This document shows, piece after piece, positions 1-64,000 of a stretch of DNA of 64,000 nucleotides; position 1 is the first letter of the stretch, and every line of letters starts with the position of its first letter. The stretch comes from an uncultured Sulfitobacter sp. (GTDB lineage: Bacteria > Pseudomonadota > Alphaproteobacteria > Rhodobacterales > Rhodobacteraceae), in contig NZ_CANMFS010000007.1 in the NCBI RefSeq assembly GCF_947497275.1, positions 80,955 to 144,954 on the forward strand. Reading direction: 5' to 3'. The notes below the pieces were generated by a model. That model ran no database searches and was not told the DNA's origin. It was given only the letters and a program-made list of their open reading frames with translations. The position numbers were made by a program, and so were the translations under genes.

Positions 1-348
<348 letters not shown>

Positions 349-355
349 CTAGCCC

Positions 356-373
356 CGTAAACCTGGCCTGACA
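356..373. promoter_or_regulatory. Possible PpsR/CrtJ operator (CGT-N12-ACA, one mismatch from TGT-N12-ACA) in the hemC/hemE divergent promoter
   Basis: Sequence cgtaaacctggcctgaca; hemC/hemE are known PpsR targets in Rhodobacter. Only one near-consensus site seen. Confidence 0.35.
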
Positions 374-440
374 ACTCTTGTATCGGCCCCTGCGGGCGGT
401 GCATGGTACGCCGACGCAATTTGCAACGAAGAGAAATCTC

Positions 441-1475
441 ATGACCGCCCAGAAAACCATTCTCCGCGCATTGGCCGGTGAAACACTGCCCACACCACCG
501 ATATGGATGATGCGTCAGGCGGGACGCTATCTGCCCGAATACCGCGCCACCCGCGCACAGGCGGGCGATTTTCTGAAACTGTGCTACAACCCCGATCTGG
601 CTGCCGAAGTCACCCTGCAACCGATCCGGCGCTACGGTTTCGATGCTGCGATCCTGTTCGCCGATATTCTGCTGGTGCCGCAGGCGCTTGGTGCGGATCT
701 ATGGTTCGTCACTGGCGAGGGCCCGCGCCTCTCCACCATCACCACCCGCGCCGAATTCGACAAGCTTCTGCCGCCCGACGCGATCCACGACCATCTGTCG
801 CCGATCTACGAGACGGTCAGGATCGTGTCGCGCGAATTGCCGTCCCAAACCACGCTCATCGGTTTCGCCGGTGCGCCCTGGACCGTCGCAACCTACATGA
901 TCGCCGGACGGGGCACCCCAGATCAGGGCCCCGCCCACGCGCTCAAATCCGAAAACCGCGCCGTGTTCGACGCGCTCATGGACCGGATCACCGAGGCCAC
1001 GATCCATTACATGTCCGCGCAAATCGACGCGGGCGCCGAAGTGGTCAAGATTTTCGACAGCTGGGCCGGTTCCCTTCAAGGCGATGATTTCACCGACTAC
1101 GCGATCAAACCGATGCAACGCATCACTGCCGCGCTCAAAGAAAAACATCCCGGCATCCCCGTCATCGCCTTCCCGCGCGGTGCGGGCGAAAGGTATCAGG
1201 GCGCACACAGGGCCATCGGCGCCGATTGCATCGCCGTTGACGATGGCGTTACCGCCGAATGGGCCGCCGCCCACGTCCAACCCGATGGCTGCGTTCAGGG
1301 CAATCTGAAATCCTCGCATATGGTCACCGGTGGTGATGCCCTGGTGTCCGAAACCCGCCGTATCGTAGATGCTTTCTCCAAAGGCCCGCATATTTTCAAT
1401 CTCGGCCACGGCATCACGCCGGACGCCGACCCCGAAAATGTGCAACTGATGATCGACACCGTCCGCACCGGCTGA
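441..1475 (+). CDS. hemE: Uroporphyrinogen decarboxylase
   Basis: [48 protein letters not shown] motifs; start set at ATG 441. Confidence 0.97.
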
Positions 1476-1483
1476 CCCGCCTA

Positions 1484-1552
1484 TTTCTTTTGGCCGAAAA
1501 TATCCCGGGGGAATCGCTGCCCGGCAGGGCAGCGATGGGGGCTGGCCCCCTG
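1484..1552. repeat. REP-like GC-rich palindromic intergenic element downstream of hemE
   Basis: Perfect 10-bp stem atcgctgccc/gggcagcgat (1513-1536) followed by gggggctggccccc and preceded by tttcttttggccgaaaatatcccggggg; resembles short repeats I recall from Rhodobacteraceae intergenic regions; single copy in this window. Confidence 0.45.
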
Positions 1553-1934
1553 CCCGCTTCAAATCAGACTGGCCTCGCAGAATGTAATAACGAGTGTCGG
1601 GAACGCGCGGCCCCGATCCCGCGGCGGCGGCCCTGTTTCGCCCGAAGATCGCGTAGATCGCATTGGATGGTACAGGTCGCAATGTCCGGCTGATCTGTAA
1701 CCACCTTCGCTTGTCGGTCGCGTGGGGCGTGTTCATCCTTATGCAGGTCATCGCGATAGGCACGGCTGCGGACAGAGGGTTCATCTGGCCGCATGACAAC
1801 GGTAAGGTATAGTTCAACCAAGAAGGTCGTGACAAAAAGGACAGTACCGGATTTCTGCGCAAGGAGGGCGGGGTTTCGGGCGCGCACAATCCAACGGGTT
1901 CGATGCGGTACTGCGTGAACGCCCGCAACGTGCC

Positions 1935-2456
1935 TTAGCCGAATATCAGCGCGCTGTGCTCGGCCATGTAGATGCGCAACCACGGCGTAAAGATCTGCGG
2001 CGTCTGCGCAATCTCCTCCCGCAATTGCGCAGGCGTGACCCATCGCGTGTCCATTACCTCGTCGGGATTGAGTTGCACATGCAGGTCCCTCTGTGCCTCC
2101 ACGACAAATACTTCGACCAGTTCGTGTTCGGTCATCCCGTCGCCGACGTCGGCACGGTATTCGACCTGACCGCGATGTTCTGCGGTAATGCCACGAATAC
2201 CCAGTTCTTCGTCCAGACGCCGCGTGGCGCAGATCATGTCCGGCTCATCCCACTCGGGATGGGTGCAGCAAGTATTCGCCCATAGGCCAGGCGTATGATA
2301 TTTGCACAGCGCACGTTGCTGGAGCAGCAGCGCACCGTCCGCCAGGACAAACACCGAAACGGCCTTGTGTCGCAATCCGCGCAGATGGGTATCAAGCTTT
2401 TCGACCGGTTGCAGGGTATCACCGACCCAGGCGGGTATCTTTGTTTCTGTCTTCAT
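1935..2456 (-). CDS. idi: Isopentenyl-diphosphate delta-isomerase, type 1 (Nudix fold)
   Basis: LRHKAVSVF, LLQQRA..KYHTPGLWANTCCTHP, EHELVEVF, FTPW motifs. Confidence 0.95.
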   Translation of the reverse strand: MKTETKIPAWVGDTLQPVEKLDTHLRGLRHKAVSVFVLADGALLLQQRALCKYHTPGLWANTCCTHPEWDEPDMICATRRLDEELGIRGITAEHRGQVEYRADVGDGMTEHELVEVFVVEAQRDLHVQLNPDEVMDTRWVTPAQLREEIAQTPQIFTPWLRIYMAEHSALIFG

Positions 2457-2857
2457 ATGTCCGTCACGCAGAGTAAGGTCCGTGTCTCCGAAACGAGTAC
2501 TGTCAAATGTGCCAAGTTCTTAACCCCGATTTACAAATCCGCCAAGGGCCGTGTGCTAATCAATTTTTTGTTCATTTGCACCCAATACGTCAACCTTTGA
2601 ACGTCAAGAGCGTAACACGGCACGCCGGGAGGGACCGCAGGCAATGACATGGTTGCCTGACGATAAGGAGCGGCAACGGGTTCGAACAGGCATGGAAAAA
2701 ATGGACCGTAACATGTTCAGATCAGTGCGGCGCGCTGTCGCCGCACCGCCGAAACCGAAACGACCGGGTGCGTCAATTTCGCTGTGGACATTGTTTCGAG
2801 GCGGGCTTTACCTTGTGCCGTCGCGCTCTAACTAAGGCGCAAGAAGAGGAGAATATT

Positions 2858-3331
2858 ATGAGACTATTCGCAGCAACAGCACTCGGCATGGCGCTCGCCG
2901 CCGCACCAGCCTTCGCAGACGAACACGCGAGCGGCGATGCGCAAGCAGGCGAAAAAGTGTTCAACAAGTGCAAGGCGTGCCACGTCATCACCGACGCCGA
3001 CGGCGAAACGATCGTCAAGGGCGGTCGCACCGGTCCGAATCTTTACGGAATCTACAACCGCACGGCCGGCTCTGTCGAAGACTTCCGCTATGGCGATTCG
3101 CTCGTTGAAGCTGGCGAGAACGGCCTTGAGTGGAACGAAGAAGAATTCGCAGGCTATGTCGCCGATCCCAAAGGTTTTCTGGCCGAATACAATGACGACA
3201 CGCGCGCACGCTCGAAAATGTCGTTCAAACTGCGTGACGATGAAGAAGCCAAGAACGTCTGGGCTTATCTTGTATCGGTCGGCCCCGAAGTCGAAATGGA
3301 TGAGGAAGAAGAAACCGGCAGCGACAGCTGA
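2858..3331 (+). CDS. cycA: Periplasmic cytochrome c2 (class I c-type) with signal peptide and acidic tail
   Basis: Signal peptide MRLFAATALGMALAAAPAFA; GDAQAGEKVFNKCKACH heme motif; TGPNLYG; KMSFKL Met ligand. Confidence 0.88.
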   Translation: MRLFAATALGMALAAAPAFADEHASGDAQAGEKVFNKCKACHVITDADGETIVKGGRTGPNLYGIYNRTAGSVEDFRYGDSLVEAGENGLEWNEEEFAGYVADPKGFLAEYNDDTRARSKMSFKLRDDEEAKNVWAYLVSVGPEVEMDEEEETGSDS

Positions 3332-3359
3332 TTTTCTTCGCATGTCGATGATCAACAAG

Positions 3360-3386
3360 GGCGGCACCCCGAGGGTGTCGCCTTTT
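3360..3386 (+). terminator. Rho-independent terminator after cycA
   Basis: Stem ggcggcaccc/gggtgtcgcc followed by tttt. Confidence 0.75.
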
Positions 3387-3504
3387 CTATTGAATCTGGC
3401 AGCGCCCAAGCCCCTGCCCTTTGCGGCTACCGGAGCCGCACTTCAAGTATCGCTTACATTTTCCCTCTTTGGCGAACCGACAGTGAAGCGGCTTTCCCGT
3501 GCCG

Positions 3505-4398
3505 TCACCCCGACGTTTTCCGCCCTTTTAACGCCTCGAAGCCGATAATTACATCCAAAAGCTCGGTCGTGATCTCATCCTGCCGCACCGTGCGCGTTTC
3601 CGACATCAACGCATCCAGCCGGTCATCCACGGATTGCTCGGCCTGTTGCATTAACGCAAGCCGCGCGGCGTTCTCGGTGACAAGGGCTTCGGCCGCAGCC
3701 CTGAACAGGCTTGCAAACAGATGTCCGCGGATCAGCGCCACAAACAAATCCCCCGATTCCATGGTATAATGCGGCAGGCTGCGCGAAACCCACGGTGTGC
3801 TTTGCAGCTCCTGCACCAACCCGGGGTCAAGCGGCAGTAACGGCGCGACGACGGGTGCCCGCATTCCGCCCTCGCTGCGCGCGAAATACGCCAGCGACAC
3901 GGCAACCTCGCGCGGAAGATGACGCGTGCGCAGATCATCGAGCCGCCGGGTCAGCAGATTGGCGAGCCGCCCGATGCCATCGACGGACGCCGGAGGAAAA
4001 AGTGCCTTTTCGACGTCGATCCCTTGATCAGCAAGGGCATCCGCCATCCGCGCGCCGATGCACAGGACAGTCTGCACGCGACCCGGCGCGCTGCCGATGG
4101 TGCGCGCAACATGGTGGGCCAGGGCTTCGTTGTAGTTGCCGCACAACCCGTGATCAGAACCGAAGACGACCATAACCCGCGCCGCCGCTGCACCGCGCGC
4201 GGCGTGCACCGGCCCCGTTTGCGAAAGAAATGCGTGCAGCCCCTCCAGAACTGTCGCGTGATACGCCTCGATGGCGCGGGCGGCGTGTTCATAGGGGGCG
4301 GCGTTAATGACTGACAGTGTTTTCATCGTGTGCACCACACTGCGGATGCCCGTCATGCTGGTCGTGCGCCGGGCCAGCGCCTCAAGGGTCTGGGTCAT
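3505..4398 (-). CDS. atpG: N-type ATPase F1 gamma subunit
   Basis: [51 protein letters not shown]; start MTQTLE at 4398. Confidence 0.92.
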
Positions 4399-5920
4399 GC
4401 GACTTTTCCAGATTTTCCAGCGCCAGCGCGCCAAGTGCCGCCATCCGCGCCCGCGCGGCATCGTCAAAGGGCACATTCTGCGCGATCTGCCCGGCGATAT
4501 CGTCAAGGTCGCGCGCGGCGGCCTGACGGACCGCATGCATCGCTGACTGCATGCGGGCCTCGTCCAGCCCGTCGAACTGTCCATCCATCGCCGCGATCAG
4601 AACGGCAAGCTGTTCGACCGCCGGGATCGGATCGCGTTCGGCCTGCCGCAGCGACAACCGCACCGCCGCGCCGCGTTTCAACCGCGCGCGCGTCGCATCG
4701 TCAAGCCGGGTGCCGAACCGCGCGAAATCCTCCAGCTCTTCGAACTGCGAAAGGGTCACGCGCAGGTTTCCCGCCACCGACCGGAACGCGCGGCTTTGCG
4801 CCTTGCCCCCCACCCGGCTGACCGACACTCCTAGATCCACCGCCGGAAACTGGTTCTTGCGGACCAGACGCGGCGACAGATAGATCTGTCCGTCGGTGAT
4901 CGAAATGAGGTTGGTCGGGATATAGGCCGACAGGTTTTCCGCCTGCGTCTCGACGACCGGCAGGACGGTGATGGACCCGCCGCCGATCGACGGGGCGAAC
5001 TGGCCCGCACGTTCAAGAAGCCGTGCGTGAATGTAGAAGATATCGCCTGGAAACGCCTCGCGCCCCGGCGGTCGGCGCAGCAGCAGCGACAGTTCCCGAT
5101 ACGACCGGGCGTGGTGCGTCATATCGTCCAGCACCACCAGAACATCGCGGCCCTGCGCTGCAAACTGCTCGGCCATCGTCATCGCGGCGTAGGGCGCAAT
5201 ATAGGCAAGCCCCGCCGCCCCCTCGTCGCCCGCCGCCACGATCACCGTGCGCCCCATCATCCCACCGTCGCGCACCGCGCCAATGACCTTGGCCACCGCA
5301 TCGCCGCGCTGCCCTATGGCGCAGTAGATACAGATGACATCGGTGTCCTTCTGGTTCAGGATCGCATCCACCGCGACCGAGGTCTTGCCGGTCTGCCGGT
5401 CCCCGATCACCAGTTGCCGCTGTCCCAACCCGATGGGGACCGCCGCATCTATCGCCTTGATCCCCGTCGCCAGCGGGCGGGTGATGGCCTTGCGGTCAAG
5501 GATATCGGGCGCTTGCGCCTCTACGGGGTGCCGCGCATCCGCCTTGATCGGCCCGCCGTCGTCCTGCGGATGTCCCAGGGCATCCACCACCCGGCCCAGC
5601 AACCCTGCGCCGACCTGCGTACTCACCACCCTGTGCGTCCGCATCACCCGTTCCCCCACGACGATATCCGCCGACGGCCCCAGCAGCACGACGCCCAGCC
5701 GCCCCGGTTCCAGATCCAACACGATGCCCTGCACGCCACAGGCAAACTGCAAAAGCTCATCCGAAAGCGCGCGCGCCAATCCCGTCACGACGGCAATCCC
5801 GTCGGCCACCTCGGCCACCTGCCCGACCTCGCTGATGCGGGGCGGCGGTGCGGGACTGTCCAGCAGCGCCCGGACAAGCGTCTCGGGATGCGGCCGCAGT
5901 ATCCTGATATCATTGTCCAT
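4382..5920 (-). CDS. atpA: N-type ATPase F1 alpha subunit
   Basis: GDRQTGKT Walker [32 protein letters not shown]; start set at MDNDIR (5920). Confidence 0.95.
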
Positions 5921-6680
5921 GCGAAGCAGGTTCCAGATCGCCACCACCGGCCAGCCGCGCGGTGATCGACGCGTCCAGCCCGTCGACGTAGGACTCGACC
6001 GTCCAGGCCAGCTGCGCCCCGCCCATGCGCATCACCAGACCGGGCGACTGATCCGCATCCGTTTCAAATTCGACGGTCACACCGGTAAACGCCGCCGCGA
6101 TTGCGCTACGCAGCGTTTCGCGCACATCCGAACCAAGCGGCGCGCGGCTTGAAATCACGGCCTCCGTCGCCTGTCCCGCAGCGGTGCGCAAATCAGCCGC
6201 CACTGTCTCGATCCTTGCGATCAGGTGCCGTGCCACCCGTTCCTCGAACGTGTCGTCCGCCAGATCCGTCAGCGCCTTGCGCGTGAGCGACAACAGCGCA
6301 TCGGCCCCGATGTCCTGCAATCTCGCAGCATATTTTTTCGCTTCCGCCGCCAGCTGCGCCTGCCAGCCGGCCTGCTCCTGCTCCATCGCCGCGCGGGCGT
6401 CCGCCAGCAGGGTGTCGCGCTGTTCCTCGGCCTTACGGCGCACCGTCTCCATCATATCCGCCTGCGCCACGTTCAGCGCCCGCAACTTTTCCTCATAGGC
6501 CTCTTCGCGCGCCTTCGCCGCTTCCTTCACCGTCTCCGCCTCGCGCATGCGGGCGGTGATTTCCGCCTCGCGGGCGTCGATCCCGTCAAGAATGGGCCGG
6601 TACAGGAACCGCTTGAGCAGCCACACGAGCACCAGAAAATTGGCGATCTGTGCCGCGACAGTGATCCAGTCGATGGACAC
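5910..6680 (-). CDS. atpF: N-type ATPase F0 b subunit (long form with C-terminal delta-like extension)
   Basis: [32 protein letters not shown]-terminal TM, coiled coil, 256 aa; no separate atpH in the operon. Confidence 0.9.
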
Positions 6681-6683
6681 GGG

Positions 6684-6971
6684 TCAGTTCCCTGCGCCCT
6701 GCGCCGCTTCCAGCGCGGCAATCCAGAACGGATTGGCAAAGATCAGGATCATCGCAACGACAAAGCAATAGATCGCCGTGGATTCGATCATTGCAAGGCT
6801 CACGAACAGGGTGCGCGAAATGGTCGGTGCCGCATCGGGCTGCTGCGCGATGGAGTTCAACGCAGTCGATGCCGCGCGCCCCTCGCCAAGCGCGGGACCG
6901 ATGGCGCCGATGGAAACGGTCAGCCCGGCGGTAAAGATCGAGATGCCGGCGATAAGTCCAAGGTCTGTCAT
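6684..6971 (-). CDS. atpE: N-type ATPase F0 c subunit
   Basis: GxGxGxG-like GAIGPALGEG, AQQPDA loop, AMIESTAIY ion-binding motif. Confidence 0.95.
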   Translation of the reverse strand: MTDLGLIAGISIFTAGLTVSIGAIGPALGEGRAASTALNSIAQQPDAAPTISRTLFVSLAMIESTAIYCFVVAMILIFANPFWIAALEAAQGAGN

Positions 6972-7663
6972 GGATTGTCCTTTTCGGAATGGGAAGGGGG
7001 CGGCGGTGCGGTCGCGCTGGAAATATAGACCGTCGCGAGGATCGCGAAGATATAGGCCTGGATCATGCCGGTCAGCAGGCCCAACACGTCCATCACCACC
7101 GGAAAGAAGAACGGCGCGACGCTAAGCAGGATCGCGGCGATCACCGCCCCGCTCATGATGTTGCCGTAAAGGCGGATGGCCAGAGAGACGCCGCGCGAAA
7201 ACTCCGAGATGATGTTGAACGGAAGCATGACGACCGACGGCTGCACATAGGTCTTGAGGTATCCGCCGATGCCCCGGTTCGACACGCCGAACATCGGCAC
7301 AGCGATCAGAACCGACAGCGCCAGCGCCGTGGTGGTCGACAGCGACGATGTCGGCGGCTCGAACCCCGGCACGACCAGCAGCAGGTTCGACACGGCAACG
7401 AACAGAAATAGCGTCCCCGCGAAATACAGCAGATGGCGCGACGGCCCGGGTGCGATCTCTGCGATCTGGCTCTGGATGCCCTGCACGATCACCTCCAGCG
7501 TCGTGCGCCAGCGGTTGGGCGGCACATCCGGGCGCAGCCTGCGCGTGATCAGCATTGAAGCCACCGTCAGCAACGCCATCACGATCCAGGTATAGAAAAC
7601 CGTCGCGTTGATCGCGACGCCCGCAAGCTCGAACATGATGATTTGATCGGGGGTGAGGGTCAT
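6968..7663 (-). CDS. atpB: N-type ATPase F0 a subunit
   Basis: Hydrophobic protein; SLAIRLYGNIMSG containing the conserved Arg; GMIQAYIFAILATVYI. Confidence 0.93.
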   Translation of the reverse strand: MTLTPDQIIMFELAGVAINATVFYTWIVMALLTVASMLITRRLRPDVPPNRWRTTLEVIVQGIQSQIAEIAPGPSRHLLYFAGTLFLFVAVSNLLLVVPGFEPPTSSLSTTTALALSVLIAVPMFGVSNRGIGGYLKTYVQPSVVMLPFNIISEFSRGVSLAIRLYGNIMSGAVIAAILLSVAPFFFPVVMDVLGLLTGMIQAYIFAILATVYISSATAPPPPSHSEKDNP

Positions 7664-7947
7664 GGAGCGTCACCGGCACGGACCAATGTGATCGCGCCCA
7701 TTCGCACCACGAGAAACGCAAGCGCAAAGCCCGCGAACGCCCAGACGCCGCCCTGCTGCACCACGCCCCACCCCGCTGCGAGCAATACCGCAATGCGCAA
7801 CGCGGCGCTTAGCGCCAGAAAACCGACCGGCGTGCGCGTGCGCAGGGCGAGCCGCATGCCAACCTTCAGCCCGGCAAAGAACAGGACGCTGAGCACGGCA
7901 CCAATCGCCAGACCGCCCGCAACCGCCGCCCAGTCAACCTCTGTCAT
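7660..7947 (-). CDS. atpR: N-ATPase AtpR-like small membrane subunit
   Basis: 95 aa hydrophobic, FFAGL..G, SAALR motifs; position between atpQ and atpB is diagnostic of N-ATPase operons. Confidence 0.75.
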   Translation of the reverse strand: MTEVDWAAVAGGLAIGAVLSVLFFAGLKVGMRLALRTRTPVGFLALSAALRIAVLLAAGWGVVQQGGVWAFAGFALAFLVVRMGAITLVRAGDAP

Positions 7948-8227
7948 TTGTCACCTCCTTCTCTGCCGACCCATGCCGCTGCAATGAAAGCGCCCAGAAC
8001 GACGCCCCCGAGGATCAGCGCGATTGTCCATGAAAACCCCTGCGGTGCCACCCGGTCCAGCCAAAGACCCAGAAACGCGCCGCCCACCGTGGGCACCGCG
8101 ATGGACCAACCGATCATCCCGAAAGTGCCGATGCCGCGCAGCGGACTTGGTCCCGGATCATCGCGGCGCGCCTTCATGCGGCGGGCCTGCCGCGCGATTT
8201 CTTCGGTGGATCTGTCGGGTTTCGGTG

Positions 8228-8231
<4 letters not shown>
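7944..8231 (-). CDS. atpQ: N-ATPase AtpQ (ATPase gene 1/AtpZ family)
   Basis: GMIGWSIAVPTVGGAFLGLWLDR motif; two TM helices; operon position. Confidence 0.8.
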
Positions 8232-10949
<2,718 letters not shown>

Positions 10950-11008
10950 ATCAGACCTCCCCTTTCACGGCATCTGTCAGACCACTACTGTGAAACATGC
11001 ATCTGCCC

Positions 11009-12253
11009 TCAGACCGGGTCGCGCATGGTGGGACAGCTCATGCAATGACCGCCGCCGCGTCCCCGGCCCAACTCGGCCCCGGGAATCGCCAGCACCTCGA
11101 TGCCTGCCGCCTTCAGCGCGGCGTTGGTGTCATCGTTGCGGTCGTAGCCGATCACCAAACCGGGCCGCAGGGCGAGCACGTTGTTGCCGTCGTTCCATTG
11201 CTCGCGCGCGCGCTCTTCGGCGGTCTCACCACCCGTGGGCACAATCTGGAGGGACTTGTATCCCAGCACTTCCGCCACGATGTCGAAGATCGGGCGCGGA
11301 TCGTGTCGGTATTGCAAAGGCTCCGCGCCCTCGCCGGGGCGAATGTCGTAGCACACCAGCGCGTCCGCGACCTCCTTGAAGGTCGTCACAACGTCTCCGC
11401 CGCACAGCGTGAACACCGTGTCCAGATGCATCGCCGCGCGCGATTTCGGCATCGCAAATGCCAGAACCCGCTGCGCCGCACCGGTATCGAACAGCGCCTC
11501 GGCCAATTGCCCGACGCCCTGCGGCGAAGACCGCTCGCCCATGCCGACCAGCACCGTACCGTCACCCACAGGCATGATATCGCCCCCCTCGACCGTCGCC
11601 AGACCGTGGTCGGTTGTGGGATCACCCCAGTGCACCGTCGTCTTCCCAGCGAATTTCGGATGAAACCTGTAGATCGCTGCGTTCAAGAGCGTCTCCGGCC
11701 TGCGGGCGGGCCAGTACATCGGATTGACGGACACGCCGCCAAAGATCCACGCCGAATTGTCGCGGGTGAACAGGGCGTTCGGCAGCGGCGGCAGGATAAA
11801 CCCATGCGCGCCCAGATAGCTGCCGAACAGCCCCGAAGGCACGAACGGCAGATCATCCACTGCCAGCCCGCCCAGCAGAAATTCCGCCAGCTGCGCACCG
11901 GGTAACACATCCAGCCACGCGCGCAACTCCGCGCCCATCCCGACACCGATCTGGTCCGGTCCCAACCTGTGATCAAGGATCCACGCGCGCCCTTCGGGAA
12001 TGTCCACCGTCTCGGCCAACAGCGTATTGACGTCCAGAACCTCGACGCCCTCGCCGCGCATCGCGGCCACGAAAGCCGCGTGATCCTTCTGTGCCTGCTT
12101 GACCCAGAACACATCGTCGAACAACAGCGACTGGCAGTTGGCCGGGGTCAGCCGCCTGTGCGCCAGACCGGGCCGGCACACGATGACCTGCCGCAACCTG
12201 CCGGTTTCTGAATGGACCCCCAATGTGCCGGACGCGGCTGTATCTGACGGCAT
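11009..12253 (-). CDS. arcA: Arginine deiminase
   Basis: [45 protein letters not shown] containing the catalytic Cys; RBS aggag. Confidence 0.96.
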
Positions 12254-12346
12254 CTGACTGTCTCCTGCTGATCAAGTTGCGTCCGCGTGCCCACCCTTGG
12301 GGCGCGTGGCCTGCGCACTGAATGACACCGCGCCGCAGCGCCCGCA

Positions 12347-12360
12347 TTGACGTAGGTCAA
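12347..12360. promoter_or_regulatory. FNR/FnrL/FixK-type binding site TTGAC-N4-GTCAA in the arcA / MaoC-pta divergent region
   Basis: ttgacgtaggtcaa, a symmetric match to TTGA-N6-TCAA. Confidence 0.75.
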
Positions 12361-12534
12361 TCACCGGCCACCGTTGGCCGCTAGTCAGGCGAAAACCTGA
12401 TCGCAGGGGTGCCCGCGTGCTCCGGTCAGGCGGCTGTGCGCCGCGCGATTGATCTGATAGAAACACCGGGTGCGCATCGCGCGCTTCGACACACGCAGGA
12501 CTCCGCAAGACCCCGAACCCAAAGGCAGACACAG

Positions 12535-13932
12535 ATGCAATTCATCGAAAACAGAACCTACGAAGAAATCGAGATCGGCGAGACGGCAGAGCTGACGCGC
12601 ACACTGAAGCCCGAAGATATCGAGATGTTCGCGGTCATGTCGGGCGATGTGAACCCCGCGCACGTCGATTCCGCCTATGCCCGTTCGGACATGTTCCACA
12701 AGGTCATCGCCCACGGCATGTGGGGCGGTGCCTTGATATCTGCCGTGCTGGGCACCGAACTTCCCGGTCCGGGTACCATCTACCTCAATCAGAACCTGAA
12801 CTTTCGCCACCCCGTCGGACTGAACGACACCGTGACGATCCGTGTCACCGTGACAGCAAAGGACGATGCGCAGCATCATGTCGCGCTCGACTGCCTGTGC
12901 CTGAACCAGACCGGCGAGACGGTGATCGAAGGGCAGGCAACCGTTATCGCACCGACGGTCAAGGTACGCCGCCCCCGCGTGGCCCTTCCCGAAGTGCACC
13001 TGCACGAACGGGGCGCACGGTTCAACGAGCTGATCGATGCGACGGCGGCGCTTGATCCGGTGCGCACGGCGGTCGTGCACCCCTGCGATGCCCTCTCGCT
13101 CGAAGGTGCATTGGAAGCGGGCGCGCGCGGGCTGATCGTGCCGGTCCTGATCGGACCAAGGGCCAGGATCGACGCCGTCGCCACCGAGATCGGGCGCGAC
13201 CTGTCGGGCGTTGAGGTCGTCGATGTGCCCCACAGCCATGCCGCCGCCGAACGTGCGGTCGCACTTGGCCGCGCCGGTGACGTCCACATGTTGATGAAAG
13301 GCAAGATTCATACCGACGAGTTGCTCAACCCGGTCGTAAACCGCGACACCGGTCTGCGCACCGAACGCCGGATGAGCCATGTCTTCGTGCTGGACGTGCC
13401 GAACTATCCCAAACCGCTGCTGATCAGCGACGCCGCGATCAACATCTTTCCCGACCTGCCGACCAAACGCGATATCGTGCAGAACGCGATCGAGCTCGCC
13501 CACGCGCTCGGCATCACTATACCCAAGGTCGCGATCCTGTCGGCGGTCGAAACGGTCACGCCCGACATCCCCTCGACAATCGACGCCGCCGCCCTGTGCA
13601 AGATGGCGATGCGCGGCCAGATCACCGGCGGCGTTCTCGACGGGCCGCTGGCCATCGACAACGCCGTGTCCATGGCGGCGGCGCAAACCAAGGGGATCGA
13701 ATCGCAGGTGGCGGGCCAGGCCGATATCCTGATCGTACCCGATCTGGATGCCGGCAACATGGTGGCCAAACAACTGATTTATCTGGCCGGGGCCGATGCG
13801 GCAGGCCTGGTTCTGGGCGCGCGTATTCCGATCGTGCTGACCAGCAGGGCCGACGGCGTCATGTCACGCCTCGCATCTGCGGCGATGGCACAGCTCTATG
13901 TCCACCACCACACCGGCGGACATCGGACATGA
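12535..13932 (+). CDS. Bifunctional MaoC-like (R)-enoyl-CoA hydratase / phosphate acetyl(butyryl)transferase
   Basis: N-terminal FAVMSGDVNPAH..IAHGMWGG hotdog motif; C-terminal LMKGKIHT, DAAINIFP, LDGPLAIDNA, LVLGARIPIVLTSRAD. Confidence 0.9.
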   Translation: MQFIENRTYEEIEIGETAELTRTLKPEDIEMFAVMSGDVNPAHVDSAYARSDMFHKVIAHGMWGGALISAVLGTELPGPGTIYLNQNLNFRHPVGLNDTVTIRVTVTAKDDAQHHVALDCLCLNQTGETVIEGQATVIAPTVKVRRPRVALPEVHLHERGARFNELIDATAALDPVRTAVVHPCDALSLEGALEAGARGLIVPVLIGPRARIDAVATEIGRDLSGVEVVDVPHSHAAAERAVALGRAGDVHMLMKGKIHTDELLNPVVNRDTGLRTERRMSHVFVLDVPNYPKPLLISDAAINIFPDLPTKRDIVQNAIELAHALGITIPKVAILSAVETVTPDIPSTIDAAALCKMAMRGQITGGVLDGPLAIDNAVSMAAAQTKGIESQVAGQADILIVPDLDAGNMVAKQLIYLAGADAAGLVLGARIPIVLTSRADGVMSRLASAAMAQLYVHHHTGGHRT

Positions 13933-15104
13933 ACGGCGTCTACCTCACGCTCAATGCCGGATCGTCGAGCCTGAAATTCGCACTGTTCGACAGCGCCGCG
14001 TCATCGGCGGATCCCCTGCTCAAGGGCACCGTCGCGGGAGTTGGCGGAACCCCTGCCTTTACCGCGCGTGGGGCGGATGGCGCAAAAATCGACACCGGCG
14101 TCGCACTGGACGGCGCCAGCGACCATGCGGAGGTGATCGCGCGGCTGCTGCCGTGGCTCGCGGCGCAGCACGCGGGCCGCCCGCTTCTGGCGGTCGGACA
14201 TCGCGTGGTGCACGGCGGACAGCATTTCCCCGAGCCCACCCGCATCACGCCCCCCGTGCTGGCACAGCTTCAGGACCTCGCCCCCCTCGCCCCGCTGCAC
14301 CAGCATCACAATCTTGCCGCCATCCGCGCGGTTGCACAGCGCGAACCCGACGTGCCGCAGATCGCCTGTTTCGACACCAGCTTTCACCGCACGCAGAGCC
14401 ATCTGGCGCAACAGTTCGCCCTGCCCCGCACGCTGACCGACCAAGGCATCATTCGCTACGGCTTTCACGGGCTGTCCTACGATTATATCGCAAGCACCCT
14501 GCCCGAACATCTGCAAGACGGCGCCGATGGCCGTGTTGTCGTTGCCCATCTTGGCAACGGATCCAGCATGTGCGCCCTGCACGCCCGTAAAAGCGTGGCG
14601 ACCACAATGGGCTTCACCGCGCTGGACGGCCTGATGATGGGCAGCCGCTGCGGCACCCTGGATCCCGGTGTCATCCTGCACCTGATCCAGCACGAAGGGA
14701 TGCGCGCGGACGAGATCGAAACCCTGCTCTACACCCGGTCCGGCCTGCTGGGCGTGTCCGGCACGAGCAACGACATGTACGTTTTGCAAAACACCGATAC
14801 CGCCTCCGCCCGCGATGCGATCGACATGTTCTGCTACCGCGCCGCTTGCGGGCTTGCCGGGCTGGTGCCGTCGATCGGCGGATTGGACGCGCTGGTCTTT
14901 ACCGCCGGGATCGGTGAGAACTCCGCGCTGGTGCGCACGAAAATCTGCGGATGGCTCGATTGGCTGGGCGTTTCGCTGGACGATGTCGCGAACGACCAAG
15001 CCGCGACAGTGATCAGCGCGGCATCCTCACGGGTGAAGGTTCTGGTCGTCCCAACCAACGAAGAGGCGGTCGTCGCCCGTGCATGCCGCGCGCTCGTGCG
15101 CTGA
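13929..15104 (+). CDS. ackA: Acetate/propionate kinase
   Basis: LNAGSSSLKF, GHRVVHGG, PLAPLH, ACFDTSFH, RYGFHGLSY, HLGNGSS, FTAGIGENS, PTNEE; ATGA overlap with the upstream gene. Confidence 0.95.
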   Translation: MNGVYLTLNAGSSSLKFALFDSAASSADPLLKGTVAGVGGTPAFTARGADGAKIDTGVALDGASDHAEVIARLLPWLAAQHAGRPLLAVGHRVVHGGQHFPEPTRITPPVLAQLQDLAPLAPLHQHHNLAAIRAVAQREPDVPQIACFDTSFHRTQSHLAQQFALPRTLTDQGIIRYGFHGLSYDYIASTLPEHLQDGADGRVVVAHLGNGSSMCALHARKSVATTMGFTALDGLMMGSRCGTLDPGVILHLIQHEGMRADEIETLLYTRSGLLGVSGTSNDMYVLQNTDTASARDAIDMFCYRAACGLAGLVPSIGGLDALVFTAGIGENSALVRTKICGWLDWLGVSLDDVANDQAATVISAASSRVKVLVVPTNEEAVVARACRALVR

Positions 15105-15115
15105 TCCACCGCAAA

Positions 15116-15694
15116 TCACGGGTTTGGTGTACCCCCAGACGACGATTGATGCGCGCGGTATCCGACGGCATCCCCGTATTCCAGAAAATCGGCATAGTGA
15201 CGATGCACGCCCGCCATGCGCTTTGCGTGTTTGATCGGACACCATCGCTTTTCCGTCCGCGCCGCAATCTCGGCCGCATACCCCAGCAACCCGTTGCCAT
15301 AGGCGCAATACATGCAGTTGAGCTTTTCCAGCCCGTTGAGATACGACAGATGCCTGCGGTCAAAGGTGATGAAATCCGACCGCCTGACCTTTTCGATGCC
15401 GTAGGCCGGAAAGCAGACCGCCTGATAAACCGACACGAACAGATCGAGCAGAACAAACGGCACGATGATCGAATAGATCACCGGCGCCGTCAGAACCACC
15501 GAAAGCCGCGCACCGGCAAGGTACGACGACAGCTTCTGTTTCAGCGCCCGGTGCTGCGCCTGCGCCTCGCGTTCGAACTCGATCCTGCGGTCCTTGATCC
15601 GAAAGCGCAGCTTCTCGCGCCGCCGCTCGAACTCCTGCTCCAGCTCTTCTTCCAAAGCGCGGATTCGCGCGACGATCTCACCGGCCTTGTCCAT
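15116..15694 (-). CDS. Hypothetical membrane protein with coiled-coil N-terminus and Cys/His-rich C-terminus
   Basis: MDKAGEIVARIRALEEELEQ..., hydrophobic segment, LNCMYCAYGNG and WCPIKH motifs; start set at ATG 15694. Confidence 0.75.
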   Translation of the reverse strand: MDKAGEIVARIRALEEELEQEFERRREKLRFRIKDRRIEFEREAQAQHRALKQKLSSYLAGARLSVVLTAPVIYSIIVPFVLLDLFVSVYQAVCFPAYGIEKVRRSDFITFDRRHLSYLNGLEKLNCMYCAYGNGLLGYAAEIAARTEKRWCPIKHAKRMAGVHRHYADFLEYGDAVGYRAHQSSSGGTPNP

Positions 15695-15756
15695 TCTCCG
15701 ACAGTCTCCTTTGCCTGCGCTTGCAACAGCACCCGCGCCAATCGTGCCCTGCGCGT

Positions 15757-16239
15757 CTATCCGCCGGACGACTGGTCGATCTGCATCGAGATGAATGCGG
15801 GCTCGCCCATCCGGTCGAGCAAGGACAGCTGCAACTCCAGCCACGACATATGGCCCTCTTCGTCCAGCGCCGTGCGTTCGAACAGATCGCGAGTGCCGAT
15901 GTCGCGCGCTTCGTCCGCCGTGCGTGCGGCAGTTGTGTAAAATTCAATCGCCTCTCTCTCATCCGCCAGATCCGCCTCGAACATCTTCTTGAGAGACCCG
16001 GCCGCCTGCGGCACCTTGGCCGCCTTCAACTCCGGAGTGCCACCCAGAAACACGATACGTTCGGCGTATTGCTCGGCGTGGCCAAGCTCTTCGAGCATTT
16101 CGGCCCGCATCTTGGTCGCCAGCTTGTCCAGCCCCCAACTGTCCGCCGTCAGGATGTGCAGCAGGTATTGGTTCACTGCCGCCAGTTCCATCGCCACCGC
16201 TGTTTGCAGGTTGCTAAGCGTTTCGGTCTTCTGTGCCAT
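15757..16239 (-). CDS. bfr: Bacterioferritin-family protein (ferroxidase ligands present, heme-ligand Met apparently replaced)
   Basis: MELAAVNQYLLH..WGL, EMLEELGHAEQYAERIVFLGG, DEREAI, DEEGH. Confidence 0.85.
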   Translation of the reverse strand: MAQKTETLSNLQTAVAMELAAVNQYLLHILTADSWGLDKLATKMRAEMLEELGHAEQYAERIVFLGGTPELKAAKVPQAAGSLKKMFEADLADEREAIEFYTTAARTADEARDIGTRDLFERTALDEEGHMSWLELQLSLLDRMGEPAFISMQIDQSSGG

Positions 16240-16287
16240 CGGCTTTCCTTTCATCTGTCTTCTAAATCTGTCATTTACCCGCCCGTC

Positions 16288-16851
16288 TCATTCGCTCCAC
16301 GGATGTACATGCACATCGCGCCCCGAATGGCCTTTCAGGATCTTCACGGCGAACGCTTCCTTGTCGGCATCGGAGGTCCTCACCCACAGCAGGATACCAC
16401 CCTGCGCGATCTGGTCGGCGTAGTAATCCTTGTGGTGCCGGTCCACGCGGCGCGCCAGCAGCGCACCCAGAATACCGGCCGGACCACCCCCGATCGCGAT
16501 CGCCGCAATCGACGCGGCCAATGTCGCCGCCGGGGTCAGCATCGCCGCCATCGCGATATAGGATCCCAAAAAGAAAAAGCCACCCGCGATAGCGCCCTCC
16601 AACTCGCCCATCGCCTCTTCCGAGACAAAGGCCGCGCGCGGCGCATCCGGGTTGTCTTCCAGATCTTTGGCCTGCCAATAGGCAGAGCCAAGCTTTTCTT
16701 TCATCGCTTCTCTGTCGCCCAGCAGGCTGATGTCCGCACGGCTGAATCCGGACATGCGCAGATCATAGATCGCGGTCTGAAGGTCCTCGAAACTGTCGAA
16801 TACGCCGACGGCCTCGGGGACGTTGATGAATGTTGCTTTCTCTTGGGTCAT
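16288..16851 (-). CDS. Hypothetical general-stress-type membrane protein (YflT/glycine-zipper-like)
   Basis: AVGVFDS..LQTAIYDLRMSGFSRADISLL N-terminus, Ala/Gly-rich hydrophobic hairpin, GGILLWVRT C-terminus. Confidence 0.65.
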   Translation of the reverse strand: MTQEKATFINVPEAVGVFDSFEDLQTAIYDLRMSGFSRADISLLGDREAMKEKLGSAYWQAKDLEDNPDAPRAAFVSEEAMGELEGAIAGGFFFLGSYIAMAAMLTPAATLAASIAAIAIGGGPAGILGALLARRVDRHHKDYYADQIAQGGILLWVRTSDADKEAFAVKILKGHSGRDVHVHPWSE

Positions 16852-16892
16852 TTCATGCCTCGGTTGGGTTTGGTATCCGTCTCGACATGTCG

Positions 16893-17237
16893 TCAGCCCT
16901 CCGGCCCCGACATCCAGATCGCGTAGCGGGGGTCGTTTTCCAAAAGCCGCACCCGCCGCTTCAACGCCGCGTTTTCCTGGACAAGCGACAGCACCAGCGC
17001 CACACCCGGCACATTAAGCCGCAGATCGGCCTGAAGCCGCTGCACCTTGCGTACCACGGTGATGCTGGTGCTTTCGAACCGCCAGACGGTGCGGCTTTCG
17101 CCCACAGGCTCCAGAATGCCTTCCTCGACCAGTTCGATCAACCAGTCCGCCGATGACCCGCACACCCGGCACAGGTCCGACAGGCTCAGCGGTTTGACGA
17201 TCTCGCCCGCTGGCACGAGCGCCGTTGATTTAGCCAT
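16893..17237 (-). CDS. cbpM: Chaperone modulator CbpM (MerR-like HTH)
   Basis: LSLSDLCRVCG..WLIELVEEGILEP, RLQADLRLNVPGVALVLSL; directly after cbpA. Confidence 0.85.
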   Translation of the reverse strand: MAKSTALVPAGEIVKPLSLSDLCRVCGSSADWLIELVEEGILEPVGESRTVWRFESTSITVVRKVQRLQADLRLNVPGVALVLSLVQENAALKRRVRLLENDPRYAIWMSGPEG

Positions 17238-17240
17238 CGT

Positions 17241-18212
17241 TCATGCTCCCAGTCTGGCGCGAGGGTCGAAATCCATCTCGCGCGCCATCTCTTCGTACAA
17301 CTCCTTGGCCCGCGCGCTTTCCACCGGCGGGATGACGATCTTGAGCACCGCAAACAGATCGCCCGCGCGCTTGCCCGGTATGCCGCGCCCCTTCAGCCGC
17401 AGCTTCTTGCCCGTCTGCGCATGTTTCGGGATCGTCAGTTCCACGGTGCCGCTTGGTGTCGGCACACTGATCCGTGCGCCCAGTGCGGCTTCCCACGGGG
17501 CGATGGGCAGATCCATGAAAACATCCCTGCCCTCGACGCGGTAGGCCGGGTCGTCCCTGATCGCCACCTCCAGGTAGAGATCCCCCGGCTTGCCCCCGCC
17601 CATCCCGGCAGAGCCTTTGCCCGACAGGCGGATATGCTGGCCTTCGGTCACACCCTTCGGGATCGAGACGCGGATGGTACGTTCACGCAAAACAACATGC
17701 CCGTCGGGATCAAGCTCGGGCGCGCGCAAGGTAAAATCACGCGTCCCGCCCTGATAGGCTTCGAGCAGGTCGATGACGATCTTGGCATGATGGTCCTGCC
17801 CCGGCGCGCTGAACTGATGGCCCTGCCGCATGTGCGGTGACGGTCCACCGCGCTGCCTGCCCTGCCGCGCGAACAATTCGTCAAAGAACGATCCGAACCC
17901 GCTCGGATCGGCCTCGGTATAGCCGCCGCCGGAAAATTCAAAACCCTCGTCCCAATCGGGCGGCGGATTGAACGACTGTCCCTCTTTCCAGTTGGCACCC
18001 AACTGATCGTAGGCGGCGCGCTTTTCGGGGTCCTGCAACACCTCGTAGGCCTCGCCGACATCCTTGAACATCCGCTCCGCCTCTGCGGCGTCCGGCCCGG
18101 TGTTCACGTCCGGATGGTATTTGCGCACAAGTTTGCGGTAGGCACGCTTGATCTCGTCCTGCGGTGCAGTCCGCTCGACACCCAGTATCTTGTAGTAGTC
18201 CTTGTATTCCAT
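17241..18212 (-). CDS. cbpA: DnaJ-class co-chaperone / curved DNA-binding protein CbpA
   Basis: MEYKDYYKILGV, KYHPD J-domain, G/F-rich linker, no zinc finger, C-terminal GDLYL/GRGIPG. Confidence 0.92.
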   Translation of the reverse strand: MEYKDYYKILGVERTAPQDEIKRAYRKLVRKYHPDVNTGPDAAEAERMFKDVGEAYEVLQDPEKRAAYDQLGANWKEGQSFNPPPDWDEGFEFSGGGYTEADPSGFGSFFDELFARQGRQRGGPSPHMRQGHQFSAPGQDHHAKIVIDLLEAYQGGTRDFTLRAPELDPDGHVVLRERTIRVSIPKGVTEGQHIRLSGKGSAGMGGGKPGDLYLEVAIRDDPAYRVEGRDVFMDLPIAPWEAALGARISVPTPSGTVELTIPKHAQTGKKLRLKGRGIPGKRAGDLFAVLKIVIPPVESARAKELYEEMAREMDFDPRARLGA

Positions 18213-18335
18213 TGCTCAACGGATCTCCGCACGCCCTGACGGCGGATGACTGGTACACGTGCCGCTCACCTGCCATGGGACGCTGTTCGATGTGTCCACG
18301 ATAAACCAGCGATACCACGAAACCAGACCGCCGAA

Positions 18336-18349
18336 TTGATAAACCGCAA
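18336..18349. promoter_or_regulatory. FNR/FixK-like site TTGAT-N4-CGCAA between cbpA and the antiporter
   Basis: ttgataaaccgcaa; one perfect half-site, the other half 3/5. Confidence 0.5.
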
Positions 18350-18464
18350 CTGATCCGTGCTTATCACCGGCGTCGCGCCGACCTGTTGCATATATTTTCA
18401 CGCGCATCGCGCCCCGGCCCCGTTTTACCGGTGCGCCCGCCCGATGATATGCTATCCCGACGAC

Positions 18465-20969
18465 ATGGACATCATTCTGATCACGACCGTCATCGCGGCC
18501 CTGTTTCTTGTCATCGGCGTGGCCGAGCCGTTGGCCGCGCGGTTGCGCCTGCCCTACAGCGTCATTTTGGCCCTCGTGGGCATCTTGATCGCGGCGGGCG
18601 CGTTGTTTTTCCTGCGCACCGAGCTGACCGATGCGCTCAACCCCGTGGCCGAGGCGATCCTCGGCCTGCCGATCCGGTCGAATGTGTTCCTGTACGTCTT
18701 TCTGCCGACGCTGCTGTTTCAGGCCACCCTCGGCATGAACCTGCGCCGTATGCTGGACGACTGGGTGCCGATCCTCGTTCTGGCCGTCGTCGCGGTGGTC
18801 GTGGCGACGCTTGCCGTCGGATATGCCCTGTCTTGGACAAGCACCCTGCCGCTGGCCGCCTGTCTGCTGATAGGCGCCATCGTGTCCACCACCGATCCGT
18901 CCGCCGTGGTGTCGATCTTCCGCTCCATTTCCGCGCCCCGCCGCCTTGCCCGCATCATCGAGGGCGAAAGCCTGCTGAACGACGCGGCGGCCATTGCGCT
19001 TTTCGGCCTGTTCATGGGGTTCGTGATGCTGGGCATCCCCGATCCCACGCTCAGAGATGCGCTGGCGCGGTTTCCGCTGCTGATCGCAGGCGGCGCGGTT
19101 GTCGGCTGGATCGCCGCGCGCTGTGCTGTCTGGCTGATGGCCGCCTTTGCGCGCTACGAACTGGCACAAATCTCCATTTCCGTCTCCCTGCCCTACCTCG
19201 CCTACATCCTTGCCGAACAAAGCATCGGTGCCTCCGGCGTAATCGCAGTGGTCGCCGCCGGTCTGACCCTCAACCTCACAGGTCCGGGCCGCCTTCCGCC
19301 GCAGGCCTGGACCAACCTGCGCGAGCTGTGGGACATCCTCGCCCACTGGGCCGGCGCGTTGATCTTCATCCTCGCCGCCCTGCTGATCCCGCGCCTGCTC
19401 GAAGAGGTACGCATCGGCGACATAGCCCTCGTCGCCGTCGTGGTGCTGGCTGCCATCGCCGCCCGCGTGATCATCCTGTTCGGTCTGCTGCCACTGCTGA
19501 CCGCGCTGCGCTTGTCGCCAGCGGTCGAGCGACCCTACCGCGTGGCGATCCTATGGGGAGGCCTGCGCGGAGCCGTTACGCTGGCGCTGGCGCTCGCCGT
19601 CACCGAAAGCTTCCGCGTCCCGGTCGAGGTCAAGCGACTCGTCGGCATCCTCGCCACGGGTTTCACGCTGTTCACGCTGGTCGTACAGGGGACCACGCTG
19701 CGCTCGGTCATCCGCTGGCTCGGGCTTGATCGCCTGTCGCCGCTCGACGAAGCCCTCTCGCGCCAGATCGTCGCCGTCGCCCTTCAAACCGTACGCGAGG
19801 ATGTCGCGCGCACCACTGAAAACTATGACCTGACCCACGATATCGTCCGCTCCGAGGCCAAACGGTTCGGCGAAAGGCTCGATGCGGCGGTGAAATCAGC
19901 CGAGGAAAACGTCGACATTCTCGACCGCGACAAGATCACACTGGGGCTGATCGCTCTGGCCGGACACGAGCGTGACACGATCCTCGCCCGCGTGCGCGAA
20001 CGGACGATCTCGGCGCGCATGGCCGAACAGGTACTACCGGACGCCGACCGCCTGATCGAAGGCGCGCGGTCGGACGGGCGAAACGGCTACCAGCGCGCGG
20101 CCCGGCGCAGCGTCGCCTACGGGCGCGGCCTGCGCGCCGCCGTGGTGCTGCACAGCCGCCTGCGCCTGTCCGGTCCGCTCGCCCGTATGACCGCCGACCG
20201 GTTCGAGCTTTTGCTATCGCAGCGGCTGGTCCTGCGCGATCTGGGCGCGTTCATCGACGGGCGCATCCGCCGCATCCACGGCCGCCGCGTCGCGGACCTG
20301 CTCCACGATCTGCTGTCGCGCCGGATTGAAACGGTAGAGACGGTACTCGAAGGGATGCGGCTGCAATACCCCGGTTACGCAGAAGAGCTCGAACGCCGCT
20401 TCATCCGCCGCACCGCTTTGCGGCTCGAAGAACGCGAATACGCCACCATGCGCGAGGATGGCCTGATCGGCGCTGAGGTTCATACCAAGCTGATGGAGGA
20501 CCTGAATGCGCGGCGCGCCGCCGCCGAACTGCGCCCGCGTCTCGACATCGCGCTCCAGCGGATCGAACTCGCCCGCCAATTCCCCCTGTTCGCCGATCTT
20601 GACGCCGCCGGTCTCAAGCGGTTGGGGCGGGTGTTCCAGACCCGATACGTCAACGCGGGCGACACCGTCATCAGCAAGGACAGCCCGGCCAGGCAGGTGT
20701 TCTTCATCGCCTCCGGCGCGGTCGAACTGGAAACCGCCGGGCAGACGTGGCGGCTGGGCGGTGGCGAGATGTTCGGCCAGATGGCCATTTTGATGAAACG
20801 CGCCCGCCGCACCGAGGTCCGTGCCATCGCGCCTTCGACCCTGCTGGTGCTGGATGAAACACGGTTCCGCCGGCTGCTCGACCGCAGCAAGACCCTGCAA
20901 AAGGCCGTGCGCGCCAGTGCGGAAAAACGCGGTATCGAACCCGATGCTTTCCTGCTGACTGAACGCTAA
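18465..20969 (+). CDS. CPA1-family Na+/H+ antiporter with long cytoplasmic region and C-terminal cyclic-nucleotide-binding domain
   Basis: FLPTLLF, GAIVSTTDPSAV, IIEGESLLNDAAAI, WGGLRGAVTLALAL; C-terminal FPLFADL..VFFIASGAV..GEMFGQMAIL..RRTEVRA. Confidence 0.9.
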   Translation: MDIILITTVIAALFLVIGVAEPLAARLRLPYSVILALVGILIAAGALFFLRTELTDALNPVAEAILGLPIRSNVFLYVFLPTLLFQATLGMNLRRMLDDWVPILVLAVVAVVVATLAVGYALSWTSTLPLAACLLIGAIVSTTDPSAVVSIFRSISAPRRLARIIEGESLLNDAAAIALFGLFMGFVMLGIPDPTLRDALARFPLLIAGGAVVGWIAARCAVWLMAAFARYELAQISISVSLPYLAYILAEQSIGASGVIAVVAAGLTLNLTGPGRLPPQAWTNLRELWDILAHWAGALIFILAALLIPRLLEEVRIGDIALVAVVVLAAIAARVIILFGLLPLLTALRLSPAVERPYRVAILWGGLRGAVTLALALAVTESFRVPVEVKRLVGILATGFTLFTLVVQGTTLRSVIRWLGLDRLSPLDEALSRQIVAVALQTVREDVARTTENYDLTHDIVRSEAKRFGERLDAAVKSAEENVDILDRDKITLGLIALAGHERDTILARVRERTISARMAEQVLPDADRLIEGARSDGRNGYQRAARRSVAYGRGLRAAVVLHSRLRLSGPLARMTADRFELLLSQRLVLRDLGAFIDGRIRRIHGRRVADLLHDLLSRRIETVETVLEGMRLQYPGYAEELERRFIRRTALRLEEREYATMREDGLIGAEVHTKLMEDLNARRAAAELRPRLDIALQRIELARQFPLFADLDAAGLKRLGRVFQTRYVNAGDTVISKDSPARQVFFIASGAVELETAGQTWRLGGGEMFGQMAILMKRARRTEVRAIAPSTLLVLDETRFRRLLDRSKTLQKAVRASAEKRGIEPDAFLLTER

Positions 20970-21259
20970 ACCCCGTCGATGAGGATATCCAACGCGCGTT
21001 TCAGCGCGTCCCGGTGCGCGTCCAGCGATCCCACCCGCTCGCGCAATTCCGATCCGGTCACCGCCGCAAGCTCCATCACCCGCACGATCCAGATCTGGCC
21101 GTCTACCTCCACTTCCGGCGTCAGGCCGGGAAACGCGGCATACCGATCCGCCGCCCGCAGCGGTGCTACGACACGCGATGCGTCGATCCCGATCAGATCC
21201 GTCTGAAGATCCACGACAAGCTGCCCACCGGTCAGGCGGTATACGTCAAACTGCGCCAT
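20966..21259 (-). CDS. ccdB: CcdB-family toxin
   Basis: MAQFDVYR, VVDLQTDL, RVVAPL, LTPEV, ALDILIDGV C-terminus. Confidence 0.88.
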   Translation of the reverse strand: MAQFDVYRLTGGQLVVDLQTDLIGIDASRVVAPLRAADRYAAFPGLTPEVEVDGQIWIVRVMELAAVTGSELRERVGSLDAHRDALKRALDILIDGV

Positions 21260-21266
21260 GCCGCGC

Positions 21267-21488
21267 CTAGAAGCTTCTGTACTGTGCCAATGGTAAACCG
21301 TCCCGGTCCACCTCTTCGCCGTAGGCCGCGATCGCCGCCTGGTTTTCCAACCGCCACAAGCGGTTGCGTTCGGTCTTGGCCGCCTCAAGGATTGCCGCTT
21401 CGGCAAGGCGCGACATGTTCAGGCCCAGCGTGCGCGCCGTTTCCGCGACATCCGCATCCAATGTCAAATTCACTTTCACGCGTCCCAT
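21267..21488 (-). CDS. ccdA: CcdA-family antitoxin
   Basis: KVNLTLD..ARTLGLNMS ribbon-helix-helix; WRLENQAAIAAY..GLPLAQYRSF. Confidence 0.9.
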   Translation of the reverse strand: MGRVKVNLTLDADVAETARTLGLNMSRLAEAAILEAAKTERNRLWRLENQAAIAAYGEEVDRDGLPLAQYRSF

Positions 21489-21519
21489 CTTTGACCTCTA
21501 TTATCCGCATCTTGCAGGA

Positions 21520-21544
21520 GTATACTTCATACGCATAATACGCA
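21520..21544 (-). promoter_or_regulatory. Probable ccdAB operator/promoter (GTATAC palindrome plus tandem ATACGCA repeats)
   Basis: gtatac at 21520-21525; atacgca at 21529 and 21538; GTATAC is the known CcdA core site in F ccdO. Confidence 0.5.
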
Positions 21545-21552
21545 CAATGCAA

Positions 21553-21581
21553 GCGGCGGCAAAGGTTTCCCCCGCCGCCGC
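21553..21581 (-). terminator. Stem-loop downstream of the aldehyde dehydrogenase gene
   Basis: gcggcggc/gccgccgc arms. Confidence 0.45.
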
Positions 21582-21606
21582 GCTGCTGCTCCAGAATCAG
21601 ATCGGC

Positions 21607-22986
21607 TTAGCCGACGATGTTGATCGCCTTCACGTTGACGAACTCGCGCATCCCGAAACCGCCGTGTTCGCGCCCGTACCCGGACCGTTTCACACCGCCG
21701 AACGGCATGTTCGGTTGTGCCAGACCAAAGCCGTTGATGAACACCATGCCGGTATCAAAGTGGTCCGCGGCAAGCTGCGTCGCCTTCTCAACATCTTTGG
21801 AGAAAATACCGCCGCCAAGACCGTACTCGCTGTCATTGGCGATCCGCATCGCGTCGTCGGTATCCTTGGCGCGGATCAGCGCCGCCACCGGACCGAACAG
21901 CTCATCGTCATACGCGGGCTGACCCGGTGCCACATCTTCCAAAACGGTCGCGGGATAGAAGAATCCCGACCCCTCCGGCACTTCGCCACCGCACACGATG
22001 CGCGCGCCCTTCTGGACGCTCTGCTGTACCTGTTCGTGCAGATCATCGCGCAGGTCTTCGCGCGCCATCGGGCCGATATCCACACCGTCCTTGGTCGGAT
22101 CACCATGTTTGATCGCCTTCATCGCGTCGACGAACGCATCCCGAAACTTGTCATAGATCGCATCTACCACGATAAACCGCTTCGCTGCGACGCAGGTTTC
22201 GCCGTTGTTATAGACACGGCCCTGTACACACATCTTGACGGCCTGGTCCAGGTCGGCATCCGCCAGCACCACATAGGCGTCGTTCGACCCCAGTTCGAGC
22301 ACGGATTTCTTCAGCGCCTTGCCGGCCTTTCCGCCGACGATCTCGCCCGCAGCGGGGCTCCCCGTCAGTGTCACGCCGCGCACCAGATCATTGTCGATCA
22401 CGGCGTCGGACTGGTCATGGCTGATCTTCAGAACGGTGAACAGATTTTCCGGCAGACCCGCCTCGGCATAAATGGTTTCCAGCATCACGCCCGTACCGGT
22501 CACGCTCGCGGCGTGTTTCAGCAGAACGCCGTTGCCAGCCATCAAATTGGCAATGGAATAGCGCACGACCTGATAGACCGGAAAGTTCCACGGCTGGATG
22601 CCGTAGATGACACCGATGGGCGAATGCACGATCTTGCCGCGTCCGCCCCCCGGCAGGTCACGGTCCTCTGACGCCAGCGCCTCGGCACCGTTGTCCGCCG
22701 TCCACTCGCAGATAGAAGCACACAGGTCGATTTCCTGACGGCTCTGGCTGACCAGCTTGCCCATTTCCGCCGTCATCAGATCGGCCAACGCATCCGCGTT
22801 CTCGCGCAGGCCCTCGCCGATTTTCTTCAGGATTTCCCCGCGTTCCTCGAACGACTTGTGGCGCCACTCCAGAAACGCATCGTGACATGCGGCTATCGCA
22901 TCGTCGCGCTGCGTGTCGGTCATCAGGTCGTAGTGTTCCAGCACATCGCCGGTTGCAGGGTTGATCGTCGTCAATTGATCGGTCAT
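21607..22986 (-). CDS. NAD(P)-dependent aldehyde dehydrogenase, succinate-semialdehyde dehydrogenase (Sad/GabD1)-like
   Basis: GIQPWNFP, LLKHA, TLTGS, VLELGSND, NNGETCVAAKR, ELFGPV, PFGGVKRSGYGRE. Confidence 0.9.
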   Translation of the reverse strand: MTDQLTTINPATGDVLEHYDLMTDTQRDDAIAACHDAFLEWRHKSFEERGEILKKIGEGLRENADALADLMTAEMGKLVSQSRQEIDLCASICEWTADNGAEALASEDRDLPGGGRGKIVHSPIGVIYGIQPWNFPVYQVVRYSIANLMAGNGVLLKHAASVTGTGVMLETIYAEAGLPENLFTVLKISHDQSDAVIDNDLVRGVTLTGSPAAGEIVGGKAGKALKKSVLELGSNDAYVVLADADLDQAVKMCVQGRVYNNGETCVAAKRFIVVDAIYDKFRDAFVDAMKAIKHGDPTKDGVDIGPMAREDLRDDLHEQVQQSVQKGARIVCGGEVPEGSGFFYPATVLEDVAPGQPAYDDELFGPVAALIRAKDTDDAMRIANDSEYGLGGGIFSKDVEKATQLAADHFDTGMVFINGFGLAQPNMPFGGVKRSGYGREHGGFGMREFVNVKAINIVG

Positions 22987-23021
22987 CGGTGTCTCCTTGG
23001 TATGGAATTCCTTTCCACACC

Positions 23022-23046
23022 AACAACCGATCCCGCCCGAGGTTCC
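23022..23046 (-). promoter_or_regulatory. Possible EcfG/RpoE2 (general stress sigma) promoter GGAAC-N17-GTT upstream of the aldehyde dehydrogenase
   Basis: Minus strand ggaac ctcgggcgggatcggtt gtt. Confidence 0.45.
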
Positions 23047-23070
23047 TGCGACACTTTCGCGCCGCGTACT

Positions 23071-25569
23071 CTACCCCCGTGCCGTCAACGCCGACAACGG
23101 ACAATCAAGCTGCCAACGCAACCCCTCAGGCGCGTAGTCGAGGATCACCTCTCCACCAATATTCGACTGCGTCATCTGCTTGATCACGGTCGAACCGAAC
23201 CCACGCCGCTCGGGGCGTACAACCGTCGGTCCGCCCTTCTCAACCCACCGCAGCTGGAAATCGCGGTCCGGGCGGGAACCCTCTTCGACGGTCCAGTCAA
23301 TCGTAATCTCGCCCGCTTCGGTCGACAGCGCCCCGTATTTACCCGCATTCGTGGCCAGTTCATGCAGCGCCATCCCGATGGCCTGTGCGGCATGCGGCCC
23401 GACAGTGACGCGCGGTCCCGACAGATGGATACGGCTCCCCACCAGATCCTGAAAATGCGCCATCTGGGACAACGCCAGATCGCCCAGATCCACGGTATCC
23501 GTCGCCTGTTTCACCAACAGATCCTGCGCATCCGCCAACGCACGGATCCGTGTCTCGAACCGTTCCATGAAACCTTCGATGCCGCTGCGCGCGGTCTGCC
23601 GGGCCATGATCTGGATCAGCGTCAGCATGTTCTTGGTGCGGTGGTTGATCTCTCCCAGCAGCGACTGCGCGTGCGCGCGGGCCTCTTCGCGCTGCGAAAT
23701 GTCGAACCCGGACGCGATCAGGAACAACAGCTTGCCATGCGCGTCGAACACCGGCGCAAGCATGAAATCGATCAGCAGCGTCTGCTCCCCCTCCGCCCGG
23801 ACCAACATGTCAAAACTCACCACCTCGCCGGCGACCGCATCGGCGCAGGCCGTGCGGACCCTGGCTTGAATATCTGGGTCATCGCGCAGCCAATGCGTGT
23901 CCCAGAACGGCTGCCCGATCACATCCGCCCGCTCCAACCCGCCCAGCTGCAACGCGGGCCAGTTCACTTCGCGCAACGTACCGTCCGGGTCCACGACCCC
24001 TACAAATGAATTGATGTTGTCAAGCACCTGCCGCAACCACTGTGCACTGTCGCGCGAGGCATGTTCCGCCATCTTGCGCTCCGTCACATCATAGACGACG
24101 CCGGTGATCTGCTTCGCCTTGCCGGGGGCGCCCATACTCAGTTCACCTTTCGCCGCCATATACCGGATTTCGCCGTCCGACATCCGGATACGAAAATCGA
24201 CGTCAAGCTGTGGGCCCCCGTCCAGCGTCGCTTTCAGCGCCGCGTCGATGCCATCTATATCGTCGCGGTGAATGCCCTGCCGCCATAAATCTCCGGCCGC
24301 CCCGTCCTGCGGTGTGCGACCGAACAGCCGGTACAGCTGCTTGGACCAGCTGAATTCGCCGCTTTGCGGATCATAGGACCACGCCCCCATATCCGCCGCG
24401 TCATACGCCATGTTCAATCGGCGTTCGCGCTGTTCCAGCTCGGTCTCGTGACGCAACCGCTCGGTCAGGTCGTAGAAATGACAGACCACGCCATAACGCC
24501 CGTCCGCCAGCCGCATCCGGTCTATGCCCCAGTCGTACGACTCGATACTCTTGCGGTCGTTGCGAAGCTCGACCAGCGGCGTCGCGCGGTACGGCTCGCC
24601 CGTTCGCAGCGTGTGACGAAAATGTCCTACCGCCTCGGTCGCAAAGGACGCAGGCCACAGGATATGCAGCACCTCCGACAGATCCCGACCCAACAGCGGC
24701 TTGACCTCTTCAAAAACAGGAAGGCCCCCCGCGCTCATCCGGACGACGCGCATATCGGCATCCACCGCGTAGACACCGAACGGCGCACGGTCGATCAGGT
24801 TCCAGAAATCCTCCTGTGCGGCAAGCGGCGCATTGTCCGTGATCTCCGTCACATCCGTCAGCGTACCGGTCACGCGCGGCACTTTTCCGGTCGCCGGGTC
24901 CAGGGGGCCGTGCGCCTCTCCCGTATCGCGCACCCACCGCACCTGCCCGTCGGGCAATGTCACCCGAAACGTGATCTCGAACGGGCCGACCGCCCGCACC
25001 GCCGCATCCAGTGCCGTGTCGAACATCACCCGGTCATCGGGGTAGATCGACCTGAACACCGCCTCGCCGGTCAGTTGCAGCCCGTGCGGCTGTAGAAACA
25101 TCTGCCGCATTTCCGCGGACCAATGCGTAATGTCGTTTACGACGTCATACTCGTAGGATCCGAACGCCACGGCACCGGGGGCATGCGCCGTTGCGGGACG
25201 CGACCGTTCCTTGGTGACATCCACCAGAACACCGCTCAGAACCCTGCCAATATCGGGGTCCGCATCCTGCAGCGCCATGTGGGAAAACAGATGCACCAAG
25301 GCGCCATCGGTACACCGGACGCGATACTCGTGCGACAGGGTGCCGCCGTTCTCCGCAACGCCGAAAATCTCAGTCTCGAACCGCAGCCGGTCTTCGGGGT
25401 GCACCATGTCGATGAACGTGCGCAAGGCCGGCGCTTTCTCAAGGCCCAAAAGCTTCAACGCCAGTGGCGAAAATTCGCCACTTTCTTTACAAAGGTTCCA
25501 GCCAAACGCGGACAAACCGCCGAAATCGCGGACATCGGGCATCAAGGATGTCTCCTGCAGAATAGTCAT
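23071..25569 (-). CDS. Soluble multi-PAS HWE-family sensor histidine kinase
   Basis: About five PAS/PAC repeats (VHPED.., IYPDD.., IHRDD..); GEINHRTKNM H-box, HELATNAGKYGALS, WVEKGGP, GFGS; no TM helix seen. Confidence 0.9.
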   Translation of the reverse strand: MTILQETSLMPDVRDFGGLSAFGWNLCKESGEFSPLALKLLGLEKAPALRTFIDMVHPEDRLRFETEIFGVAENGGTLSHEYRVRCTDGALVHLFSHMALQDADPDIGRVLSGVLVDVTKERSRPATAHAPGAVAFGSYEYDVVNDITHWSAEMRQMFLQPHGLQLTGEAVFRSIYPDDRVMFDTALDAAVRAVGPFEITFRVTLPDGQVRWVRDTGEAHGPLDPATGKVPRVTGTLTDVTEITDNAPLAAQEDFWNLIDRAPFGVYAVDADMRVVRMSAGGLPVFEEVKPLLGRDLSEVLHILWPASFATEAVGHFRHTLRTGEPYRATPLVELRNDRKSIESYDWGIDRMRLADGRYGVVCHFYDLTERLRHETELEQRERRLNMAYDAADMGAWSYDPQSGEFSWSKQLYRLFGRTPQDGAAGDLWRQGIHRDDIDGIDAALKATLDGGPQLDVDFRIRMSDGEIRYMAAKGELSMGAPGKAKQITGVVYDVTERKMAEHASRDSAQWLRQVLDNINSFVGVVDPDGTLREVNWPALQLGGLERADVIGQPFWDTHWLRDDPDIQARVRTACADAVAGEVVSFDMLVRAEGEQTLLIDFMLAPVFDAHGKLLFLIASGFDISQREEARAHAQSLLGEINHRTKNMLTLIQIMARQTARSGIEGFMERFETRIRALADAQDLLVKQATDTVDLGDLALSQMAHFQDLVGSRIHLSGPRVTVGPHAAQAIGMALHELATNAGKYGALSTEAGEITIDWTVEEGSRPDRDFQLRWVEKGGPTVVRPERRGFGSTVIKQMTQSNIGGEVILDYAPEGLRWQLDCPLSALTARG

Positions 25570-25749
25570 GTGGTACCGCTGACCACGTCAGGAAGGCATG
25601 TCATAATGGGTAAACACCAGTTAAAGAAAGGCCAATTAAGCCAACTCACTACGAAGATGCACACGTCCGTCGCGCGCCTCGAAATTACGATTATCGTGTA
25701 AGTGGAATTGGTGTGTCAATTGATTGTGATATGCGCCGTGCGAACGGCA

Positions 25750-28700
25750 TCAATTTTTTGCGCGCAACCTTTTTCTGCCGCGTGCAAAGAAAGACGCATA
25801 GGCCGGGACCAGAACCATCTGCATCACCGACACGAACAGGATTCCGAAACCCAATGATACCGCCGTCGGAACGAGGAACTGTGCCTGAACCGACGTTTCC
25901 AGAATCAGCGGCGAGATCCCCAGGAATGTGGTCAAAGTCGTCAGCATCACGGGCCGGAACCGGCTCAGCGTGGCCTCGGTGATCGCCTCCATCGGATCGT
26001 CGCCATCGTCCTCGCGCGCGATGATGAAATCGACGATCAACAGCGCGCCGTTCACGATCACACCGGCCAGACCGACGATACCGAACATCGACAGCAACGT
26101 CAGGTTCAACCCCAACAGCGCGTGACCGAATACCGCGCCCACGACCCCGAAGGGGATCACCCCCAAAACGATCAGGGGCCGCGAGTAGCTGCCGAACGCC
26201 AGCGCCAGCAACGCGTAGATCACGAAGAGCGCCAGCGCAAAGTTGAACGCCAGCGCCGGACCGAACCGGCCCGCTTCCTCCTGCTCACCGCCCGCCGTGA
26301 CGGTAAGCGTCGGATAATCCTGCTGCAGCTTCGGCACCACTTGCGACAACAGCCATGATGTCTCCGTGCCACCGGTGGTCACGGCAGTATCCGCATCGGC
26401 GGTCAGCGTGGCAATGGCGCGTCCGTTGATCCGGGTGATCTCTGTCGGTGCCGACTGAAACCCGATGTCGGCCACGATAGGCAACGCCACCATGCCGCCC
26501 TCGGGCGTCGGAATGTCCAGCAGCAACAGGTCCGCGATGCTGTCGCGCTGCGGACCGGCCAGACGTAGGCGCAGGTCGACTTCTTCGCGGTTGCGCGCAA
26601 TCTGGTCGACGACCGCACCGTAGAAGGCCGCACGCACCTCGTTCGCCACGGTCTGCAGCGAAATTCCGTAGACCCGCGCCGCCGGACGCAGATCAATCGT
26701 CACCTCGCGCGCCGCACTCACCCGGTCATCGCGGATGTCGAACACACCGTCGCGTTCTTCAAGCTTGCTGCGCATTTCACCCAGAGCGGCGTCGCGCGCC
26801 GCTTCGGTCTCGGCGGACACCTGCAACTGGATCGCGGCCCCGACCCCCACAACCGAAGACGAAAAGATGACTTCGCTCGCCCCCGCCACCTCGCCCACGG
26901 CTTCGCGCCACGCGTTCTTGAACGTCTCGGCATCGGTTTCGCGCGTGGCGGCGTCGCGCAACCGTGCCTCGATCGTGGCAGTACTGCCCGCCGGTGCGGT
27001 CGCCGCACTCGGACCACCGCCCCCGGTGCCAAACCCGACGGTCACGGCGGTTGCCTCCAACAGATCGGACTCACCCAGATCTTCCGCCGCCCGCTCCGCC
27101 GCCGCGATGAACTGCTCGGCCTTCGCCGCAGTCTCTTCCGATGTCGTACCTTCCGGCAGATTCAGTTGCGCGGTCACGAAATTACCTTCGATCGCCGGGA
27201 AAAACACGAATTTCACGGTCCCTCCGCCGATCAACCCCGCCGCGAATGCCCCGATGGCCAGGCAGGTCACAAGCGTGAACACAGGGTGCACCACCGCCCC
27301 CCGCACCACCGGGCGCAACCGGCGATCCGACGTGCGCCGGAACCATCCGTCGACGCGGGTGCGCAGCCACTCCGTCGCCCGCCGCGGCGAATAACGGCGC
27401 AGTTTCGACAGCCGGATACTGCTCAGATGGCGCGGCAGCACAAAGAAAGACTCGGCCAACGACAGCGACAGCAGATAGATCACCACAGCCGCCACCGGCG
27501 CGATGAACGACCCCGACGAGCCGGGCAGAAACAGCAGCGGCACGAAAGCCGCGATGGAGGTCGTGACCGAGAACGCGATGGGCCGCCAGACCCGCATCAC
27601 CGCCCGCTCCGCCGCCCCCGCGGCATCGCCGTCTCCCTCCAACTCGACGAACGTATTTTCACCGACCACGATGGCATCATCCACCACGATCCCCAGCGCG
27701 AGGATAAAACCGAACAAGCTCAACTGGTTGATCGTTGTCCCGAACACAAGCATCGGCCCGAACGCCCCGATGAACGACACCGCCACGCCAAGCGCCACCC
27801 AAAGTGCGATCCGCAGATCGACGAACAATGTCAGCACCGTCAGCACCAGTGCCGTCCCGATCGCCGCGTTCTTGATCAGCAGCGAAATGCGCCCGCGCAA
27901 TGTCTCCGCCTCGTTGCGCCACACCGTCGCTGTGATCTGCTCCGGCAGTTGCGGGCGGAATTCCTCCTCGAGCCAGGTGCGCGCGGCGTCTGCCGTGGCT
28001 AACACCTGCTCGCTTCCCACCCGGTTCACCGACACGAAAACCGCCGGCTTGCGCCCCACAGACGCCGAAATATCCTCGTCCGCCAGCGTCTCGCGGATCC
28101 GCGCGATGTCCGACAGCCGCACCTCGGCACCCGAGGCGCCGGTGAACAGGATCTTGCCGCGCAGCTGATCGGCGCTGGACGCTTCACCGACCGTACGCAC
28201 CTGAATGTCCCGGTTGCCGTCGTCAATCACCCCGCCCGACAGGTCCAGCGTCTCTGCAGACAACCGTTGCGCCAGTTCCGCCAACCCGATGCCATAACTG
28301 CGCAGCGTCTCGCGCGTGACTTCAATCTCGATCAGATCCGTCGCAGCACCGGAAATCGCCACCTGGCTGACATCGGGAAGCGCACGCAGCTCGCGCCGCG
28401 CCTGCTCCCCCAGCGCCTTGAGCGTCTCGGGCGGCGCATCGCCGTGAATGACGATCTGTACGGCGAGCTCGACCGGCTCCACCTCGGCGATGCGCGGCGT
28501 ATCAGAGGCGGCGGGAAAAGTCGTGATGCGGGCGATCTCTGTCTCGATGTCGTCCTTGACGTCCGCCATCACTGCGCCGCGCACCAGATCCGCCGTGACG
28601 GTTCCGACACCGGACCGCGCCGTTCCGGTCAGCTTGCGAATCCCCTCCAGCCCCTGCAACCGCTCCTCTATCGGTACCAGCACCGCGTCCGACACCTCGG

Positions 28701-28872
28701 TCGGGGTCGCGCCGGGATATGGCACCGTCACCGTCACGGCACCGGTCGCGATCTCTGGAAAGGTCCGCACCGTTACCGAAAACAGCGCCGCGATACCCGC
28801 GGCCACCATCAACGCCATCAGCAGGTTTGCCGCGACCGGGTTGCGCAGGAACCAGCGGATAATCCCGCCCAC
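25750..28872 (-). CDS. RND efflux transporter permease (AcrB/AcrD/AcrF superfamily)
   Basis: RNPVAANLLM, LGIVVDDAIVVGEN, RFRPVMLTTLTTFLGISPL; 1040 aa. Confidence 0.93.
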   Translation of the reverse strand: MGGIIRWFLRNPVAANLLMALMVAAGIAALFSVTVRTFPEIATGAVTVTVPYPGATPTEVSDAVLVPIEERLQGLEGIRKLTGTARSGVGTVTADLVRGAVMADVKDDIETEIARITTFPAASDTPRIAEVEPVELAVQIVIHGDAPPETLKALGEQARRELRALPDVSQVAISGAATDLIEIEVTRETLRSYGIGLAELAQRLSAETLDLSGGVIDDGNRDIQVRTVGEASSADQLRGKILFTGASGAEVRLSDIARIRETLADEDISASVGRKPAVFVSVNRVGSEQVLATADAARTWLEEEFRPQLPEQITATVWRNEAETLRGRISLLIKNAAIGTALVLTVLTLFVDLRIALWVALGVAVSFIGAFGPMLVFGTTINQLSLFGFILALGIVVDDAIVVGENTFVELEGDGDAAGAAERAVMRVWRPIAFSVTTSIAAFVPLLFLPGSSGSFIAPVAAVVIYLLSLSLAESFFVLPRHLSSIRLSKLRRYSPRRATEWLRTRVDGWFRRTSDRRLRPVVRGAVVHPVFTLVTCLAIGAFAAGLIGGGTVKFVFFPAIEGNFVTAQLNLPEGTTSEETAAKAEQFIAAAERAAEDLGESDLLEATAVTVGFGTGGGGPSAATAPAGSTATIEARLRDAATRETDAETFKNAWREAVGEVAGASEVIFSSSVVGVGAAIQLQVSAETEAARDAALGEMRSKLEERDGVFDIRDDRVSAAREVTIDLRPAARVYGISLQTVANEVRAAFYGAVVDQIARNREEVDLRLRLAGPQRDSIADLLLLDIPTPEGGMVALPIVADIGFQSAPTEITRINGRAIATLTADADTAVTTGGTETSWLLSQVVPKLQQDYPTLTVTAGGEQEEAGRFGPALAFNFALALFVIYALLALAFGSYSRPLIVLGVIPFGVVGAVFGHALLGLNLTLLSMFGIVGLAGVIVNGALLIVDFIIAREDDGDDPMEAITEATLSRFRPVMLTTLTTFLGISPLILETSVQAQFLVPTAVSLGFGILFVSVMQMVLVPAYASFFARGRKRLRAKN

Positions 28873-28873
28873 G

Positions 28874-30103
28874 TTATTGCTCCTCCGCTGCGTCGACCCG
28901 CACGTCTTGCCCGTCCGTCGCCGCCGCCAGATCGGTCAGCATCACGCGCGTCCCGGGGGCAGGCGCACCCGCACCCAGAACGACCCGCGCACCCTCGCCC
29001 GTGCCGCGCCGCAGCACATCCACCTCCGACCGGCTCAGGATACCGTCGGCAACGCGCCACACGACATCGCCGGATTTCACCGCCCGTCCCGGCACAGACA
29101 CCGCGCCGCGCTCCGACAGGTCGACCGACAGCTCCAGCGTCAGCAATTCACCGATGCGAATCGGACGCGCATCGGGAAACCCCTCCCGCGTCGCGGCAAA
29201 GGGATCGTCGATCCGCACAATCAGGGCGACCGTCCGCGTCTGCGCGTCGATCTGCGGTCCCAACGCTGTCACCGTTCCTTGCGCAATGCGCGGGCCCGTC
29301 GCCGCGCCATCCGCCGCCGACGGCACAGCCAGAACCCGCACCGGCGCGCCCATGGCGCTCTGCGCGTCGCCCAACAGCGCCAGATCGCCGGGCGTCAGCC
29401 CCATCTCAACCTCCGCCTGCGCCGACGCGATCAGCTCGCCCAGGGACATGCCCGCCGTCGCCAGCGCGCCGGGATCGGCGGTGGCCTGTGCCACGACCGC
29501 ATCAAAGGGCGCGCGGATGATGGCGTCGTCGATGCGTTGCTGGATCAGGTCCCGCTCCGCCCGTGCCGTCTGCAACGCCGCATCGGCTGTGGCAAGCTCG
29601 ACCAGCGCCTGTTGCAAGGTCGCCTCCGACGCAATATTGTTTTCCTCCAGTTGCCGCTGCCGGTCCACGCTGATCTGCGCTTCGGCCACAACCGCCTCTG
29701 CCTGGGCGATGCCCGCCGCCGCGCGCTGGCGTTCCGCCTGCAACCGGGTGGTGTCCAGTTGCACCAGCACGTCGCCGCGCGCGACCGTAGCGCCCCGGGT
29801 AAAGCTGTCGGACACCGACGCAATGCGGGCCGTAATCTCGGACACGACCGTTACGTCCGACACCGGGCGCACAAAACCGGTCTGTCGGATCACAACCTGC
29901 GCCGCCTCCGCGACCAACCCGGTTTCGATCAGGGGGGGCTGTGGGGGCGCCATTTCCTGCGTTTGATCCGCGCGCGTCAGGTACCAGTATCCACCGGCAC
30001 CGATGGCCAGCACGATCAAGCCGCCCACCAGCCACGGCCAAAGCCGCCCCTGGTCCGCCGTATCGTCGCTTCGGTCCACGTCGGCGGTGTCGTCTTTGGT
30101 CAT
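28874..30103 (-). CDS. RND membrane fusion (periplasmic adaptor) protein
   Basis: N-terminal TM, GATVARGDVLVQLD lipoyl motif, helical hairpin, IRAPFDA; start set at MTKDD (30103). Confidence 0.88.
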   Translation of the reverse strand: MTKDDTADVDRSDDTADQGRLWPWLVGGLIVLAIGAGGYWYLTRADQTQEMAPPQPPLIETGLVAEAAQVVIRQTGFVRPVSDVTVVSEITARIASVSDSFTRGATVARGDVLVQLDTTRLQAERQRAAAGIAQAEAVVAEAQISVDRQRQLEENNIASEATLQQALVELATADAALQTARAERDLIQQRIDDAIIRAPFDAVVAQATADPGALATAGMSLGELIASAQAEVEMGLTPGDLALLGDAQSAMGAPVRVLAVPSAADGAATGPRIAQGTVTALGPQIDAQTRTVALIVRIDDPFAATREGFPDARPIRIGELLTLELSVDLSERGAVSVPGRAVKSGDVVWRVADGILSRSEVDVLRRGTGEGARVVLGAGAPAPGTRVMLTDLAAATDGQDVRVDAAEEQ

Positions 30104-30173
30104 GCAGCAGGCTTTCCGGTAAATCGTGCGATACGCATGATCTATCTTGCGACTTCCAGAAGGCAAGAACGCG

Positions 30174-31376
30174 TTATGCGTCCGTCGAAACGTCCGTCTC
30201 CGCAAAGGCATCCGGCGCCATATCCTGCCAGAACGCCTGTATCGCCCCGAAATTCAGCGCGGACATCCATCCGTGCCGATCAAAATCCGACAGCGCGGCC
30301 GCGCTGTCGATGGAGGATGCGAACAGCCTGCGATCTGCGTCGCGTTGCGTCGGGGTGCGCGAAGCGGCCAGATCGCGCACCTTCGCCAACGCGCGCGCAC
30401 GCGACGATGTGGGCGGGCTCGCCGCCCCTGCCCCGGTCCGCCCAAAATCATCCCGCAGCGCCGCACTCAGGTAGCCCACTGGGTTCTGAACGCCCGATTT
30501 CCCGGCTACGAATGTCAGTTTGTCCAACATCACATCCTCGCCGTGCTCGGCGATCCATTGCCGTGCCAACCGGTCCGCAACCCCCAGCGCCTGCAGTTTT
30601 TCGTACACGTCCGATTTGCGCGCCCCTGCCCCGTCATCCAGATCCAGAATCGCCAGTTGCGGGTTTTCCTTGATCCGGAACCGGATCTCCGACACCGCCC
30701 TGCCCCGCTTGCGGATCTCGGGCGTCACCAGAATGTTCGAGGTCCGGTTCACTTCGGCCACCGCCGGTTTGATGATCTTAGCGTTGAGATGCTTGTAAAC
30801 GCCGTAATAGGCACTGTCCTCAATGCCCATCAGCCGGCGGAACAGGTCAAGGGGCCACCACCCGGTGCTGCCGGTGCGCACGAAGCGATAGCAGTTTTCA
30901 TAAAGCGCCAGCGCGTGCCCGCTGGTAAACCGGCGCTGAATATTGAGGTTGATCAACGCGAATACCTTCGGATCATCCAGCTTTGCCGCGAGGGCCGGGG
31001 AATACGCGTATTCGCACACCCCACCCTTGAGTCGCGCATAGCTCAGAAGGCTTGATACCCCCCACTCCTGCTGGCCCTGATCATCAAGCATGTCCCATTC
31101 CGCAACAGTCTCTGCGAGGCCTCTTAGAGACGCTTTGAGTGTCTCTATGTCGTTAGAATTGTAACCGATCATCATGCACAGCGTTCGTGCGTCGATCATA
31201 TGCACCTGCTGACGCGTCAGTGTATCGTAGGCATTGAGCAGCAACACGTTGCTCAGCTTGCGCTGCAACAGCGTCAGCTTGCCCGACACATGAATCGCCG
31301 CCACATGTTTTTTCACCGATCCACGCCTCAGCGCGCCGGTAAGATGTTGCTTGGGAATGTCTTCGTGTTTGTCCAC
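30174..31376 (-). CDS. Plasmid replication initiator (Rep_3-like; resembles Rhodobacterales DnaA-like replicases)
   Basis: RRGSVKKHVAAIHVSGKLTLLQRKLSNVLLLNAY, FTSGHALALYENC, YKHLNAKIIKPAVAEVN; divergent from parAB; GTG start at 31376 with gagg RBS (the ORF is open to 31475). Confidence 0.8.
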   Translation of the reverse strand: MDKHEDIPKQHLTGALRRGSVKKHVAAIHVSGKLTLLQRKLSNVLLLNAYDTLTRQQVHMIDARTLCMMIGYNSNDIETLKASLRGLAETVAEWDMLDDQGQQEWGVSSLLSYARLKGGVCEYAYSPALAAKLDDPKVFALINLNIQRRFTSGHALALYENCYRFVRTGSTGWWPLDLFRRLMGIEDSAYYGVYKHLNAKIIKPAVAEVNRTSNILVTPEIRKRGRAVSEIRFRIKENPQLAILDLDDGAGARKSDVYEKLQALGVADRLARQWIAEHGEDVMLDKLTFVAGKSGVQNPVGYLSAALRDDFGRTGAGAASPPTSSRARALAKVRDLAASRTPTQRDADRRLFASSIDSAAALSDFDRHGWMSALNFGAIQAFWQDMAPDAFAETDVSTDA

Positions 31377-31559
31377 TGTCGCCCTCACCTCGGCGGAATT
31401 TTTCCCGCTCTCGCTCGTTCTCTCATTCTGGCCCAACAGGAACCCCGTGGCAAGAGACCTTCGGACACCTTTCAACCCACGGGCCTCCGTAGTCGCAGAT
31501 CAACTGAAGGAACCCATTTGCGGGACGCGTGGCATCCACCGAACGCGTCGAATCCTGAA

Positions 31560-31800
31560 AACAGACCCTGTATAGGCTATTCCCGCATCCTGATACCCAT
31601 CAACCTGCGAATCGGCCCCCTCTGTACCGCTCGCGGGTACCTTTTGACCTGTATCCGGATGCTCTTGATCCTGTATCCAGGTCCCGAACTGCGTTTAATT
31701 CATTGAAATCGGATGGGATTTCAATCTTAAAGATTCTTAAAATCCCTAAAGACTCTACAACTTTCTTTGTCGTGCCTTTGAATTTCGATGTTTCAGGGCA
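31560..31800. other. Candidate plasmid replication origin / partition control region
   Basis: CCTG(T)AT(A/C)-type repeats at 31567, 31589, 31648, 31670 (pairs 22 bp apart); perfect inverted repeat attgaaatc/gatttcaat at 31702-31725; AT-rich ~10-bp repeats tcttaaaga/tcttaaaat/ccctaaaga at 31725-31752. Confidence 0.55.
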
Positions 31801-31886
31801 ACTGCGACCAAAGAGATTCACAATTCCCCCCGCGTGTGCGATAGAATAGCGAACGCTACCCAATTTTGCGCACATCCCGAGGTATT

Positions 31887-33284
31887 ATGACTTCCAACAG
31901 CAAAGCGCCCACCCCTCCGTATTTCAACATCGACCCCGAGAAAGCCGCCGCACGCTTGTCCGAGCCTATCGACACCGCGCGATTCGCGAAAGCGGCGGCC
32001 TTCGCCACCCGTGGACGTGATGATCTGGCGCGGCGAGGATACGCGCCCGATGGAAAGAAGCGGCTGCGCAGTTTCTCTACCTGGGAAGTCTGTCGGTATC
32101 TTCTCGACGTGGCCCCCGCCCATCTTCGACGCGTCCTGAAAGCTCATCCGGATCTGCCCCAAGGCGCCGGAGAGGCCGGGTCTAAATGGTTCACTCTTGA
32201 TGAGGTCCTGCGCTTGCGCGAGCACTTCGCGACCGAGGGTGCATCGAACAGGCAATATAAATCGTGGCGTCCGGACGGGCTGCCTGCGAAGATCATCTCC
32301 GTTGCGAACTTCAAGGGCGGCGTCGGAAAGACGTCCACCTGTGCGCATCTCGCAATGTCTGCCGCGTTGGATGGGTACCGTGTTCTGGTCATTGACCTCG
32401 ACAGCCAGGGCTCTCTGACATCGATCATGGGCGGAACAGTGGAAGACGAATGGTCGACAGCGTTTCCGCTTATTGCCAAGGATTTCGCGCGTCACATGCA
32501 GGGCGAAAATACCGTTAGAAAAGCCCGTGGGCAGGCCGAGCTTCCCTTCGACGAAACCCTGACGGAAAGCCTTTCGGTTTCGCCGCGAAACCTGATACAG
32601 ACGACGCATTGGCCCAACATCGACCTGATCGGTGCGCAGCTCAATCTATACTGGGCCGAGTTCCAGGTGCCTGTCTGGCGCATGCAAGTCCGGAACTGGC
32701 CTCTGTGGGACGCATTGACAAATGCCCTGTCGTCAGAGGGCATTCTGGACGACTACGATATCATCCTCATCGACACACCGCCCGCGTTGGGTTACCTGAC
32801 GATCAACGCATTGGCAGCTGCCGATATATTGCTGGTCCCTCTGGGGGCGTCGTTTCTTGAGTTCGACTCGACGGGACGTTTCTTTGATATGCTGTACTCG
32901 ACGTTTGCCAGCATCGAAGAGGGCGAAAACCGGATTAGGCGGCAGGACGGTCTGCCGGAGATGAAGTTCGAGTGGGACGCGGTGCGCGCCTTGATTACCC
33001 GGTTCGATGCAGCGCAACAGACAGATCTGGCGAATGTCATACAGGCCTATTTCGGCGATTTCATGACAACCTACCGGCAAGAGGTAACGGCGATGGTCGG
33101 GCAGGCGGGCGAGCAGGTGAACGGGATCTACGAGGCGGATTATCGGGAGTTCAACCGCGATACCTACGTTCGGGGGCGCGAGGCGTTTGACCGGACATGG
33201 GCTGAGGTGAAAGAGGTCTTGCTGGGAACCTGGTGGCGGGACTTGCAGATGCAGAATGAGGAGGCGCGAGATGGCGAAGCGTAA
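31887..33284 (+). CDS. parA: Plasmid partition ATPase ParA with N-terminal HTH extension
   Basis: ANFKGGVGKTSTCAHLA deviant Walker A, VIDLDSQGSL, IDTPPALG. Confidence 0.93.
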   Translation: MTSNSKAPTPPYFNIDPEKAAARLSEPIDTARFAKAAAFATRGRDDLARRGYAPDGKKRLRSFSTWEVCRYLLDVAPAHLRRVLKAHPDLPQGAGEAGSKWFTLDEVLRLREHFATEGASNRQYKSWRPDGLPAKIISVANFKGGVGKTSTCAHLAMSAALDGYRVLVIDLDSQGSLTSIMGGTVEDEWSTAFPLIAKDFARHMQGENTVRKARGQAELPFDETLTESLSVSPRNLIQTTHWPNIDLIGAQLNLYWAEFQVPVWRMQVRNWPLWDALTNALSSEGILDDYDIILIDTPPALGYLTINALAAADILLVPLGASFLEFDSTGRFFDMLYSTFASIEEGENRIRRQDGLPEMKFEWDAVRALITRFDAAQQTDLANVIQAYFGDFMTTYRQEVTAMVGQAGEQVNGIYEADYREFNRDTYVRGREAFDRTWAEVKEVLLGTWWRDLQMQNEEARDGEA

Positions 33285-34365
33285 GAAACTGGAGGCTCCT
33301 TCGCCCGAGGATCTCAGTAAATTCGAGCAAGAGTTTCGCCGCGAAACCTCTCCTCGAGCGGCGGCGCCGATTGCACAGGTCGCCGCCGAGACGGCAGCCG
33401 CCTATCAGGCAGGCGATCCGGATGCGCGGGCGGACCGGGCGCGCGACGCGGCAGATGCCGCTGACATGCGCAAGGCCGATGCCGATGGGCGGTTGATTCG
33501 CGAGATCGAGATCCGCGAGATCGAACCGCTTTCGATGCAGCGCGACAGGACCATAATCGACGAGGCAGCGCAGGCCGAGCTGGAGCACTCGATCTCAAAC
33601 CACGGCATCCGTCTGCCGATCGAGGTGTATGAATTGCCTCATGCACGGGACGGGCGGCGGTACGGATTGCTATCGGGCTACCGGCGTTTGTTGGCGCAGC
33701 AAAACCTCTATGCGCGCACGCAGATGGATAAATTCCTGACCATCCGCGCGTTGCTGCGCAACCCCGACGAGATGGGCGGTGCCTTTGTTGCGATGGTCGA
33801 GGAGAACGAGATCCGGCAGGATCTGAGCCATTACGAGCGGGGGCGGATTGCCGCCATCGCTGCCCAACAGGGCGCGTTTCACAACACCGAAGAAGCGGTG
33901 AGCGAGATGTTTGCCGCGGCATCCAAGGCGAAGCGAAGCAAGATCCGGTCCTTTGCGATGATTTTCGAAGAACTGGGTGATCTTCTGCAATTCCCTGAAA
34001 ATATGCGTGAAAAGGACGGTTTGCGGCTGGCACAGGCGCTGCGCGGAGGTGCAGAAAGCCGTTTGCGCGAGGTGCTTGATACAGGGCAGGGGGTGGATGC
34101 GCAGAGCGAATGGGCGCTGTTGGAAGCGGTGCTGAAAGAGCAGGGTGATGCGGGTAAGGATCCATCGCGTGGTGGGCGACCGAAGGTGAACGTGCCCAAG
34201 GCCGGGTGGGCCGGTAACGATACGCTTCACACGTCGACCGGCGTGACGATGCGTCGGGAATCGGATTCGAATGGCTATATCATCCGGTTCACCGGCAAGG
34301 GCGTGAGCACTGAATTGATGGAGATGATCATGCGCGATATTCAGGAAAAGCTGGAAATGAAGTAA
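33271..34365 (+). CDS. parB: Plasmid partition protein ParB
   Basis: YGLLSGYRRL (GxRR) box, MVEENEIRQDLSHYERG; follows parA with overlap. Confidence 0.92.
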   Translation: MAKRKKLEAPSPEDLSKFEQEFRRETSPRAAAPIAQVAAETAAAYQAGDPDARADRARDAADAADMRKADADGRLIREIEIREIEPLSMQRDRTIIDEAAQAELEHSISNHGIRLPIEVYELPHARDGRRYGLLSGYRRLLAQQNLYARTQMDKFLTIRALLRNPDEMGGAFVAMVEENEIRQDLSHYERGRIAAIAAQQGAFHNTEEAVSEMFAAASKAKRSKIRSFAMIFEELGDLLQFPENMREKDGLRLAQALRGGAESRLREVLDTGQGVDAQSEWALLEAVLKEQGDAGKDPSRGGRPKVNVPKAGWAGNDTLHTSTGVTMRRESDSNGYIIRFTGKGVSTELMEMIMRDIQEKLEMK

Positions 34366-34563
34366 GATCAACCGGGGGCAGGGTATTCGTATACCACCAT
34401 GCCCTTAGCCAGCGTTCGTTTTGTATTGTGCGGTATCTGCCTGCCTGTTTCGGCGCGAACGCACAGGAACGTCAGTGCAGTTGCGAATGACCGTGCTAAA
34501 TCCCTTGTAATACTCATGTGTGGCGTCTCAGCAAATTCAGTGGTCCGCAGGCTTCGTCTGAAC

Positions 34564-34580
34564 GTATACTGCGTGTATAC
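34564..34580. promoter_or_regulatory. GTATAC-N5-GTATAC box upstream of the GntR gene
   Basis: gtatac tgcgt gtatac; the same architecture recurs at 35350. Confidence 0.55.
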
Positions 34581-34639
34581 CACTTCAGGATCTGAAACAA
34601 CGTAAGGGGCAGGTGCCGCGTGCGCCGGAGAGGATAACG

Positions 34640-35287
34640 ATGACGGCTTCTTCACAATCTTTAGGTATTTCGACCTATGAGCAGATGAAGGCGATGATTC
34701 TGGACGGCACTCTGACACCGGGTGCGGCGTTGCGTGAAAAGGAATTCGCCGATCTGCTGGGGGTATCGCGCACCCCGGTACGCGAGGCGATCGGCCATTT
34801 GGTAAGCAATGGCTTTGCCAAGCGTACATCTGCGGGAACGCCGGTGGTCAACAGCGTGTCGCTGACCGACATCATGGAGATCCTGCATGCGCGCAGTCTG
34901 CTGGAGTGCGAGGCGGCGCGAAAAGCGGCTCTATCGCAGGAAAATACGGACGATTTTGCTGATCTAAGGGTGCAAATCGAAGGGTCTGTGAAAGGGGCAT
35001 ATCCGGATGAGGGTACGCGGGAGGCGCTAGATGAAAAGGTGCATCTGGCGGTTGCGCACAGAGCCGGGTCGCGTTTGCTGGCCGAACTGATTGAAGGACT
35101 GAACGTCAGGGCACAGTTGTACGACAGAGGGTCGATCCCCGACCGGTTCGAGCCGGTTTGCCGCGAACATCTCGCAATCATTGATGCCATCCTGGCCGGT
35201 ACGCCGGATATCGCAGCGGAAGCGATGAGACTGCACCTCAAGAAAGTACGGGACGCCATTATCTCCGATATTGATCACCCGTTTTGA
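34640..35287 (+). CDS. GntR-family (FCD) transcriptional regulator
   Basis: LREKEFADLLGVSRTPVREAI wHTH; D..VHLAV and EHLAIIDAI FCD motifs. Confidence 0.9.
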   Translation: MTASSQSLGISTYEQMKAMILDGTLTPGAALREKEFADLLGVSRTPVREAIGHLVSNGFAKRTSAGTPVVNSVSLTDIMEILHARSLLECEAARKAALSQENTDDFADLRVQIEGSVKGAYPDEGTREALDEKVHLAVAHRAGSRLLAELIEGLNVRAQLYDRGSIPDRFEPVCREHLAIIDAILAGTPDIAAEAMRLHLKKVRDAIISDIDHPF

Positions 35288-35349
35288 AAGCATTTCCGGG
35301 CAAACGGGCATAAGCGGGGAGAGAGACAAAACACATCTGTATTTGACGT

Positions 35350-35366
35350 GTATACACAAAGTATAC
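35350..35366. promoter_or_regulatory. GTATAC-N5-GTATAC box upstream of the MFS gene
   Basis: gtatac acaaa gtatac. Confidence 0.55.
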
Positions 35367-35571
35367 CGGATTTGCAGGATGGGTACGCGCAGGTGTACCC
35401 AGGAGGATCGCAAGGACCTGGGCCCGAATGCGGTAGCATCGCGCTTGATACGCAGCGCAAGTCGCGGAATGCCGCTTGCGACGGGTGGGAAGGAATGGCA
35501 CTGGATCTGCACACCCCTTGAGACTGCCGCGCTAAACGGCGATGCTGGTGGGCATGGAAATGAGGACCGCC

Positions 35572-37197
35572 GTGGCAGACCGCACATCCCCGCTATTGCT
35601 GTTTCAGAACCGCACGTTCCGGTCGTTGTGGATCGCGGCGCTGGCGTCGAACTTTGGCGGGCTGGTACAGGCGGTCGGCGCGGCGTGGATGATGACTGCG
35701 CTGTCGGACAAGCAAAGCATGGTGGCCCTTGTGCAGGGGTCCGTCGCGTTGCCGATTATGGTGTTTTCGCTTCTGGCGGGCGTGTTCGCGGATAATTTCG
35801 ACCGCAGGCGGGTGATGTTGATCGCACAGGCGTTCATGTTCGTGGTGTCGATCATCCTGACAGTGATGGCGTTCGAGGGGTGGCTGACGCCTTGGCTGTT
35901 GCTGGCATTCACTTTCATGATCGGCTGCGGCACCGCGCTGCACAACCCGTCGTGGCAAGCGACGATGGGCGATATCGTGTCGCGCGAGGAATTGCCGAGT
36001 GCCGTGTCGCTCAACAGCATGGGGTTCAACCTGATGCGCAGCGTCGGACCTGCGGCGGGGGGGGCCATCGTGGCGCTGGCCGGTGCGGCGGCGGCCTTTG
36101 CGGTCAACGCGCTGAGCTATGTAGCGATCATTCTGGCGCTGCTGCGTTGGGAGGCACCTCCGCGTGACACGCATCTGCCGCGCGAGCCGATGGGTGCGGC
36201 CTTTGCCGCCGGACTGCGCTATGCGGCGATGTCGCCCAATCTGCTGCGGGTGATCCTGCGCGGGTTCTGGTTCGGGCTGGCGGCGATTGCGCTGTTGGCG
36301 TTGTTGCCGGTGGTGGTGCGGGTGATGTTGGAAGGCACGGCGTTCGTCTATGGCCTGATGCTGGGATGTTTCGGGCTGGGTGCCGTGGGCGGTGCGCTGG
36401 CCAACGCGGGTTTGCGGGCGCGGTTCACCAACGAGGTTATCGCGCGCGGGGCGTTTTGCGGTTTCGCTGCCAGCTGCACGGTCCTGGCGCTGAGTGGGAT
36501 GCCGGCGCTGAGCGGTGCGGCGCTGGCGCTGGCGGGGGCGTGTTGGGTGCTGGCGCTGTCGATGTTCAACGTCACGGTGCAACTGTCGACGCCACGCTGG
36601 GTCGTGGGGCGGGCGCTGGCGCTGTACCAGACCGGCACCTTTGGCGGCATGGCGGCGGGCAGCTGGATCTGGGGTGCGATGGCAGAGCGGATGACCACCG
36701 GGCCCACATTGATGATCGCAGCTGTCCTGTTGCTAGGCGGGGCGTTGATCGGGCTGCGGCTGCCGTTGCCGGAATTTCACGGGCTGAACCTGGACCCGTT
36801 GAACCGGTTCAAGGAGCCGACGCTGCGCTTTGATCTGAATTATCGCAGCGGACCGGTGATGGTGATGGTGGATTACGAGATCGCACAGGAGGATGTGCAG
36901 GATTTCCTGACCGCGATGAGCCAGCGCCGCCGGACCCGCATCCGCGACGGGGCGCAGCAATGGGCGTTGTTGCGCGATTTGCAGGACCCCGGGCATTGGA
37001 GCGAGAGCTATCATGTGCCGACCTGGGGCGAGTACGTGCGCCACAACGAACGCCGCACCCAATCGGATGCGGCGCTGTCGGACCGGTTGCGGGCGTTGCA
37101 CCGGGGGCCGGACGCGCCGGTGGTGCACAGGATGATCGAACGCCAGACCGTGCCGTTGCACGATGATCTGGCGCTGAAACAGGAGCGGGCACCCTAG
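35572..37197 (+). CDS. MFS transporter (MFS_3/DUF894-like) with C-terminal soluble extension
   Basis: FRSLWIAALASNFG, GVFADNFDRRRVM, SWQATMGDIV, RSVGPAAGG; C-terminal GPVMVMVDY..RDGAQQW..WGEYVRH; GTG start inferred (the ORF is open from 35542). Confidence 0.88.
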   Translation: MADRTSPLLLFQNRTFRSLWIAALASNFGGLVQAVGAAWMMTALSDKQSMVALVQGSVALPIMVFSLLAGVFADNFDRRRVMLIAQAFMFVVSIILTVMAFEGWLTPWLLLAFTFMIGCGTALHNPSWQATMGDIVSREELPSAVSLNSMGFNLMRSVGPAAGGAIVALAGAAAAFAVNALSYVAIILALLRWEAPPRDTHLPREPMGAAFAAGLRYAAMSPNLLRVILRGFWFGLAAIALLALLPVVVRVMLEGTAFVYGLMLGCFGLGAVGGALANAGLRARFTNEVIARGAFCGFAASCTVLALSGMPALSGAALALAGACWVLALSMFNVTVQLSTPRWVVGRALALYQTGTFGGMAAGSWIWGAMAERMTTGPTLMIAAVLLLGGALIGLRLPLPEFHGLNLDPLNRFKEPTLRFDLNYRSGPVMVMVDYEIAQEDVQDFLTAMSQRRRTRIRDGAQQWALLRDLQDPGHWSESYHVPTWGEYVRHNERRTQSDAALSDRLRALHRGPDAPVVHRMIERQTVPLHDDLALKQERAP

Positions 37198-38120
37198 CGG
37201 TAGATGAAGGTTTCGAATGCGCCGCTTTCGGTGACGCGGCCGCGGTACATGCCTTCACAGTTGAACGGCATTGTGATGTTACCCCCTGCGTCGACCGCGA
37301 TCACCCCGCCGGAGCCGTCGTTCTGGGCCAGATCGTGCATCACCACTTGGGCAGCCGCGTCTTCGAGCGTCTGGCCCGCATGGCGCATCCGCGCGGCGAT
37401 TTCTGCGGCGGCGGTGAAGCGGATGAACACCTCGCCGTGGCCGGTGGCGGAAACGGCGCAGGTGGCGTTGTCGGCGAAAGTGCCCGCGCCGATCATCGGC
37501 GTATCACCGATGCGGCCCGGCAGCTTTGCCGTCATGCCGCCGGTCGATGTGGCTGCCGCGACGGTGCCCTGCATGTCGCAGGCCACAGCGCCCACAGTAC
37601 CGTGACGGCGGGCGGGGTCGTTGTCTTCGATCCCTTCGGCGCGCATCTTCAGCGTGGATTGCAGGGCGTCCCAGCGGGTTTGTGTGAAGAAGTAATCGGG
37701 ATCGCCGAAAGGCAGGTCGGTGGCGCGGGCCACCTCCAGCGCGTTGGGGCCGATGAGCATGACATGATCGGTCCGCTCCATCACGGCACGGGCTGCACGG
37801 ATCGGGTTGCGCGGGCCGAAGATTCCGCCGACCGCACCGGCGGCGCGGCGGGCTCCGTCCATCACGGCTGCGTCCATCTCCTGTTTGTCATCGGAGGTGA
37901 ACACCGCGCCGCGGCCGGCGTTGAACAGCGGTTCATCCTCAAGCACGCAGACCGCTGCGGTCACGGCGTCCAGTGCGCTGCCGCCCGATGACAGCACCTT
38001 GTGGCCTGCGTCGAGCGCGGCGCGCAGACCGGCGTGATAGCCGGCCTCCAGCTCCGGTGTGAGGTTTTCGCGAAGGATGGTGCCGGCGCCACCGTGTACG
38101 GCGAGTGAAAACGTGCTCAT
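37194..38120 (-). CDS. iaaA: Isoaspartyl peptidase / plant-type L-asparaginase (Ntn hydrolase)
   Basis: LAVHGGAG, FNAGRGAVF, EMDAAVMDG, HGTVGAVA (nucleophilic Thr), AATSTGG, GRIGDTP, ATGHGE. Confidence 0.92.
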   Translation of the reverse strand: MSTFSLAVHGGAGTILRENLTPELEAGYHAGLRAALDAGHKVLSSGGSALDAVTAAVCVLEDEPLFNAGRGAVFTSDDKQEMDAAVMDGARRAAGAVGGIFGPRNPIRAARAVMERTDHVMLIGPNALEVARATDLPFGDPDYFFTQTRWDALQSTLKMRAEGIEDNDPARRHGTVGAVACDMQGTVAAATSTGGMTAKLPGRIGDTPMIGAGTFADNATCAVSATGHGEVFIRFTAAAEIAARMRHAGQTLEDAAAQVVMHDLAQNDGSGGVIAVDAGGNITMPFNCEGMYRGRVTESGAFETFIYR

Positions 38121-39022
38121 TTTGGTCCTTTCGGGGTCAGCCCCGCTTGGGTGGCGCAGTAGTGCGCGATTTGCGCATGGGTAGCGATCCAGACGTCGCC
38201 CTTGTCGGTGATCCGGTCCAGCAACTCTTCGAGGATGAAGATGCGGCTGCGGTAGCCGGTCACATGCGGGTGCATGGTGAGCAGGAACAAGCCGCCCTCG
38301 GCATAGGCACCTTCGAATTCGCGGGCGAAGATGTCGAGCACGTCGGCGGGCGGGGTATAGGGCCGCTGTGCGCCGAAACGGTTCATCATGAAATAGACCG
38401 CGTCGTCGCGGATCCATTCGACGGGCAGTTCGACAAGCCCGGTCGCCGCGCCGTTCTGCACGATCTCGTAGGGGTCGTCGTCGGAGAACAGCGAGCTGTC
38501 GTAGAGCAGTCCCATCTCGCGCGCGAGGCTGAGCGTGTTGGGGCTGTAATCCCACGACGGCGTGCGCATGCCCACGGGACGCGTGCCGCTGATGTGTTCG
38601 AGGGTATCGGCGGCGCGCAGCATCAGGTCGCGCTCGGTCGCCTCATCCAGCTTGGTATTCAACTCGTGGATCCAGCCGTGCAACGCGATTTCGTGGCCGT
38701 CTTCCGCAAGGCTGCGCTGTTCTTCGAGGTGCAGCAGGGCGGAAACGGCGGGCACGAAAAAGCTGGCCTTGACGCCGAAGCGATCAAGCACCTTGCGGAT
38801 ACGCGGCACGCCCCGGCGCGCGCCATATTCGCCCCAGCTGAGCCGCGCGGTGGAAGTACCGCCGTCGCGCAACTCGTTCGTTTCGTGGTCACTGTCAAAC
38901 GACAGGGCCACCGCGCAGCGTGCGCCGCCCGGCCATGTGTCGGGCAACAGGTTCCGGCCTGCGCGCACGGCCTCGACCTTGCCGCGCCATGTTGGGTCGT
39001 CCCATGTGTGCGGATCGCTCAT
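38117..39022 (-). CDS. Polysaccharide deacetylase (CE4/PuuE-like) family amidohydrolase
   Basis: ALSFDSD, ASFFVPA, HEIALHGWIHE, GMRTPSW, LYDSSL, LTMHPHVTG. Confidence 0.85.
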   Translation of the reverse strand: MSDPHTWDDPTWRGKVEAVRAGRNLLPDTWPGGARCAVALSFDSDHETNELRDGGTSTARLSWGEYGARRGVPRIRKVLDRFGVKASFFVPAVSALLHLEEQRSLAEDGHEIALHGWIHELNTKLDEATERDLMLRAADTLEHISGTRPVGMRTPSWDYSPNTLSLAREMGLLYDSSLFSDDDPYEIVQNGAATGLVELPVEWIRDDAVYFMMNRFGAQRPYTPPADVLDIFAREFEGAYAEGGLFLLTMHPHVTGYRSRIFILEELLDRITDKGDVWIATHAQIAHYCATQAGLTPKGPK

Positions 39023-39774
39023 GCGTGCCCTCCATCGACTTGTAGGGTCTGCCCGGTGATCCAAGCGGCCTTGTCCGAGCACAGGAAGGTGACGGCGTCG
39101 GCGATGTCCTGCGCACGGCCCAGACGGCGCATGTGGATGCTGCCGACAATCTGTTTCTGACGCGCGGGACCGAAGGCATCCCACTGCCGTTCCGTCGCCG
39201 GATTGGACAGGATGAATCCGGGGGCTACGGAATTGACGGTGATGCCGGCGGGGCCGAGTTCGAGTGCCAGTTGTTTCGTCAGCCCGATCAGCGCGTGTTT
39301 GGCCGAGGCGTAGGCCTGTATGCCGGTGAGGCTCGCCTTGAGCCCCGCGCCGGACGAGATGGTGACGATGCGCCCTTGGCCGCGTTCCTTCATGCCGGGT
39401 GCCAGAGCCTGCGCGCACCACATCGCGGCATCGACGTTGGCGGCAAAGATCGCGTGCCAGTCATCGGGGATGATCTGTTCCAGCGGGCGGCCAACCTGTC
39501 CGCGCACGCCGCCCGCGGCTGTGACCAACCCGTCGATCCGCCCGTGGTGATCGACCGCTTCGGCGCACAGTGCCTGCGCGCTGGATTGGCTGCCCAGATC
39601 ACCGGCGTGGCAGGAAACGCGGGGCAGGGCCGCCAGATCGGCCATGCCTTCGGCGTCGATGTCGAGGGCAGCCACCGATGCTCCGGCGTCCGCGAGGCCG
39701 CGCACGATGGCGGCACCGATGCCCTGCGCCGCGCCGGTGACGGCGAATGTCTTTCCCGCAAGGCTCAGCTGCAT
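39019..39774 (-). CDS. Classical short-chain dehydrogenase/reductase
   Basis: TGAAQGIG, YASAK, ITVNSVAPG, WITGQTLQVDGG. Confidence 0.92.
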   Translation of the reverse strand: MQLSLAGKTFAVTGAAQGIGAAIVRGLADAGASVAALDIDAEGMADLAALPRVSCHAGDLGSQSSAQALCAEAVDHHGRIDGLVTAAGGVRGQVGRPLEQIIPDDWHAIFAANVDAAMWCAQALAPGMKERGQGRIVTISSGAGLKASLTGIQAYASAKHALIGLTKQLALELGPAGITVNSVAPGFILSNPATERQWDAFGPARQKQIVGSIHMRRLGRAQDIADAVTFLCSDKAAWITGQTLQVDGGHA

Positions 39775-40784
39775 AGCGGCACCATCAGATCGAGCAAATC
39801 GGTGGACTGCGCGCGGGTGCCGTTTTCGATGTCGTGGATCAGGTCGCACAGCATTGCCAGTGCGGGCGTGTCGATGCCGTGCACGCGACCGATTTCGACC
39901 AGCACACCGATCTGTGCGTCCACTTCCGTCTTGCGCTTGCGCACGGCCAGATCGCGGTAGATGCCGGAATGGGTTTTGGCAGTTTTCCGGTTGTGTGCGA
40001 CCATCGCGTCAATCGCGGCGTCGATGCCTGCTGCGTCGCCCGTGCGGAAGGCGTCCGGATCGAAACCGTTAAAGCCCAGCGGTGCGACCCCTTCGGCAGC
40101 GGCCAGTTGCATCACCTCGTCCCCCAGTTTGGCATAGACGCAGCGGGTCGCAACGGGTTCCATCGCGTCGGACATAGAGGCGGGCGTGAGGGCGGTGGCG
40201 AACAACAGCGCACCGTAGCCGCATTTGCCCCACAGATAGCCCCATATGTTGTCGGTCTTGACCGCCGCCGGCTCGACGATGCTGAAGAGCGCGTGCATCT
40301 CGCGCAGGCGCGCGGTGTCGGAGCCGTCGAGTTCGCCCAATGCCACCGTCGCGCGGTTGCCGTAAAGGATGCGCCCCGGCTCCAGCCAGTCGGCACCGAA
40401 ATTCACGAAGCAGCCCAGCGTCCGCTTTGGCCCGATGGTTGCCGCGATGACCCGTTCGTTGAGGCCGTTCTGTGCCGAGACGACATAGCCGTCCGGGGCC
40501 AGATGCGGCAGCAGCATATCCAGGGCGGCTTCGGTATGGTGTGCCTTGACGGCGAGGATCACGCGACGGTAGGTGCCGTTGAGCGTGGCGGGAGTATCGG
40601 CGGGCAGAACCTGGGTGAACGTCTCCACCGGGCCTTCGATGTGCAGGCCGGTGGTGCGCATGGCGGTGACGTGATCCTCGACGATGTCGACCATGCGCAC
40701 GGGGTGGCCCGCACGCGCCAGATACGCGCCGAGGATGCCGCCAATGGCGCCTGCGCCCCAGATCAGGACAGCATCGTCGCTCAT
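39765..40784 (-). CDS. Ketopantoate reductase (PanE/ApbA)-like oxidoreductase
   Basis: IWGAGAIGG, LAVKA, SAQNGL, LWGK, SGIYRDL..RKTEVDAQIG. Confidence 0.85.
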   Translation of the reverse strand: MSDDAVLIWGAGAIGGILGAYLARAGHPVRMVDIVEDHVTAMRTTGLHIEGPVETFTQVLPADTPATLNGTYRRVILAVKAHHTEAALDMLLPHLAPDGYVVSAQNGLNERVIAATIGPKRTLGCFVNFGADWLEPGRILYGNRATVALGELDGSDTARLREMHALFSIVEPAAVKTDNIWGYLWGKCGYGALLFATALTPASMSDAMEPVATRCVYAKLGDEVMQLAAAEGVAPLGFNGFDPDAFRTGDAAGIDAAIDAMVAHNRKTAKTHSGIYRDLAVRKRKTEVDAQIGVLVEIGRVHGIDTPALAMLCDLIHDIENGTRAQSTDLLDLMVPLCS

Positions 40785-41482
40785 GACCAGTCTCCGGTCA
40801 GCTGCGCGCGCGTTTCCTCGACCGCGACGGCCCAGATGCGGTGCATGTCCGCGTCCGGTTTTTGGTAGTGGCCGCCATAGTTGCCGTCGCCGATCAGGTC
40901 GCGCACGCCTTGTGCGTTGCGGTCGCGCAGCCGGTCGAAATCGACATAGGGTTTTTGCTCGGACGGCATTTCGCGGCCTTCCAGACGGGTCCAGGGAAAA
41001 TTCTCCATCCAGGAAGCGTGCGAGGCGATTTCGTCGACCTCCTGCACCGCCGCCCATGTTTGCGGTGCGCGCCACCAGTCATGGAAGCGGCAGCGCGCGC
41101 CGGTGCGGTCCTGCATCCATTCGGCGCAGACCGGCTGCACCGGACTGTTGCCGCCGTGGCCGTTGACGATGAGAACGCGGCGGAACCCGGTGTCGTAGAG
41201 GCTGTCGAGGATGTCGCGCACGAGCGCGGCGTAGGTGCGCAGCCGCAGCGAGACGGTGCCGGGAAAGCCCATGAAATAGGGTGTCAGCCCGTAGGGCACG
41301 GCGGGAAATACGGGGATGCCGAGCGGTTCGGCGGCGTCAACGGCCATTTTGCCCGACAGGATGCTGTCGACCGACAAGCTCAGATGCGCGTGTTGTTCGG
41401 TGCTGCCCAGCGGCAGAACGCAGCGGTCGTCCGTTTCGAGGTACTTCTCGATGTCGAACCAGGTGCTGTCAGTGATTTTCAT
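40781..41482 (-). CDS. Creatininase / creatinine amidohydrolase family protein
   Basis: LPLGSTEQHAHL..D, FPGTVSL, IVNGHGGN, HASWME. Confidence 0.88.
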   Translation of the reverse strand: MKITDSTWFDIEKYLETDDRCVLPLGSTEQHAHLSLSVDSILSGKMAVDAAEPLGIPVFPAVPYGLTPYFMGFPGTVSLRLRTYAALVRDILDSLYDTGFRRVLIVNGHGGNSPVQPVCAEWMQDRTGARCRFHDWWRAPQTWAAVQEVDEIASHASWMENFPWTRLEGREMPSEQKPYVDFDRLRDRNAQGVRDLIGDGNYGGHYQKPDADMHRIWAVAVEETRAQLTGDWS

Positions 41483-42494
41483 CTTGGGACTCCTTTGCAC
41501 GTTTGGCGGCCCGGACACCGTCGATTGCGGGCAGAAGTTTCGACCGCACGGCGTGGCTGTCCGGGGTGTGGCGGTATTCGATTGAGGTCTGGTCGGGGCG
41601 CAGCTTGTCGCGCAAGTATTCCGCGCCGGTGGCGTAGATCAGAACGTCGGCCTGTTCCAAAAGCGTCGCCAGTCCGGCAAAGTTGCGCGGCACCGCCGTC
41701 ACCCGCCCCAGATGCGGTGCGAAGCGGTCGATCCCGCTCTTGAGCGTCGGCAGGAAATCGTCGAAATACGACACCGCGCCCACCCGCGCCCCGGGTCCTA
41801 TCCCGGCGAGGGCGATGCGCGTCTGCTCGTTGGGGATCAGCGTCATCGCGAGCACCGGCTTGCCGGGAAAGAGGCGCGCGGCCTCGGGCGTCAGCGTGTG
41901 CGGGCAGACGATCAGATCCGCGTCGGGCAGATCCGCGTCGGGCGCGCCGTCAAGGTCCGCGATGCTTGCGGCGCTCACATTGTCGGTGTCGGGAAGGTAG
42001 GGCAGCAGGTCGGCGGCGTAGGCCTTTGTCGCTTCGAGAAAGGTGCCGAGCACGAGGATGCGCAGCGGCACCACGGTGGCGGGCGCGGCCATGCTGACCC
42101 GAAAGGCGATGTCCTGACGCGACAGGCCCAATTCGCGCCCGACTTGGATCAGATCGGCGATCTGGCGTTCAAAACCTGCCAGCTTTTGGGTTTGGGATGC
42201 GGGAGGGGGCGCACGGTCGGCCACGAAGGTGCCGGAGCCGACGCGCCCTTTCACATGGCCGCGCTCCTGCAGGGCGGCGTAGACGCCGCTGACGGTGACG
42301 GGCGACAGTTTGAGACTGGCGGCGAGCCGGCGTACCGAAGGGAGCCGTGTGTTGGCGGGGATATCACCGGTGGCGATACCATACTCCAGCGCGCCGCGCA
42401 GCTGGACCGAGACGGGCACCGACGACTGCGGCTCGATCGCGGCCGCGATTCTGGCCAGTGCCGGATTTAATTCGTCTGTTTCGCTTTGCATCAT
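41469..42494 (-). CDS. GntR-family regulator (YtrA-like wHTH) with an unusual C-terminal sensing domain
   Basis: RLPSVRRLAASLKLSPVTVSGVYAALQERG..GSGTFV; ~220-aa alpha/beta C-terminal region not of FCD or UTRA type. Confidence 0.8.
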   Translation of the reverse strand: MMQSETDELNPALARIAAAIEPQSSVPVSVQLRGALEYGIATGDIPANTRLPSVRRLAASLKLSPVTVSGVYAALQERGHVKGRVGSGTFVADRAPPPASQTQKLAGFERQIADLIQVGRELGLSRQDIAFRVSMAAPATVVPLRILVLGTFLEATKAYAADLLPYLPDTDNVSAASIADLDGAPDADLPDADLIVCPHTLTPEAARLFPGKPVLAMTLIPNEQTRIALAGIGPGARVGAVSYFDDFLPTLKSGIDRFAPHLGRVTAVPRNFAGLATLLEQADVLIYATGAEYLRDKLRPDQTSIEYRHTPDSHAVRSKLLPAIDGVRAAKRAKESQDENH

Positions 42495-42614
42495 AATGTA
42501 CCAGTCAATTATAACGGTTTGCTGCCTGTGCCAGAATTCGCACCAAACCCCGCGTTATTGTTACGCAATTTGTGTGCCCATGCAAAGATATTTGCGGTAA
42601 GGGTTCATATTTTC

Positions 42615-42654
42615 TTGACGTTAAAAATGCGCGGGGCGTAGTGTTACAGTACAC
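42615..42654 (+). promoter_or_regulatory. Putative sigma70-type promoter of the ABC operon with an overlapping palindrome
   Basis: TTGACG-N18-TAGTGT; gtgt-tacagt-acac dyad overlapping the -10. Confidence 0.4.
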
Positions 42655-42674
42655 CATAACAAATGGAGAGTCTC

Positions 42675-44243
42675 ATGTTGAAAACCACATTAAGGTCGGG
42701 CATCGCCACCCTTGCGCTGCTGGCGGCCGCACCCACGGTCATGGCGCAGGATCTCACGATCGGTTTGCGGGCGGGGCCGGACTCGATTGATCCGCACTGG
42801 TCCACCCTGGGCAGCCAGGCAGAGGCGCTCCGCCACGTTTTCGACACCCTCGTCGATGTGGACGAGAAGCTGCAGCTCAAGCCCGGTCTGGCCGTCAGTT
42901 GGGAGGCCATCGACGAGACGACATGGGAATTCAAGATGCGCGAAGGCGTGAAGTTTCATGATGGCAGCGATTTCGACGCCGAGGACGTGAAATTCTCGAT
43001 CGAGCGTATTCCGGAAGTGACCGGACCGATGCCGATGACGCTTTATACCAAATATGTGGACAGCGTCGAAGTGGTTGATCCGCTGACGCTGCGGGTCAAG
43101 ACAAAGGGCATGGCACCGTCGCTGCCCAACGACTTTACCCGCCTGTTCGTCGTCTCCTCGGACATCGGGATGGAGCCGCGCAACGAAGAATTCAACGCGG
43201 GCGATGCGGCGATCGGCACCGGCCCCTACACTTTTGTCAGCTGGGAGCCGAAGGGTGATCTGGTGCTGTCGCGCTACGATGACTATTGGGGCGGCGCACC
43301 TGCGTGGGAAACCGTCACCCGCCGCGAGATCGCCGACGATGCGGCGCGTGTGGCCGCGCTGAAATCCGGTCAGGTCGACCTGATCAATTATGTACCGGCG
43401 ACCGATTACCTGTCGATGCAGAACGACAGCAGCCTTGAAACCTTCGTGTCCGACTCTGTCTATATCCTCAACATCGCGCCGTCGGTGAAGGACGAAGAAC
43501 CGCAGCCGATCAAGGTGAACGGCGAAGAGGTCGACGGCAACCCGCTGCAGGATCTGCGTGTGCGCAAGGCCCTGGATCTCGCGATCAACCGCGACGTTCT
43601 GGTGAACGTGGTTCTCGAAGGACTGGGCACACCGGCGAACCAGTTGATGCCCGAAGGTTTCTTTGGCTATTCTCCTGACCTGCCCGCGCGCGAATACGAT
43701 ATCGAGCAGGCCAAGGCGTTGCTGGCCGAGGCGGGATATCCCGACGGGTTCGAGATTGACTTTACATGCACCAACAACCGCGTGCCCGGCGATGCCGTGG
43801 TCTGCGAAGCGCTGGCGCAGATGTGGTCGCGTCTGGGACTGAAGGTGAACGCGCAGGCGCTCAACGGTACCGTCTATTTCCCCGCCGCTGCGCGTGAGGA
43901 ATACACCATGACGATGTCTGCCTGGGGCACCCTGACGGGGGAGGCCGCCTATACCTACGGCGCGTTGACCCACACCAAGGATGCCGAAAAGGGATTTGGC
44001 AACTTCAACCGCTCGGGATACAGCAACCCCGAATTCGACAAGGTGTTCGGAGAGGGCAGTCAGACACTGGACCCCGAAGCGCGCAAGAAACTGTACGAGC
44101 AGGCATCCGTCATCGCGATGGAAGACCGCGCGTTGATCCCGACGGTGATCCTGCAGACCGTCTGGGCGGCGAAGGCCGACACGATCGACATGACACCGCG
44201 CGTGGATCAGGAAACCCGCGCCTATGCGATCATGCCTGAGTGA
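42675..44243 (+). CDS. ABC transporter substrate-binding protein, family 5 (Dpp/Opp/Nik)
   Basis: Signal peptide; DSIDPH, LKPGLAVSWE, FKMREGVKFHDGS, AIGTGPY, VRKALDLAINR. Confidence 0.93.
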   Translation: MLKTTLRSGIATLALLAAAPTVMAQDLTIGLRAGPDSIDPHWSTLGSQAEALRHVFDTLVDVDEKLQLKPGLAVSWEAIDETTWEFKMREGVKFHDGSDFDAEDVKFSIERIPEVTGPMPMTLYTKYVDSVEVVDPLTLRVKTKGMAPSLPNDFTRLFVVSSDIGMEPRNEEFNAGDAAIGTGPYTFVSWEPKGDLVLSRYDDYWGGAPAWETVTRREIADDAARVAALKSGQVDLINYVPATDYLSMQNDSSLETFVSDSVYILNIAPSVKDEEPQPIKVNGEEVDGNPLQDLRVRKALDLAINRDVLVNVVLEGLGTPANQLMPEGFFGYSPDLPAREYDIEQAKALLAEAGYPDGFEIDFTCTNNRVPGDAVVCEALAQMWSRLGLKVNAQALNGTVYFPAAAREEYTMTMSAWGTLTGEAAYTYGALTHTKDAEKGFGNFNRSGYSNPEFDKVFGEGSQTLDPEARKKLYEQASVIAMEDRALIPTVILQTVWAAKADTIDMTPRVDQETRAYAIMPE

Positions 44244-44261
44244 TCCAGTGAGACAATTGGA

Positions 44262-44289
44262 CGGCGCGCAATCATGTCTTTGCGCGCCG
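44262..44289 (+). other. Intercistronic hairpin after the SBP gene (probable mRNA stabiliser/attenuator)
   Basis: Perfect 10-bp stem cggcgcgcaa/ttgcgcgccg. Confidence 0.55.
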
Positions 44290-44353
44290 CTCTAATTTAC
44301 GGACGACAAGTTGATGCAGCCGGGCCCGGTGCAGGGCGGAACGCGAGGTTGAG

Positions 44354-45328
44354 ATGTTTGGTTATCTTGTCGGTCGGCTTTTGCAGGCGGTCGTCGTCGT
44401 CTTTGCCATGTCGGTGATCGTTTTCGTCGGCGTCTATGCCATCGGCAATCCGATCGACGTGATGATTGACCCTGGTGCCACGCAGGAGATCCGCGAAAAC
44501 CTGATCCGCCAGTACGGGTTGGACCAGCCGCTGTGGCAGCAGTATTTCACCTTTGTCGGCAATGTGTTTCAGGGTGATCTGGGCCGGTCGATGGTGTATA
44601 ATATTTCCGTTACCTCGCTGGTGTTTTCGCGTTTGCCCGCGACACTGGAACTGGTGTTGGTGTCCGTTACCATCGCAGCCGTCGTCGGCATCCCCGCCGG
44701 GCTTTATGCCGGCTACCGCCCCAATGGCATCGCGGCCAAGCTGATCATGGCGTTGTCGGTCCTTGGCTTTTCTGTGCCGACGTTCTGGATCGGGATGCTG
44801 CTGATCATGGCGTTCGCGGTCGAGCTGGGCTGGCTGCCGTCGGGCGGGCGCGGCGAGGTGGCGGAGTTCTTGTGGTTCAAGACGTCGCTGGCCACCGCGA
44901 ACGGGTGGAGCCATGTGATCATGCCCGCGATCAATCTGTCGCTGTTCAAGATGGGGCTTTTGATACGCCTCACCCGCGCAGGAATGGTCGAGGCGATGGG
45001 GGCGGAATACGTCCGCTTTGCCCGCGCGCAAGGGCTACCCGACCGGCAGATCGTATTCAGCCATATCCTGCGGAATATCTCCATCCCGGTAATCACGGTC
45101 TTCGGGCTTGAGCTGGGGTCCACTCTGGCCTTTGCGGTGGTGACGGAGACGGTGTTCAACTGGCCCGGTGTGGGCAAGCTGATCATCGACAGCATCCTGC
45201 AACTCGACCGGCCGGTGATGGTGTCGTACCTCGTGATGGTGGTGATCCTGTTCGTACTGATCAACCTGATCGTCGATCTGATCTATGCGCGGCTTGATCC
45301 GCGCGTGCGTCTGAAAGGAGGTTCGTGA
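44354..45328 (+). CDS. Peptide ABC transporter permease (DppB-like)
   Basis: GLDQPLWQQY, RLPATLEL, YVRFARAQGL EAA loop, ETVFNWPGVG. Confidence 0.93.
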   Translation: MFGYLVGRLLQAVVVVFAMSVIVFVGVYAIGNPIDVMIDPGATQEIRENLIRQYGLDQPLWQQYFTFVGNVFQGDLGRSMVYNISVTSLVFSRLPATLELVLVSVTIAAVVGIPAGLYAGYRPNGIAAKLIMALSVLGFSVPTFWIGMLLIMAFAVELGWLPSGGRGEVAEFLWFKTSLATANGWSHVIMPAINLSLFKMGLLIRLTRAGMVEAMGAEYVRFARAQGLPDRQIVFSHILRNISIPVITVFGLELGSTLAFAVVTETVFNWPGVGKLIIDSILQLDRPVMVSYLVMVVILFVLINLIVDLIYARLDPRVRLKGGS

Positions 45329-46266
45329 TGAACGATACCCTTGCGCCGCGCGGAAATACCGTTGCCGTTCCCGCCGCCCCTCCGGCGGAGACGCGGGCGA
45401 TGCGGTTGCGCAATTTCTGGTCGGATTACCGTCAGTCCTGGGTCGCGATAGGTGCGCTGGTGGTGATCGTGGCGCTGCTGATCGGGTCGTTCTTTGCGCC
45501 CTGGCTGGTGCCGCAGGATCCCTATGATCTGGCCAATCTCGACTGGCTTGATGCGTTCCTGCCGCCCGGCACCGTGGGATCGGGGGGGTACACGCATCTG
45601 CTGGGCACCGACAACGCAGGTCGCGACATGCTGTCGGCGATCCTCTACGGGCTGCGCACCAGTTTCATGATCGGCATTTCCGCCGGTGTGCTGGCGCTGG
45701 CCGTCGGGATCACCGTCGGTCTGACGGCGGCCTATTTCGGGGGGCGGATCGAGGCGCTGTTGATGCGGATCGTCGATTTGCAGCTGTCGATGCCCGCGAT
45801 TCTGCTGGCGCTGGTGATGGTGGCGATGTTGGGACAGGGGATCGGGCAGATCATCCTTGCGCTGGTCGTCGCGCAGTACGCCTATTTCGCGCGCACCACC
45901 CACGGGGCCGCGTCGGTCGAGCGGCGCAAGGATTATATCGAGGCGGCGCGTTCTACCCCGCTGCCCACATGGCGGGTGATGTTCAAGCATCTGTTGCCCA
46001 ACGTCCTGCCGCCGTTGATCGTCGTGGCGACGGTGCAGGTGGCGAGCGCCATCTCGCTGGAGGCGACGCTGTCGTTTCTGGGCGTGGGCCTGCCGCTGAC
46101 AGAGCCATCGCTCGGCTCGCTCATCTCTAACGGGTTCAAGTACATTCACGCGGGACGCTACTGGCTCTCCATCTATCCGGGGATATTTCTGATGATCACC
46201 GTTGTCGCGATCAATCTGGTGGGCGATCAGGTGCGCACCGTCATCGACCCAAGGAACAGCCGATGA
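45328..46266 (+). CDS. Peptide ABC transporter permease (DppC-like)
   Basis: HLLGTDNAGRDMLS, YIEAARS, HLLPNV, EATLSFLGVG. Confidence 0.93.
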   Translation: MNDTLAPRGNTVAVPAAPPAETRAMRLRNFWSDYRQSWVAIGALVVIVALLIGSFFAPWLVPQDPYDLANLDWLDAFLPPGTVGSGGYTHLLGTDNAGRDMLSAILYGLRTSFMIGISAGVLALAVGITVGLTAAYFGGRIEALLMRIVDLQLSMPAILLALVMVAMLGQGIGQIILALVVAQYAYFARTTHGAASVERRKDYIEAARSTPLPTWRVMFKHLLPNVLPPLIVVATVQVASAISLEATLSFLGVGLPLTEPSLGSLISNGFKYIHAGRYWLSIYPGIFLMITVVAINLVGDQVRTVIDPRNSR

Positions 46267-47228
46267 CCGCTGCATTGGATGTACAGGGGCTGACCACACG
46301 CTTTGCCACGCGCGGCGATGCCGTGACGGCGGTGAACGACGTGAGTTTTTCGGTTGAGAAGGGGCGTATCCTTGGGCTGGTGGGCGAAAGCGGATCGGGC
46401 AAGAGCGTCACCGGATTTTCCATCATGGGCCTGATCGACGCGCCGGGAGAGGTGTCGGCGGGGCGGGTTCTGGTGGATGGTGCCGATCTGCGCGGGCTGT
46501 CGGACGAGGACATGCGCAAGATGCGCGGCAGCAAGGTCGCGATGGTGTTTCAGGACCCGATGATGACCCTCAACCCGGTGCTGCGGGTGGGCGATCAGAT
46601 GGCGATGGCGGTGCGGGTGCACCGCAAGATGTCGAAGAACGCGGCGCTGGAGGAAGCGCGGCGCGCGCTCGATACCGTTGGTATCCCGTCACCCGAAGAG
46701 CGCCTGCGCGCCTATCCGCACCAGTTGTCGGGCGGGATGCGCCAGCGCGTGGCCATTGCGATGGCCCTGCTGCACAGCCCGTCGGTGATTATTGCCGACG
46801 AGGCGACGACCGCGCTCGATGTATCCATTCAGGGGCAGATCCTGGCGGAGGTACGTGAGCTGGCCGATGAGACCGGTGCGGCGATTGTCTGGATCACGCA
46901 CGATCTGGCCGTGGTGTCGAGCCTCGCCGACGACATCTGCGTGATGTATGCGGGCCGCATCGTGGAGCGCGGGACCGCGCAACAGGTGATCGAGCACCCG
47001 CGCCACCCCTATACCAAGGGGTTGCTTGAATCGATCCCGGCGCTGCACGCGCCCGGCACGCCGCTGCCGCAAATCCCCGGCTCCACACCGCAGCTGTCGC
47101 GGCTGCCGCAGGGGTGCCCGTTTCGCCCGCGCTGTCCGCGCGCGAGCGACATCTGCACCACGGTGCCCCCCGCAGATACCGTGGACGGGCAGACCGTCCT
47201 GTGCCATCACCCGCTGGAGCGTCCATGA
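46263..47228 (+). CDS. Peptide ABC transporter ATPase (DppD-like)
   Basis: [43 protein letters not shown]. Confidence 0.93.
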
Positions 47229-48238
47229 CCGAACCCATCCTGAAAATCGAAAACGTCTCGAAACGCTTTACCCGGATGCCGGGGCTGGCCGAGCGGCTGG
47301 TCGGCAAGGTTGTGGGCGGTGGCAAGCCTGTAACCGTACATGCGCTGTCGGATGTCACGCTCGATGTGGCGCAGGGAGAGGTTCTGGGCATCGTCGGCGA
47401 ATCCGGCTGCGGCAAATCCTCCCTTGGCCGTGTCGTCGCGGGCATCTATGCGCCCAGCGATGGGCGCGTGACGCTGAACGGCAAGCCCGTCGCGCGGGAG
47501 CATGGCGGTAACATCGACAAGCTGACCACGCAGGTGCAGATGATCCATCAGGATCCCTTTGCCTCGCTCAACCCGCGCATGAAGGTGGGCGAAACGCTGG
47601 CCGAAGGCCCGCGCTATCACAACATCATTCCGGCGCGCGACGTGGCCGCGCGGATGCGCAGCCTGCTAGAGCAGGTAGGGCTTGAAGGGGCCTATGCCGA
47701 CCGTTTGCCGCACCAGTTTTCGGGTGGTCAACGGCAGCGTGTCGCGATTGCGCGTGCGCTCGCGATGGAGCCGGAGGTGCTGGTGCTGGACGAGGCGGTC
47801 GCCTCGCTTGACGTGTCCATTCAGGCGCAGGTGCTCAACCTGTTCATGGACCTGCGCCGCGATCTGGGACTGACGGCGCTTTTCATCAGTCACGATCTGT
47901 CGGTGGTGCGCCATGTCTGTGATCGGGTGGCGATCATGTATCTGGGACGGCTGGTCGAACTGGCCCCGGCAGAGGCGCTTTATGCCGATCCGAAACACCC
48001 CTATACGGCGGCGCTGTTCGCCTCTGTGCCGACCGTTGGCACCGGCAAACGGCGGTTCGAGACGATCAAGGGGGAAATCCCGTCACCGATCAACCCGCCG
48101 TCGGGCTGTGCGTTTCATCCGCGATGCCCACATGCCGGCCCCCGCTGCCGCGTCGAGGCGCCGCGCCTAACGGAGGCGGGGCAGGGCCGCACGGTTGCGT
48201 GTCACCTCAATGATGGCGGTGTGGAGGTTGCGGCATGA
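47225..48238 (+). CDS. Peptide ABC transporter ATPase (DppF-like)
   Basis: GESGCGKS, PHQFSGGQRQR, LDEAVASLD, GCAFHPRC. Confidence 0.93.
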   Translation: MTEPILKIENVSKRFTRMPGLAERLVGKVVGGGKPVTVHALSDVTLDVAQGEVLGIVGESGCGKSSLGRVVAGIYAPSDGRVTLNGKPVAREHGGNIDKLTTQVQMIHQDPFASLNPRMKVGETLAEGPRYHNIIPARDVAARMRSLLEQVGLEGAYADRLPHQFSGGQRQRVAIARALAMEPEVLVLDEAVASLDVSIQAQVLNLFMDLRRDLGLTALFISHDLSVVRHVCDRVAIMYLGRLVELAPAEALYADPKHPYTAALFASVPTVGTGKRRFETIKGEIPSPINPPSGCAFHPRCPHAGPRCRVEAPRLTEAGQGRTVACHLNDGGVEVAA

Positions 48239-49707
48239 GCGCGGATCTGCAAACCCGTATCGGGCGGTTGAATGACGTTCTGTGCGCGGTGAACACGCTG
48301 AACTGGGACGCGCGCACGCAGATGCCGGAGGGCGGGGCGCAGACGCGCGGGCAACAGATCGCCACTTTGATGGGGATTGCGCGCGAGATGATTCTGGACC
48401 CCGCGATGCAGGATGCGGTCGATGCGGCGGACGGGGCGGAGGCCGAGGCCGTTCAGGCCGCCATCGACCACCACGCGCGCCTGCCGGCCGAATTGCTGCG
48501 CGCGCAGGCCGAAAACGCGACCATCGCAGGTGCGGCCTGGGCCCGCGCGCGGGCGACGTCCGATTTTACGGTGTTCCAGCCGCATCTGGAAAAGGTCGTT
48601 TCGCTGGCTCGTGAAAGCGCGCGGGCGCTCGGGTTTGAAGGCCATCCCTACGACCCGATGGTGCAGACCTTCGAGCCGGGCGAAACCGCCGCCAGCCTTG
48701 ATGCATTTTTCGGTACCCTGCGCGCCGGGATCCTGCCCGTTCTGGATGCCGCGCGCGGACGCACGCCACCGCGCAGCGATTTTCTGTACCGGGATTATCC
48801 GCCGGAATTGCAAAAACGGTTTGCCGCCGACACGGCGGAGACGCTGGGATATGATTTCACGCGCGGGCGGCTGGACACGACGGTGCATCCGTTCGAGGTC
48901 AGCTTTACCCGCAACGACGTGCGCATCACCTCGCGGTGGACCCGCGATTATCTGCCGATGTCGATCTTCGGGTCAATTCACGAGGTTGGCCATGCGCTGT
49001 ACGAGCAGGGGATTGCCCCGGCGCATACGCGCGGTGCCTTCGCCACTGACATGATCGGATTGTACGCCGTGGGCGGCACCAGTTTCGGGATGCACGAAAG
49101 CCAGTCGCGGCTGTTGGAAAACCATGTGGGCCGCAGTCCGGCATTCTGGGCCGCGCATTTTCCGCGCCTGCGCGACACCTTTCCGCAGCAGCTTGGCGAT
49201 GTGAGCGAGGCGGAATTCGTCGCCGCGATCAACCGGGTGGAGCCCGGCGCGATCCGCGTCGAGGCGGACGAGCTGACCTATGATCTGCACATCATGCTGC
49301 GCGTGCGCATCGAGATGGGGTTGATGGACGGGTCGCTGGCCGTGGCGGATGTGCCGCACGTCTGGCGGGAGGCGATGCGCGCCGATCTGGGCGTCGAAAT
49401 CGAGGGTGACGCGCAAGGCTGTTTGCAGGATGTGCATTGGTCCTCGGGATATATCGGATCTTTTCCGACCTACACGATCGGCAATGCCACGGCGGCGACG
49501 CTGATGGCGCATTTCGACGCGGCGCGCCCCGATATCCGCGACGCGCTTGACCGGGCCGATACCGGGCCTTTACGCGACGCACTGGGACAGGCGGTCTGGC
49601 GGCACGGCCGTTCGAAAACCCGCGCTGAGTTGCTGGCGGCGGTCGGGGCCACGGCGAACGACCCGCAGCCCTATCTTGACTATCTGCGGGCCAAATTCGC
49701 GGCGTAA
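48235..49707 (+). CDS. Carboxypeptidase, peptidase family M32
   Basis: HPF, HEVGH (HEXXH), HESQS, IRVEADELTY, GCLQDVHW, FPTY. Confidence 0.93.
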   Translation: MSADLQTRIGRLNDVLCAVNTLNWDARTQMPEGGAQTRGQQIATLMGIAREMILDPAMQDAVDAADGAEAEAVQAAIDHHARLPAELLRAQAENATIAGAAWARARATSDFTVFQPHLEKVVSLARESARALGFEGHPYDPMVQTFEPGETAASLDAFFGTLRAGILPVLDAARGRTPPRSDFLYRDYPPELQKRFAADTAETLGYDFTRGRLDTTVHPFEVSFTRNDVRITSRWTRDYLPMSIFGSIHEVGHALYEQGIAPAHTRGAFATDMIGLYAVGGTSFGMHESQSRLLENHVGRSPAFWAAHFPRLRDTFPQQLGDVSEAEFVAAINRVEPGAIRVEADELTYDLHIMLRVRIEMGLMDGSLAVADVPHVWREAMRADLGVEIEGDAQGCLQDVHWSSGYIGSFPTYTIGNATAATLMAHFDAARPDIRDALDRADTGPLRDALGQAVWRHGRSKTRAELLAAVGATANDPQPYLDYLRAKFAA

Positions 49708-49722
49708 AAGGGCGCGGGGCGC

Positions 49723-51078
49723 CTAGATGCTGCCGTCGAAGTCGAGGCAGACCACCTCGCCGCCGTCCGGGCGCGGTGAGAAAGACAGACGCGCGCCGAG
49801 CCGTTCGATTGCGGTCTTCACGATGGCGAGGCCAAGGCCGCTTCCGCTGGCGGTCGCACCGGCGCCCCGGAAAAACCGGTCTGTCACCCGCGCGCGGTCT
49901 TCGTCCGCGATGCCGGGTCCGCGGTCCATCACGCAGATTCGCAGCCGGTCGTCGATCGCTTCGAGCGTGATCGTAATCTCGCTGCCCGCCGGTGCGGCGG
50001 CAATCGCGTTTTCGATCACGTTGCGCAGGGCGACGGCCATCAGGACCGGATCGCCCCTGAGGGTGCGGTCGGTGGAATGGGGCAGGTCGATCGAGACATT
50101 CTTCGCGGCGGCAAGGCGGGAGAGGTCATCGACCGTATCGCGCAGGATCGCCACGATGTTAACCTGTGCATCGAGGCTGTTTTGGGTGCTGTCCACCGAG
50201 GCCAGCGACAAGAGCTGGCGCACCATTCTGTCGGTCCGGTCGACGCCGCTCTGGATGCGGGTGAGCGCGCCTGTGCGGGTCTCCGCGTCCGTTGCCCGCA
50301 TCGCAACCTGCGCCTGTGTCTTGATGCCTGCGAGCGGTGTTTTCAGCTCGTGCGCTGCGAAGGAGGTGAATGCCGTTTCGCGTGCGCGGGCGGCGCTGAC
50401 GCGGGCGAAAAGCCCATTGAGCGCCGTGCCGACCGGCCTGATTTCATGCGGCATGGTATCGACTGCCACCGGCGTCAGGTTGTCTGCGGTGCGCTGCGTC
50501 AGCCCTCTGGCCAACCGGTCGAGCGGCAGCAGCCCGCGCTGCACGCTGAGCCAGATGAGCGCCGCGAGAACCGGCAGGATCAGCAGGGCGGGTACGATCA
50601 GCCCCGTCGTCACATCGCGGACGAGGCGGTCGCGTACGGTGTGGCTGTCGCCGACCATGACACGCACGCCAAGGGCTTCGTTGATGACGGAATAGACGCG
50701 CCATTCCTCACCGTTGACGGTGCTGTCGGTGAATCCTGTGTCCTGTGCGGACAGACGCCCGTCCGGTGCGCTGCCCGAACGCCCGACGAGCGTGCCGTCC
50801 AGTGACCAGATCTGACAGGAAAGCCTGTGCGAATAATCGCCGGTCAGTTCCTCGGGAAGGCCGGCACCGTCCGTCAGCATGGTTGCGGCGCTGGCGACGT
50901 CAATGCGTTGATCCGATATCAGGGACGAGACCATATGCACAGCTTCGGCCAGCCGCGCGTCCAGCACACGTTCAACGTCGGCGCGGGTGGACTGCTGGAT
51001 CCAGACAAACGCCGACAGCCAGACCGCGCCGGTCGCGGTCATCAGGATCACAAACAGGCGGATGCGGATCGAATTCAT
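49723..51078 (-). CDS. QseC/PmrB-like membrane sensor histidine kinase
   Basis: Two TM segments, HAMP, FAAHELKTPLAGI H-box, NVIENA, DRGPGI, GSGLGLAIV. Confidence 0.92.
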   Translation of the reverse strand: MNSIRIRLFVILMTATGAVWLSAFVWIQQSTRADVERVLDARLAEAVHMVSSLISDQRIDVASAATMLTDGAGLPEELTGDYSHRLSCQIWSLDGTLVGRSGSAPDGRLSAQDTGFTDSTVNGEEWRVYSVINEALGVRVMVGDSHTVRDRLVRDVTTGLIVPALLILPVLAALIWLSVQRGLLPLDRLARGLTQRTADNLTPVAVDTMPHEIRPVGTALNGLFARVSAARARETAFTSFAAHELKTPLAGIKTQAQVAMRATDAETRTGALTRIQSGVDRTDRMVRQLLSLASVDSTQNSLDAQVNIVAILRDTVDDLSRLAAAKNVSIDLPHSTDRTLRGDPVLMAVALRNVIENAIAAAPAGSEITITLEAIDDRLRICVMDRGPGIADEDRARVTDRFFRGAGATASGSGLGLAIVKTAIERLGARLSFSPRPDGGEVVCLDFDGSI

Positions 51079-51740
51079 GCGGTTTCCCCGCTGAGCTTGT
51101 AGCCCGCGCCGCGCACCGTCTGGATAAAGTCCGCGCCGAGTTTGGCCCGCAGTTTGTGAATATGCACTTCGACGGCATTGCTTTCGATACCCTCCTGCCA
51201 GCCATAGAGGCGGTCTTCGAGGGTGGATTTTGACAGGATCGCGCCGGGCCGCTCAAGCAGGGCGCGCAGGATCACGAATTCGCGCGGCGAAAAGGCGATC
51301 TCGCGGTTCTTGTGCGTGCCAGACATCCGCGCCGGATCGACGCTAAGCCCGTTCCACGCCAGATCGGCGTGCGCGCGGCCTTCGGCCCTGCGCACGATGG
51401 AGCGCAGACGCGCCGCGACCTCGTCGAGATCGAAGGGTTTGCCGAGGTAGTCGTCGGCGCCGAGGTCAAGACCTGCGATCCGGTCGCGGACCTGATCCAG
51501 CGCGGTGAGCAACAGCGCGGGCGTGGGATCGTCGCGCTTTCGCATCCGGCGCAGGATATCGAGGCCGGAGCCGTCGGGCAGCATGATATCGAGCACCACT
51601 GCGGCAAAACCGCCCTGCGCCAGCGCCGCGTCCGCATCGGCGCATGTCTCGACCGGTTCGGGCGTGAACCCCGATAGGCGCAAACCCACCGACAAGCCGT
51701 CGGCGAGGGTTGCATCATCCTCCACGATCAGTATGCGCAT
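51075..51740 (-). CDS. QseB/PmrA-like OmpR-family response regulator
   Basis: ILIVEDD, VLDIMLPDGSGL, GADDYLGKPF, SNAVEVHIHKLRAKL..TVRGAGY. Confidence 0.93.
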   Translation of the reverse strand: MRILIVEDDATLADGLSVGLRLSGFTPEPVETCADADAALAQGGFAAVVLDIMLPDGSGLDILRRMRKRDDPTPALLLTALDQVRDRIAGLDLGADDYLGKPFDLDEVAARLRSIVRRAEGRAHADLAWNGLSVDPARMSGTHKNREIAFSPREFVILRALLERPGAILSKSTLEDRLYGWQEGIESNAVEVHIHKLRAKLGADFIQTVRGAGYKLSGETA

Positions 51741-51784
51741 TATCCGGTCTCCTTTGCCGTACGATAGGCCTTTGCGCAGCCGAG

Positions 51785-51879
51785 CTTAAGCCCCGCTTAA
51801 GACCTGCCGGGTCAATTCCGCCGATACGCAAGTTGGCATTGGAAGGCGCACCGATCACGGGGTTTAAGGTTCGGTTAAG
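51785..51879. promoter_or_regulatory. Two PmrA/QseB-type direct-repeat boxes (YTTAAG-N5-NTTAAG) in the regulator / L,D-transpeptidase divergent region
   Basis: cttaag ccccg cttaag (51785-51801) and tttaag gttcg gttaag (51863-51879). Confidence 0.65.
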
Positions 51880-51926
51880 CCAAGCCTGTGACAGGGTGTG
51901 GAAAGAACGAGTAGAAAGGAATAACA

Positions 51927-52484
51927 ATGGCAGATTACATGACGCGCCGCAAAGCGCTGGTATCCGGCCTTGCGATGGCTGGCGGATTGGCTATGCCCGC
52001 CACGCTGCGGGCGCAGGAAGCGACCAAGCGCAACACGTCGAGCTTTATCACGCAGGACTGGCAGGACCATTTCGACACACTGGGCGTTGCCACCATCGTC
52101 GCGGATACCACATCGCGGGTGCTGCATTACTGGAACGCGGACGGGAGCGACTATCGTCTCTATCCCACATCGGTTCCGAAGACCGACGAGTTGACCAAGC
52201 GCGGCTATACCAAGATCGTGCGCAAGAAGGTCGGCCCGGACTGGACGCCGACCGCGTCGATGATGGAGCGGTTTCCGCACTACAGCTATATGCCACCGGG
52301 CCCGGAAAATCCGCTGGGCACGCACGCGATGTACCTCGGCTGGCCCGCGTATTTGATCCACGGCACCCACGACACCCGCAAGATCGGGCGCCGGTCGTCC
52401 GACGGATGTATCGGGCTTTATAATGCCAAGATCGCCGAACTTTTCGAGCTTTGCCCGGTCGGCACGCAGGTTCGATTGATCTGA
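51927..52484 (+). CDS. L,D-transpeptidase (YkuD/ErfK family) with Tat signal
   Basis: MTRRKALVSG twin-arginine; PDWTPT, NPLGTHAMYL, IHGT...SSDGCIGL. Confidence 0.88.
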   Translation: MADYMTRRKALVSGLAMAGGLAMPATLRAQEATKRNTSSFITQDWQDHFDTLGVATIVADTTSRVLHYWNADGSDYRLYPTSVPKTDELTKRGYTKIVRKKVGPDWTPTASMMERFPHYSYMPPGPENPLGTHAMYLGWPAYLIHGTHDTRKIGRRSSDGCIGLYNAKIAELFELCPVGTQVRLI

Positions 52485-52498
52485 ACCAAGAGGGGCGT

Positions 52499-52516
52499 GG
52501 CGGGCGCGAGCCCGCC
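52499..52516. terminator. Hairpin between convergent genes
   Basis: ggcgggc-gcga-gcccgcc. Confidence 0.5.
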
Positions 52517-52530
52517 GGCCCTTTCGGGGT

Positions 52531-53307
52531 CTACCCTTTGCGCTTGCCGACAAACATGATCTTCGCACCCTGCGGATCATCGGCTTGAATCAACCATTCA
52601 TCGCTTTCGGGAAGCGCGACCGGTCCGCTTCGGACCGTTCCCTTGGCCTTTTCCACCGCCATTCTGGCCTTGTCGATATCTGCGACCTGCATCGCGAAAT
52701 TCCAGTAGGGGCCGGTGTCCTGCGGGGGCCGGTCCATGATGCCACCGATCATCGTACCGTTGTGATTGATGAACGTGTAATCCCCGTTCGGTCCCATCGA
52801 CATCGCGCCTCCGTGTTCCCATCCGAACAGCTTGGCATAGAAATCAAGCGCGGCCTGCTGGTCGGAGGTGGCAAGCTCGTTCCAGCAGCCGTGACCGGGT
52901 TTTGTCGGTGCGAAGGCGGAGCTGTCTTCGTCGCTTTCGCTTTGCATCAGATAGAACTGTGCGCCTTGCGGATCCCGGCAGAACGCGAACCGCCCGACGC
53001 CGGGGATGTCGGTCGGTTCGATATCCACGGCACCGCCCAGCGTTCTTACGCTCGCGGCGGAGGCATCGACGTCATCTACCCCGATGTAGACATACCACAT
53101 GTCCGGCATGGTTTGCGCGTGATCCGGGGTACGCAGCATACCTGCGACAGGCTTTTTCCGGGCCGAAGCGACACGATACTCCATACCGTCTGCGCCGGAT
53201 ATTGCTTCGAACGTCCACCCCATTACGCGCTTATAGAATTTCTCGGCGCTGTCCGGGTCCTGTGTCATCAATTCGTACCAGATGGGAGTGCCGTGGATAT
53301 CTGTCAT
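52531..53307 (-). CDS. Two-domain VOC (glyoxalase/bleomycin-resistance) family protein
   Basis: Duplicated WYELMT/WNELAT..FY..LFGW; YIGVDDVD; DIPGVGRFA; DPQGA. Confidence 0.88.
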   Translation of the reverse strand: MTDIHGTPIWYELMTQDPDSAEKFYKRVMGWTFEAISGADGMEYRVASARKKPVAGMLRTPDHAQTMPDMWYVYIGVDDVDASAASVRTLGGAVDIEPTDIPGVGRFAFCRDPQGAQFYLMQSESDEDSSAFAPTKPGHGCWNELATSDQQAALDFYAKLFGWEHGGAMSMGPNGDYTFINHNGTMIGGIMDRPPQDTGPYWNFAMQVADIDKARMAVEKAKGTVRSGPVALPESDEWLIQADDPQGAKIMFVGKRKG

Positions 53308-53444
53308 TGGCTATCCTTTCGAAACCGGGGGGCGGGACAGGCGCACGATGTCGACGATGGGCTGAAATCCGCCATGGATTATCTGCGACCCGCGCGCCAT
53401 GTCATGGGTCGCAGCGCAGTGCGGTTGACGTCGATGGTATCACA

Positions 53445-55490
53445 TCAGAGGTCTTTCACCAATCGCAGCGCATCGTAAATCGCGGCATGGGTGTTGCGGG
53501 CTGACACGGCGTCACCGATGCGGAACAGCTGAAATGATCCGGTGCTGTTGCGTGTCAGGGTTTGGGGCGTACCGTTGATCAGAGCGTCGTGATCGACCGC
53601 GCCGCCGTTGGTACTGCGCGGTTTGAGGTCGAGATACAGATCATCCAGGGGAAGCGTGCCGTAGTTGACGACGACCTGATCGTAGTCATTTGCGTAGGTG
53701 TGATCGCTGTAATCCGTGCCGATCGTGGCGGTCAGCCTGTTGCCGCTGGGGGTCACATCAAGCAACCTGCGGGTGACGGTGAACGTGACATCCTTGTCCT
53801 GCAGCGCGCGCATGTAGGGCACCAGGTTCATCGCCATGACACCCGGCGCAAAGGTGCGATCGGGGGTCATAACCTCGACGGTTGATCCGGCGGCGGCAGC
53901 GATTTCGGCGGCTTGCAAACCAGCGTGGTCGCCGCTTTCGTCATAGATCAGGATGCTCTGCGCGGGCTTTATATCGCCCGACAGAATGTCCCAAGCGGTG
54001 ACGACATGCGCCGCGTCCTTGCCTGTTTCGAACAGCTCGGTGTTGGGCATGCCGCCCGTCGCGACGATCACGACATCGGGGGCAAGCGCGGTGATATCCT
54101 CCGCACCGGCCCAGGTGTTGAAATGGAACACCACGTCGCGGGCCGCGCATTGCGCCATCCGCCAGTCGATGATCGAGAGCATCTCGCGGCGGCGCGGGCT
54201 TTGTGCGGTAAGACACACCTGCCCGCCGGGGTGCGGCTGGGCCTCGAAAACGGTGACGTCGTGACCGCGCTCTGCCGCCACCCGGGCGGCCTCCAGCCCG
54301 GCGGGGCCTGCACCGACAATCACCATTCTGCGGCGTGTATCGGCGCGCGGAATCGTGTGCGGCATGGTTAATTCACGCCCCGTCGCCGCGTTGTGGATGC
54401 ACAGGGCGTCCCCGGCCTCGTAGATCCGGTCAAGGCAGTAGGTCGCGCCGACGCAGGGGCGGATGTCGTCCTCGCGGCCCTCCATGATCTTCGTGACCAC
54501 ATGCGGATCTGCCATATGCGCGCGGGTCATGCCGACCATGTCCAGCAGCCCCGCCTCGACCGCGTGGCGCGCGGTGGCTACATCGGGGATCCGCGATGCG
54601 TGAAACGTGGGTATGCCGGTCAGCTTTCTGACCTGACCCGCGAAATCCAGATGCGGCGCGGTTCTCATGCCCTGCACCGGGATCACGTCGGTCATCGCGG
54701 GATCGGTGTGGATGCGCCCGCGTACGACGTTGAGAAAATCAAGCTGCCCTGTCGCGGCGAGCTTCTGCGAGATCTCGAGCCCGTCCTCGGCGGTGATCCC
54801 GCCCTTCTGCGCTTCGTCTGCGGTATAGCGGAAACCGACGATGAATTCTGGCCCGACCCTCTTGCGCACCGCAGCGAGCACATCGAGAGGGAACCGCATC
54901 CGGTTCTCCAGCGTGTCCGCTCCGTAGGGTCCCGAAAGATCATTGGTCAGCGGCGACCAGAACTGATCGAGCAGGTGGCCGTAGACCTGCAATTCGATCC
55001 CGTCCATGCCGCCCGCTTTCATCCGCTCGGCGGCATCGGCGAAATCTGTTATGATCCGCTCGATGTCCCAATCCTCGATCAGCTTGGGAAATGCGCGGTG
55101 CGCCGGTTCGCGGTGCTTCGAGGATGAGACGGAGGGCAGCCAATCGCCCTTGTTCCATGCGGTCCGGCGCCCCAGATGGGTCAGCTGGATCATCACGGCA
55201 CATCCGTGCTCGTGACAGCCATCGGTCAGGTTGCGGATCCACGGAACCACCTCGTCCTTGTAGGCGAGGACATTGTTGAACACGGGCGGGCTGTCCTTCG
55301 ATACGGTGGCCGATCCTGCCGTCATCGCCAGCGCCACGCCCGCTTTCGCGCGTTCTTCGTGATAGGCGCGGTAACGGTCTTTCGGCATCCCGTCTTCGGG
55401 ATAGGCCGGTTCATGGCTTGTGGTCATGATCCGGTTTTTCAGGGTGAGGTGTTTCAGTCGATACGGCTGAAGAAGCGGATCTTTGGTCAT
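53445..55490 (-). CDS. stcD: Old-yellow-enzyme/TMADH-like NADH:flavin oxidoreductase, closely resembling N-methylproline demethylase StcD
   Basis: DPLLQPY.LKHLTL.NRI, HEPAYPEDGMPK, QLTHLGRR, CVGATYCLDRIY...CIHNAATGRE Cys cluster, RIGDAVSARNTHAAIYDALRL; recalled similarity to Sinorhizobium StcD. Confidence 0.75.
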   Translation of the reverse strand: MTKDPLLQPYRLKHLTLKNRIMTTSHEPAYPEDGMPKDRYRAYHEERAKAGVALAMTAGSATVSKDSPPVFNNVLAYKDEVVPWIRNLTDGCHEHGCAVMIQLTHLGRRTAWNKGDWLPSVSSSKHREPAHRAFPKLIEDWDIERIITDFADAAERMKAGGMDGIELQVYGHLLDQFWSPLTNDLSGPYGADTLENRMRFPLDVLAAVRKRVGPEFIVGFRYTADEAQKGGITAEDGLEISQKLAATGQLDFLNVVRGRIHTDPAMTDVIPVQGMRTAPHLDFAGQVRKLTGIPTFHASRIPDVATARHAVEAGLLDMVGMTRAHMADPHVVTKIMEGREDDIRPCVGATYCLDRIYEAGDALCIHNAATGRELTMPHTIPRADTRRRMVIVGAGPAGLEAARVAAERGHDVTVFEAQPHPGGQVCLTAQSPRRREMLSIIDWRMAQCAARDVVFHFNTWAGAEDITALAPDVVIVATGGMPNTELFETGKDAAHVVTAWDILSGDIKPAQSILIYDESGDHAGLQAAEIAAAAGSTVEVMTPDRTFAPGVMAMNLVPYMRALQDKDVTFTVTRRLLDVTPSGNRLTATIGTDYSDHTYANDYDQVVVNYGTLPLDDLYLDLKPRSTNGGAVDHDALINGTPQTLTRNSTGSFQLFRIGDAVSARNTHAAIYDALRLVKDL

Positions 55491-56190
55491 CGAAGCGGTC
55501 TCGCTGTGTCGGTCGGGGTCCGGTGCCGGGTTTATCATCCTACCGTGCCGCATAACGGGTATGAGTCAAGGTTTCCCGACTGCGGCCATCGCCCTTTGTG
55601 CGTCCTCAAAACCGCGCGCGCAGTATGTTCCTTGCCGCTCTGAAGTTATCGCAACGCGACTATTGTGAAACGACCAACGTAGCCGGTGGTGCGTAAGCTG
55701 CCGGACAGCACACTGTTTCATCCGGGACCGACACCCGGATGCAGGAGGCTCAAGAGCGCCCGCAGCCGACTCGTCCGTCGCGCGGGTCACGTTCATCCAT
55801 TCCGTGCGGTGTCGAGCTTGGCCAAGCGAGGGCAGCCGGGCTGGTTTCGCCCCTGATCTGCGCCGCACTTTCCTTCCAGCTTTGCTGGGGCCGGATTCAT
55901 GATCTTACGCGGCCGGTTTGTCGATGACACGAATGATGTGATGTTGGTTGCTGTCGCCAGTTGCGCAGACGCTGCGATTGCTTCTTTGCTTTTCTGGAGC
56001 GGCGTCCATCACTGTGGATTTTCACGAGTATTTAGAAGGCGGCCGAAAGGCCCGTGGAGCGGGCAGTTGCCTCGGCGCGCCGCGCTGTCGGAATGTTCCG
56101 TTTCTTTGACAGAGCTAACTGCAAGGTTGACTCGTGACTAAAAACTGAATTATGAATCAGTAATCATATTATGGGTGGGGAGGCTTCATA

Positions 56191-57375
56191 ATGGATGTGG
56201 GATGGTCGTCGGCGGATCAGGCTTTCAGGCAGGAAGTGCGCGAGTTTACGCAGGCGAAACTGCCAGCTGAGATACGCGACAAGGTGATCGCGGGCCGTCC
56301 TTTGGAACGGTCCGATCACATGCAGTGGCAGGACATCTTGGCCGAGAAGGGCTGGATCGCCGGGTTCTGGCCTTCCAAGTTTGGCGGGCATGACTGGACG
56401 CCTGCGCAAAGCTACATCTTTCAGGAAGAAACCACTTATGCCGGTGCGCCCTGGTTGCTGCCGTTCGGCGTGAATTATGTCGGCCCGGTGATTTACACAT
56501 ACGGAAGCGAGGCGCAGAAAGCCCGCCATTTACCCGGCATCGTCTCGAACGAGGTGTTCTGGTGCCAGGGGTATTCCGAGCCGAATGCGGGTTCGGATCT
56601 GGCGCAACTGTCAACACGTGCGGACCGGGACGGCGACGCCTATGTCGTAAACGGATCGAAGATCTGGACGTCGATGGCGCATTGGGCGGATTGGATTTTC
56701 GCGTTGGTTCGGACAGATTCGCAAGTCAAACCGCAGCGCGGAATATCCTTTCTGTTGATTGATCTTCGCACGCCCGGGATCACCGTTCGGCCCATCCGGT
56801 CCATCGAGGGGGCGCATCATTTGAACCAGGTGTTCTTCGACAACGTGCGGGTGCCGGTCGAAAATCTGGTGGGAGAAGAAAATGCGGGCTGGGGCTATGC
56901 CAAGTTCCTGCTGGGGCACGAACGCGTGCTTTCAGCGGAGATCGGCAAGGGCAAGCGCATGCTGGACCGGTTGCGGTCGGTCGCGTCGGCGCAAGGACGG
57001 TCGGACGATCCGGGCTACCTTGAACGGCTCAACCAGCTTGAGACGGATCTTCTGGCGCTGGAGTGGACAACGCTCCGGATGCTTGACGCCGTCATGGATG
57101 GGTCGGCACCCGGTTTTGAAGCCTCCGTGCTGAAGCTGCGCGGGTCCACGATTGTTCAGCGCATCGCTGAATACACTGTAGATACGCTGGGACCGGCAGC
57201 GTTGTCCTTTGATCCGGCGGGTCTGGAACAGCAAGTCAACGATCCTAACGCTGAATTGTACCGGAATATGGGGATCGTTTCGGAATTCCTGTTCCAGCGC
57301 GCGCCGACGATCTGGGGTGGCAGCAACGAAATCCAACGCAACATCATTGCCAAGCATGCGCTTGGCCTAGGCTGA
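56191..57375 (+). CDS. Acyl-CoA dehydrogenase, PimC-like large subunit
   Basis: WCQGYSEPNAGSDLA, VVNGSKIWTS, GISFLL, TIWGGSNEIQRNIIA (catalytic Glu). Confidence 0.9.
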   Translation: MDVGWSSADQAFRQEVREFTQAKLPAEIRDKVIAGRPLERSDHMQWQDILAEKGWIAGFWPSKFGGHDWTPAQSYIFQEETTYAGAPWLLPFGVNYVGPVIYTYGSEAQKARHLPGIVSNEVFWCQGYSEPNAGSDLAQLSTRADRDGDAYVVNGSKIWTSMAHWADWIFALVRTDSQVKPQRGISFLLIDLRTPGITVRPIRSIEGAHHLNQVFFDNVRVPVENLVGEENAGWGYAKFLLGHERVLSAEIGKGKRMLDRLRSVASAQGRSDDPGYLERLNQLETDLLALEWTTLRMLDAVMDGSAPGFEASVLKLRGSTIVQRIAEYTVDTLGPAALSFDPAGLEQQVNDPNAELYRNMGIVSEFLFQRAPTIWGGSNEIQRNIIAKHALGLG

Positions 57376-57387
57376 GGCGGAGGTTCT

Positions 57388-58446
57388 GTGAAGATCACAT
57401 TGAATGAAGAACAGTCGATACTGGCACAAAGCGTCGCGCGGTTTGTGGATGACCGCCGGGACGCGGTGTCCTGGCGGCCCGCAGATCGCGGCCTCGACCC
57501 CGAGATCTGGCGCGAGGTGGCGGCGCTTGGTTGGTTGGGCGCCGGTGTGGGCGAAGCAGCGGGCGGTTTTGGCGGCGGGCGTGCAATGTCTGTCGTGATG
57601 GAAGGGGCCGGCGCCGGTATTCGCTATGCAGAGCCGCTGAGCCAGGTCTTTGTCGCGCTGGCAATTCTGGAGTCCGCGGATGCCGAAAACCCGTACCTGT
57701 CGGAGATACTGTCGGGCGAGGCCTTTGCCTGTGGATTGATCGCGGACATGGGTACGGGGATCGAAGCGATTGGCAGCGGCGACGATTGCAGGATTTCGGG
57801 TGCGTTCAAGGCGGTTCCCTACTTTGAGCAGGTGGACCATCTGGTGCTGGCCCTTCCGGACCTGATCTGCGTGCTGGATGCGCAGGCGGCGGGGATTGAT
57901 ACGCAGACGTATCCGGCGCTGGATGGCGCGACGCGCGCCGATCTGAGCTTGGACAATGTGCAAGTGAAGAGTGTTGCGGTCCTTGCCAAAGGTGAAAGCG
58001 CCAGTGTCGCCCTGAACCGCGGCCGCGTGTTTCACGCCGCGGCAGTGACCGCAGAGGCAAGCGGACTGGCCGCGAAATTGTTCGAGGACACCTTGGCCTA
58101 CGTCAAGCAGCGGACCCAGTTCGGGCGGCCGATCGGGGAGTTTCAAGCGGTGCAACACCGCCTGGCGGACATGTTCGTCGCGCTTGAGGAGATCAGGTCG
58201 CTGTCGCTGGCGACGGCGCGGGCGGCGGAGGACGGTGTGCCGGCCGATCGCAGGCTGTCGCAGGCGGTGGTCGGCGTCATTGACCGAGCCCTGCACATCG
58301 CGCGTGAGGCGATCCAGTTACACGGGGGGGTCGGCATGACCGAAGATCTGCCAATGGGCGCGGGACTGCGGCGCCTGAAGGTACTTCAACTGATGCCTGC
58401 CGGCGCTCAGACACATCGGCGCACGCTGACAGGCCGAGCCACATGA
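57388..58446 (+). CDS. Acyl-CoA dehydrogenase, PimD-like small (partner) subunit
   Basis: Short ACAD with degenerate N-terminal motifs; RTQFGRPIGEFQAVQHRLADM, AIQLHGGVGMT. Confidence 0.85.
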   Translation: MKITLNEEQSILAQSVARFVDDRRDAVSWRPADRGLDPEIWREVAALGWLGAGVGEAAGGFGGGRAMSVVMEGAGAGIRYAEPLSQVFVALAILESADAENPYLSEILSGEAFACGLIADMGTGIEAIGSGDDCRISGAFKAVPYFEQVDHLVLALPDLICVLDAQAAGIDTQTYPALDGATRADLSLDNVQVKSVAVLAKGESASVALNRGRVFHAAAVTAEASGLAAKLFEDTLAYVKQRTQFGRPIGEFQAVQHRLADMFVALEEIRSLSLATARAAEDGVPADRRLSQAVVGVIDRALHIAREAIQLHGGVGMTEDLPMGAGLRRLKVLQLMPAGAQTHRRTLTGRAT

Positions 58447-59267
58447 CCACCAACATCGAGGAGAAAGAAATGGAACGGTTCGAGAGCTACAAGACAATGA
58501 CGTTCAAGCGGGACGGGCGCGTGCTTACGGTCACGCTCAATCTACCTGAAACGCTGAACGCTGTGAACGAAGAGCTTCATACAGAACTGTCGCGGGTCTT
58601 TGTCGATCTGAACGACGATCCGGATTCGGATGTGATCGTACTGACCGGTGCCGGCAAGGCGTTCTGCGCGGGGGGAGACATCGACTGGATGCAGGCGGCG
58701 ATCGACGACCCATCGGAGTTTGAGGTCACGGGATTCGAGGCCAAGCGCATCATCTTCAGTCAACTCGATATGGAAAAACCGTTGATTTGCCGGATGAACG
58801 GCCATGCGATCGGACTGGGGGCGACCATCGCGTTGTCATGCGACATCGTCATCGCCAGTGAAACCGCGAAAATCGGCGATCCGCATGTTTCCGTCGGGCT
58901 TGTCGCGGGCGACGGGGGGGCGATCCTGTGGCCACAGATGATCGGATATCTGCGCGCGAAGGAATATCTTTTGACCGGTGACGCGATCCCTGCGCCCGAG
59001 GCCGCGCGCATGGGTCTGATCAACAGGACAGTCGCAGCCGACCAGTTGGACGACGAGGTTTATGCGCTGGCGCACCGGATTGCATCGGGCGCGCGCAAGG
59101 CGATCCGATGGACCAAGGTGACAGCAAATATCGGTCTCAAGCAGTTGGCCCATTCGATCATGGATACCGGTGTGGCTTACGAATCCATGTCGAACGTCTC
59201 GAAGGATCATCGCGAGGCGGTGGCCGCCTTCCGCGAGAAGAGAAAACCCGTTTTCACGGGGGAATAG
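58443..59267 (+). CDS. Crotonase-superfamily protein with a non-canonical active site
   Basis: AFCAGGDI, NGHAIGLGATIAL, IGDPHVSVGLVAGDGG; alternative start at 58470. Confidence 0.88.
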   Translation: MTTNIEEKEMERFESYKTMTFKRDGRVLTVTLNLPETLNAVNEELHTELSRVFVDLNDDPDSDVIVLTGAGKAFCAGGDIDWMQAAIDDPSEFEVTGFEAKRIIFSQLDMEKPLICRMNGHAIGLGATIALSCDIVIASETAKIGDPHVSVGLVAGDGGAILWPQMIGYLRAKEYLLTGDAIPAPEAARMGLINRTVAADQLDDEVYALAHRIASGARKAIRWTKVTANIGLKQLAHSIMDTGVAYESMSNVSKDHREAVAAFREKRKPVFTGE

Positions 59268-59327
59268 GGACAGTCGGGAGACAGGGACGGTTGGGAGGCC
59301 GGACCATCAAATCAGGAGGAGGACAAG

Positions 59328-60593
59328 ATGGCTTACAAGATGAACAGACGCGGTATTGTGAAGGGGATCGCCGCAAGCACTTTGGCAGTACCCTTTATCA
59401 ACCTGCGCGCAGCAACGGCCCAAAGCGGCCCGATCCCGATCGGTGTGGTGACACCGCTCAGCGGGCCGGTGCAGTTGATCGGCAATTTTGTCCGGCACGG
59501 GGCCGAGATAGGTGCCGCGCACGTGAATGACAACGGCGGTATCAACGGGCGACCAATCGAACTGGTCTTCCGCGATTCAAAGGCAAACCCCAACGACGCC
59601 TCGGTCGCGGCGCGTGAGCTGGTCGGTTCGGGCACCAATCTGCAGCTGGGCACGATTTCCAGCGCGGTGGCCCTTGCAATGGGCCCCTTGCTGGAAAGCG
59701 AAGGCGGCGTGGTCATCACCACGGGGGCGGGTACCGAGAAAATCAACCACGAGAACTATAACCCGCATGTCTTTCGGGTCGGCGACAGCCCGGTCAGCCG
59801 CAATGCAGGGCTGGTGCGTCACATCGTCGAAAGCCGCCCGGACCTGCGCAAGTGGGGCGGCATCATTCCCGACCACGAGTACGGGCGCACGACCTGGAAA
59901 ATCTTCGAGGCGACGATGCGCAAGGCCGTGCCTGAAATGACCGGCGAGGAGGCCGAGATTGCCGAGCCGATCCTGGTACCTTACGGTTCGGGAGACTATC
60001 GCAACTATATAGCCCAAGCCATGCGCATGGATGTTCAGGGCATCTATACTTCGGTCTATGGCGGCGATGCCGTGACGCTTTATCAACAAGCCAAGCCCTT
60101 TGGCCTGTTCGACAAGATCGACGTTCTGCTCGACTCCGCGAACGAATTTCTGGTGGCCACGGCGATGGGCGATCAGACGCCCGCGCACTGGAGCGGCTTT
60201 CATTGGTACTATGAGGCCAACAAGGGCAACCCCCTCTCGGACGATCTTTATGCGAAATATGTCGAGGCGACAGGCGACACCTATCCGATGGGATGGGCCG
60301 CCGAGGCGCACGCGGCCGTGCTTGCCTATGCCGGTGCAATCGAAAAGGCGGGCAGCACGGAAACCGACGATGTGATCGCCGGTCTCAAGGGGCTGCGCTT
60401 TGACAGTGCAACGGGCGAGCGTCACATCCGTGCCGAGGACAACCAGGCGGTCAAGAATGCCGAACTGGCCTACATCGAGCCATCCTCAACTGCGCCGGCA
60501 GGGTTCGAGGTGACAGACTACGTCTCGCTCGATGGTGAAAAGGTTGTTGAACCGGCGCGTCCGGGACAGATGCTCGATACGTCGAACCTCTGA
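59328..60593 (+). CDS. Branched-chain/amide-type ABC substrate-binding protein (Tat signal)
   Basis: MNRRGIVKG; IGVVTPLSG, NGGINGRPIELVFRDS. Confidence 0.88.
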   Translation: MAYKMNRRGIVKGIAASTLAVPFINLRAATAQSGPIPIGVVTPLSGPVQLIGNFVRHGAEIGAAHVNDNGGINGRPIELVFRDSKANPNDASVAARELVGSGTNLQLGTISSAVALAMGPLLESEGGVVITTGAGTEKINHENYNPHVFRVGDSPVSRNAGLVRHIVESRPDLRKWGGIIPDHEYGRTTWKIFEATMRKAVPEMTGEEAEIAEPILVPYGSGDYRNYIAQAMRMDVQGIYTSVYGGDAVTLYQQAKPFGLFDKIDVLLDSANEFLVATAMGDQTPAHWSGFHWYYEANKGNPLSDDLYAKYVEATGDTYPMGWAAEAHAAVLAYAGAIEKAGSTETDDVIAGLKGLRFDSATGERHIRAEDNQAVKNAELAYIEPSSTAPAGFEVTDYVSLDGEKVVEPARPGQMLDTSNL

Positions 60594-60612
60594 GATCGGT
60601 CACACGCAATCG

Positions 60613-60635
60613 TGGGCGAGAAGCTTTCTCGCCCA
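60613..60635 (+). other. Intercistronic hairpin after the SBP gene
   Basis: tgggcgagaa-gct-ttctcgccca. Confidence 0.55.
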
Positions 60636-60657
60636 TGACCAACCGGGGAAATCGAAG

Positions 60658-61542
60658 ATGTATGATGTCGGCATGACAGTGTTCAACGGGCTTGCCTGGG
60701 CCATGGCGACGTTTCTCGTCGCGGCGGGGCTGACGTTGATATTCGGGATTCTGCATATCCTGAACTTTGCACACGGCGGCTTTTTCATGATCGGCGCCTA
60801 TGTGTCCTATACCGTTATGATTGCGCTTGGCGGCGCGCTGCCGCTGTGGCTTTACCTTATCGGAGCGATGGTTGCGGGCGTTGTGGTCGGCTTGCTGGGT
60901 TGGGCCGTGGATATGCTCGTGTTTCGACGGTTGCGCGATGTCGATGACGCCTACTCTTTGATTGCCACCTATGCGCTGCTGTTGCTGTGCGGCGGCGTGG
61001 TGCAACTGATCTGGGGACTTAACTATCTGGGCGTGATGCCGCCCCCGGTGCTGAATTCCGTCATCTTCCTTGGCGACATGTTCATGCCGACCTACACCAT
61101 CTTCATCATCCTGTGCGGGGTGTTGGTATATGTGGGGCTGGAGCTTTTCATTGCGAAATCCCAGACCGGGCGGTTGATCCGGGTGGTGGCGGCAGATCCC
61201 TGGATGGCGCAACTTCTGGGTTTGAACGTCAAACGCATCTATCTTTTCACAGTAATACTCAGTTTTGCCCTGGCCGGGCTGGCGGGCGGATTGCTCATGC
61301 CGAACCAGAGCCTGTCGCCGGAGCTGGGTGGTATTTTCCTGCTTCAGGCTTTCGGCGTGATCATCCTGGGCGGTATGGGTTCGATACGGGGTGCGTTCCT
61401 GGCCGCGATTGTCCTGGGGCTGATCGAAAGTTTCGGGGTGTACTTTTTCCCGCAGTATCCCGGTATCTTCTTCCTTCTTGCGCTGGCGATCATCCTTTTG
61501 ATCAAGCCCGAGGGGATCATGGGCAGGGAGCAGACGGCATGA
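60658..61542 (+). CDS. LivH-like ABC permease
   Basis: AGLTLIFG...LNFAHGGFFMIGAY, VIILGGMGS. Confidence 0.9.
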   Translation: MYDVGMTVFNGLAWAMATFLVAAGLTLIFGILHILNFAHGGFFMIGAYVSYTVMIALGGALPLWLYLIGAMVAGVVVGLLGWAVDMLVFRRLRDVDDAYSLIATYALLLLCGGVVQLIWGLNYLGVMPPPVLNSVIFLGDMFMPTYTIFIILCGVLVYVGLELFIAKSQTGRLIRVVAADPWMAQLLGLNVKRIYLFTVILSFALAGLAGGLLMPNQSLSPELGGIFLLQAFGVIILGGMGSIRGAFLAAIVLGLIESFGVYFFPQYPGIFFLLALAIILLIKPEGIMGREQTA

Positions 61543-62576
61543 TTGATTATCGCGCGCGCTTTCGCATCAACCTTGCAATCGCGCTTTGCGGGCTGGCTGT
61601 CTTTGCCATTGTACCGTTCGTTGCCAACAGCGGTTTGGTGTTTCTTGCCGGTCTGGTCGCGATCAATATCGTTTTCGGCCTTTGCTGGAACTTCCTGTTC
61701 TCCGGTGCCGGTTTGCTGAGCTTCGGACATGCGATGTTCTTTGCTGCCGGTGCCTACGGGATGGCTGTGGTTTCGCTTCGAATGCCCGAGTTGCCCTTCT
61801 TCTTAGGTCTGGCTTTCGGATCGGCCTGCGGCGCGTTGATCGCGATGATCTTTGGATATATCGCGCTGCGGCGTGCAAGCGGGGTCTATTTCGCGGTTTT
61901 AACGCTCGCGTTTTCCGAACTCATCCACATCTATATCACCAAGACGACGTTTCTGGGCCGCAATGACGGGCTGGTGGGGATACCGCGACCTACGATCGAC
62001 CTGGGACCGTGGGTCCTGGATCTGACCAGCGCGACCAGCTACTACTATTTCATCATTGTCGCCATGACGATTGCCGCCTTCGCTCTTTGGTGCTTTCAGA
62101 ATTCACCAGCGGGCCGCTTGATACAGGCCATTCGTCAGGATCCCCTCAGAACTGCCTTTTTGGGTGCGGGGATCCGGGGCTGGCAACTGACTGCTTTTGT
62201 CGTGTCGGGAACCATTGCTGCATTCTGCGGCGCTGTGATGGTTCCCTTTACGCAGATCGCATCGCCCGAGATTGCCGTTTGGACAGTGTCGACGCAACCG
62301 ATCCTTTTTACCTTGCTGGGTGGGGCAGGGCATTTCTGGGGACCAGCGGTCGGGGCGATCCTGTTCGGCGCCATCGCCTATGGCACACGGGCCATGCAAG
62401 GGCTTTCCGACATCACTGTGAGCGTTCTGCTTCTAACGGTTGTTCTGTTGATCCCCGGCGGGTTGCTGGGGCTGTGGCAGCGGCGCCGCCGCAAGGCAGG
62501 AGGCCGACAGCCGGGTCAGGCTGGCGATGACGCGCGGCCCGGTACGGCCGCCGGAAAGGTGGAGGCACGGCAATGA
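61539..62576 (+). CDS. LivM-like ABC permease
   Basis: GLLSFGHAMFF, YFAVLTLAF, LLGGAGHFWGP. Confidence 0.9.
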   Translation: MIDYRARFRINLAIALCGLAVFAIVPFVANSGLVFLAGLVAINIVFGLCWNFLFSGAGLLSFGHAMFFAAGAYGMAVVSLRMPELPFFLGLAFGSACGALIAMIFGYIALRRASGVYFAVLTLAFSELIHIYITKTTFLGRNDGLVGIPRPTIDLGPWVLDLTSATSYYYFIIVAMTIAAFALWCFQNSPAGRLIQAIRQDPLRTAFLGAGIRGWQLTAFVVSGTIAAFCGAVMVPFTQIASPEIAVWTVSTQPILFTLLGGAGHFWGPAVGAILFGAIAYGTRAMQGLSDITVSVLLLTVVLLIPGGLLGLWQRRRRKAGGRQPGQAGDDARPGTAAGKVEARQ

Positions 62577-63331
62577 CACAGATCATGCAAGCCCGGGCGA
62601 TGTGCAAATCCTACGGCCCTGTCCGGGTCCTTGAAAATGTCGATTTCGAACTCGATGAAGGTGAGGCTCATGTTGTTATCGGTCCCAACGGAGCCGGCAA
62701 GACGACGCTGTTCCGATGCCTCAGCGGCGAGACGCGTATTGACAGCGGCACGATCACATTGAGCGGCAGCGATGTGACCGCTTTGGAAGGCTGGCAACGC
62801 GTTAAAAGCGGCATAGGCCGGTCGTTTCAGGTGGCACGGATCTTTGGGGGCATGTCGGCTTTCGAGAACCTGATCATCGCCATCGAAACCCGCGAGCGCA
62901 ACAAGAACGGCCTGCGGTTCAGCCTGCGGCACCTCGCCCCCAGGAAGGCAGTGCTGGAAGAGGCCGAACGGCTGATCGGGGAGTTGGGGCTTGAACATAC
63001 CTCCGACGATGCTGCCGAAAACCTGTCCCACGGCGACAAGAAACGTCTGGAACTTGCCATGAGCCTCGCGTTGAAGCCGAAGCTGCTGATGCTGGACGAG
63101 CCCACCGCCGGGATGTCGCCTTCGGACCGGGCCGAAGCAGTGCGGCTGATTTCTCAAGTGCGCGACACCTACGGTTTGACGTTGCTTTTGACCGAACATG
63201 ACATGGAGGTGGTCTTTGGCCTGGCCACCCGTCTTACCGTTCTCCATCAGGGTGTGATCATCGCATCAGGCCAGCCCGAAGAGGTGCGCGCCGACAGTCG
63301 GGTACGAGAGGTGTATCTTGGACAGCATTGA
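62573..63331 (+). CDS. LivG-like ABC ATPase
   Basis: GPNGAGKT, LSHGDKKRLE, LDEPTAG, EHDM. Confidence 0.92.
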   Translation: MTQIMQARAMCKSYGPVRVLENVDFELDEGEAHVVIGPNGAGKTTLFRCLSGETRIDSGTITLSGSDVTALEGWQRVKSGIGRSFQVARIFGGMSAFENLIIAIETRERNKNGLRFSLRHLAPRKAVLEEAERLIGELGLEHTSDDAAENLSHGDKKRLELAMSLALKPKLLMLDEPTAGMSPSDRAEAVRLISQVRDTYGLTLLLTEHDMEVVFGLATRLTVLHQGVIIASGQPEEVRADSRVREVYLGQH

Positions 63332-64000
63332 ACCAATTCTCAGCATTCGCGGCCTTGATGCGTTCTATGGTGGCAGCCGCATTATCCAGAATGCGTCGCT
63401 TTCGATAAGACCCGGCGAAAAGGTGGCCCTGCTGGGACGCAACGGCGCAGGCAAGTCGACCCTGATGAAAAGCCTGTTGAACGCCGGCCCCCGGGTAGTG
63501 GGTGACATCCACTTTGACGGTAAGGACATCTCTGCGCTCGCGACCGACGCACGCAGTCGCATGGGGCTTGTCCTCGTGCCGGAGGACCGGCGTATCTATA
63601 GCAACATCACGGTGGCCGAAAATATCGAGTTGGGGAGGCATGCGGCCCGGGCCGGTGCCGCTGTCTCGAGCGACGAGGTCTACGACCTTTTCCCGCTGCT
63701 TGCGCCGCTCAGGCAGCGCGCGGGGTATCAGCTTAGCGGCGGTCAGCAACAGATTGTTGCGGTGGCGCGCGGCTTGATGGGCGCACCGCGGCTGTTGCTT
63801 CTGGATGAGCCGGTCGAGGGGTTGGCGCCGGTGGTTGTCGACGAGATGGTACAGCACATCGCACGGATCTGCGAGACCCGCGAACTGGCCCTGCTGATCG
63901 CCGAACAAAACCTGTCGTTTGCAAGACGCTGCACCGATCGTGTGGTGCTGATCGACAGTGGTCGCATTGTTTTTGACGAAACATGGGAGGTTTTCGATGC
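63318..64000 (+). CDS. LivF-like ABC ATPase, partial at the right edge
   Basis: Manual translation from TTG 63318: LDSIEPILSIRGLDAFYGGSRII...GRNGAGKSTLM...LSGGQQQ...LLLDEP. Confidence 0.88.
   Translation, partial: MDSIEPILSIRGLDAFYGGSRIIQNASLSIRPGEKVALLGRNGAGKSTLMKSLLNAGPRVVGDIHFDGKDISALATDARSRMGLVLVPEDRRIYSNITVAENIELGRHAARAGAAVSSDEVYDLFPLLAPLRQRAGYQLSGGQQQIVAVARGLMGAPRLLLLDEPVEGLAPVVVDEMVQHIARICETRELALLIAEQNLSFARRCTDRVVLIDSGRIVFDETWEVFD

Follow-up and report, generated by a model that had tools for sequence, protein, structure and literature searches.

[quoted passage not shown] The one N-ATPase c-ring studied biochemically, that of B. pseudomallei, is H+-specific, and the enzyme is a proton pump with a proposed role in acid stress (PMC5376962). 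We found no description in the literature of arginine-deiminase genes fused to an N-ATPase operon, and this fusion is the notable part of the region analyzed here. Within the window (the whole 64-kb stretch of DNA that was analyzed), the region is probably a mosaic on a roseobacter RepB-type plasmid and not a single cassette. Its left half (3505–15104) is a reduced version of a widespread divergent operon pair, apparently under low-oxygen control; its right half combines a stress operon with an unrelated antiporter, placed there on this plasmid lineage only.

A first-pass annotation had described positions 3505–20969 as four transcription units in two divergent pairs on a plasmid, bounded by the cycA terminator and ccdAB. 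The replicon is indeed of plasmid type, with a Rep_3 initiator, ParA, ParB, and CcdAB; its GC skew switches near 32 kb. Every gene named in that annotation was recovered with Pfam and NCBIfam profiles, and gene orientations together with 4-bp overlaps or short gaps agree with the four units. Both edges were confirmed as well: downstream of cycA lies a hairpin with a T-run (fold z = −3.5 for the terminator region 3325–3510), and on the right the ccd genes adjoin the antiporter. The features are as follows.

3357–3391, plus strand: intrinsic terminator hairpin after cycA (left boundary), 13-bp GC-rich stem, then TTTTCTATT
3505–4398, minus strand: atpG, N-ATPase gamma, last gene of unit 1 (Pfam ATP-synt, 2e-39), start taken as the Met ahead of the Pfam match
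4382–5947, minus strand: atpA, N-ATPase alpha, start codon uncertain (Pfam ATP-synt_ab, 7.8e-76, plus N- and C-terminal domains)
5910–6680, minus strand: atpF, long b subunit with delta-like C terminus (ATP-synt_B, 3.4e-10)
6684–6971, minus strand: atpE, c subunit with Na+-binding signature (TIGR03322 alt_F1F0_F0_C, 141.5; cutoff, 130.85)
6968–7663, minus strand: atpB, a subunit (Pfam ATP-synt_A, 5.6e-43)
7660–7947, minus strand: atpR, N-ATPase-specific membrane subunit (Pfam PF12966 AtpR, 28.8 bits; cutoff, 26)
7944–8231, minus strand: atpQ (Pfam PF09527 ATPase_gene1, 2e-10)
8228–8638, minus strand: atpC, epsilon subunit (Pfam ATP-synt_DE_N, 4.5e-16)
8635–10029, minus strand: atpD, N-ATPase beta (TIGR03305 alt_F1F0_F1_bet, 728.9, just below the cutoff of 752)
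10026–10949, minus strand: arcC, carbamate kinase (NF009008, 433; cutoff, 361; TIGR00746, 367.5; cutoff, 358)
11009–12253, minus strand: arcA, arginine deiminase, first gene of unit 1 (Pfam ADI, 5.8e-112)
12347–12360, no strand: FNR/Dnr/ANR-type palindrome TTGACGTAGGTCAA in the arcA/maoC-pta spacer (perfect TTGAY-N4-RTCAA)
12535–13932, plus strand: bifunctional MaoC enoyl-CoA hydratase/phosphate acyltransferase (Ptb-like Pta) (NF006045, 760; cutoff, 282; Pfam MaoC_dehydratas plus PTA_PTB)
13929–15104, plus strand: ack, acetate/propionate-family kinase (TIGR00016, 347.9; cutoff, 293.4; Pfam Acetate_kinase, 3e-106)
15116–15694, minus strand: orf192, membrane protein with Cys-rich C terminus, last gene of unit 3 (ORF from sequence; no match in a Pfam search)
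15757–16254, minus strand: bacterioferritin-like ferritin (Pfam Ferritin, 7e-31; TIGR00754, 110; cutoff, 125.6)
16288–16851, minus strand: orf187, membrane protein (ORF; YflT general-stress domain at E = 0.0023, below threshold; no significant family in Pfam/NCBIfam)
16893–17237, minus strand: cbpM-like MerR_2 chaperone modulator (Pfam MerR_2, 1.8e-19; NF007617 CbpM, 61; cutoff, 138)
17241–18212, minus strand: cbpA-like DnaJ-class co-chaperone (Pfam DnaJ, 1e-26; DnaJ_C, 2.6e-41; NF007618, 249; cutoff, 403), J domain plus DnaJ_C, no zinc finger
18465–20969, plus strand: CPA1/NhaP cation:proton antiporter with C-terminal cyclic-nucleotide-binding domain (CNBD) (Pfam Na_H_Exchanger, 3.8e-48; cNMP_binding, 7.9e-15)
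20966–21488, minus strand: toxin-antitoxin pair (right boundary), ccdB (20966–21259; Pfam CcdB, 1e-18) and ccdA (21267–21488; Pfam CcdA, 1.3e-20)

Synteny was compared over 80 arcA-centered and 80 antiporter-centered loci; the 80 loci are related by descent, and locus counts therefore exceed the number of independent events. The conserved core is [ack–maoC/pta–fabI–phaC] ←box box→ [yfcC–arcA–arcB–arcC–N-ATPase], as seen in R. amoyensis L015 ([ack–maoC/pta–fabI–phaC] ←box box→ [yfcC–arcABC–N-ATPase]), and the pta-ack and arc/N-ATPase operons diverge in the same way on a plasmid of Sulfitobacter SK012. The window has [ack–maoC/pta] ←one box→ [arcA–arcC–N-ATPase], with phaC, fabI, the transporter, and arcB lost. 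Here the start of atpD overlaps the stop of arcC by 4 bp, and the N-ATPase operon runs atpDCQRBEFAG (3505–10029, minus strand). The N-ATPase directly follows arcC, at a spacing of 0 to 76 nt, in 24 of the 80 arcA loci (among them Roseovarius, Sulfitobacter, Litorivita, Phaeobacter, Yoonia, Lentibacter, Palleronia, Hoeflea sp. AS16, and Marinobacter); the unit is found on plasmids and spans families. On the annotated plasmid pRA02 the order is YfcC–arcA–argF–arcC–HdeD–N-ATPase, and IS256-family and IS21-like genes lie within ~10 kb to either side with other genes between. The pha/fabI/pta/ack module is found <10 kb from arcA in 15/80 loci, and this divergent operon has its own box ~160 to 215 nt upstream of phaC in L001, L010, L015, L022, and SK012. 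The arcA and pta-ack operons are a genuine divergent pair, which recurs in relatives and has FNR-type boxes there. In the window, the maoC-pta open reading frame opens at 12409, and comparison with homologues places its likely true ATG at 12535 (MQFIENRTY). Seawater metagenome contigs are colinear with the window over 2500–17582 at ~98.4% identity and without indels; the arrangement is real and maintained.

Two perfect TTGAY-N4-RTCAA boxes were observed in the window (0.17 expected). The center of the one at 12347–12360 is 100 bp from the start codon of arcA and 181 bp from that of pta. The homologous operon is headed by a perfect box in 49 of 77 relatives, and a TGTCA element common to many of them occurs 18 to 19 nt downstream of the window's box. 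Stand-alone N-ATPase operons likewise have boxes upstream in P. turbinis, in Hoeflea marina, and in SK012, where an arcC remnant is left. Because the window has a single box here, 181 nt from the start of pta, what it does for pta-ack is uncertain. The first-pass annotation had assigned an FNR-like box to each divergent pair, and of these only the candidate site at 12347 stands. The other, TTGATAAACCGCAA (18336–18349, no strand), has two mismatches and was rejected as chance level: the window contains 83 such sites (51 expected), and at about one site per 770 bp it is no surprise to find one in a 253-bp spacer. When this site was aligned with the regions upstream of cbpA in L017 and L028, no conserved element appeared.

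The window's arcA is 75 to 89% identical to arcA of the 80 loci. A gap of ~1 kb separates arcA from arcC in 70 of 72 relatives having both genes (in L001 the gap gene is arcB), and arcB is present in 76 of the 80 arcA-centered loci; the window has a 59-bp spacing without arcB. We searched the whole 64 kb for ornithine carbamoyltransferase (arcB) and an arginine transporter and found neither. The genes behind the proposed "ATP generation (ArcAC)" are there, and the pathway in the window is incomplete. With arcB lost, ArcA and ArcC are unable to make ATP unless ornithine carbamoyltransferase is supplied elsewhere; the citrulline-to-carbamoyl-phosphate step and arginine uptake both need genes elsewhere in the genome, and ATP yield from arginine therefore depends on genes outside the window. 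Complementation in trans is plausible because relatives can have a second arc locus in the same genome (L002 with L068; L010 with L078). Compared with a 98.4% identical strain that is also arcB-less in layout, arcA shows 15 synonymous and 3 nonsynonymous changes and arcC shows 6 and 2 (21 versus 5 combined), and both genes remain under purifying selection.

On balance, we favor a reading in which the left half joins enzymes of substrate-level ATP formation to a predicted Na+-pumping N-ATPase under oxygen-type control. When oxygen drops, a regulator, presumably of the FNR/Dnr type and encoded outside the window, would bind 12347–12360 and activate the arcA operon with class II-like geometry, transcription being predicted to start near 12312; pta-ack may be activated too. 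Carbamate kinase and the acyl kinase would then yield ATP by substrate-level phosphorylation, and the N-ATPase, presumably cotranscribed, would use it to export Na+ (or H+), keeping up membrane potential and a sodium gradient once respiration stops. The prediction of sodium pumping comes from the c-subunit motif only: AtpE carries GPALGEG and IESTAIY, that is, Glu in both helices plus ESTxxY.

The idea that the full 17.5 kb is a single coherent and possibly mobile anoxia/salt-survival cassette coregulated through two FNR boxes is very improbable and has already been largely refuted by synteny, which splits the modules: in the comparison that the first-pass annotation had proposed, independent assortment was seen for units 3 and 4 but not for units 1 and 2. 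In its favor, the functions fit a common theme, and genes from each of the four units are at low depth (0 to 7) in two seawater metatranscriptomes, beside high flanks (cycA, 108 to 156; aldh, 90 to 94). Contig-level RNA shows presence and not absence; the low depth agrees with genes uninduced in the sampled seawater, and an arcA RNA contig extends to 12281, inside the predicted 5′ untranslated region. However, the block occurs as a unit in no relative examined, a search of its edges for repeats, insertion sequence elements, and an integrase found none, and the 18336 site is at chance level. None of the 80 arcA loci has NhaP-CNBD less than 10 kb from arcA, cbpA, bfr, arc, and N-ATPase genes are on none of the 80 antiporter-centered metagenome contigs, and the antiporter is found in unrelated surroundings on two plasmids; it assorts independently, although one contig (L115) has nhaP adjoining maoC/pta-ack. 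Its likely start is the ATG at 18465 and not the GTG at 18357, its length fits that of 837-amino-acid homologues, and it may be regulated by its own cyclic-nucleotide-binding domain. Similarly, the cbpA-cbpM-orf187-ferritin-orf192 genes form a stress-type operon that is only an occasional neighbor of arc genes: just 5 of 80 loci have cbpA/cbpM or orf187/bfr genes close to arcA, and their arrangement varies. Of the genes in this unit, the first-pass annotation had named bfr, cbpA, and cbpM and overlooked orf187 and orf192. The orf187 gene adjoins bfr in L025, L026, and L017, where it carries an FNR box of its own, and is solitary in a Paracoccus plasmid; a 70% identical orf192 homologue follows an FtsH paralogue in Aliiroseovarius L017. 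The "Bfr" is of the ferritin family but falls short of bacterioferritin by its NCBIfam score; against the sequence that we take to be E. coli Bfr, it is 34% identical and retains the ferroxidase Glu/His ligands, with Leu in place of the heme ligand Met52.

A second alternative, that the left half is a decaying remnant in which arcA, arcC, and pta-ack are nonworking passengers beside or upstream of the N-ATPase, draws on at least three separate gene losses from the consensus architecture (phaC, fabI, yfcC, and arcB gone), on SK012, which is further along with only an arcC remnant ahead of atpD, and on a possible 322-bp arcA deletion in part of the population, weakly supported by one metagenome contig (joint 11770–12093, only 35 nt on one side). 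We consider it unlikely, given that every open reading frame is intact, the box and TGTCA element are kept, the synonymous excess in arcA and arcC holds against an arcB-less strain, and trans complementation is plausible. We are similarly doubtful that the arginine-deiminase/N-ATPase link serves pH or ammonium handling, with the ATPase offsetting NH3 alkalinization, or Na+-gradient ATP synthesis, with the ATPase working as a synthase, instead of ATP-driven Na+ export. The arginine-deiminase pathway is a classic acid-stress system, and pRA02 has an HdeD acid-resistance-family gene between arcC and atpD; the acid-stress role proposed for the B. pseudomallei proton pump points the same way (PMC5376962). 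Against this, AtpE has the complete Na+ signature, N-ATPases accompany a normal F-ATPase and are argued to be nonsynthesizing (PMC2881411), and the conserved control element is an FNR oxygen-type box and not an acid-response element.

Compared with described N-ATPases, the window's operon has the long atpF, whose residues 120 to 236 give a subthreshold Pfam match to OSCP, and no separate delta gene, in agreement with the published description (PMC2881411). Its AtpE has the full Na+-ligand set; the H+ specificity of the B. pseudomallei c-ring (PMC5376962) counts against the Na+ prediction.

The block between 3505 and 20969 had been described in a first-pass annotation as a single two-promoter cassette for anoxic and salt survival, and every gene named there was recovered in Pfam and NCBIfam scans. 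Its closely packed first unit, arcA-arcC-N-ATPase, has neighbors that overlap by 4 bp or sit no more than 59 bp apart, and the maoC/pta and kinase genes of the second unit diverge from this run. The third unit, headed by cbpA, contains the genes originally listed and is longer than described, since orf187 and orf192 also belong to it. Both proposed borders, the cycA terminator on the left and ccdAB on the right, held. The features are as follows.

3357 to 3391: hairpin with a T-run and a strong fold, 3' of cycA; left boundary
3505 to 10029, minus strand: complete N-ATPase operon, atpD-C-Q-R-B-E-F-A-G, read from 10029 down (Pfam)
10026 to 10949, minus strand: arcC, carbamate kinase (NF009008 and TIGR00746, both over cut-off)
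11009 to 12253, minus strand: arcA, arginine deiminase (Pfam ADI, 5.8e-112, full length)
12535 (true start, ATG), plus strand: bifunctional MaoC hydratase/phosphate acyltransferase (start from homologues and NCBIfam alignment)
13929 to 15104, plus strand: acetate/propionate-family kinase (Pfam/NCBIfam)
15116 to 15694, minus strand: orf192 (without significant family)
15757 to 16254, minus strand: ferritin (Pfam/NCBIfam)
16288 to 16851, minus strand: orf187 (only a weak YflT match)
16893 to 17237, minus strand: cbpM-like gene (Pfam/NCBIfam)
17241 to 18212, minus strand: cbpA-like gene (Pfam/NCBIfam)
18465 (probable start, ATG), plus strand: CPA1/NhaP antiporter with a C-terminal cyclic-nucleotide-binding domain (CNBD), the fourth unit
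20966 to 21488: adjacent ccdB (PF01845, 1e-18) and ccdA (PF07362, 1.3e-20); right boundary

The plasmid location proposed earlier was likewise supported by a Rep_3 initiator, ParA, ParB, and a GC-skew switch at ∼32 kb; the initiator is 70 to 77% identical to those of Sulfitobacter and Pseudosulfitobacter plasmids. An Rfam scan of the window gave zero matches, and consensus scans for terminators and promoters returned background counts and overlooked the cycA hairpin, which folding later revealed. To the left of the block, at 378 to 3331, this plasmid-type replicon carries hemE (uroporphyrinogen decarboxylase), idi (isopentenyl-diphosphate isomerase), and cycA (cytochrome c2-like), the last strongly expressed in metatranscriptomes, a gene set which suggests that the replicon is chromid-like and bears housekeeping or photosynthesis-related genes. 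Immediately to the right, 23071 to 30211 encodes a PAS-rich HWE histidine kinase (832 aa) and an RND efflux pair, an AcrB-like protein (1040 aa) and a membrane-fusion protein, and an FNR-like site with one mismatch lies at 23180.

Each divergent pair of units had been assigned an FNR-like box, and only the box of the left half (3505 to 15104) withstood comparison. That box, TTGACGTAGGTCAA at 12347 to 12360, is a perfect TTGAY-N4-RTCAA palindrome, of which the window holds 2 against 0.17 expected, and it is conserved: a perfect box lies ∼1.6 kb upstream of arcA, before a transporter gene, at 49 of 77 related loci, nearly all close relatives included. A TGTCA element 18 to 19 nt downstream of the box is common to the window and many relatives. 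Homology detected by BLAST between the window's arcA upstream spacer and these loci is confined to the box and the coding ends. Given the shared spacing of box and TGTCA element, the window promoter looks the same as that of its relatives with the transporter gene removed. The site at 18336, TTGATAAACCGCAA, has two mismatches; the window contains 83 sites of this kind, where 51 would be expected, so a single one in the 253-bp cbpA/nhaP spacer is unremarkable. When the cbpA upstream region was aligned with those of L017 and L028, the two arcA-centered relatives that have cbpA-cbpM, no conserved element emerged, and the EcfG general-stress promoter motif was absent 5' of cbpA.

The window contains no Crp/Fnr regulator gene. 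In some relatives, Crp/Fnr-family regulators, a CBS-domain protein, and HdeD (DUF308) are encoded in or beside the arc/N-ATPase neighborhood (loci L025/L026, ∼4900 to 8400; L084, 877 to 1602). The only other perfect FNR-type box of the window, TTGATCGTCGTCAA at 22961 to 22974, falls in codons 5 to 9 of an aldehyde dehydrogenase gene (21607 to 22986, minus strand) that reaches a depth of ∼90 in two seawater metatranscriptomes; it could be a repressor site or a chance occurrence.

To place the block among its relatives, an ArcA scan of species-representative genomes was used to collect 80 loci with 10-kb flanks (top identity, 88 to 89%; the source species is not among them), and all island proteins were searched against these by tblastn. 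The consensus is a yfcC-arcA-arcB-arcC-N-ATPase operon diverging from a phaC-fabI-maoC/pta-ack operon. A YfcC/DcuC-family carrier gene precedes arcA at 43 of the 80 loci, and arcA and arcC are separated by ∼1 kb at 70 of 72, the gap being filled by arcB in essentially all relatives. At 24 of the 80, the N-ATPase genes begin 0 to 76 nt past arcC. The genera with this fusion include Roseovarius, Sulfitobacter, Litorivita, Phaeobacter, Yoonia, Lentibacter, and Palleronia; its presence also in one Hoeflea (Rhizobiales) and three Marinobacter (Gammaproteobacteria) indicates that the arc-N-ATPase unit moves horizontally. The annotated plasmid pRA02 of Roseicitreum antarcticum carries YfcC-arcA-argF-arcC-HdeD-N-ATPase, with IS256-family and IS21-like genes ∼10 kb or less to either side and other genes intervening. 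An FNR box also precedes the stand-alone N-ATPase operon of Pseudorhodobacter turbinis. In Hoeflea marina (L030, 1764 to 13166), the N-ATPase genes lie upstream, not downstream, of yfcC-arcABC, with their own FNR box before atpD, and encode subunits only 37 to 66% identical to those of the window and thus distantly related; here the N-ATPase and arginine-deiminase functions look to have been brought together independently.

The second operon of the consensus, encoding a PhaC-type synthase (Pfam PhaC_N), FabI, MaoC/Pta, and the kinase, occurs within 10 kb of arcA at 15 of the 80 loci. It diverges from the arc operon in Roseovarius amoyensis (L015), where the common spacer holds two boxes, and from the N-ATPase operon on a plasmid of Sulfitobacter SK012. 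An FNR-type box of its own lies ∼160 to 215 nt before phaC at L001, L010, L015, L022, and in SK012. One possible role for this module would be the anaerobic conversion of polyhydroxybutyrate (PHB) to acyl phosphate.

Measured against this consensus, the window copy has been trimmed. None of phaC, fabI, yfcC, and arcB is found anywhere in the 64-kb window, which requires at least three separate losses. The spacer between arcA and arcC is 59 bp, compared with arcB there in 76 of 80 relatives; tblastn with the ornithine carbamoyltransferase (OTC) of L001 gave zero matches in the window, and no homologue of an arginine/ornithine transporter, whether ArcD or YfcC-type, lies within it. Losses on this scale might mark the left half as a decaying remnant, and SK012 supplies an example of decay: a 78-amino-acid "hypothetical protein" upstream of its atpD (L083, 14806 to 15042) is a remnant of the arcC C terminus, and the FNR box is kept, indicating that this plasmid once had the arc-N-ATPase fusion and then lost its arc genes. 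The path taken there differs from that of the window, where the losses are clean, relatives aligning across the arcA/arcC junction only at the arcA and arcC ends. A comparison of arcA and arcC with those of a 98.4% identical strain showed 26 coding differences, 21 synonymous and 5 nonsynonymous, and by this pattern of substitution the two retained genes are kept under selection. The missing carbamoyltransferase could plausibly be supplied in trans, by analogy with relatives that have two arc loci (L002 and L068; L010 and L078), from a second arc locus or a chromosomal argF. The best-supported reading takes the left half to be a streamlined version of a low-oxygen module that is conserved in relatives.

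Misassembly was considered as a source of the arcB-less layout and ruled out, because independent metagenome contigs repeat it: seawater contigs from two studies are colinear with the window over 2500 to 17582 at ∼98.4% identity and without indels. One metagenome contig (run X3) fuses 11770 to 12093, omitting 322 bp of arcA, with only 35 nt of backing on one side; the gap would shift the frame and might reflect a subpopulation in which arcA is inactivated.

The right half behaves differently. Aliiroseovarius (L017) is the only relative in which the set cbpA-cbpM-orf187-bfr lies beside arcA in the same order; its orf187 has an FNR box of its own. Parts of the set occur at four more loci (total, 5 of 80), and on a Paracoccus plasmid, an orf187 homologue stands alone. 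None of the 80 arcA loci has the NhaP-CNBD antiporter gene. Conversely, none of 80 antiporter-centered metagenome contigs (77 to 87% identity) carries cbpA, cbpM, orf187, bfr, orf192, arc, or N-ATPase genes. The sole link found between the antiporter and another module is on one of these contigs (L115, 13127 to 15708), where maoC/pta-ack lies directly 3' of the NhaP-CNBD gene. On Qingshengfaniella and Alloyangia plasmids, the antiporter gene is found amid polysaccharide genes or adjoining the replication module.

These distributions bear on the proposal that the whole 17.5 kb is one, possibly mobile, cassette. In its favor is the shared theme of the genes; the layout itself is common only to the 98.4% identical strain. 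Thematic coherence of neighboring genes is, however, no evidence for a cassette, and half of the "island" assorts independently of the rest: in the synteny comparison that the first-pass annotation had named as its check, units 1 and 2 recur together in relatives, whereas units 3 and 4 assort independently. A search for repeats at the block borders found only short, chance-level matches, no transposase or integrase gene is among those annotated across 378 to 30211, and in a plasmid search at near identity the coverage of the block by any one record was 17% at most. The single-cassette proposal was thus not sustained. In light of the antiporter and stress-gene synteny and the lack of bounding repeats, we regard the pairing of units 3 and 4 as divergent neighbors as specific to this plasmid lineage.

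Several right-half products could be assigned only in part. The cbpA and cbpM products score beneath their NCBIfam equivalog cut-offs (249 versus 403 and 61 versus 138, respectively), and their architecture and gene order fit. In the ferritin, the Glu/His ferroxidase ligands align, and Leu occupies the position of the bacterioferritin heme ligand Met52 (relative to an E. coli Bfr reference); its TIGR00754 score is beneath the bacterioferritin cut-off. Both open reading frames encode conserved membrane proteins, orf187 with a weakly YflT-like N terminus and a glycine-zipper membrane segment, and orf192 with a coiled-coil N terminus and a Cys-rich C terminus bearing CMYCAYGNG...WCPIKH. In Aliiroseovarius (L017, 16179 to 18619), the orf192 homologue overlaps the stop codon of an FtsH paralogue.

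A search for RNA-seq from an isolate located none. Contig-level data from two seawater metatranscriptomes gave depths of 108 to 156 for the flanking cycA and 90 to 94 for the aldehyde dehydrogenase gene; island genes appeared only as fragments at depths of 0 to 7, although contig data cannot prove absence. These depths fit an island that was not expressed in the two samples and that is transcribed independently of the genes on either side. Three further metatranscriptomes yielded no matches. An arcA RNA fragment extends to 12281, in keeping with a start at about 12312, the position predicted by class II FNR geometry.

In the left half, substrate-level phosphorylation by carbamate kinase and the acyl kinase would be coupled to an N-ATPase that consumes ATP and probably exports Na+, an inferred coupling that is physiologically sensible for respiratory marine bacteria meeting transient anoxia. 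The c subunit contains GPALGEG and IESTAIY, that is, Glu in both helices plus the ESTxxY Na+ motif, and exceeds the TIGR03322 "alternate F1F0" cut-off; Na+ specificity is predicted from this motif, and the only N-ATPase c-ring studied, from B. pseudomallei, is H+ specific (PMC5376962). A less likely alternative is that N-ATPase and arc genes are linked through pH or ammonium handling; the H+-specific c-ring counts in its favor and the Na+ motif against it. The repeated fusion of N-ATPase with arginine-deiminase genes, together with low-oxygen-type boxes before both fused and stand-alone copies, yields a concrete hypothesis: once respiration stops, the N-ATPase uses fermentative ATP to energize the membrane and export Na+. 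More broadly, we consider it possible, while stopping short of calling it probable, that the FNR/Dnr low-oxygen regulon includes the N-ATPase in marine Rhodobacterales and, through transfer, in some Marinobacter and Hoeflea. The enzyme would then be tied firmly, and often within a single operon, to two modules of substrate-level phosphorylation, the arginine deiminase pathway and a PhaC-FabI-MaoC/Ptb-kinase route by which stored PHB might be fermented, and its role would be to convert fermentative ATP into sodium-motive force in anoxia. N-ATPases, defined in 2010, are a widespread class whose cellular function was still "largely unexplored" according to the 2017 c-ring study (PMC5376962). If true, ours would be the first physiological assignment of the class from genomic context, with a bearing on the survival of aerobic marine heterotrophs through transient anoxia on particles, in sediments, and in algal blooms, as well as on the reasons why traits of this kind are plasmid borne.

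The components are all of known kinds, and the plasmid region overall is ordinary accessory DNA. What appears to be new is the operon-level fusion of arginine-deiminase genes with an N-ATPase under FNR-type boxes, which offers a testable role for this ATPase class and of which our literature searches found no description. No paper was retrieved that combined "N-ATPase" with "arginine deiminase," searches on roseobacter arc plus ATP synthase and on N-type ATPase plus anaerobic conditions found nothing relevant, and arginine and carbamate go unmentioned in the N-ATPase papers PMC2881411 and PMC4154653.

The right half resembles E. coli cbpAM in that a J-domain protein gene without a zinc finger is directly followed by a MerR_2-type CbpM-like gene; unlike in E. 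coli, three more genes (orf187, ferritin, orf192) trail the pair. The Pseudomonas aeruginosa-type arcDABC is an ANR/FNR-controlled arginine-deiminase operon, with which the window shares arcA, arcC, an upstream TTGAC-N4-GTCAA-type box, and the expected role of providing anaerobic ATP from arginine. The window copy differs in lacking arcB and a transporter gene and in the nine ATPase genes added to the operon, and its relatives have a YfcC/DcuC-family carrier instead of ArcD. A phaC-fabI-"bi-pta"-ackA synteny has been noted in Halomonadaceae (Cobetia/Halomonas; PMC8686332). The window matches it in the bifunctional MaoC/phosphate acyltransferase gene followed by an acetate/propionate kinase gene, and the roseobacter relatives do so in the full phaC-fabI-pta-ack order. 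In contrast to the Halomonadaceae cluster, the window copy is without phaC and fabI, and the roseobacter version diverges from the arc/N-ATPase operon and has its own FNR-type box.

In the marine roseobacter Dinoroseobacter shibae, Crp/Fnr regulators (FnrL/Dnr) control plasmid genes through a TTGAT-N4-ATCAA-type site, and evidence implicates both plasmid genes and a Na+ gradient in anaerobic adaptation (Ebert et al. 2017, PMC5398030), with which the coupling inferred here agrees. Its Na+/H+ antiporter, reported as Dnr-regulated and ascribed to DnrE or DnrF in different passages, is a Pha/Mrp system, not NhaP-CNBD; "arginine" gave no hit in the text, the single "ATPase" mention concerns decreased ATPase formation, and no D. 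shibae sequences were identified among the window matches.

Also among the closest known systems is the N-ATPase of Dibrova et al. 2010 (PMC2881411), whose gene order is identical to that of the nine consecutive minus-strand genes at 3505 to 10029. The window operon has both AtpR (PF12966, 28.8 bits against a cut-off of 26) and AtpQ (PF09527, 41 bits against 26.6). As in that system, there is no delta subunit gene (atpH; an OSCP gene is absent from the operon), and the b subunit is long with a delta-like C terminus (AtpF, 256 aa, with a subthreshold OSCP match at residues 120 to 236). The c-subunit trait is matched as well, and the operon is plasmid borne like the N-ATPases of Acaryochloris and Synechococcus PCC 7002 (PMC2881411). 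N-ATPases always accompany a normal F-type ATP synthase as a second ATPase; the 64-kb window holds no other atp operon. Unlike the N-ATPase of that description, those of the window and of 24 of the 80 related loci are fused downstream of arginine-deiminase genes, with an FNR-type box at the head of the operon.

Follow-up and report, generated by a model that had tools for sequence, protein, structure and literature searches.

A conserved FNR-type box between divergent arcA-arcC-N-ATPase and maoC::pta-ackA operons in an uncultured Sulfitobacter

In Pseudomonas, ANR is the FNR-type switch for arginine fermentation at low oxygen, and the P. aeruginosa arcDABC promoter is reportedly activated by ANR with ArgR as a helper. 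The locus described here, from an uncultured Sulfitobacter, likewise carries an FNR-type box before an arginine deiminase operon, as in that system, where arginine fermentation is on in anoxia. P. aeruginosa belongs to another class, however, and the Sulfitobacter operon is without arcD and arcB and extends through nine N-ATPase genes. The window (the whole 64-kb stretch of DNA that was analysed) shows no evident ArgR-type site. For the genes on the other side of the box, the closest described system is Rhodobacter (Cereibacter) sphaeroides RSP1257-1254 (phbC, fabI, pta, ackA), which is bound and activated by FnrL according to ChIP-chip and expression data (Dufour 2010, PMC2908626). Matched by annotation, its genes and their order are those of the phaC-fabI-maoC::pta-ackA operons of relatives, and an FNR box (TTGAGcaagATCAA) lies upstream. 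The window operon differs in that phbC and fabI are missing and in that its box, common to a divergent operon, is separated from the first gene by 181.5 bp. A single FnrL site that activates two divergent operons, RSP0466-4 and RSP0467-8, has also been described in R. sphaeroides (Dufour 2010, PMC2908626). There one palindromic box (TTGATgtagGTCAA) activates both sides, the architecture proposed here for the window, although the genes (ubiD, U32 peptidases) are unrelated.

The linkage of arc genes to an N-ATPase in Roseobacter is known from Dinoroseobacter shibae, in which Dshi_0432-0443 comprise arcABC followed by the N-ATPase genes (Ebert 2017, PMC5398030). In anoxia arcABC rise by 1.8, 2.2 and 1.25 log2 units and the N-ATPase genes by only 0.35 to 0.96; arcABC are reduced in dnrD, dnrE, dnrF and fnrL mutants, DnrD matters more than FnrL for the arc genes, and the published tables give no predicted box for arcA (Ebert 2017, PMC5398030). 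Unlike the window, D. shibae has kept arcB, and its pta2/ackA, located at another site, show hardly any regulation (+0.6 and +0.7 log2 in anoxia, with no drop in the fnrL mutant; Ebert 2017, PMC5398030). In Burkholderia cenocepacia J2315 the low-oxygen-activated (lxa) locus, which carries a TGA-N6-TCA motif and helps the cells to survive anoxia, includes a PHA synthase, a phosphate acetyl/butyryl transferase and an acetate kinase that increase 75- to 224-fold at low oxygen (Sass 2013, PMC3721108). The lxa locus differs in being a betaproteobacterial 50-gene island with neither ADI genes nor an N-ATPase.

Table 1. Features of the locus, in window coordinates.
Feature	Position	Strand	Basis or remark
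Complete N-ATPase operon, nine genes	3505-10029	-	gene calls of near-identical contig L081; Pfam ATPase_gene1 and AtpR matches
N-ATPase gamma	3505-4398	-	
N-ATPase alpha	4382-5920	-	
N-ATPase b	5910-6680	-	
N-ATPase c	6684-6971	-	ESTxxY motif and helix-1 Glu; ..LGEG.. and IESTAIY
N-ATPase a	6968-7663	-	
N-ATPase AtpR	7660-7947	-	Pfam AtpR
N-ATPase gene1/AtpQ	7944-8231	-	Pfam ATPase_gene1
N-ATPase epsilon	8228-8638	-	
N-ATPase beta	8635-10029	-	TIGR03305 alt_F1F0 beta, 729 bits, slightly below cut-off 752
arcC, carbamate kinase	10026-10949	-	NF009008, 433 bits vs cut-off 361; TIGR00746, 367.5 bits
arcA, arginine deiminase, 414 aa	11009-12253	-	NF002381, 537 bits vs cut-off 414
Divergent promoter region, 281 bp	12254-12534	.	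arcA ATG 12253 (-) to maoC::pta ATG 12535 (+)
Candidate -10 TCATTC	12320-12325	-	22-27 nt past box, arcA side
Predicted Crp/Fnr-family operator (FNR box)	12347-12360	.	palindrome TTGACGTAGGTCAA = TTGAC-GTAG-GTCAA
Candidate weak -10 TAGTCA	12382-12387	+	22-27 nt past box, maoC side
maoC::pta, fused (R)-specific enoyl-CoA hydratase and Ptb-like phosphotransacylase, 465 aa	12535-13932	+	MaoC_dehydratas and PTA_PTB
ackA, acetate/propionate-family kinase	13929-15104	+	translational coupling, ATGA overlap with maoC::pta

The box lies in the gap between the two divergent operons (Table 1), with the sequence and coordinates that the earlier note had given for it. Crp/Fnr-family operators were sought as the inverted repeat TTGA-N6-TCAA (consensus TTGAT-N4-ATCAA), and all 10 palindromic positions of this site match. 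Measured from its centre (12353.5), the arcA ATG is 100.5 bp away and the maoC::pta ATG 181.5 bp. The 64-kb window holds four TTGA-N6-TCAA sites (0.66 expected), two of which conform to TTGAY-N4-RTCAA (0.17 expected), and this is the sole intergenic one, the other exact boxes lying within coding sequences. The second exact TTGAY-N4-RTCAA, at 22961, was set aside as falling within an aldehyde dehydrogenase gene. The ‘second box’ of the earlier note, at 18336, is a one-mismatch site (TTGATAAACCGCAA) of a kind that occurs barely above chance (20 observed, 12.9 expected).

The leftward operon encodes an N-ATPase, as seen from its gene order (beta-epsilon-AtpQ(gene1)-AtpR-a-c-b-alpha-gamma), the lack of a delta gene and a c subunit with the extra Glu and Na+ ligands that reportedly make up the N-ATPase c-subunit motif, on which the reading here is based. 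The beta start overlaps the arcC stop by 4 nt. The arginine fermentation arm that the earlier note had seen here is incomplete: tblastn with relatives’ OTC, ArcD and DcuC-type proteins found no match to arcB or arcD in the 64-kb window, whereas the arc loci of relatives have both OTC and transporter. Because both genes are missing, the arm alone cannot make carbamoyl phosphate; judged from its gene content, it relies on genes elsewhere, and the complete arginine pathway is not encoded here.

The rightward operon is as it had been described, a hydratase-phosphotransacylase fusion joined to an acetate kinase by an ATGA overlap. The fusion protein scores 759 bits (cut-off 282) on NF006045, ‘bifunctional enoyl-CoA hydratase/phosphate acetyltransferase’, and the hydratase motif SGDVNPAH and the Pta-domain SRxD are invariant in a 14-sequence alignment. 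A butyrate kinase identity for the ackA product was rejected (348 bits as acetate/propionate kinase vs 35-56 bits on butyrate kinase models). The suggested link to PHB is not supported at this locus. In relatives it is carried by phaC and fabI; the 64-kb window has no PhaC match and, for FabI, only a 26% SDR match at 39 kb, so by gene content the link is not encoded here.

In relatives the same type of box is conserved before both homologous operon types, which bears out its assignment to the FNR type. Upstream of the arc operon it is exact at eight of 10 independent loci (R. nanhaiticus, R. arcticus, Litorivita, Litoreibacter, Pseudorhodobacter turbinis, Tistrella, Pacificibacter and a metagenome lineage) and has one mismatch at the other two (Celeribacter indicus and an R. 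mucosus plasmid). Six of these boxes lie 92-108 bp from the first gene, a range that includes the distance in the window, and the conservation against the background rate has P ~1e-14. The canonical rightward operon of relatives, phaC-fabI-maoC::pta-ackA, has its own box 54-72 bp 5' of phaC, exact in at least 10 Roseobacter-type loci and followed there by a -10-like GATA at class II spacing. On the phaC side of 45 loci there are 16 exact boxes, and 31 with at most one mismatch, concentrated in Roseobacter relatives. Few relatives (2 of 78) show an exact box in the 400 bp upstream of maoC::pta itself, because relatives carry phaC and fabI first and the box before phaC. The distance from box to maoC::pta in the window is three times that before phaC. 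By these counts and comparisons the box is conserved in relatives and is not a chance occurrence.

The two operons recur together in the Roseobacter group as a neighbourhood of arcD-arcA-arcB-arcC-N-ATPase and phaC-fabI-maoC::pta-ackA, each with its own FNR box, and in L005, L013 and a Sulfitobacter plasmid the N-ATPase and phaC operons face away from each other, with one or two boxes between them. Against this pattern the left arm of the window is missing arcD and arcB and its right arm phaC and fabI, and a single box is therefore left between them; blastx and blastn of the 281-bp gap gave only noise, with no trace of either phaC or fabI. By sequence comparison the locus is a compacted, plasmid-like derivative of this recurrent Roseobacter ‘anoxic energy’ neighbourhood and is probably plasmid-borne.

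On the arcA side of the box, the candidate -10 element has counterparts at about equal spacing in relatives (TCATTG in L004, TATTTT or TAATCT in others). Such spacing would suit a class II promoter, for which transcription is predicted to start at about 12312. A seawater metatranscriptome contig over arcA extends to 12281, in keeping with this predicted start, and gives the arcA leader a length of at least 28 nt. On the maoC side, where relatives’ phaC promoters have GATAnn or TATCA at equal spacing, the predicted start is at about 12395. Both candidate -10 elements are weak. In metatranscriptomes, arcA was covered by only three short contigs and maoC::pta by none, too thin a coverage to judge the right arm. 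Promoter and terminator scans of the 281-bp gap found no sigma-70 consensus promoter, which fits dependence on an activator, and no terminator; an Rfam search of the gap found no element, and the two predicted leaders, when folded, showed no unusual RNA structure.

Taken together, we put the probability at roughly 70% that the box is a site for a Crp/Fnr-family activator (FnrL or Dnr) that activates transcription of arcA-arcC-N-ATPase and, probably, of maoC::pta-ackA as well. The palindrome would bind an oxygen- or NO-responsive activator of this family, FnrL or a Dnr paralogue; as oxygen drops, the bound dimer would activate the leftward promoter in class II geometry and probably also the rightward promoter, with a leader of about 140 nt, so that the two operons would rise together. 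ATP from carbamate kinase and AckA may then power the N-ATPase as an ion pump, as the gene linkage suggests. Low-oxygen switching of both arms, as the earlier note proposed, agrees with the conserved boxes, the FnrL activation of RSP1257-1254 and the anoxic induction of D. shibae arcABC. It stands more firmly for the left arm than for the right, because the box is 181.5 bp from maoC::pta as against 54-72 bp from phaC in relatives; D. shibae pta2/ackA, moreover, are barely induced. An FNR-family regulator is likewise consistent with the conserved box type, but it need not be FnrL, given that the D. shibae arc genes lean more on DnrD. No Crp/Fnr regulator gene is present among the window ORFs scanned.

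The distances also accommodate another reading, in which the box serves the arc/N-ATPase arm only and maoC::pta-ackA has a promoter of its own within the 174 bp that separate box and start codon, either unconnected with oxygen or controlled in some other way. The box is at an arc-typical distance from arcA and far from maoC::pta, exact boxes within 400 bp of maoC::pta are confined to 2 of 78 relatives, and D. shibae pta2/ackA are nearly insensitive to anoxia and to deletion of fnrL. Nevertheless, FnrL acts directly on the homologous operon in R. sphaeroides, where a single FnrL site can also drive two divergent operons, and in L018 a maoC::pta gene without phaC in front likewise has a box, 194.5 bp upstream. 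The right flank of the window box, in addition, resembles a Roseovarius phaC-promoter box over 29 bp (83%), and no other promoter-like site was detected in the gap. We therefore consider an arc-only box unlikely, while regarding it as the most serious of the alternatives.

This resemblance of the flanks to the box region before phaC in Roseovarius (L002 and L003) could instead mean that the box is a former phaC-promoter box, kept after deletion of phaC and fabI, that drives only maoC::pta-ackA, with arcA transcribed from another signal; this resemblance, though, covers a short stretch and is weak (E = 0.27), the same flanks also resemble the arc-side boxes of L087 and L090, and the very strong conservation of the arc-side box at a matching distance makes this origin highly improbable. 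Equally hard to credit is a palindrome that is non-functional or bound by a Crp/Fnr-like protein sensing another signal such as cAMP or arginine (ArcR-type): no regulator gene was identified here, Gram-positive arc operons are controlled by ArcR-type Crp/Fnr proteins according to work cited in PMC5039431, and a truncated Crp-type HTH gene follows the arc operon in L084, but the box is conserved at a fixed distance across genera (P ~1e-14), the FnrL-bound phbC-fabI-pta-ackA operon of R. sphaeroides has a box of this type in front, and D. shibae arcABC respond to anoxia and to Dnr/Fnr mutations.

Low-oxygen activation by FNR-type regulators has already been established for Rhodobacter FnrL (PMC2908626) and Burkholderia lxa (PMC3721108). 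Since such control of arginine fermentation and of Pta-AckA is established, the box by itself is a confirmation and not a discovery, and the point of greater interest is the recurrent FNR-boxed linkage of an N-ATPase to two substrate-level sources of ATP. The cellular function of N-ATPases has been described as largely unexplored (EMBO Rep 2017), and no paper linking N-ATPase to arginine deiminase or anoxia came up in the literature searched. We tentatively suggest, at somewhat less than even odds, that the Roseobacter-group N-ATPase is an anoxia-induced, ATP-consuming export pump for Na+ (or H+), fuelled by ATP from carbamate kinase and Pta-AckA. If true, this would explain its translational coupling to arcC, its repeated back-to-back placement with phaC-fabI-maoC::pta-ackA and the FNR-type boxes at the promoters. 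The N-ATPase/arc/ackA linkage offers a simple experimental handle in a tractable Roseobacter such as D. shibae. On the pump reading, the window would be a minimal, mobile module to ‘keep the membrane energised without respiration’, and the poorly understood N-ATPase would gain a concrete, testable physiological role.

The palindrome TTGACGTAGGTCAA, an FNR-type box in the divergent gap between arcA and maoC::pta, is unlikely to have arisen by chance. The form TTGAY-N4-RTCAA is seen twice in the 64-kb window against an expectation of 0.17, the other copy lying within an aldehyde dehydrogenase coding sequence, and of four exact TTGA-N6-TCAA occurrences (0.66 expected in 64 kb) only the box is intergenic. 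The box is very probably a genuine Crp/Fnr-family site (probability about 0.9); it likely controls the arc/N-ATPase arm, and its control of maoC::pta-ackA as well is slightly favored. Because the FNR, FixK and DNR subfamilies have a target consensus in common (Dufour 2010, PMC2908626), sequence alone does not separate FnrL from Dnr as the binder. Re-reading of the window bore out the coordinates in the earlier note for the box, gap and genes (Table). A single TTGAT half-site ~80 bp 5' of the maoC::pta start was rejected as a box, its second half (TAGAA) being mismatched. A one-mismatch box lies between the DnaJ/CbpA-like and CPA1 Na+/H+ exchanger genes; such sites are barely above chance in the window (20 seen, 12.9 expected), so that this one alone is unconvincing.

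Table. Features of the window and of related loci (L handles)
Feature	Position	Strand	Remarks
N-ATPase operon, nine genes	3505-10029	-	diagnostic AtpR and gene1/AtpQ proteins present
N-ATPase c subunit	6684-6971	-	helix-1 Glu (..ALGEG..); helix-2 IESTAIY (ESTxxY motif)
arcC, carbamate kinase	10026-10949	-	stop overlaps N-ATPase beta start
arcA-arcC spacing	10950-11008		59 bp
arcA, arginine deiminase	11009-12253	-	first minus-strand gene; Pfam ADI 375 bits; NF002381 537 bits
Divergent gap	12254-12534		281 bp
Predicted start	near 12312	-	
Candidate -10 TCATTC	12320-12325	-	weak; spacing right; like Pacificibacter arc promoter
FNR-type box	12347-12360		exact
Candidate -10 TAGTCA	12382-12387	+	weak; spacing right; position of GATAnn in relatives' phaC promoters
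Predicted start	near 12395	+	
TTGAT half-site	12449-12453		
maoC::pta, 465 aa	start 12535	+	MaoC hydratase and PTA_PTB domains; NCBIfam NF006045 759 bits
ackA	start 13929	+	ATGA overlap with maoC::pta
DnaJ/CbpA-like gene	17241-18212	-	
One-mismatch box	18336-18349		TTGATAAACCGCAA
CPA1 Na+/H+ exchanger fused to cNMP-binding domain	18357-20969	+	
CcdB toxin homologue	20966-21406		
Rep3-family replication initiator	30174-31475		
cTGTCyGC(c/t)(t/g)a motif	L084:6358-6368, L087:6395-6405, L092:6427-6437, L004:3094-3104		
HTH_Crp_2 fragment, 75 aa	L084:11730-11957		
Box ahead of decarboxylase-antiporter pair	L090:2726-2739, L092:3007-3020		exact
Box ahead of P-type cation ATPase	L089:2766-2779		
Canonical unit followed by acsA to acyl carrier protein set	L096:13247-18502		

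For the left arm, we compared contigs encoding close ArcA homologues and two plasmid records. The usual order is transporter (ArcD or DcuC/YfcC type), arcA, arcB, arcC, with a complete N-ATPase operon tightly coupled 3' of arcC in Roseovarius nanhaiticus, R. arcticus, Litorivita, Litoreibacter and Celeribacter indicus. The first arc-operon gene is preceded by an exact TTGA-N6-TCAA box in 8 of 10 independent loci and by a one-mismatch box in 2 of 10; at the background density of these loci (0.011 boxes per 200 bp) the probability of at least 8 of 10 is ~1e-14. Distances from box centre to this gene are 60.5 (L092, Litoreibacter), 92.5 (L087, R. nanhaiticus), 94.5 (L090, R. arcticus), 102.5 (L091), 105.5 (L089, Litorivita), 107.5 (L084), 130.5 (L004, Pacificibacter) and 182.5 bp (L094) for exact boxes, and about 102 (L095) and 125.5 bp (L093) for one-mismatch boxes; in the window the distance to arcA is 100.5 bp. 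A short, conserved motif, cTGTCyGC(c/t)(t/g)a, adjoins the arc-side boxes in six relatives (L084, L087, L092, L004, L089, L091). It resembles the TGTCGC half-site of Pseudomonas ArgR and is a possible target of an arginine regulator; at this place the window reads ggtggccggtga, and the motif is not clearly retained. Just 3' of the L084 arc operon, which is without N-ATPase, lies a Crp-type HTH fragment, possibly all that is left of a dedicated regulator of the Crp/Fnr family.

The left arm of the window is reduced: arcA and arcC lie in close succession where relatives have a 1-kb arcB, and neither ornithine carbamoyltransferase (arcB) nor an ArcD/DcuC-type transporter was found across the 64-kb window. 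The closest ArcA relatives (89-90% identity) retain both, so the loss is recent. Of the arginine fermentation arm proposed earlier, the identities of arcA, arcC and the N-ATPase stand; a complete pathway is not encoded in the 64 kb, and the arm cannot form carbamoyl phosphate unless ornithine carbamoyltransferase is supplied from elsewhere. A Na+-binding N-ATPase c-subunit type was reportedly described by Dibrova et al. in 2010; the helix-1 Glu and ESTxxY of the window c subunit fit this type, being the ligands of c rings that bind Na+, and they fit a Na+-exporting pump better than an H+ pump such as B. pseudomallei is reported to have.

MaoC::Pta has more than 8000 homologues, many already named by NCBI, and NF006045 is titled 'bifunctional enoyl-CoA hydratase/phosphate acetyltransferase'. 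The hydratase motif SGDVNPAH (Asp38, His43) and the Pta-domain SRxD are invariant among 14 aligned homologues, so both halves are probably active. The Pta domain scores 312 bits with phosphate butyryltransferases versus 58 with classical Pta; a butyrate kinase identity for the adjoining kinase was rejected, its profile match being to the acetate/propionate family. Across 80 genomic loci around the fusion, ackA follows it in most, and an exact box lies within 400 bp 5' of the fusion gene in only 2 of 78, because in most relatives two further genes, for a PhaC-like synthase of class I and an enoyl reductase of the FabI type, stand ahead of it. The canonical unit is phaC-fabI-maoC::pta-ackA, which ranges over alpha-, beta- and gammaproteobacteria. 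Its Roseobacter-type loci carry an exact box 54-72 bp 5' of the phaC start and, ~21 nt past the box, a GATA-like -10 element (class II spacing). The encoded enzymes suggest a route in relatives from PHB-derived (R)-3-hydroxybutyryl-CoA via crotonyl-CoA, butyryl-CoA and acyl phosphate to ATP. Its first and third enzymes are not encoded at the window locus, with phaC and fabI absent from the 64 kb and no detectable remnants in the gap. The acyl-CoA-to-ATP arm of the earlier note therefore keeps its MaoC::Pta and AckA genes and loses its PHB link; the safest reading is conversion of short-chain acyl-CoA (including acetyl-CoA) via acyl phosphate to ATP. On the Sulfitobacter sp. SK012 plasmid (L096) the canonical unit is followed by acsA, fused pyruvate dehydrogenase E1, E2 and acyl carrier protein, suggesting a larger acetyl-CoA-centred module.

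A search of the divergent gap for a sigma-70 consensus promoter, terminator, Rfam element or unusual RNA fold found none. Acting as a class II site both ways, the box would predict one start on each strand, each with a candidate -10 element. A seawater metatranscriptome contig (n=1) spans arcA as far as 12281, giving an arcA leader of at least 28 nt, compatible with the predicted minus-strand start; in the same search, at minimal coverage, the right arm had no contig.

Each regulatory element of the window has a characterised counterpart, from which the window differs by its reduced single-box architecture. In P. aeruginosa ANR acts at an FNR-type box ahead of arcDABC, as the box may ahead of the window arc genes. 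In D. shibae anoxia raises arcA, arcB and arcC (log2 +1.76, +2.24, +1.25), and the drop is largest in a dnrD mutant (-0.98, -1.20, -0.53) and smaller in an fnrL mutant (Ebert 2017, PMC5398030); its Dshi_0432-0443 has the arc-then-N-ATPase layout of relatives with transporter-arcABC-N-ATPase, and this Dnr/Fnr-dependent arcABC-N-ATPase is the counterpart of the window's arc genes with N-ATPase behind them. For the right arm, R. sphaeroides RSP1257-1254 (phbC, enoyl-ACP reductase, phosphate acetyltransferase, acetate kinase), which matches the canonical unit by gene order and annotation, is FnrL-bound at TTGAGcaagATCAA and FnrL-activated (Table S2, ChIP-chip table, Dufour 2010, PMC2908626), a parallel to the box ahead of the window Pta-AckA genes. 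Low oxygen induces three genes of the B. cenocepacia lxa locus, which encode a PHA synthase, a phosphate acetyl/butyryl transferase and an acetate kinase and lie behind a TGA-N6-TCA motif, by 75- to 224-fold (Sass 2013, PMC3721108), and a Burkholderia review notes an 'unusual' phaJ-pta fusion beside phaC, ackA and fabI, proposing no tested function. A single FnrL site activating the divergent operons RSP0466-4 and RSP0467-8 (Dufour 2010, PMC2908626) is a direct precedent for one box serving both arms.

Finally, several genomes repeat the pairing of the arc/N-ATPase and phaC-operon modules as neighbours. Pacificibacter (L004) has arcA-arcD, two boxes, then phaC-fabI-maoC::pta-ackA; N-ATPase and phaC operons stand back to back with two boxes between them in MAG L005 and plasmid L096, and with one in MAG L013; and in R. 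nanhaiticus (L087/L088) the phaC operon and an exporter cluster are divergent, arcDABC-N-ATPase follows the cluster, and each has a box. The window is the most compact arrangement, one box lying between arcA-arcC-N-ATPase and maoC::pta-ackA. Its Rep3 initiator and CcdB suggest a plasmid or chromid, and Roseobacters often have each of the two modules on a plasmid, which makes a mobile and reduced copy plausible. In R. arcticus and Litoreibacter a further exact box precedes a pyridoxal-dependent decarboxylase and Asp-Al_Ex antiporter pair immediately 5' of arcDABC-N-ATPase, and a P-type cation ATPase of Litorivita likewise has a box ahead of it; the neighbourhood resembles an 'anoxic energy' island made up of several FNR-boxed modules. 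A systematic link, under FNR-type boxes, between the N-ATPase and both sources of substrate-level ATP was not found in the literature that could be searched, and we propose it tentatively.
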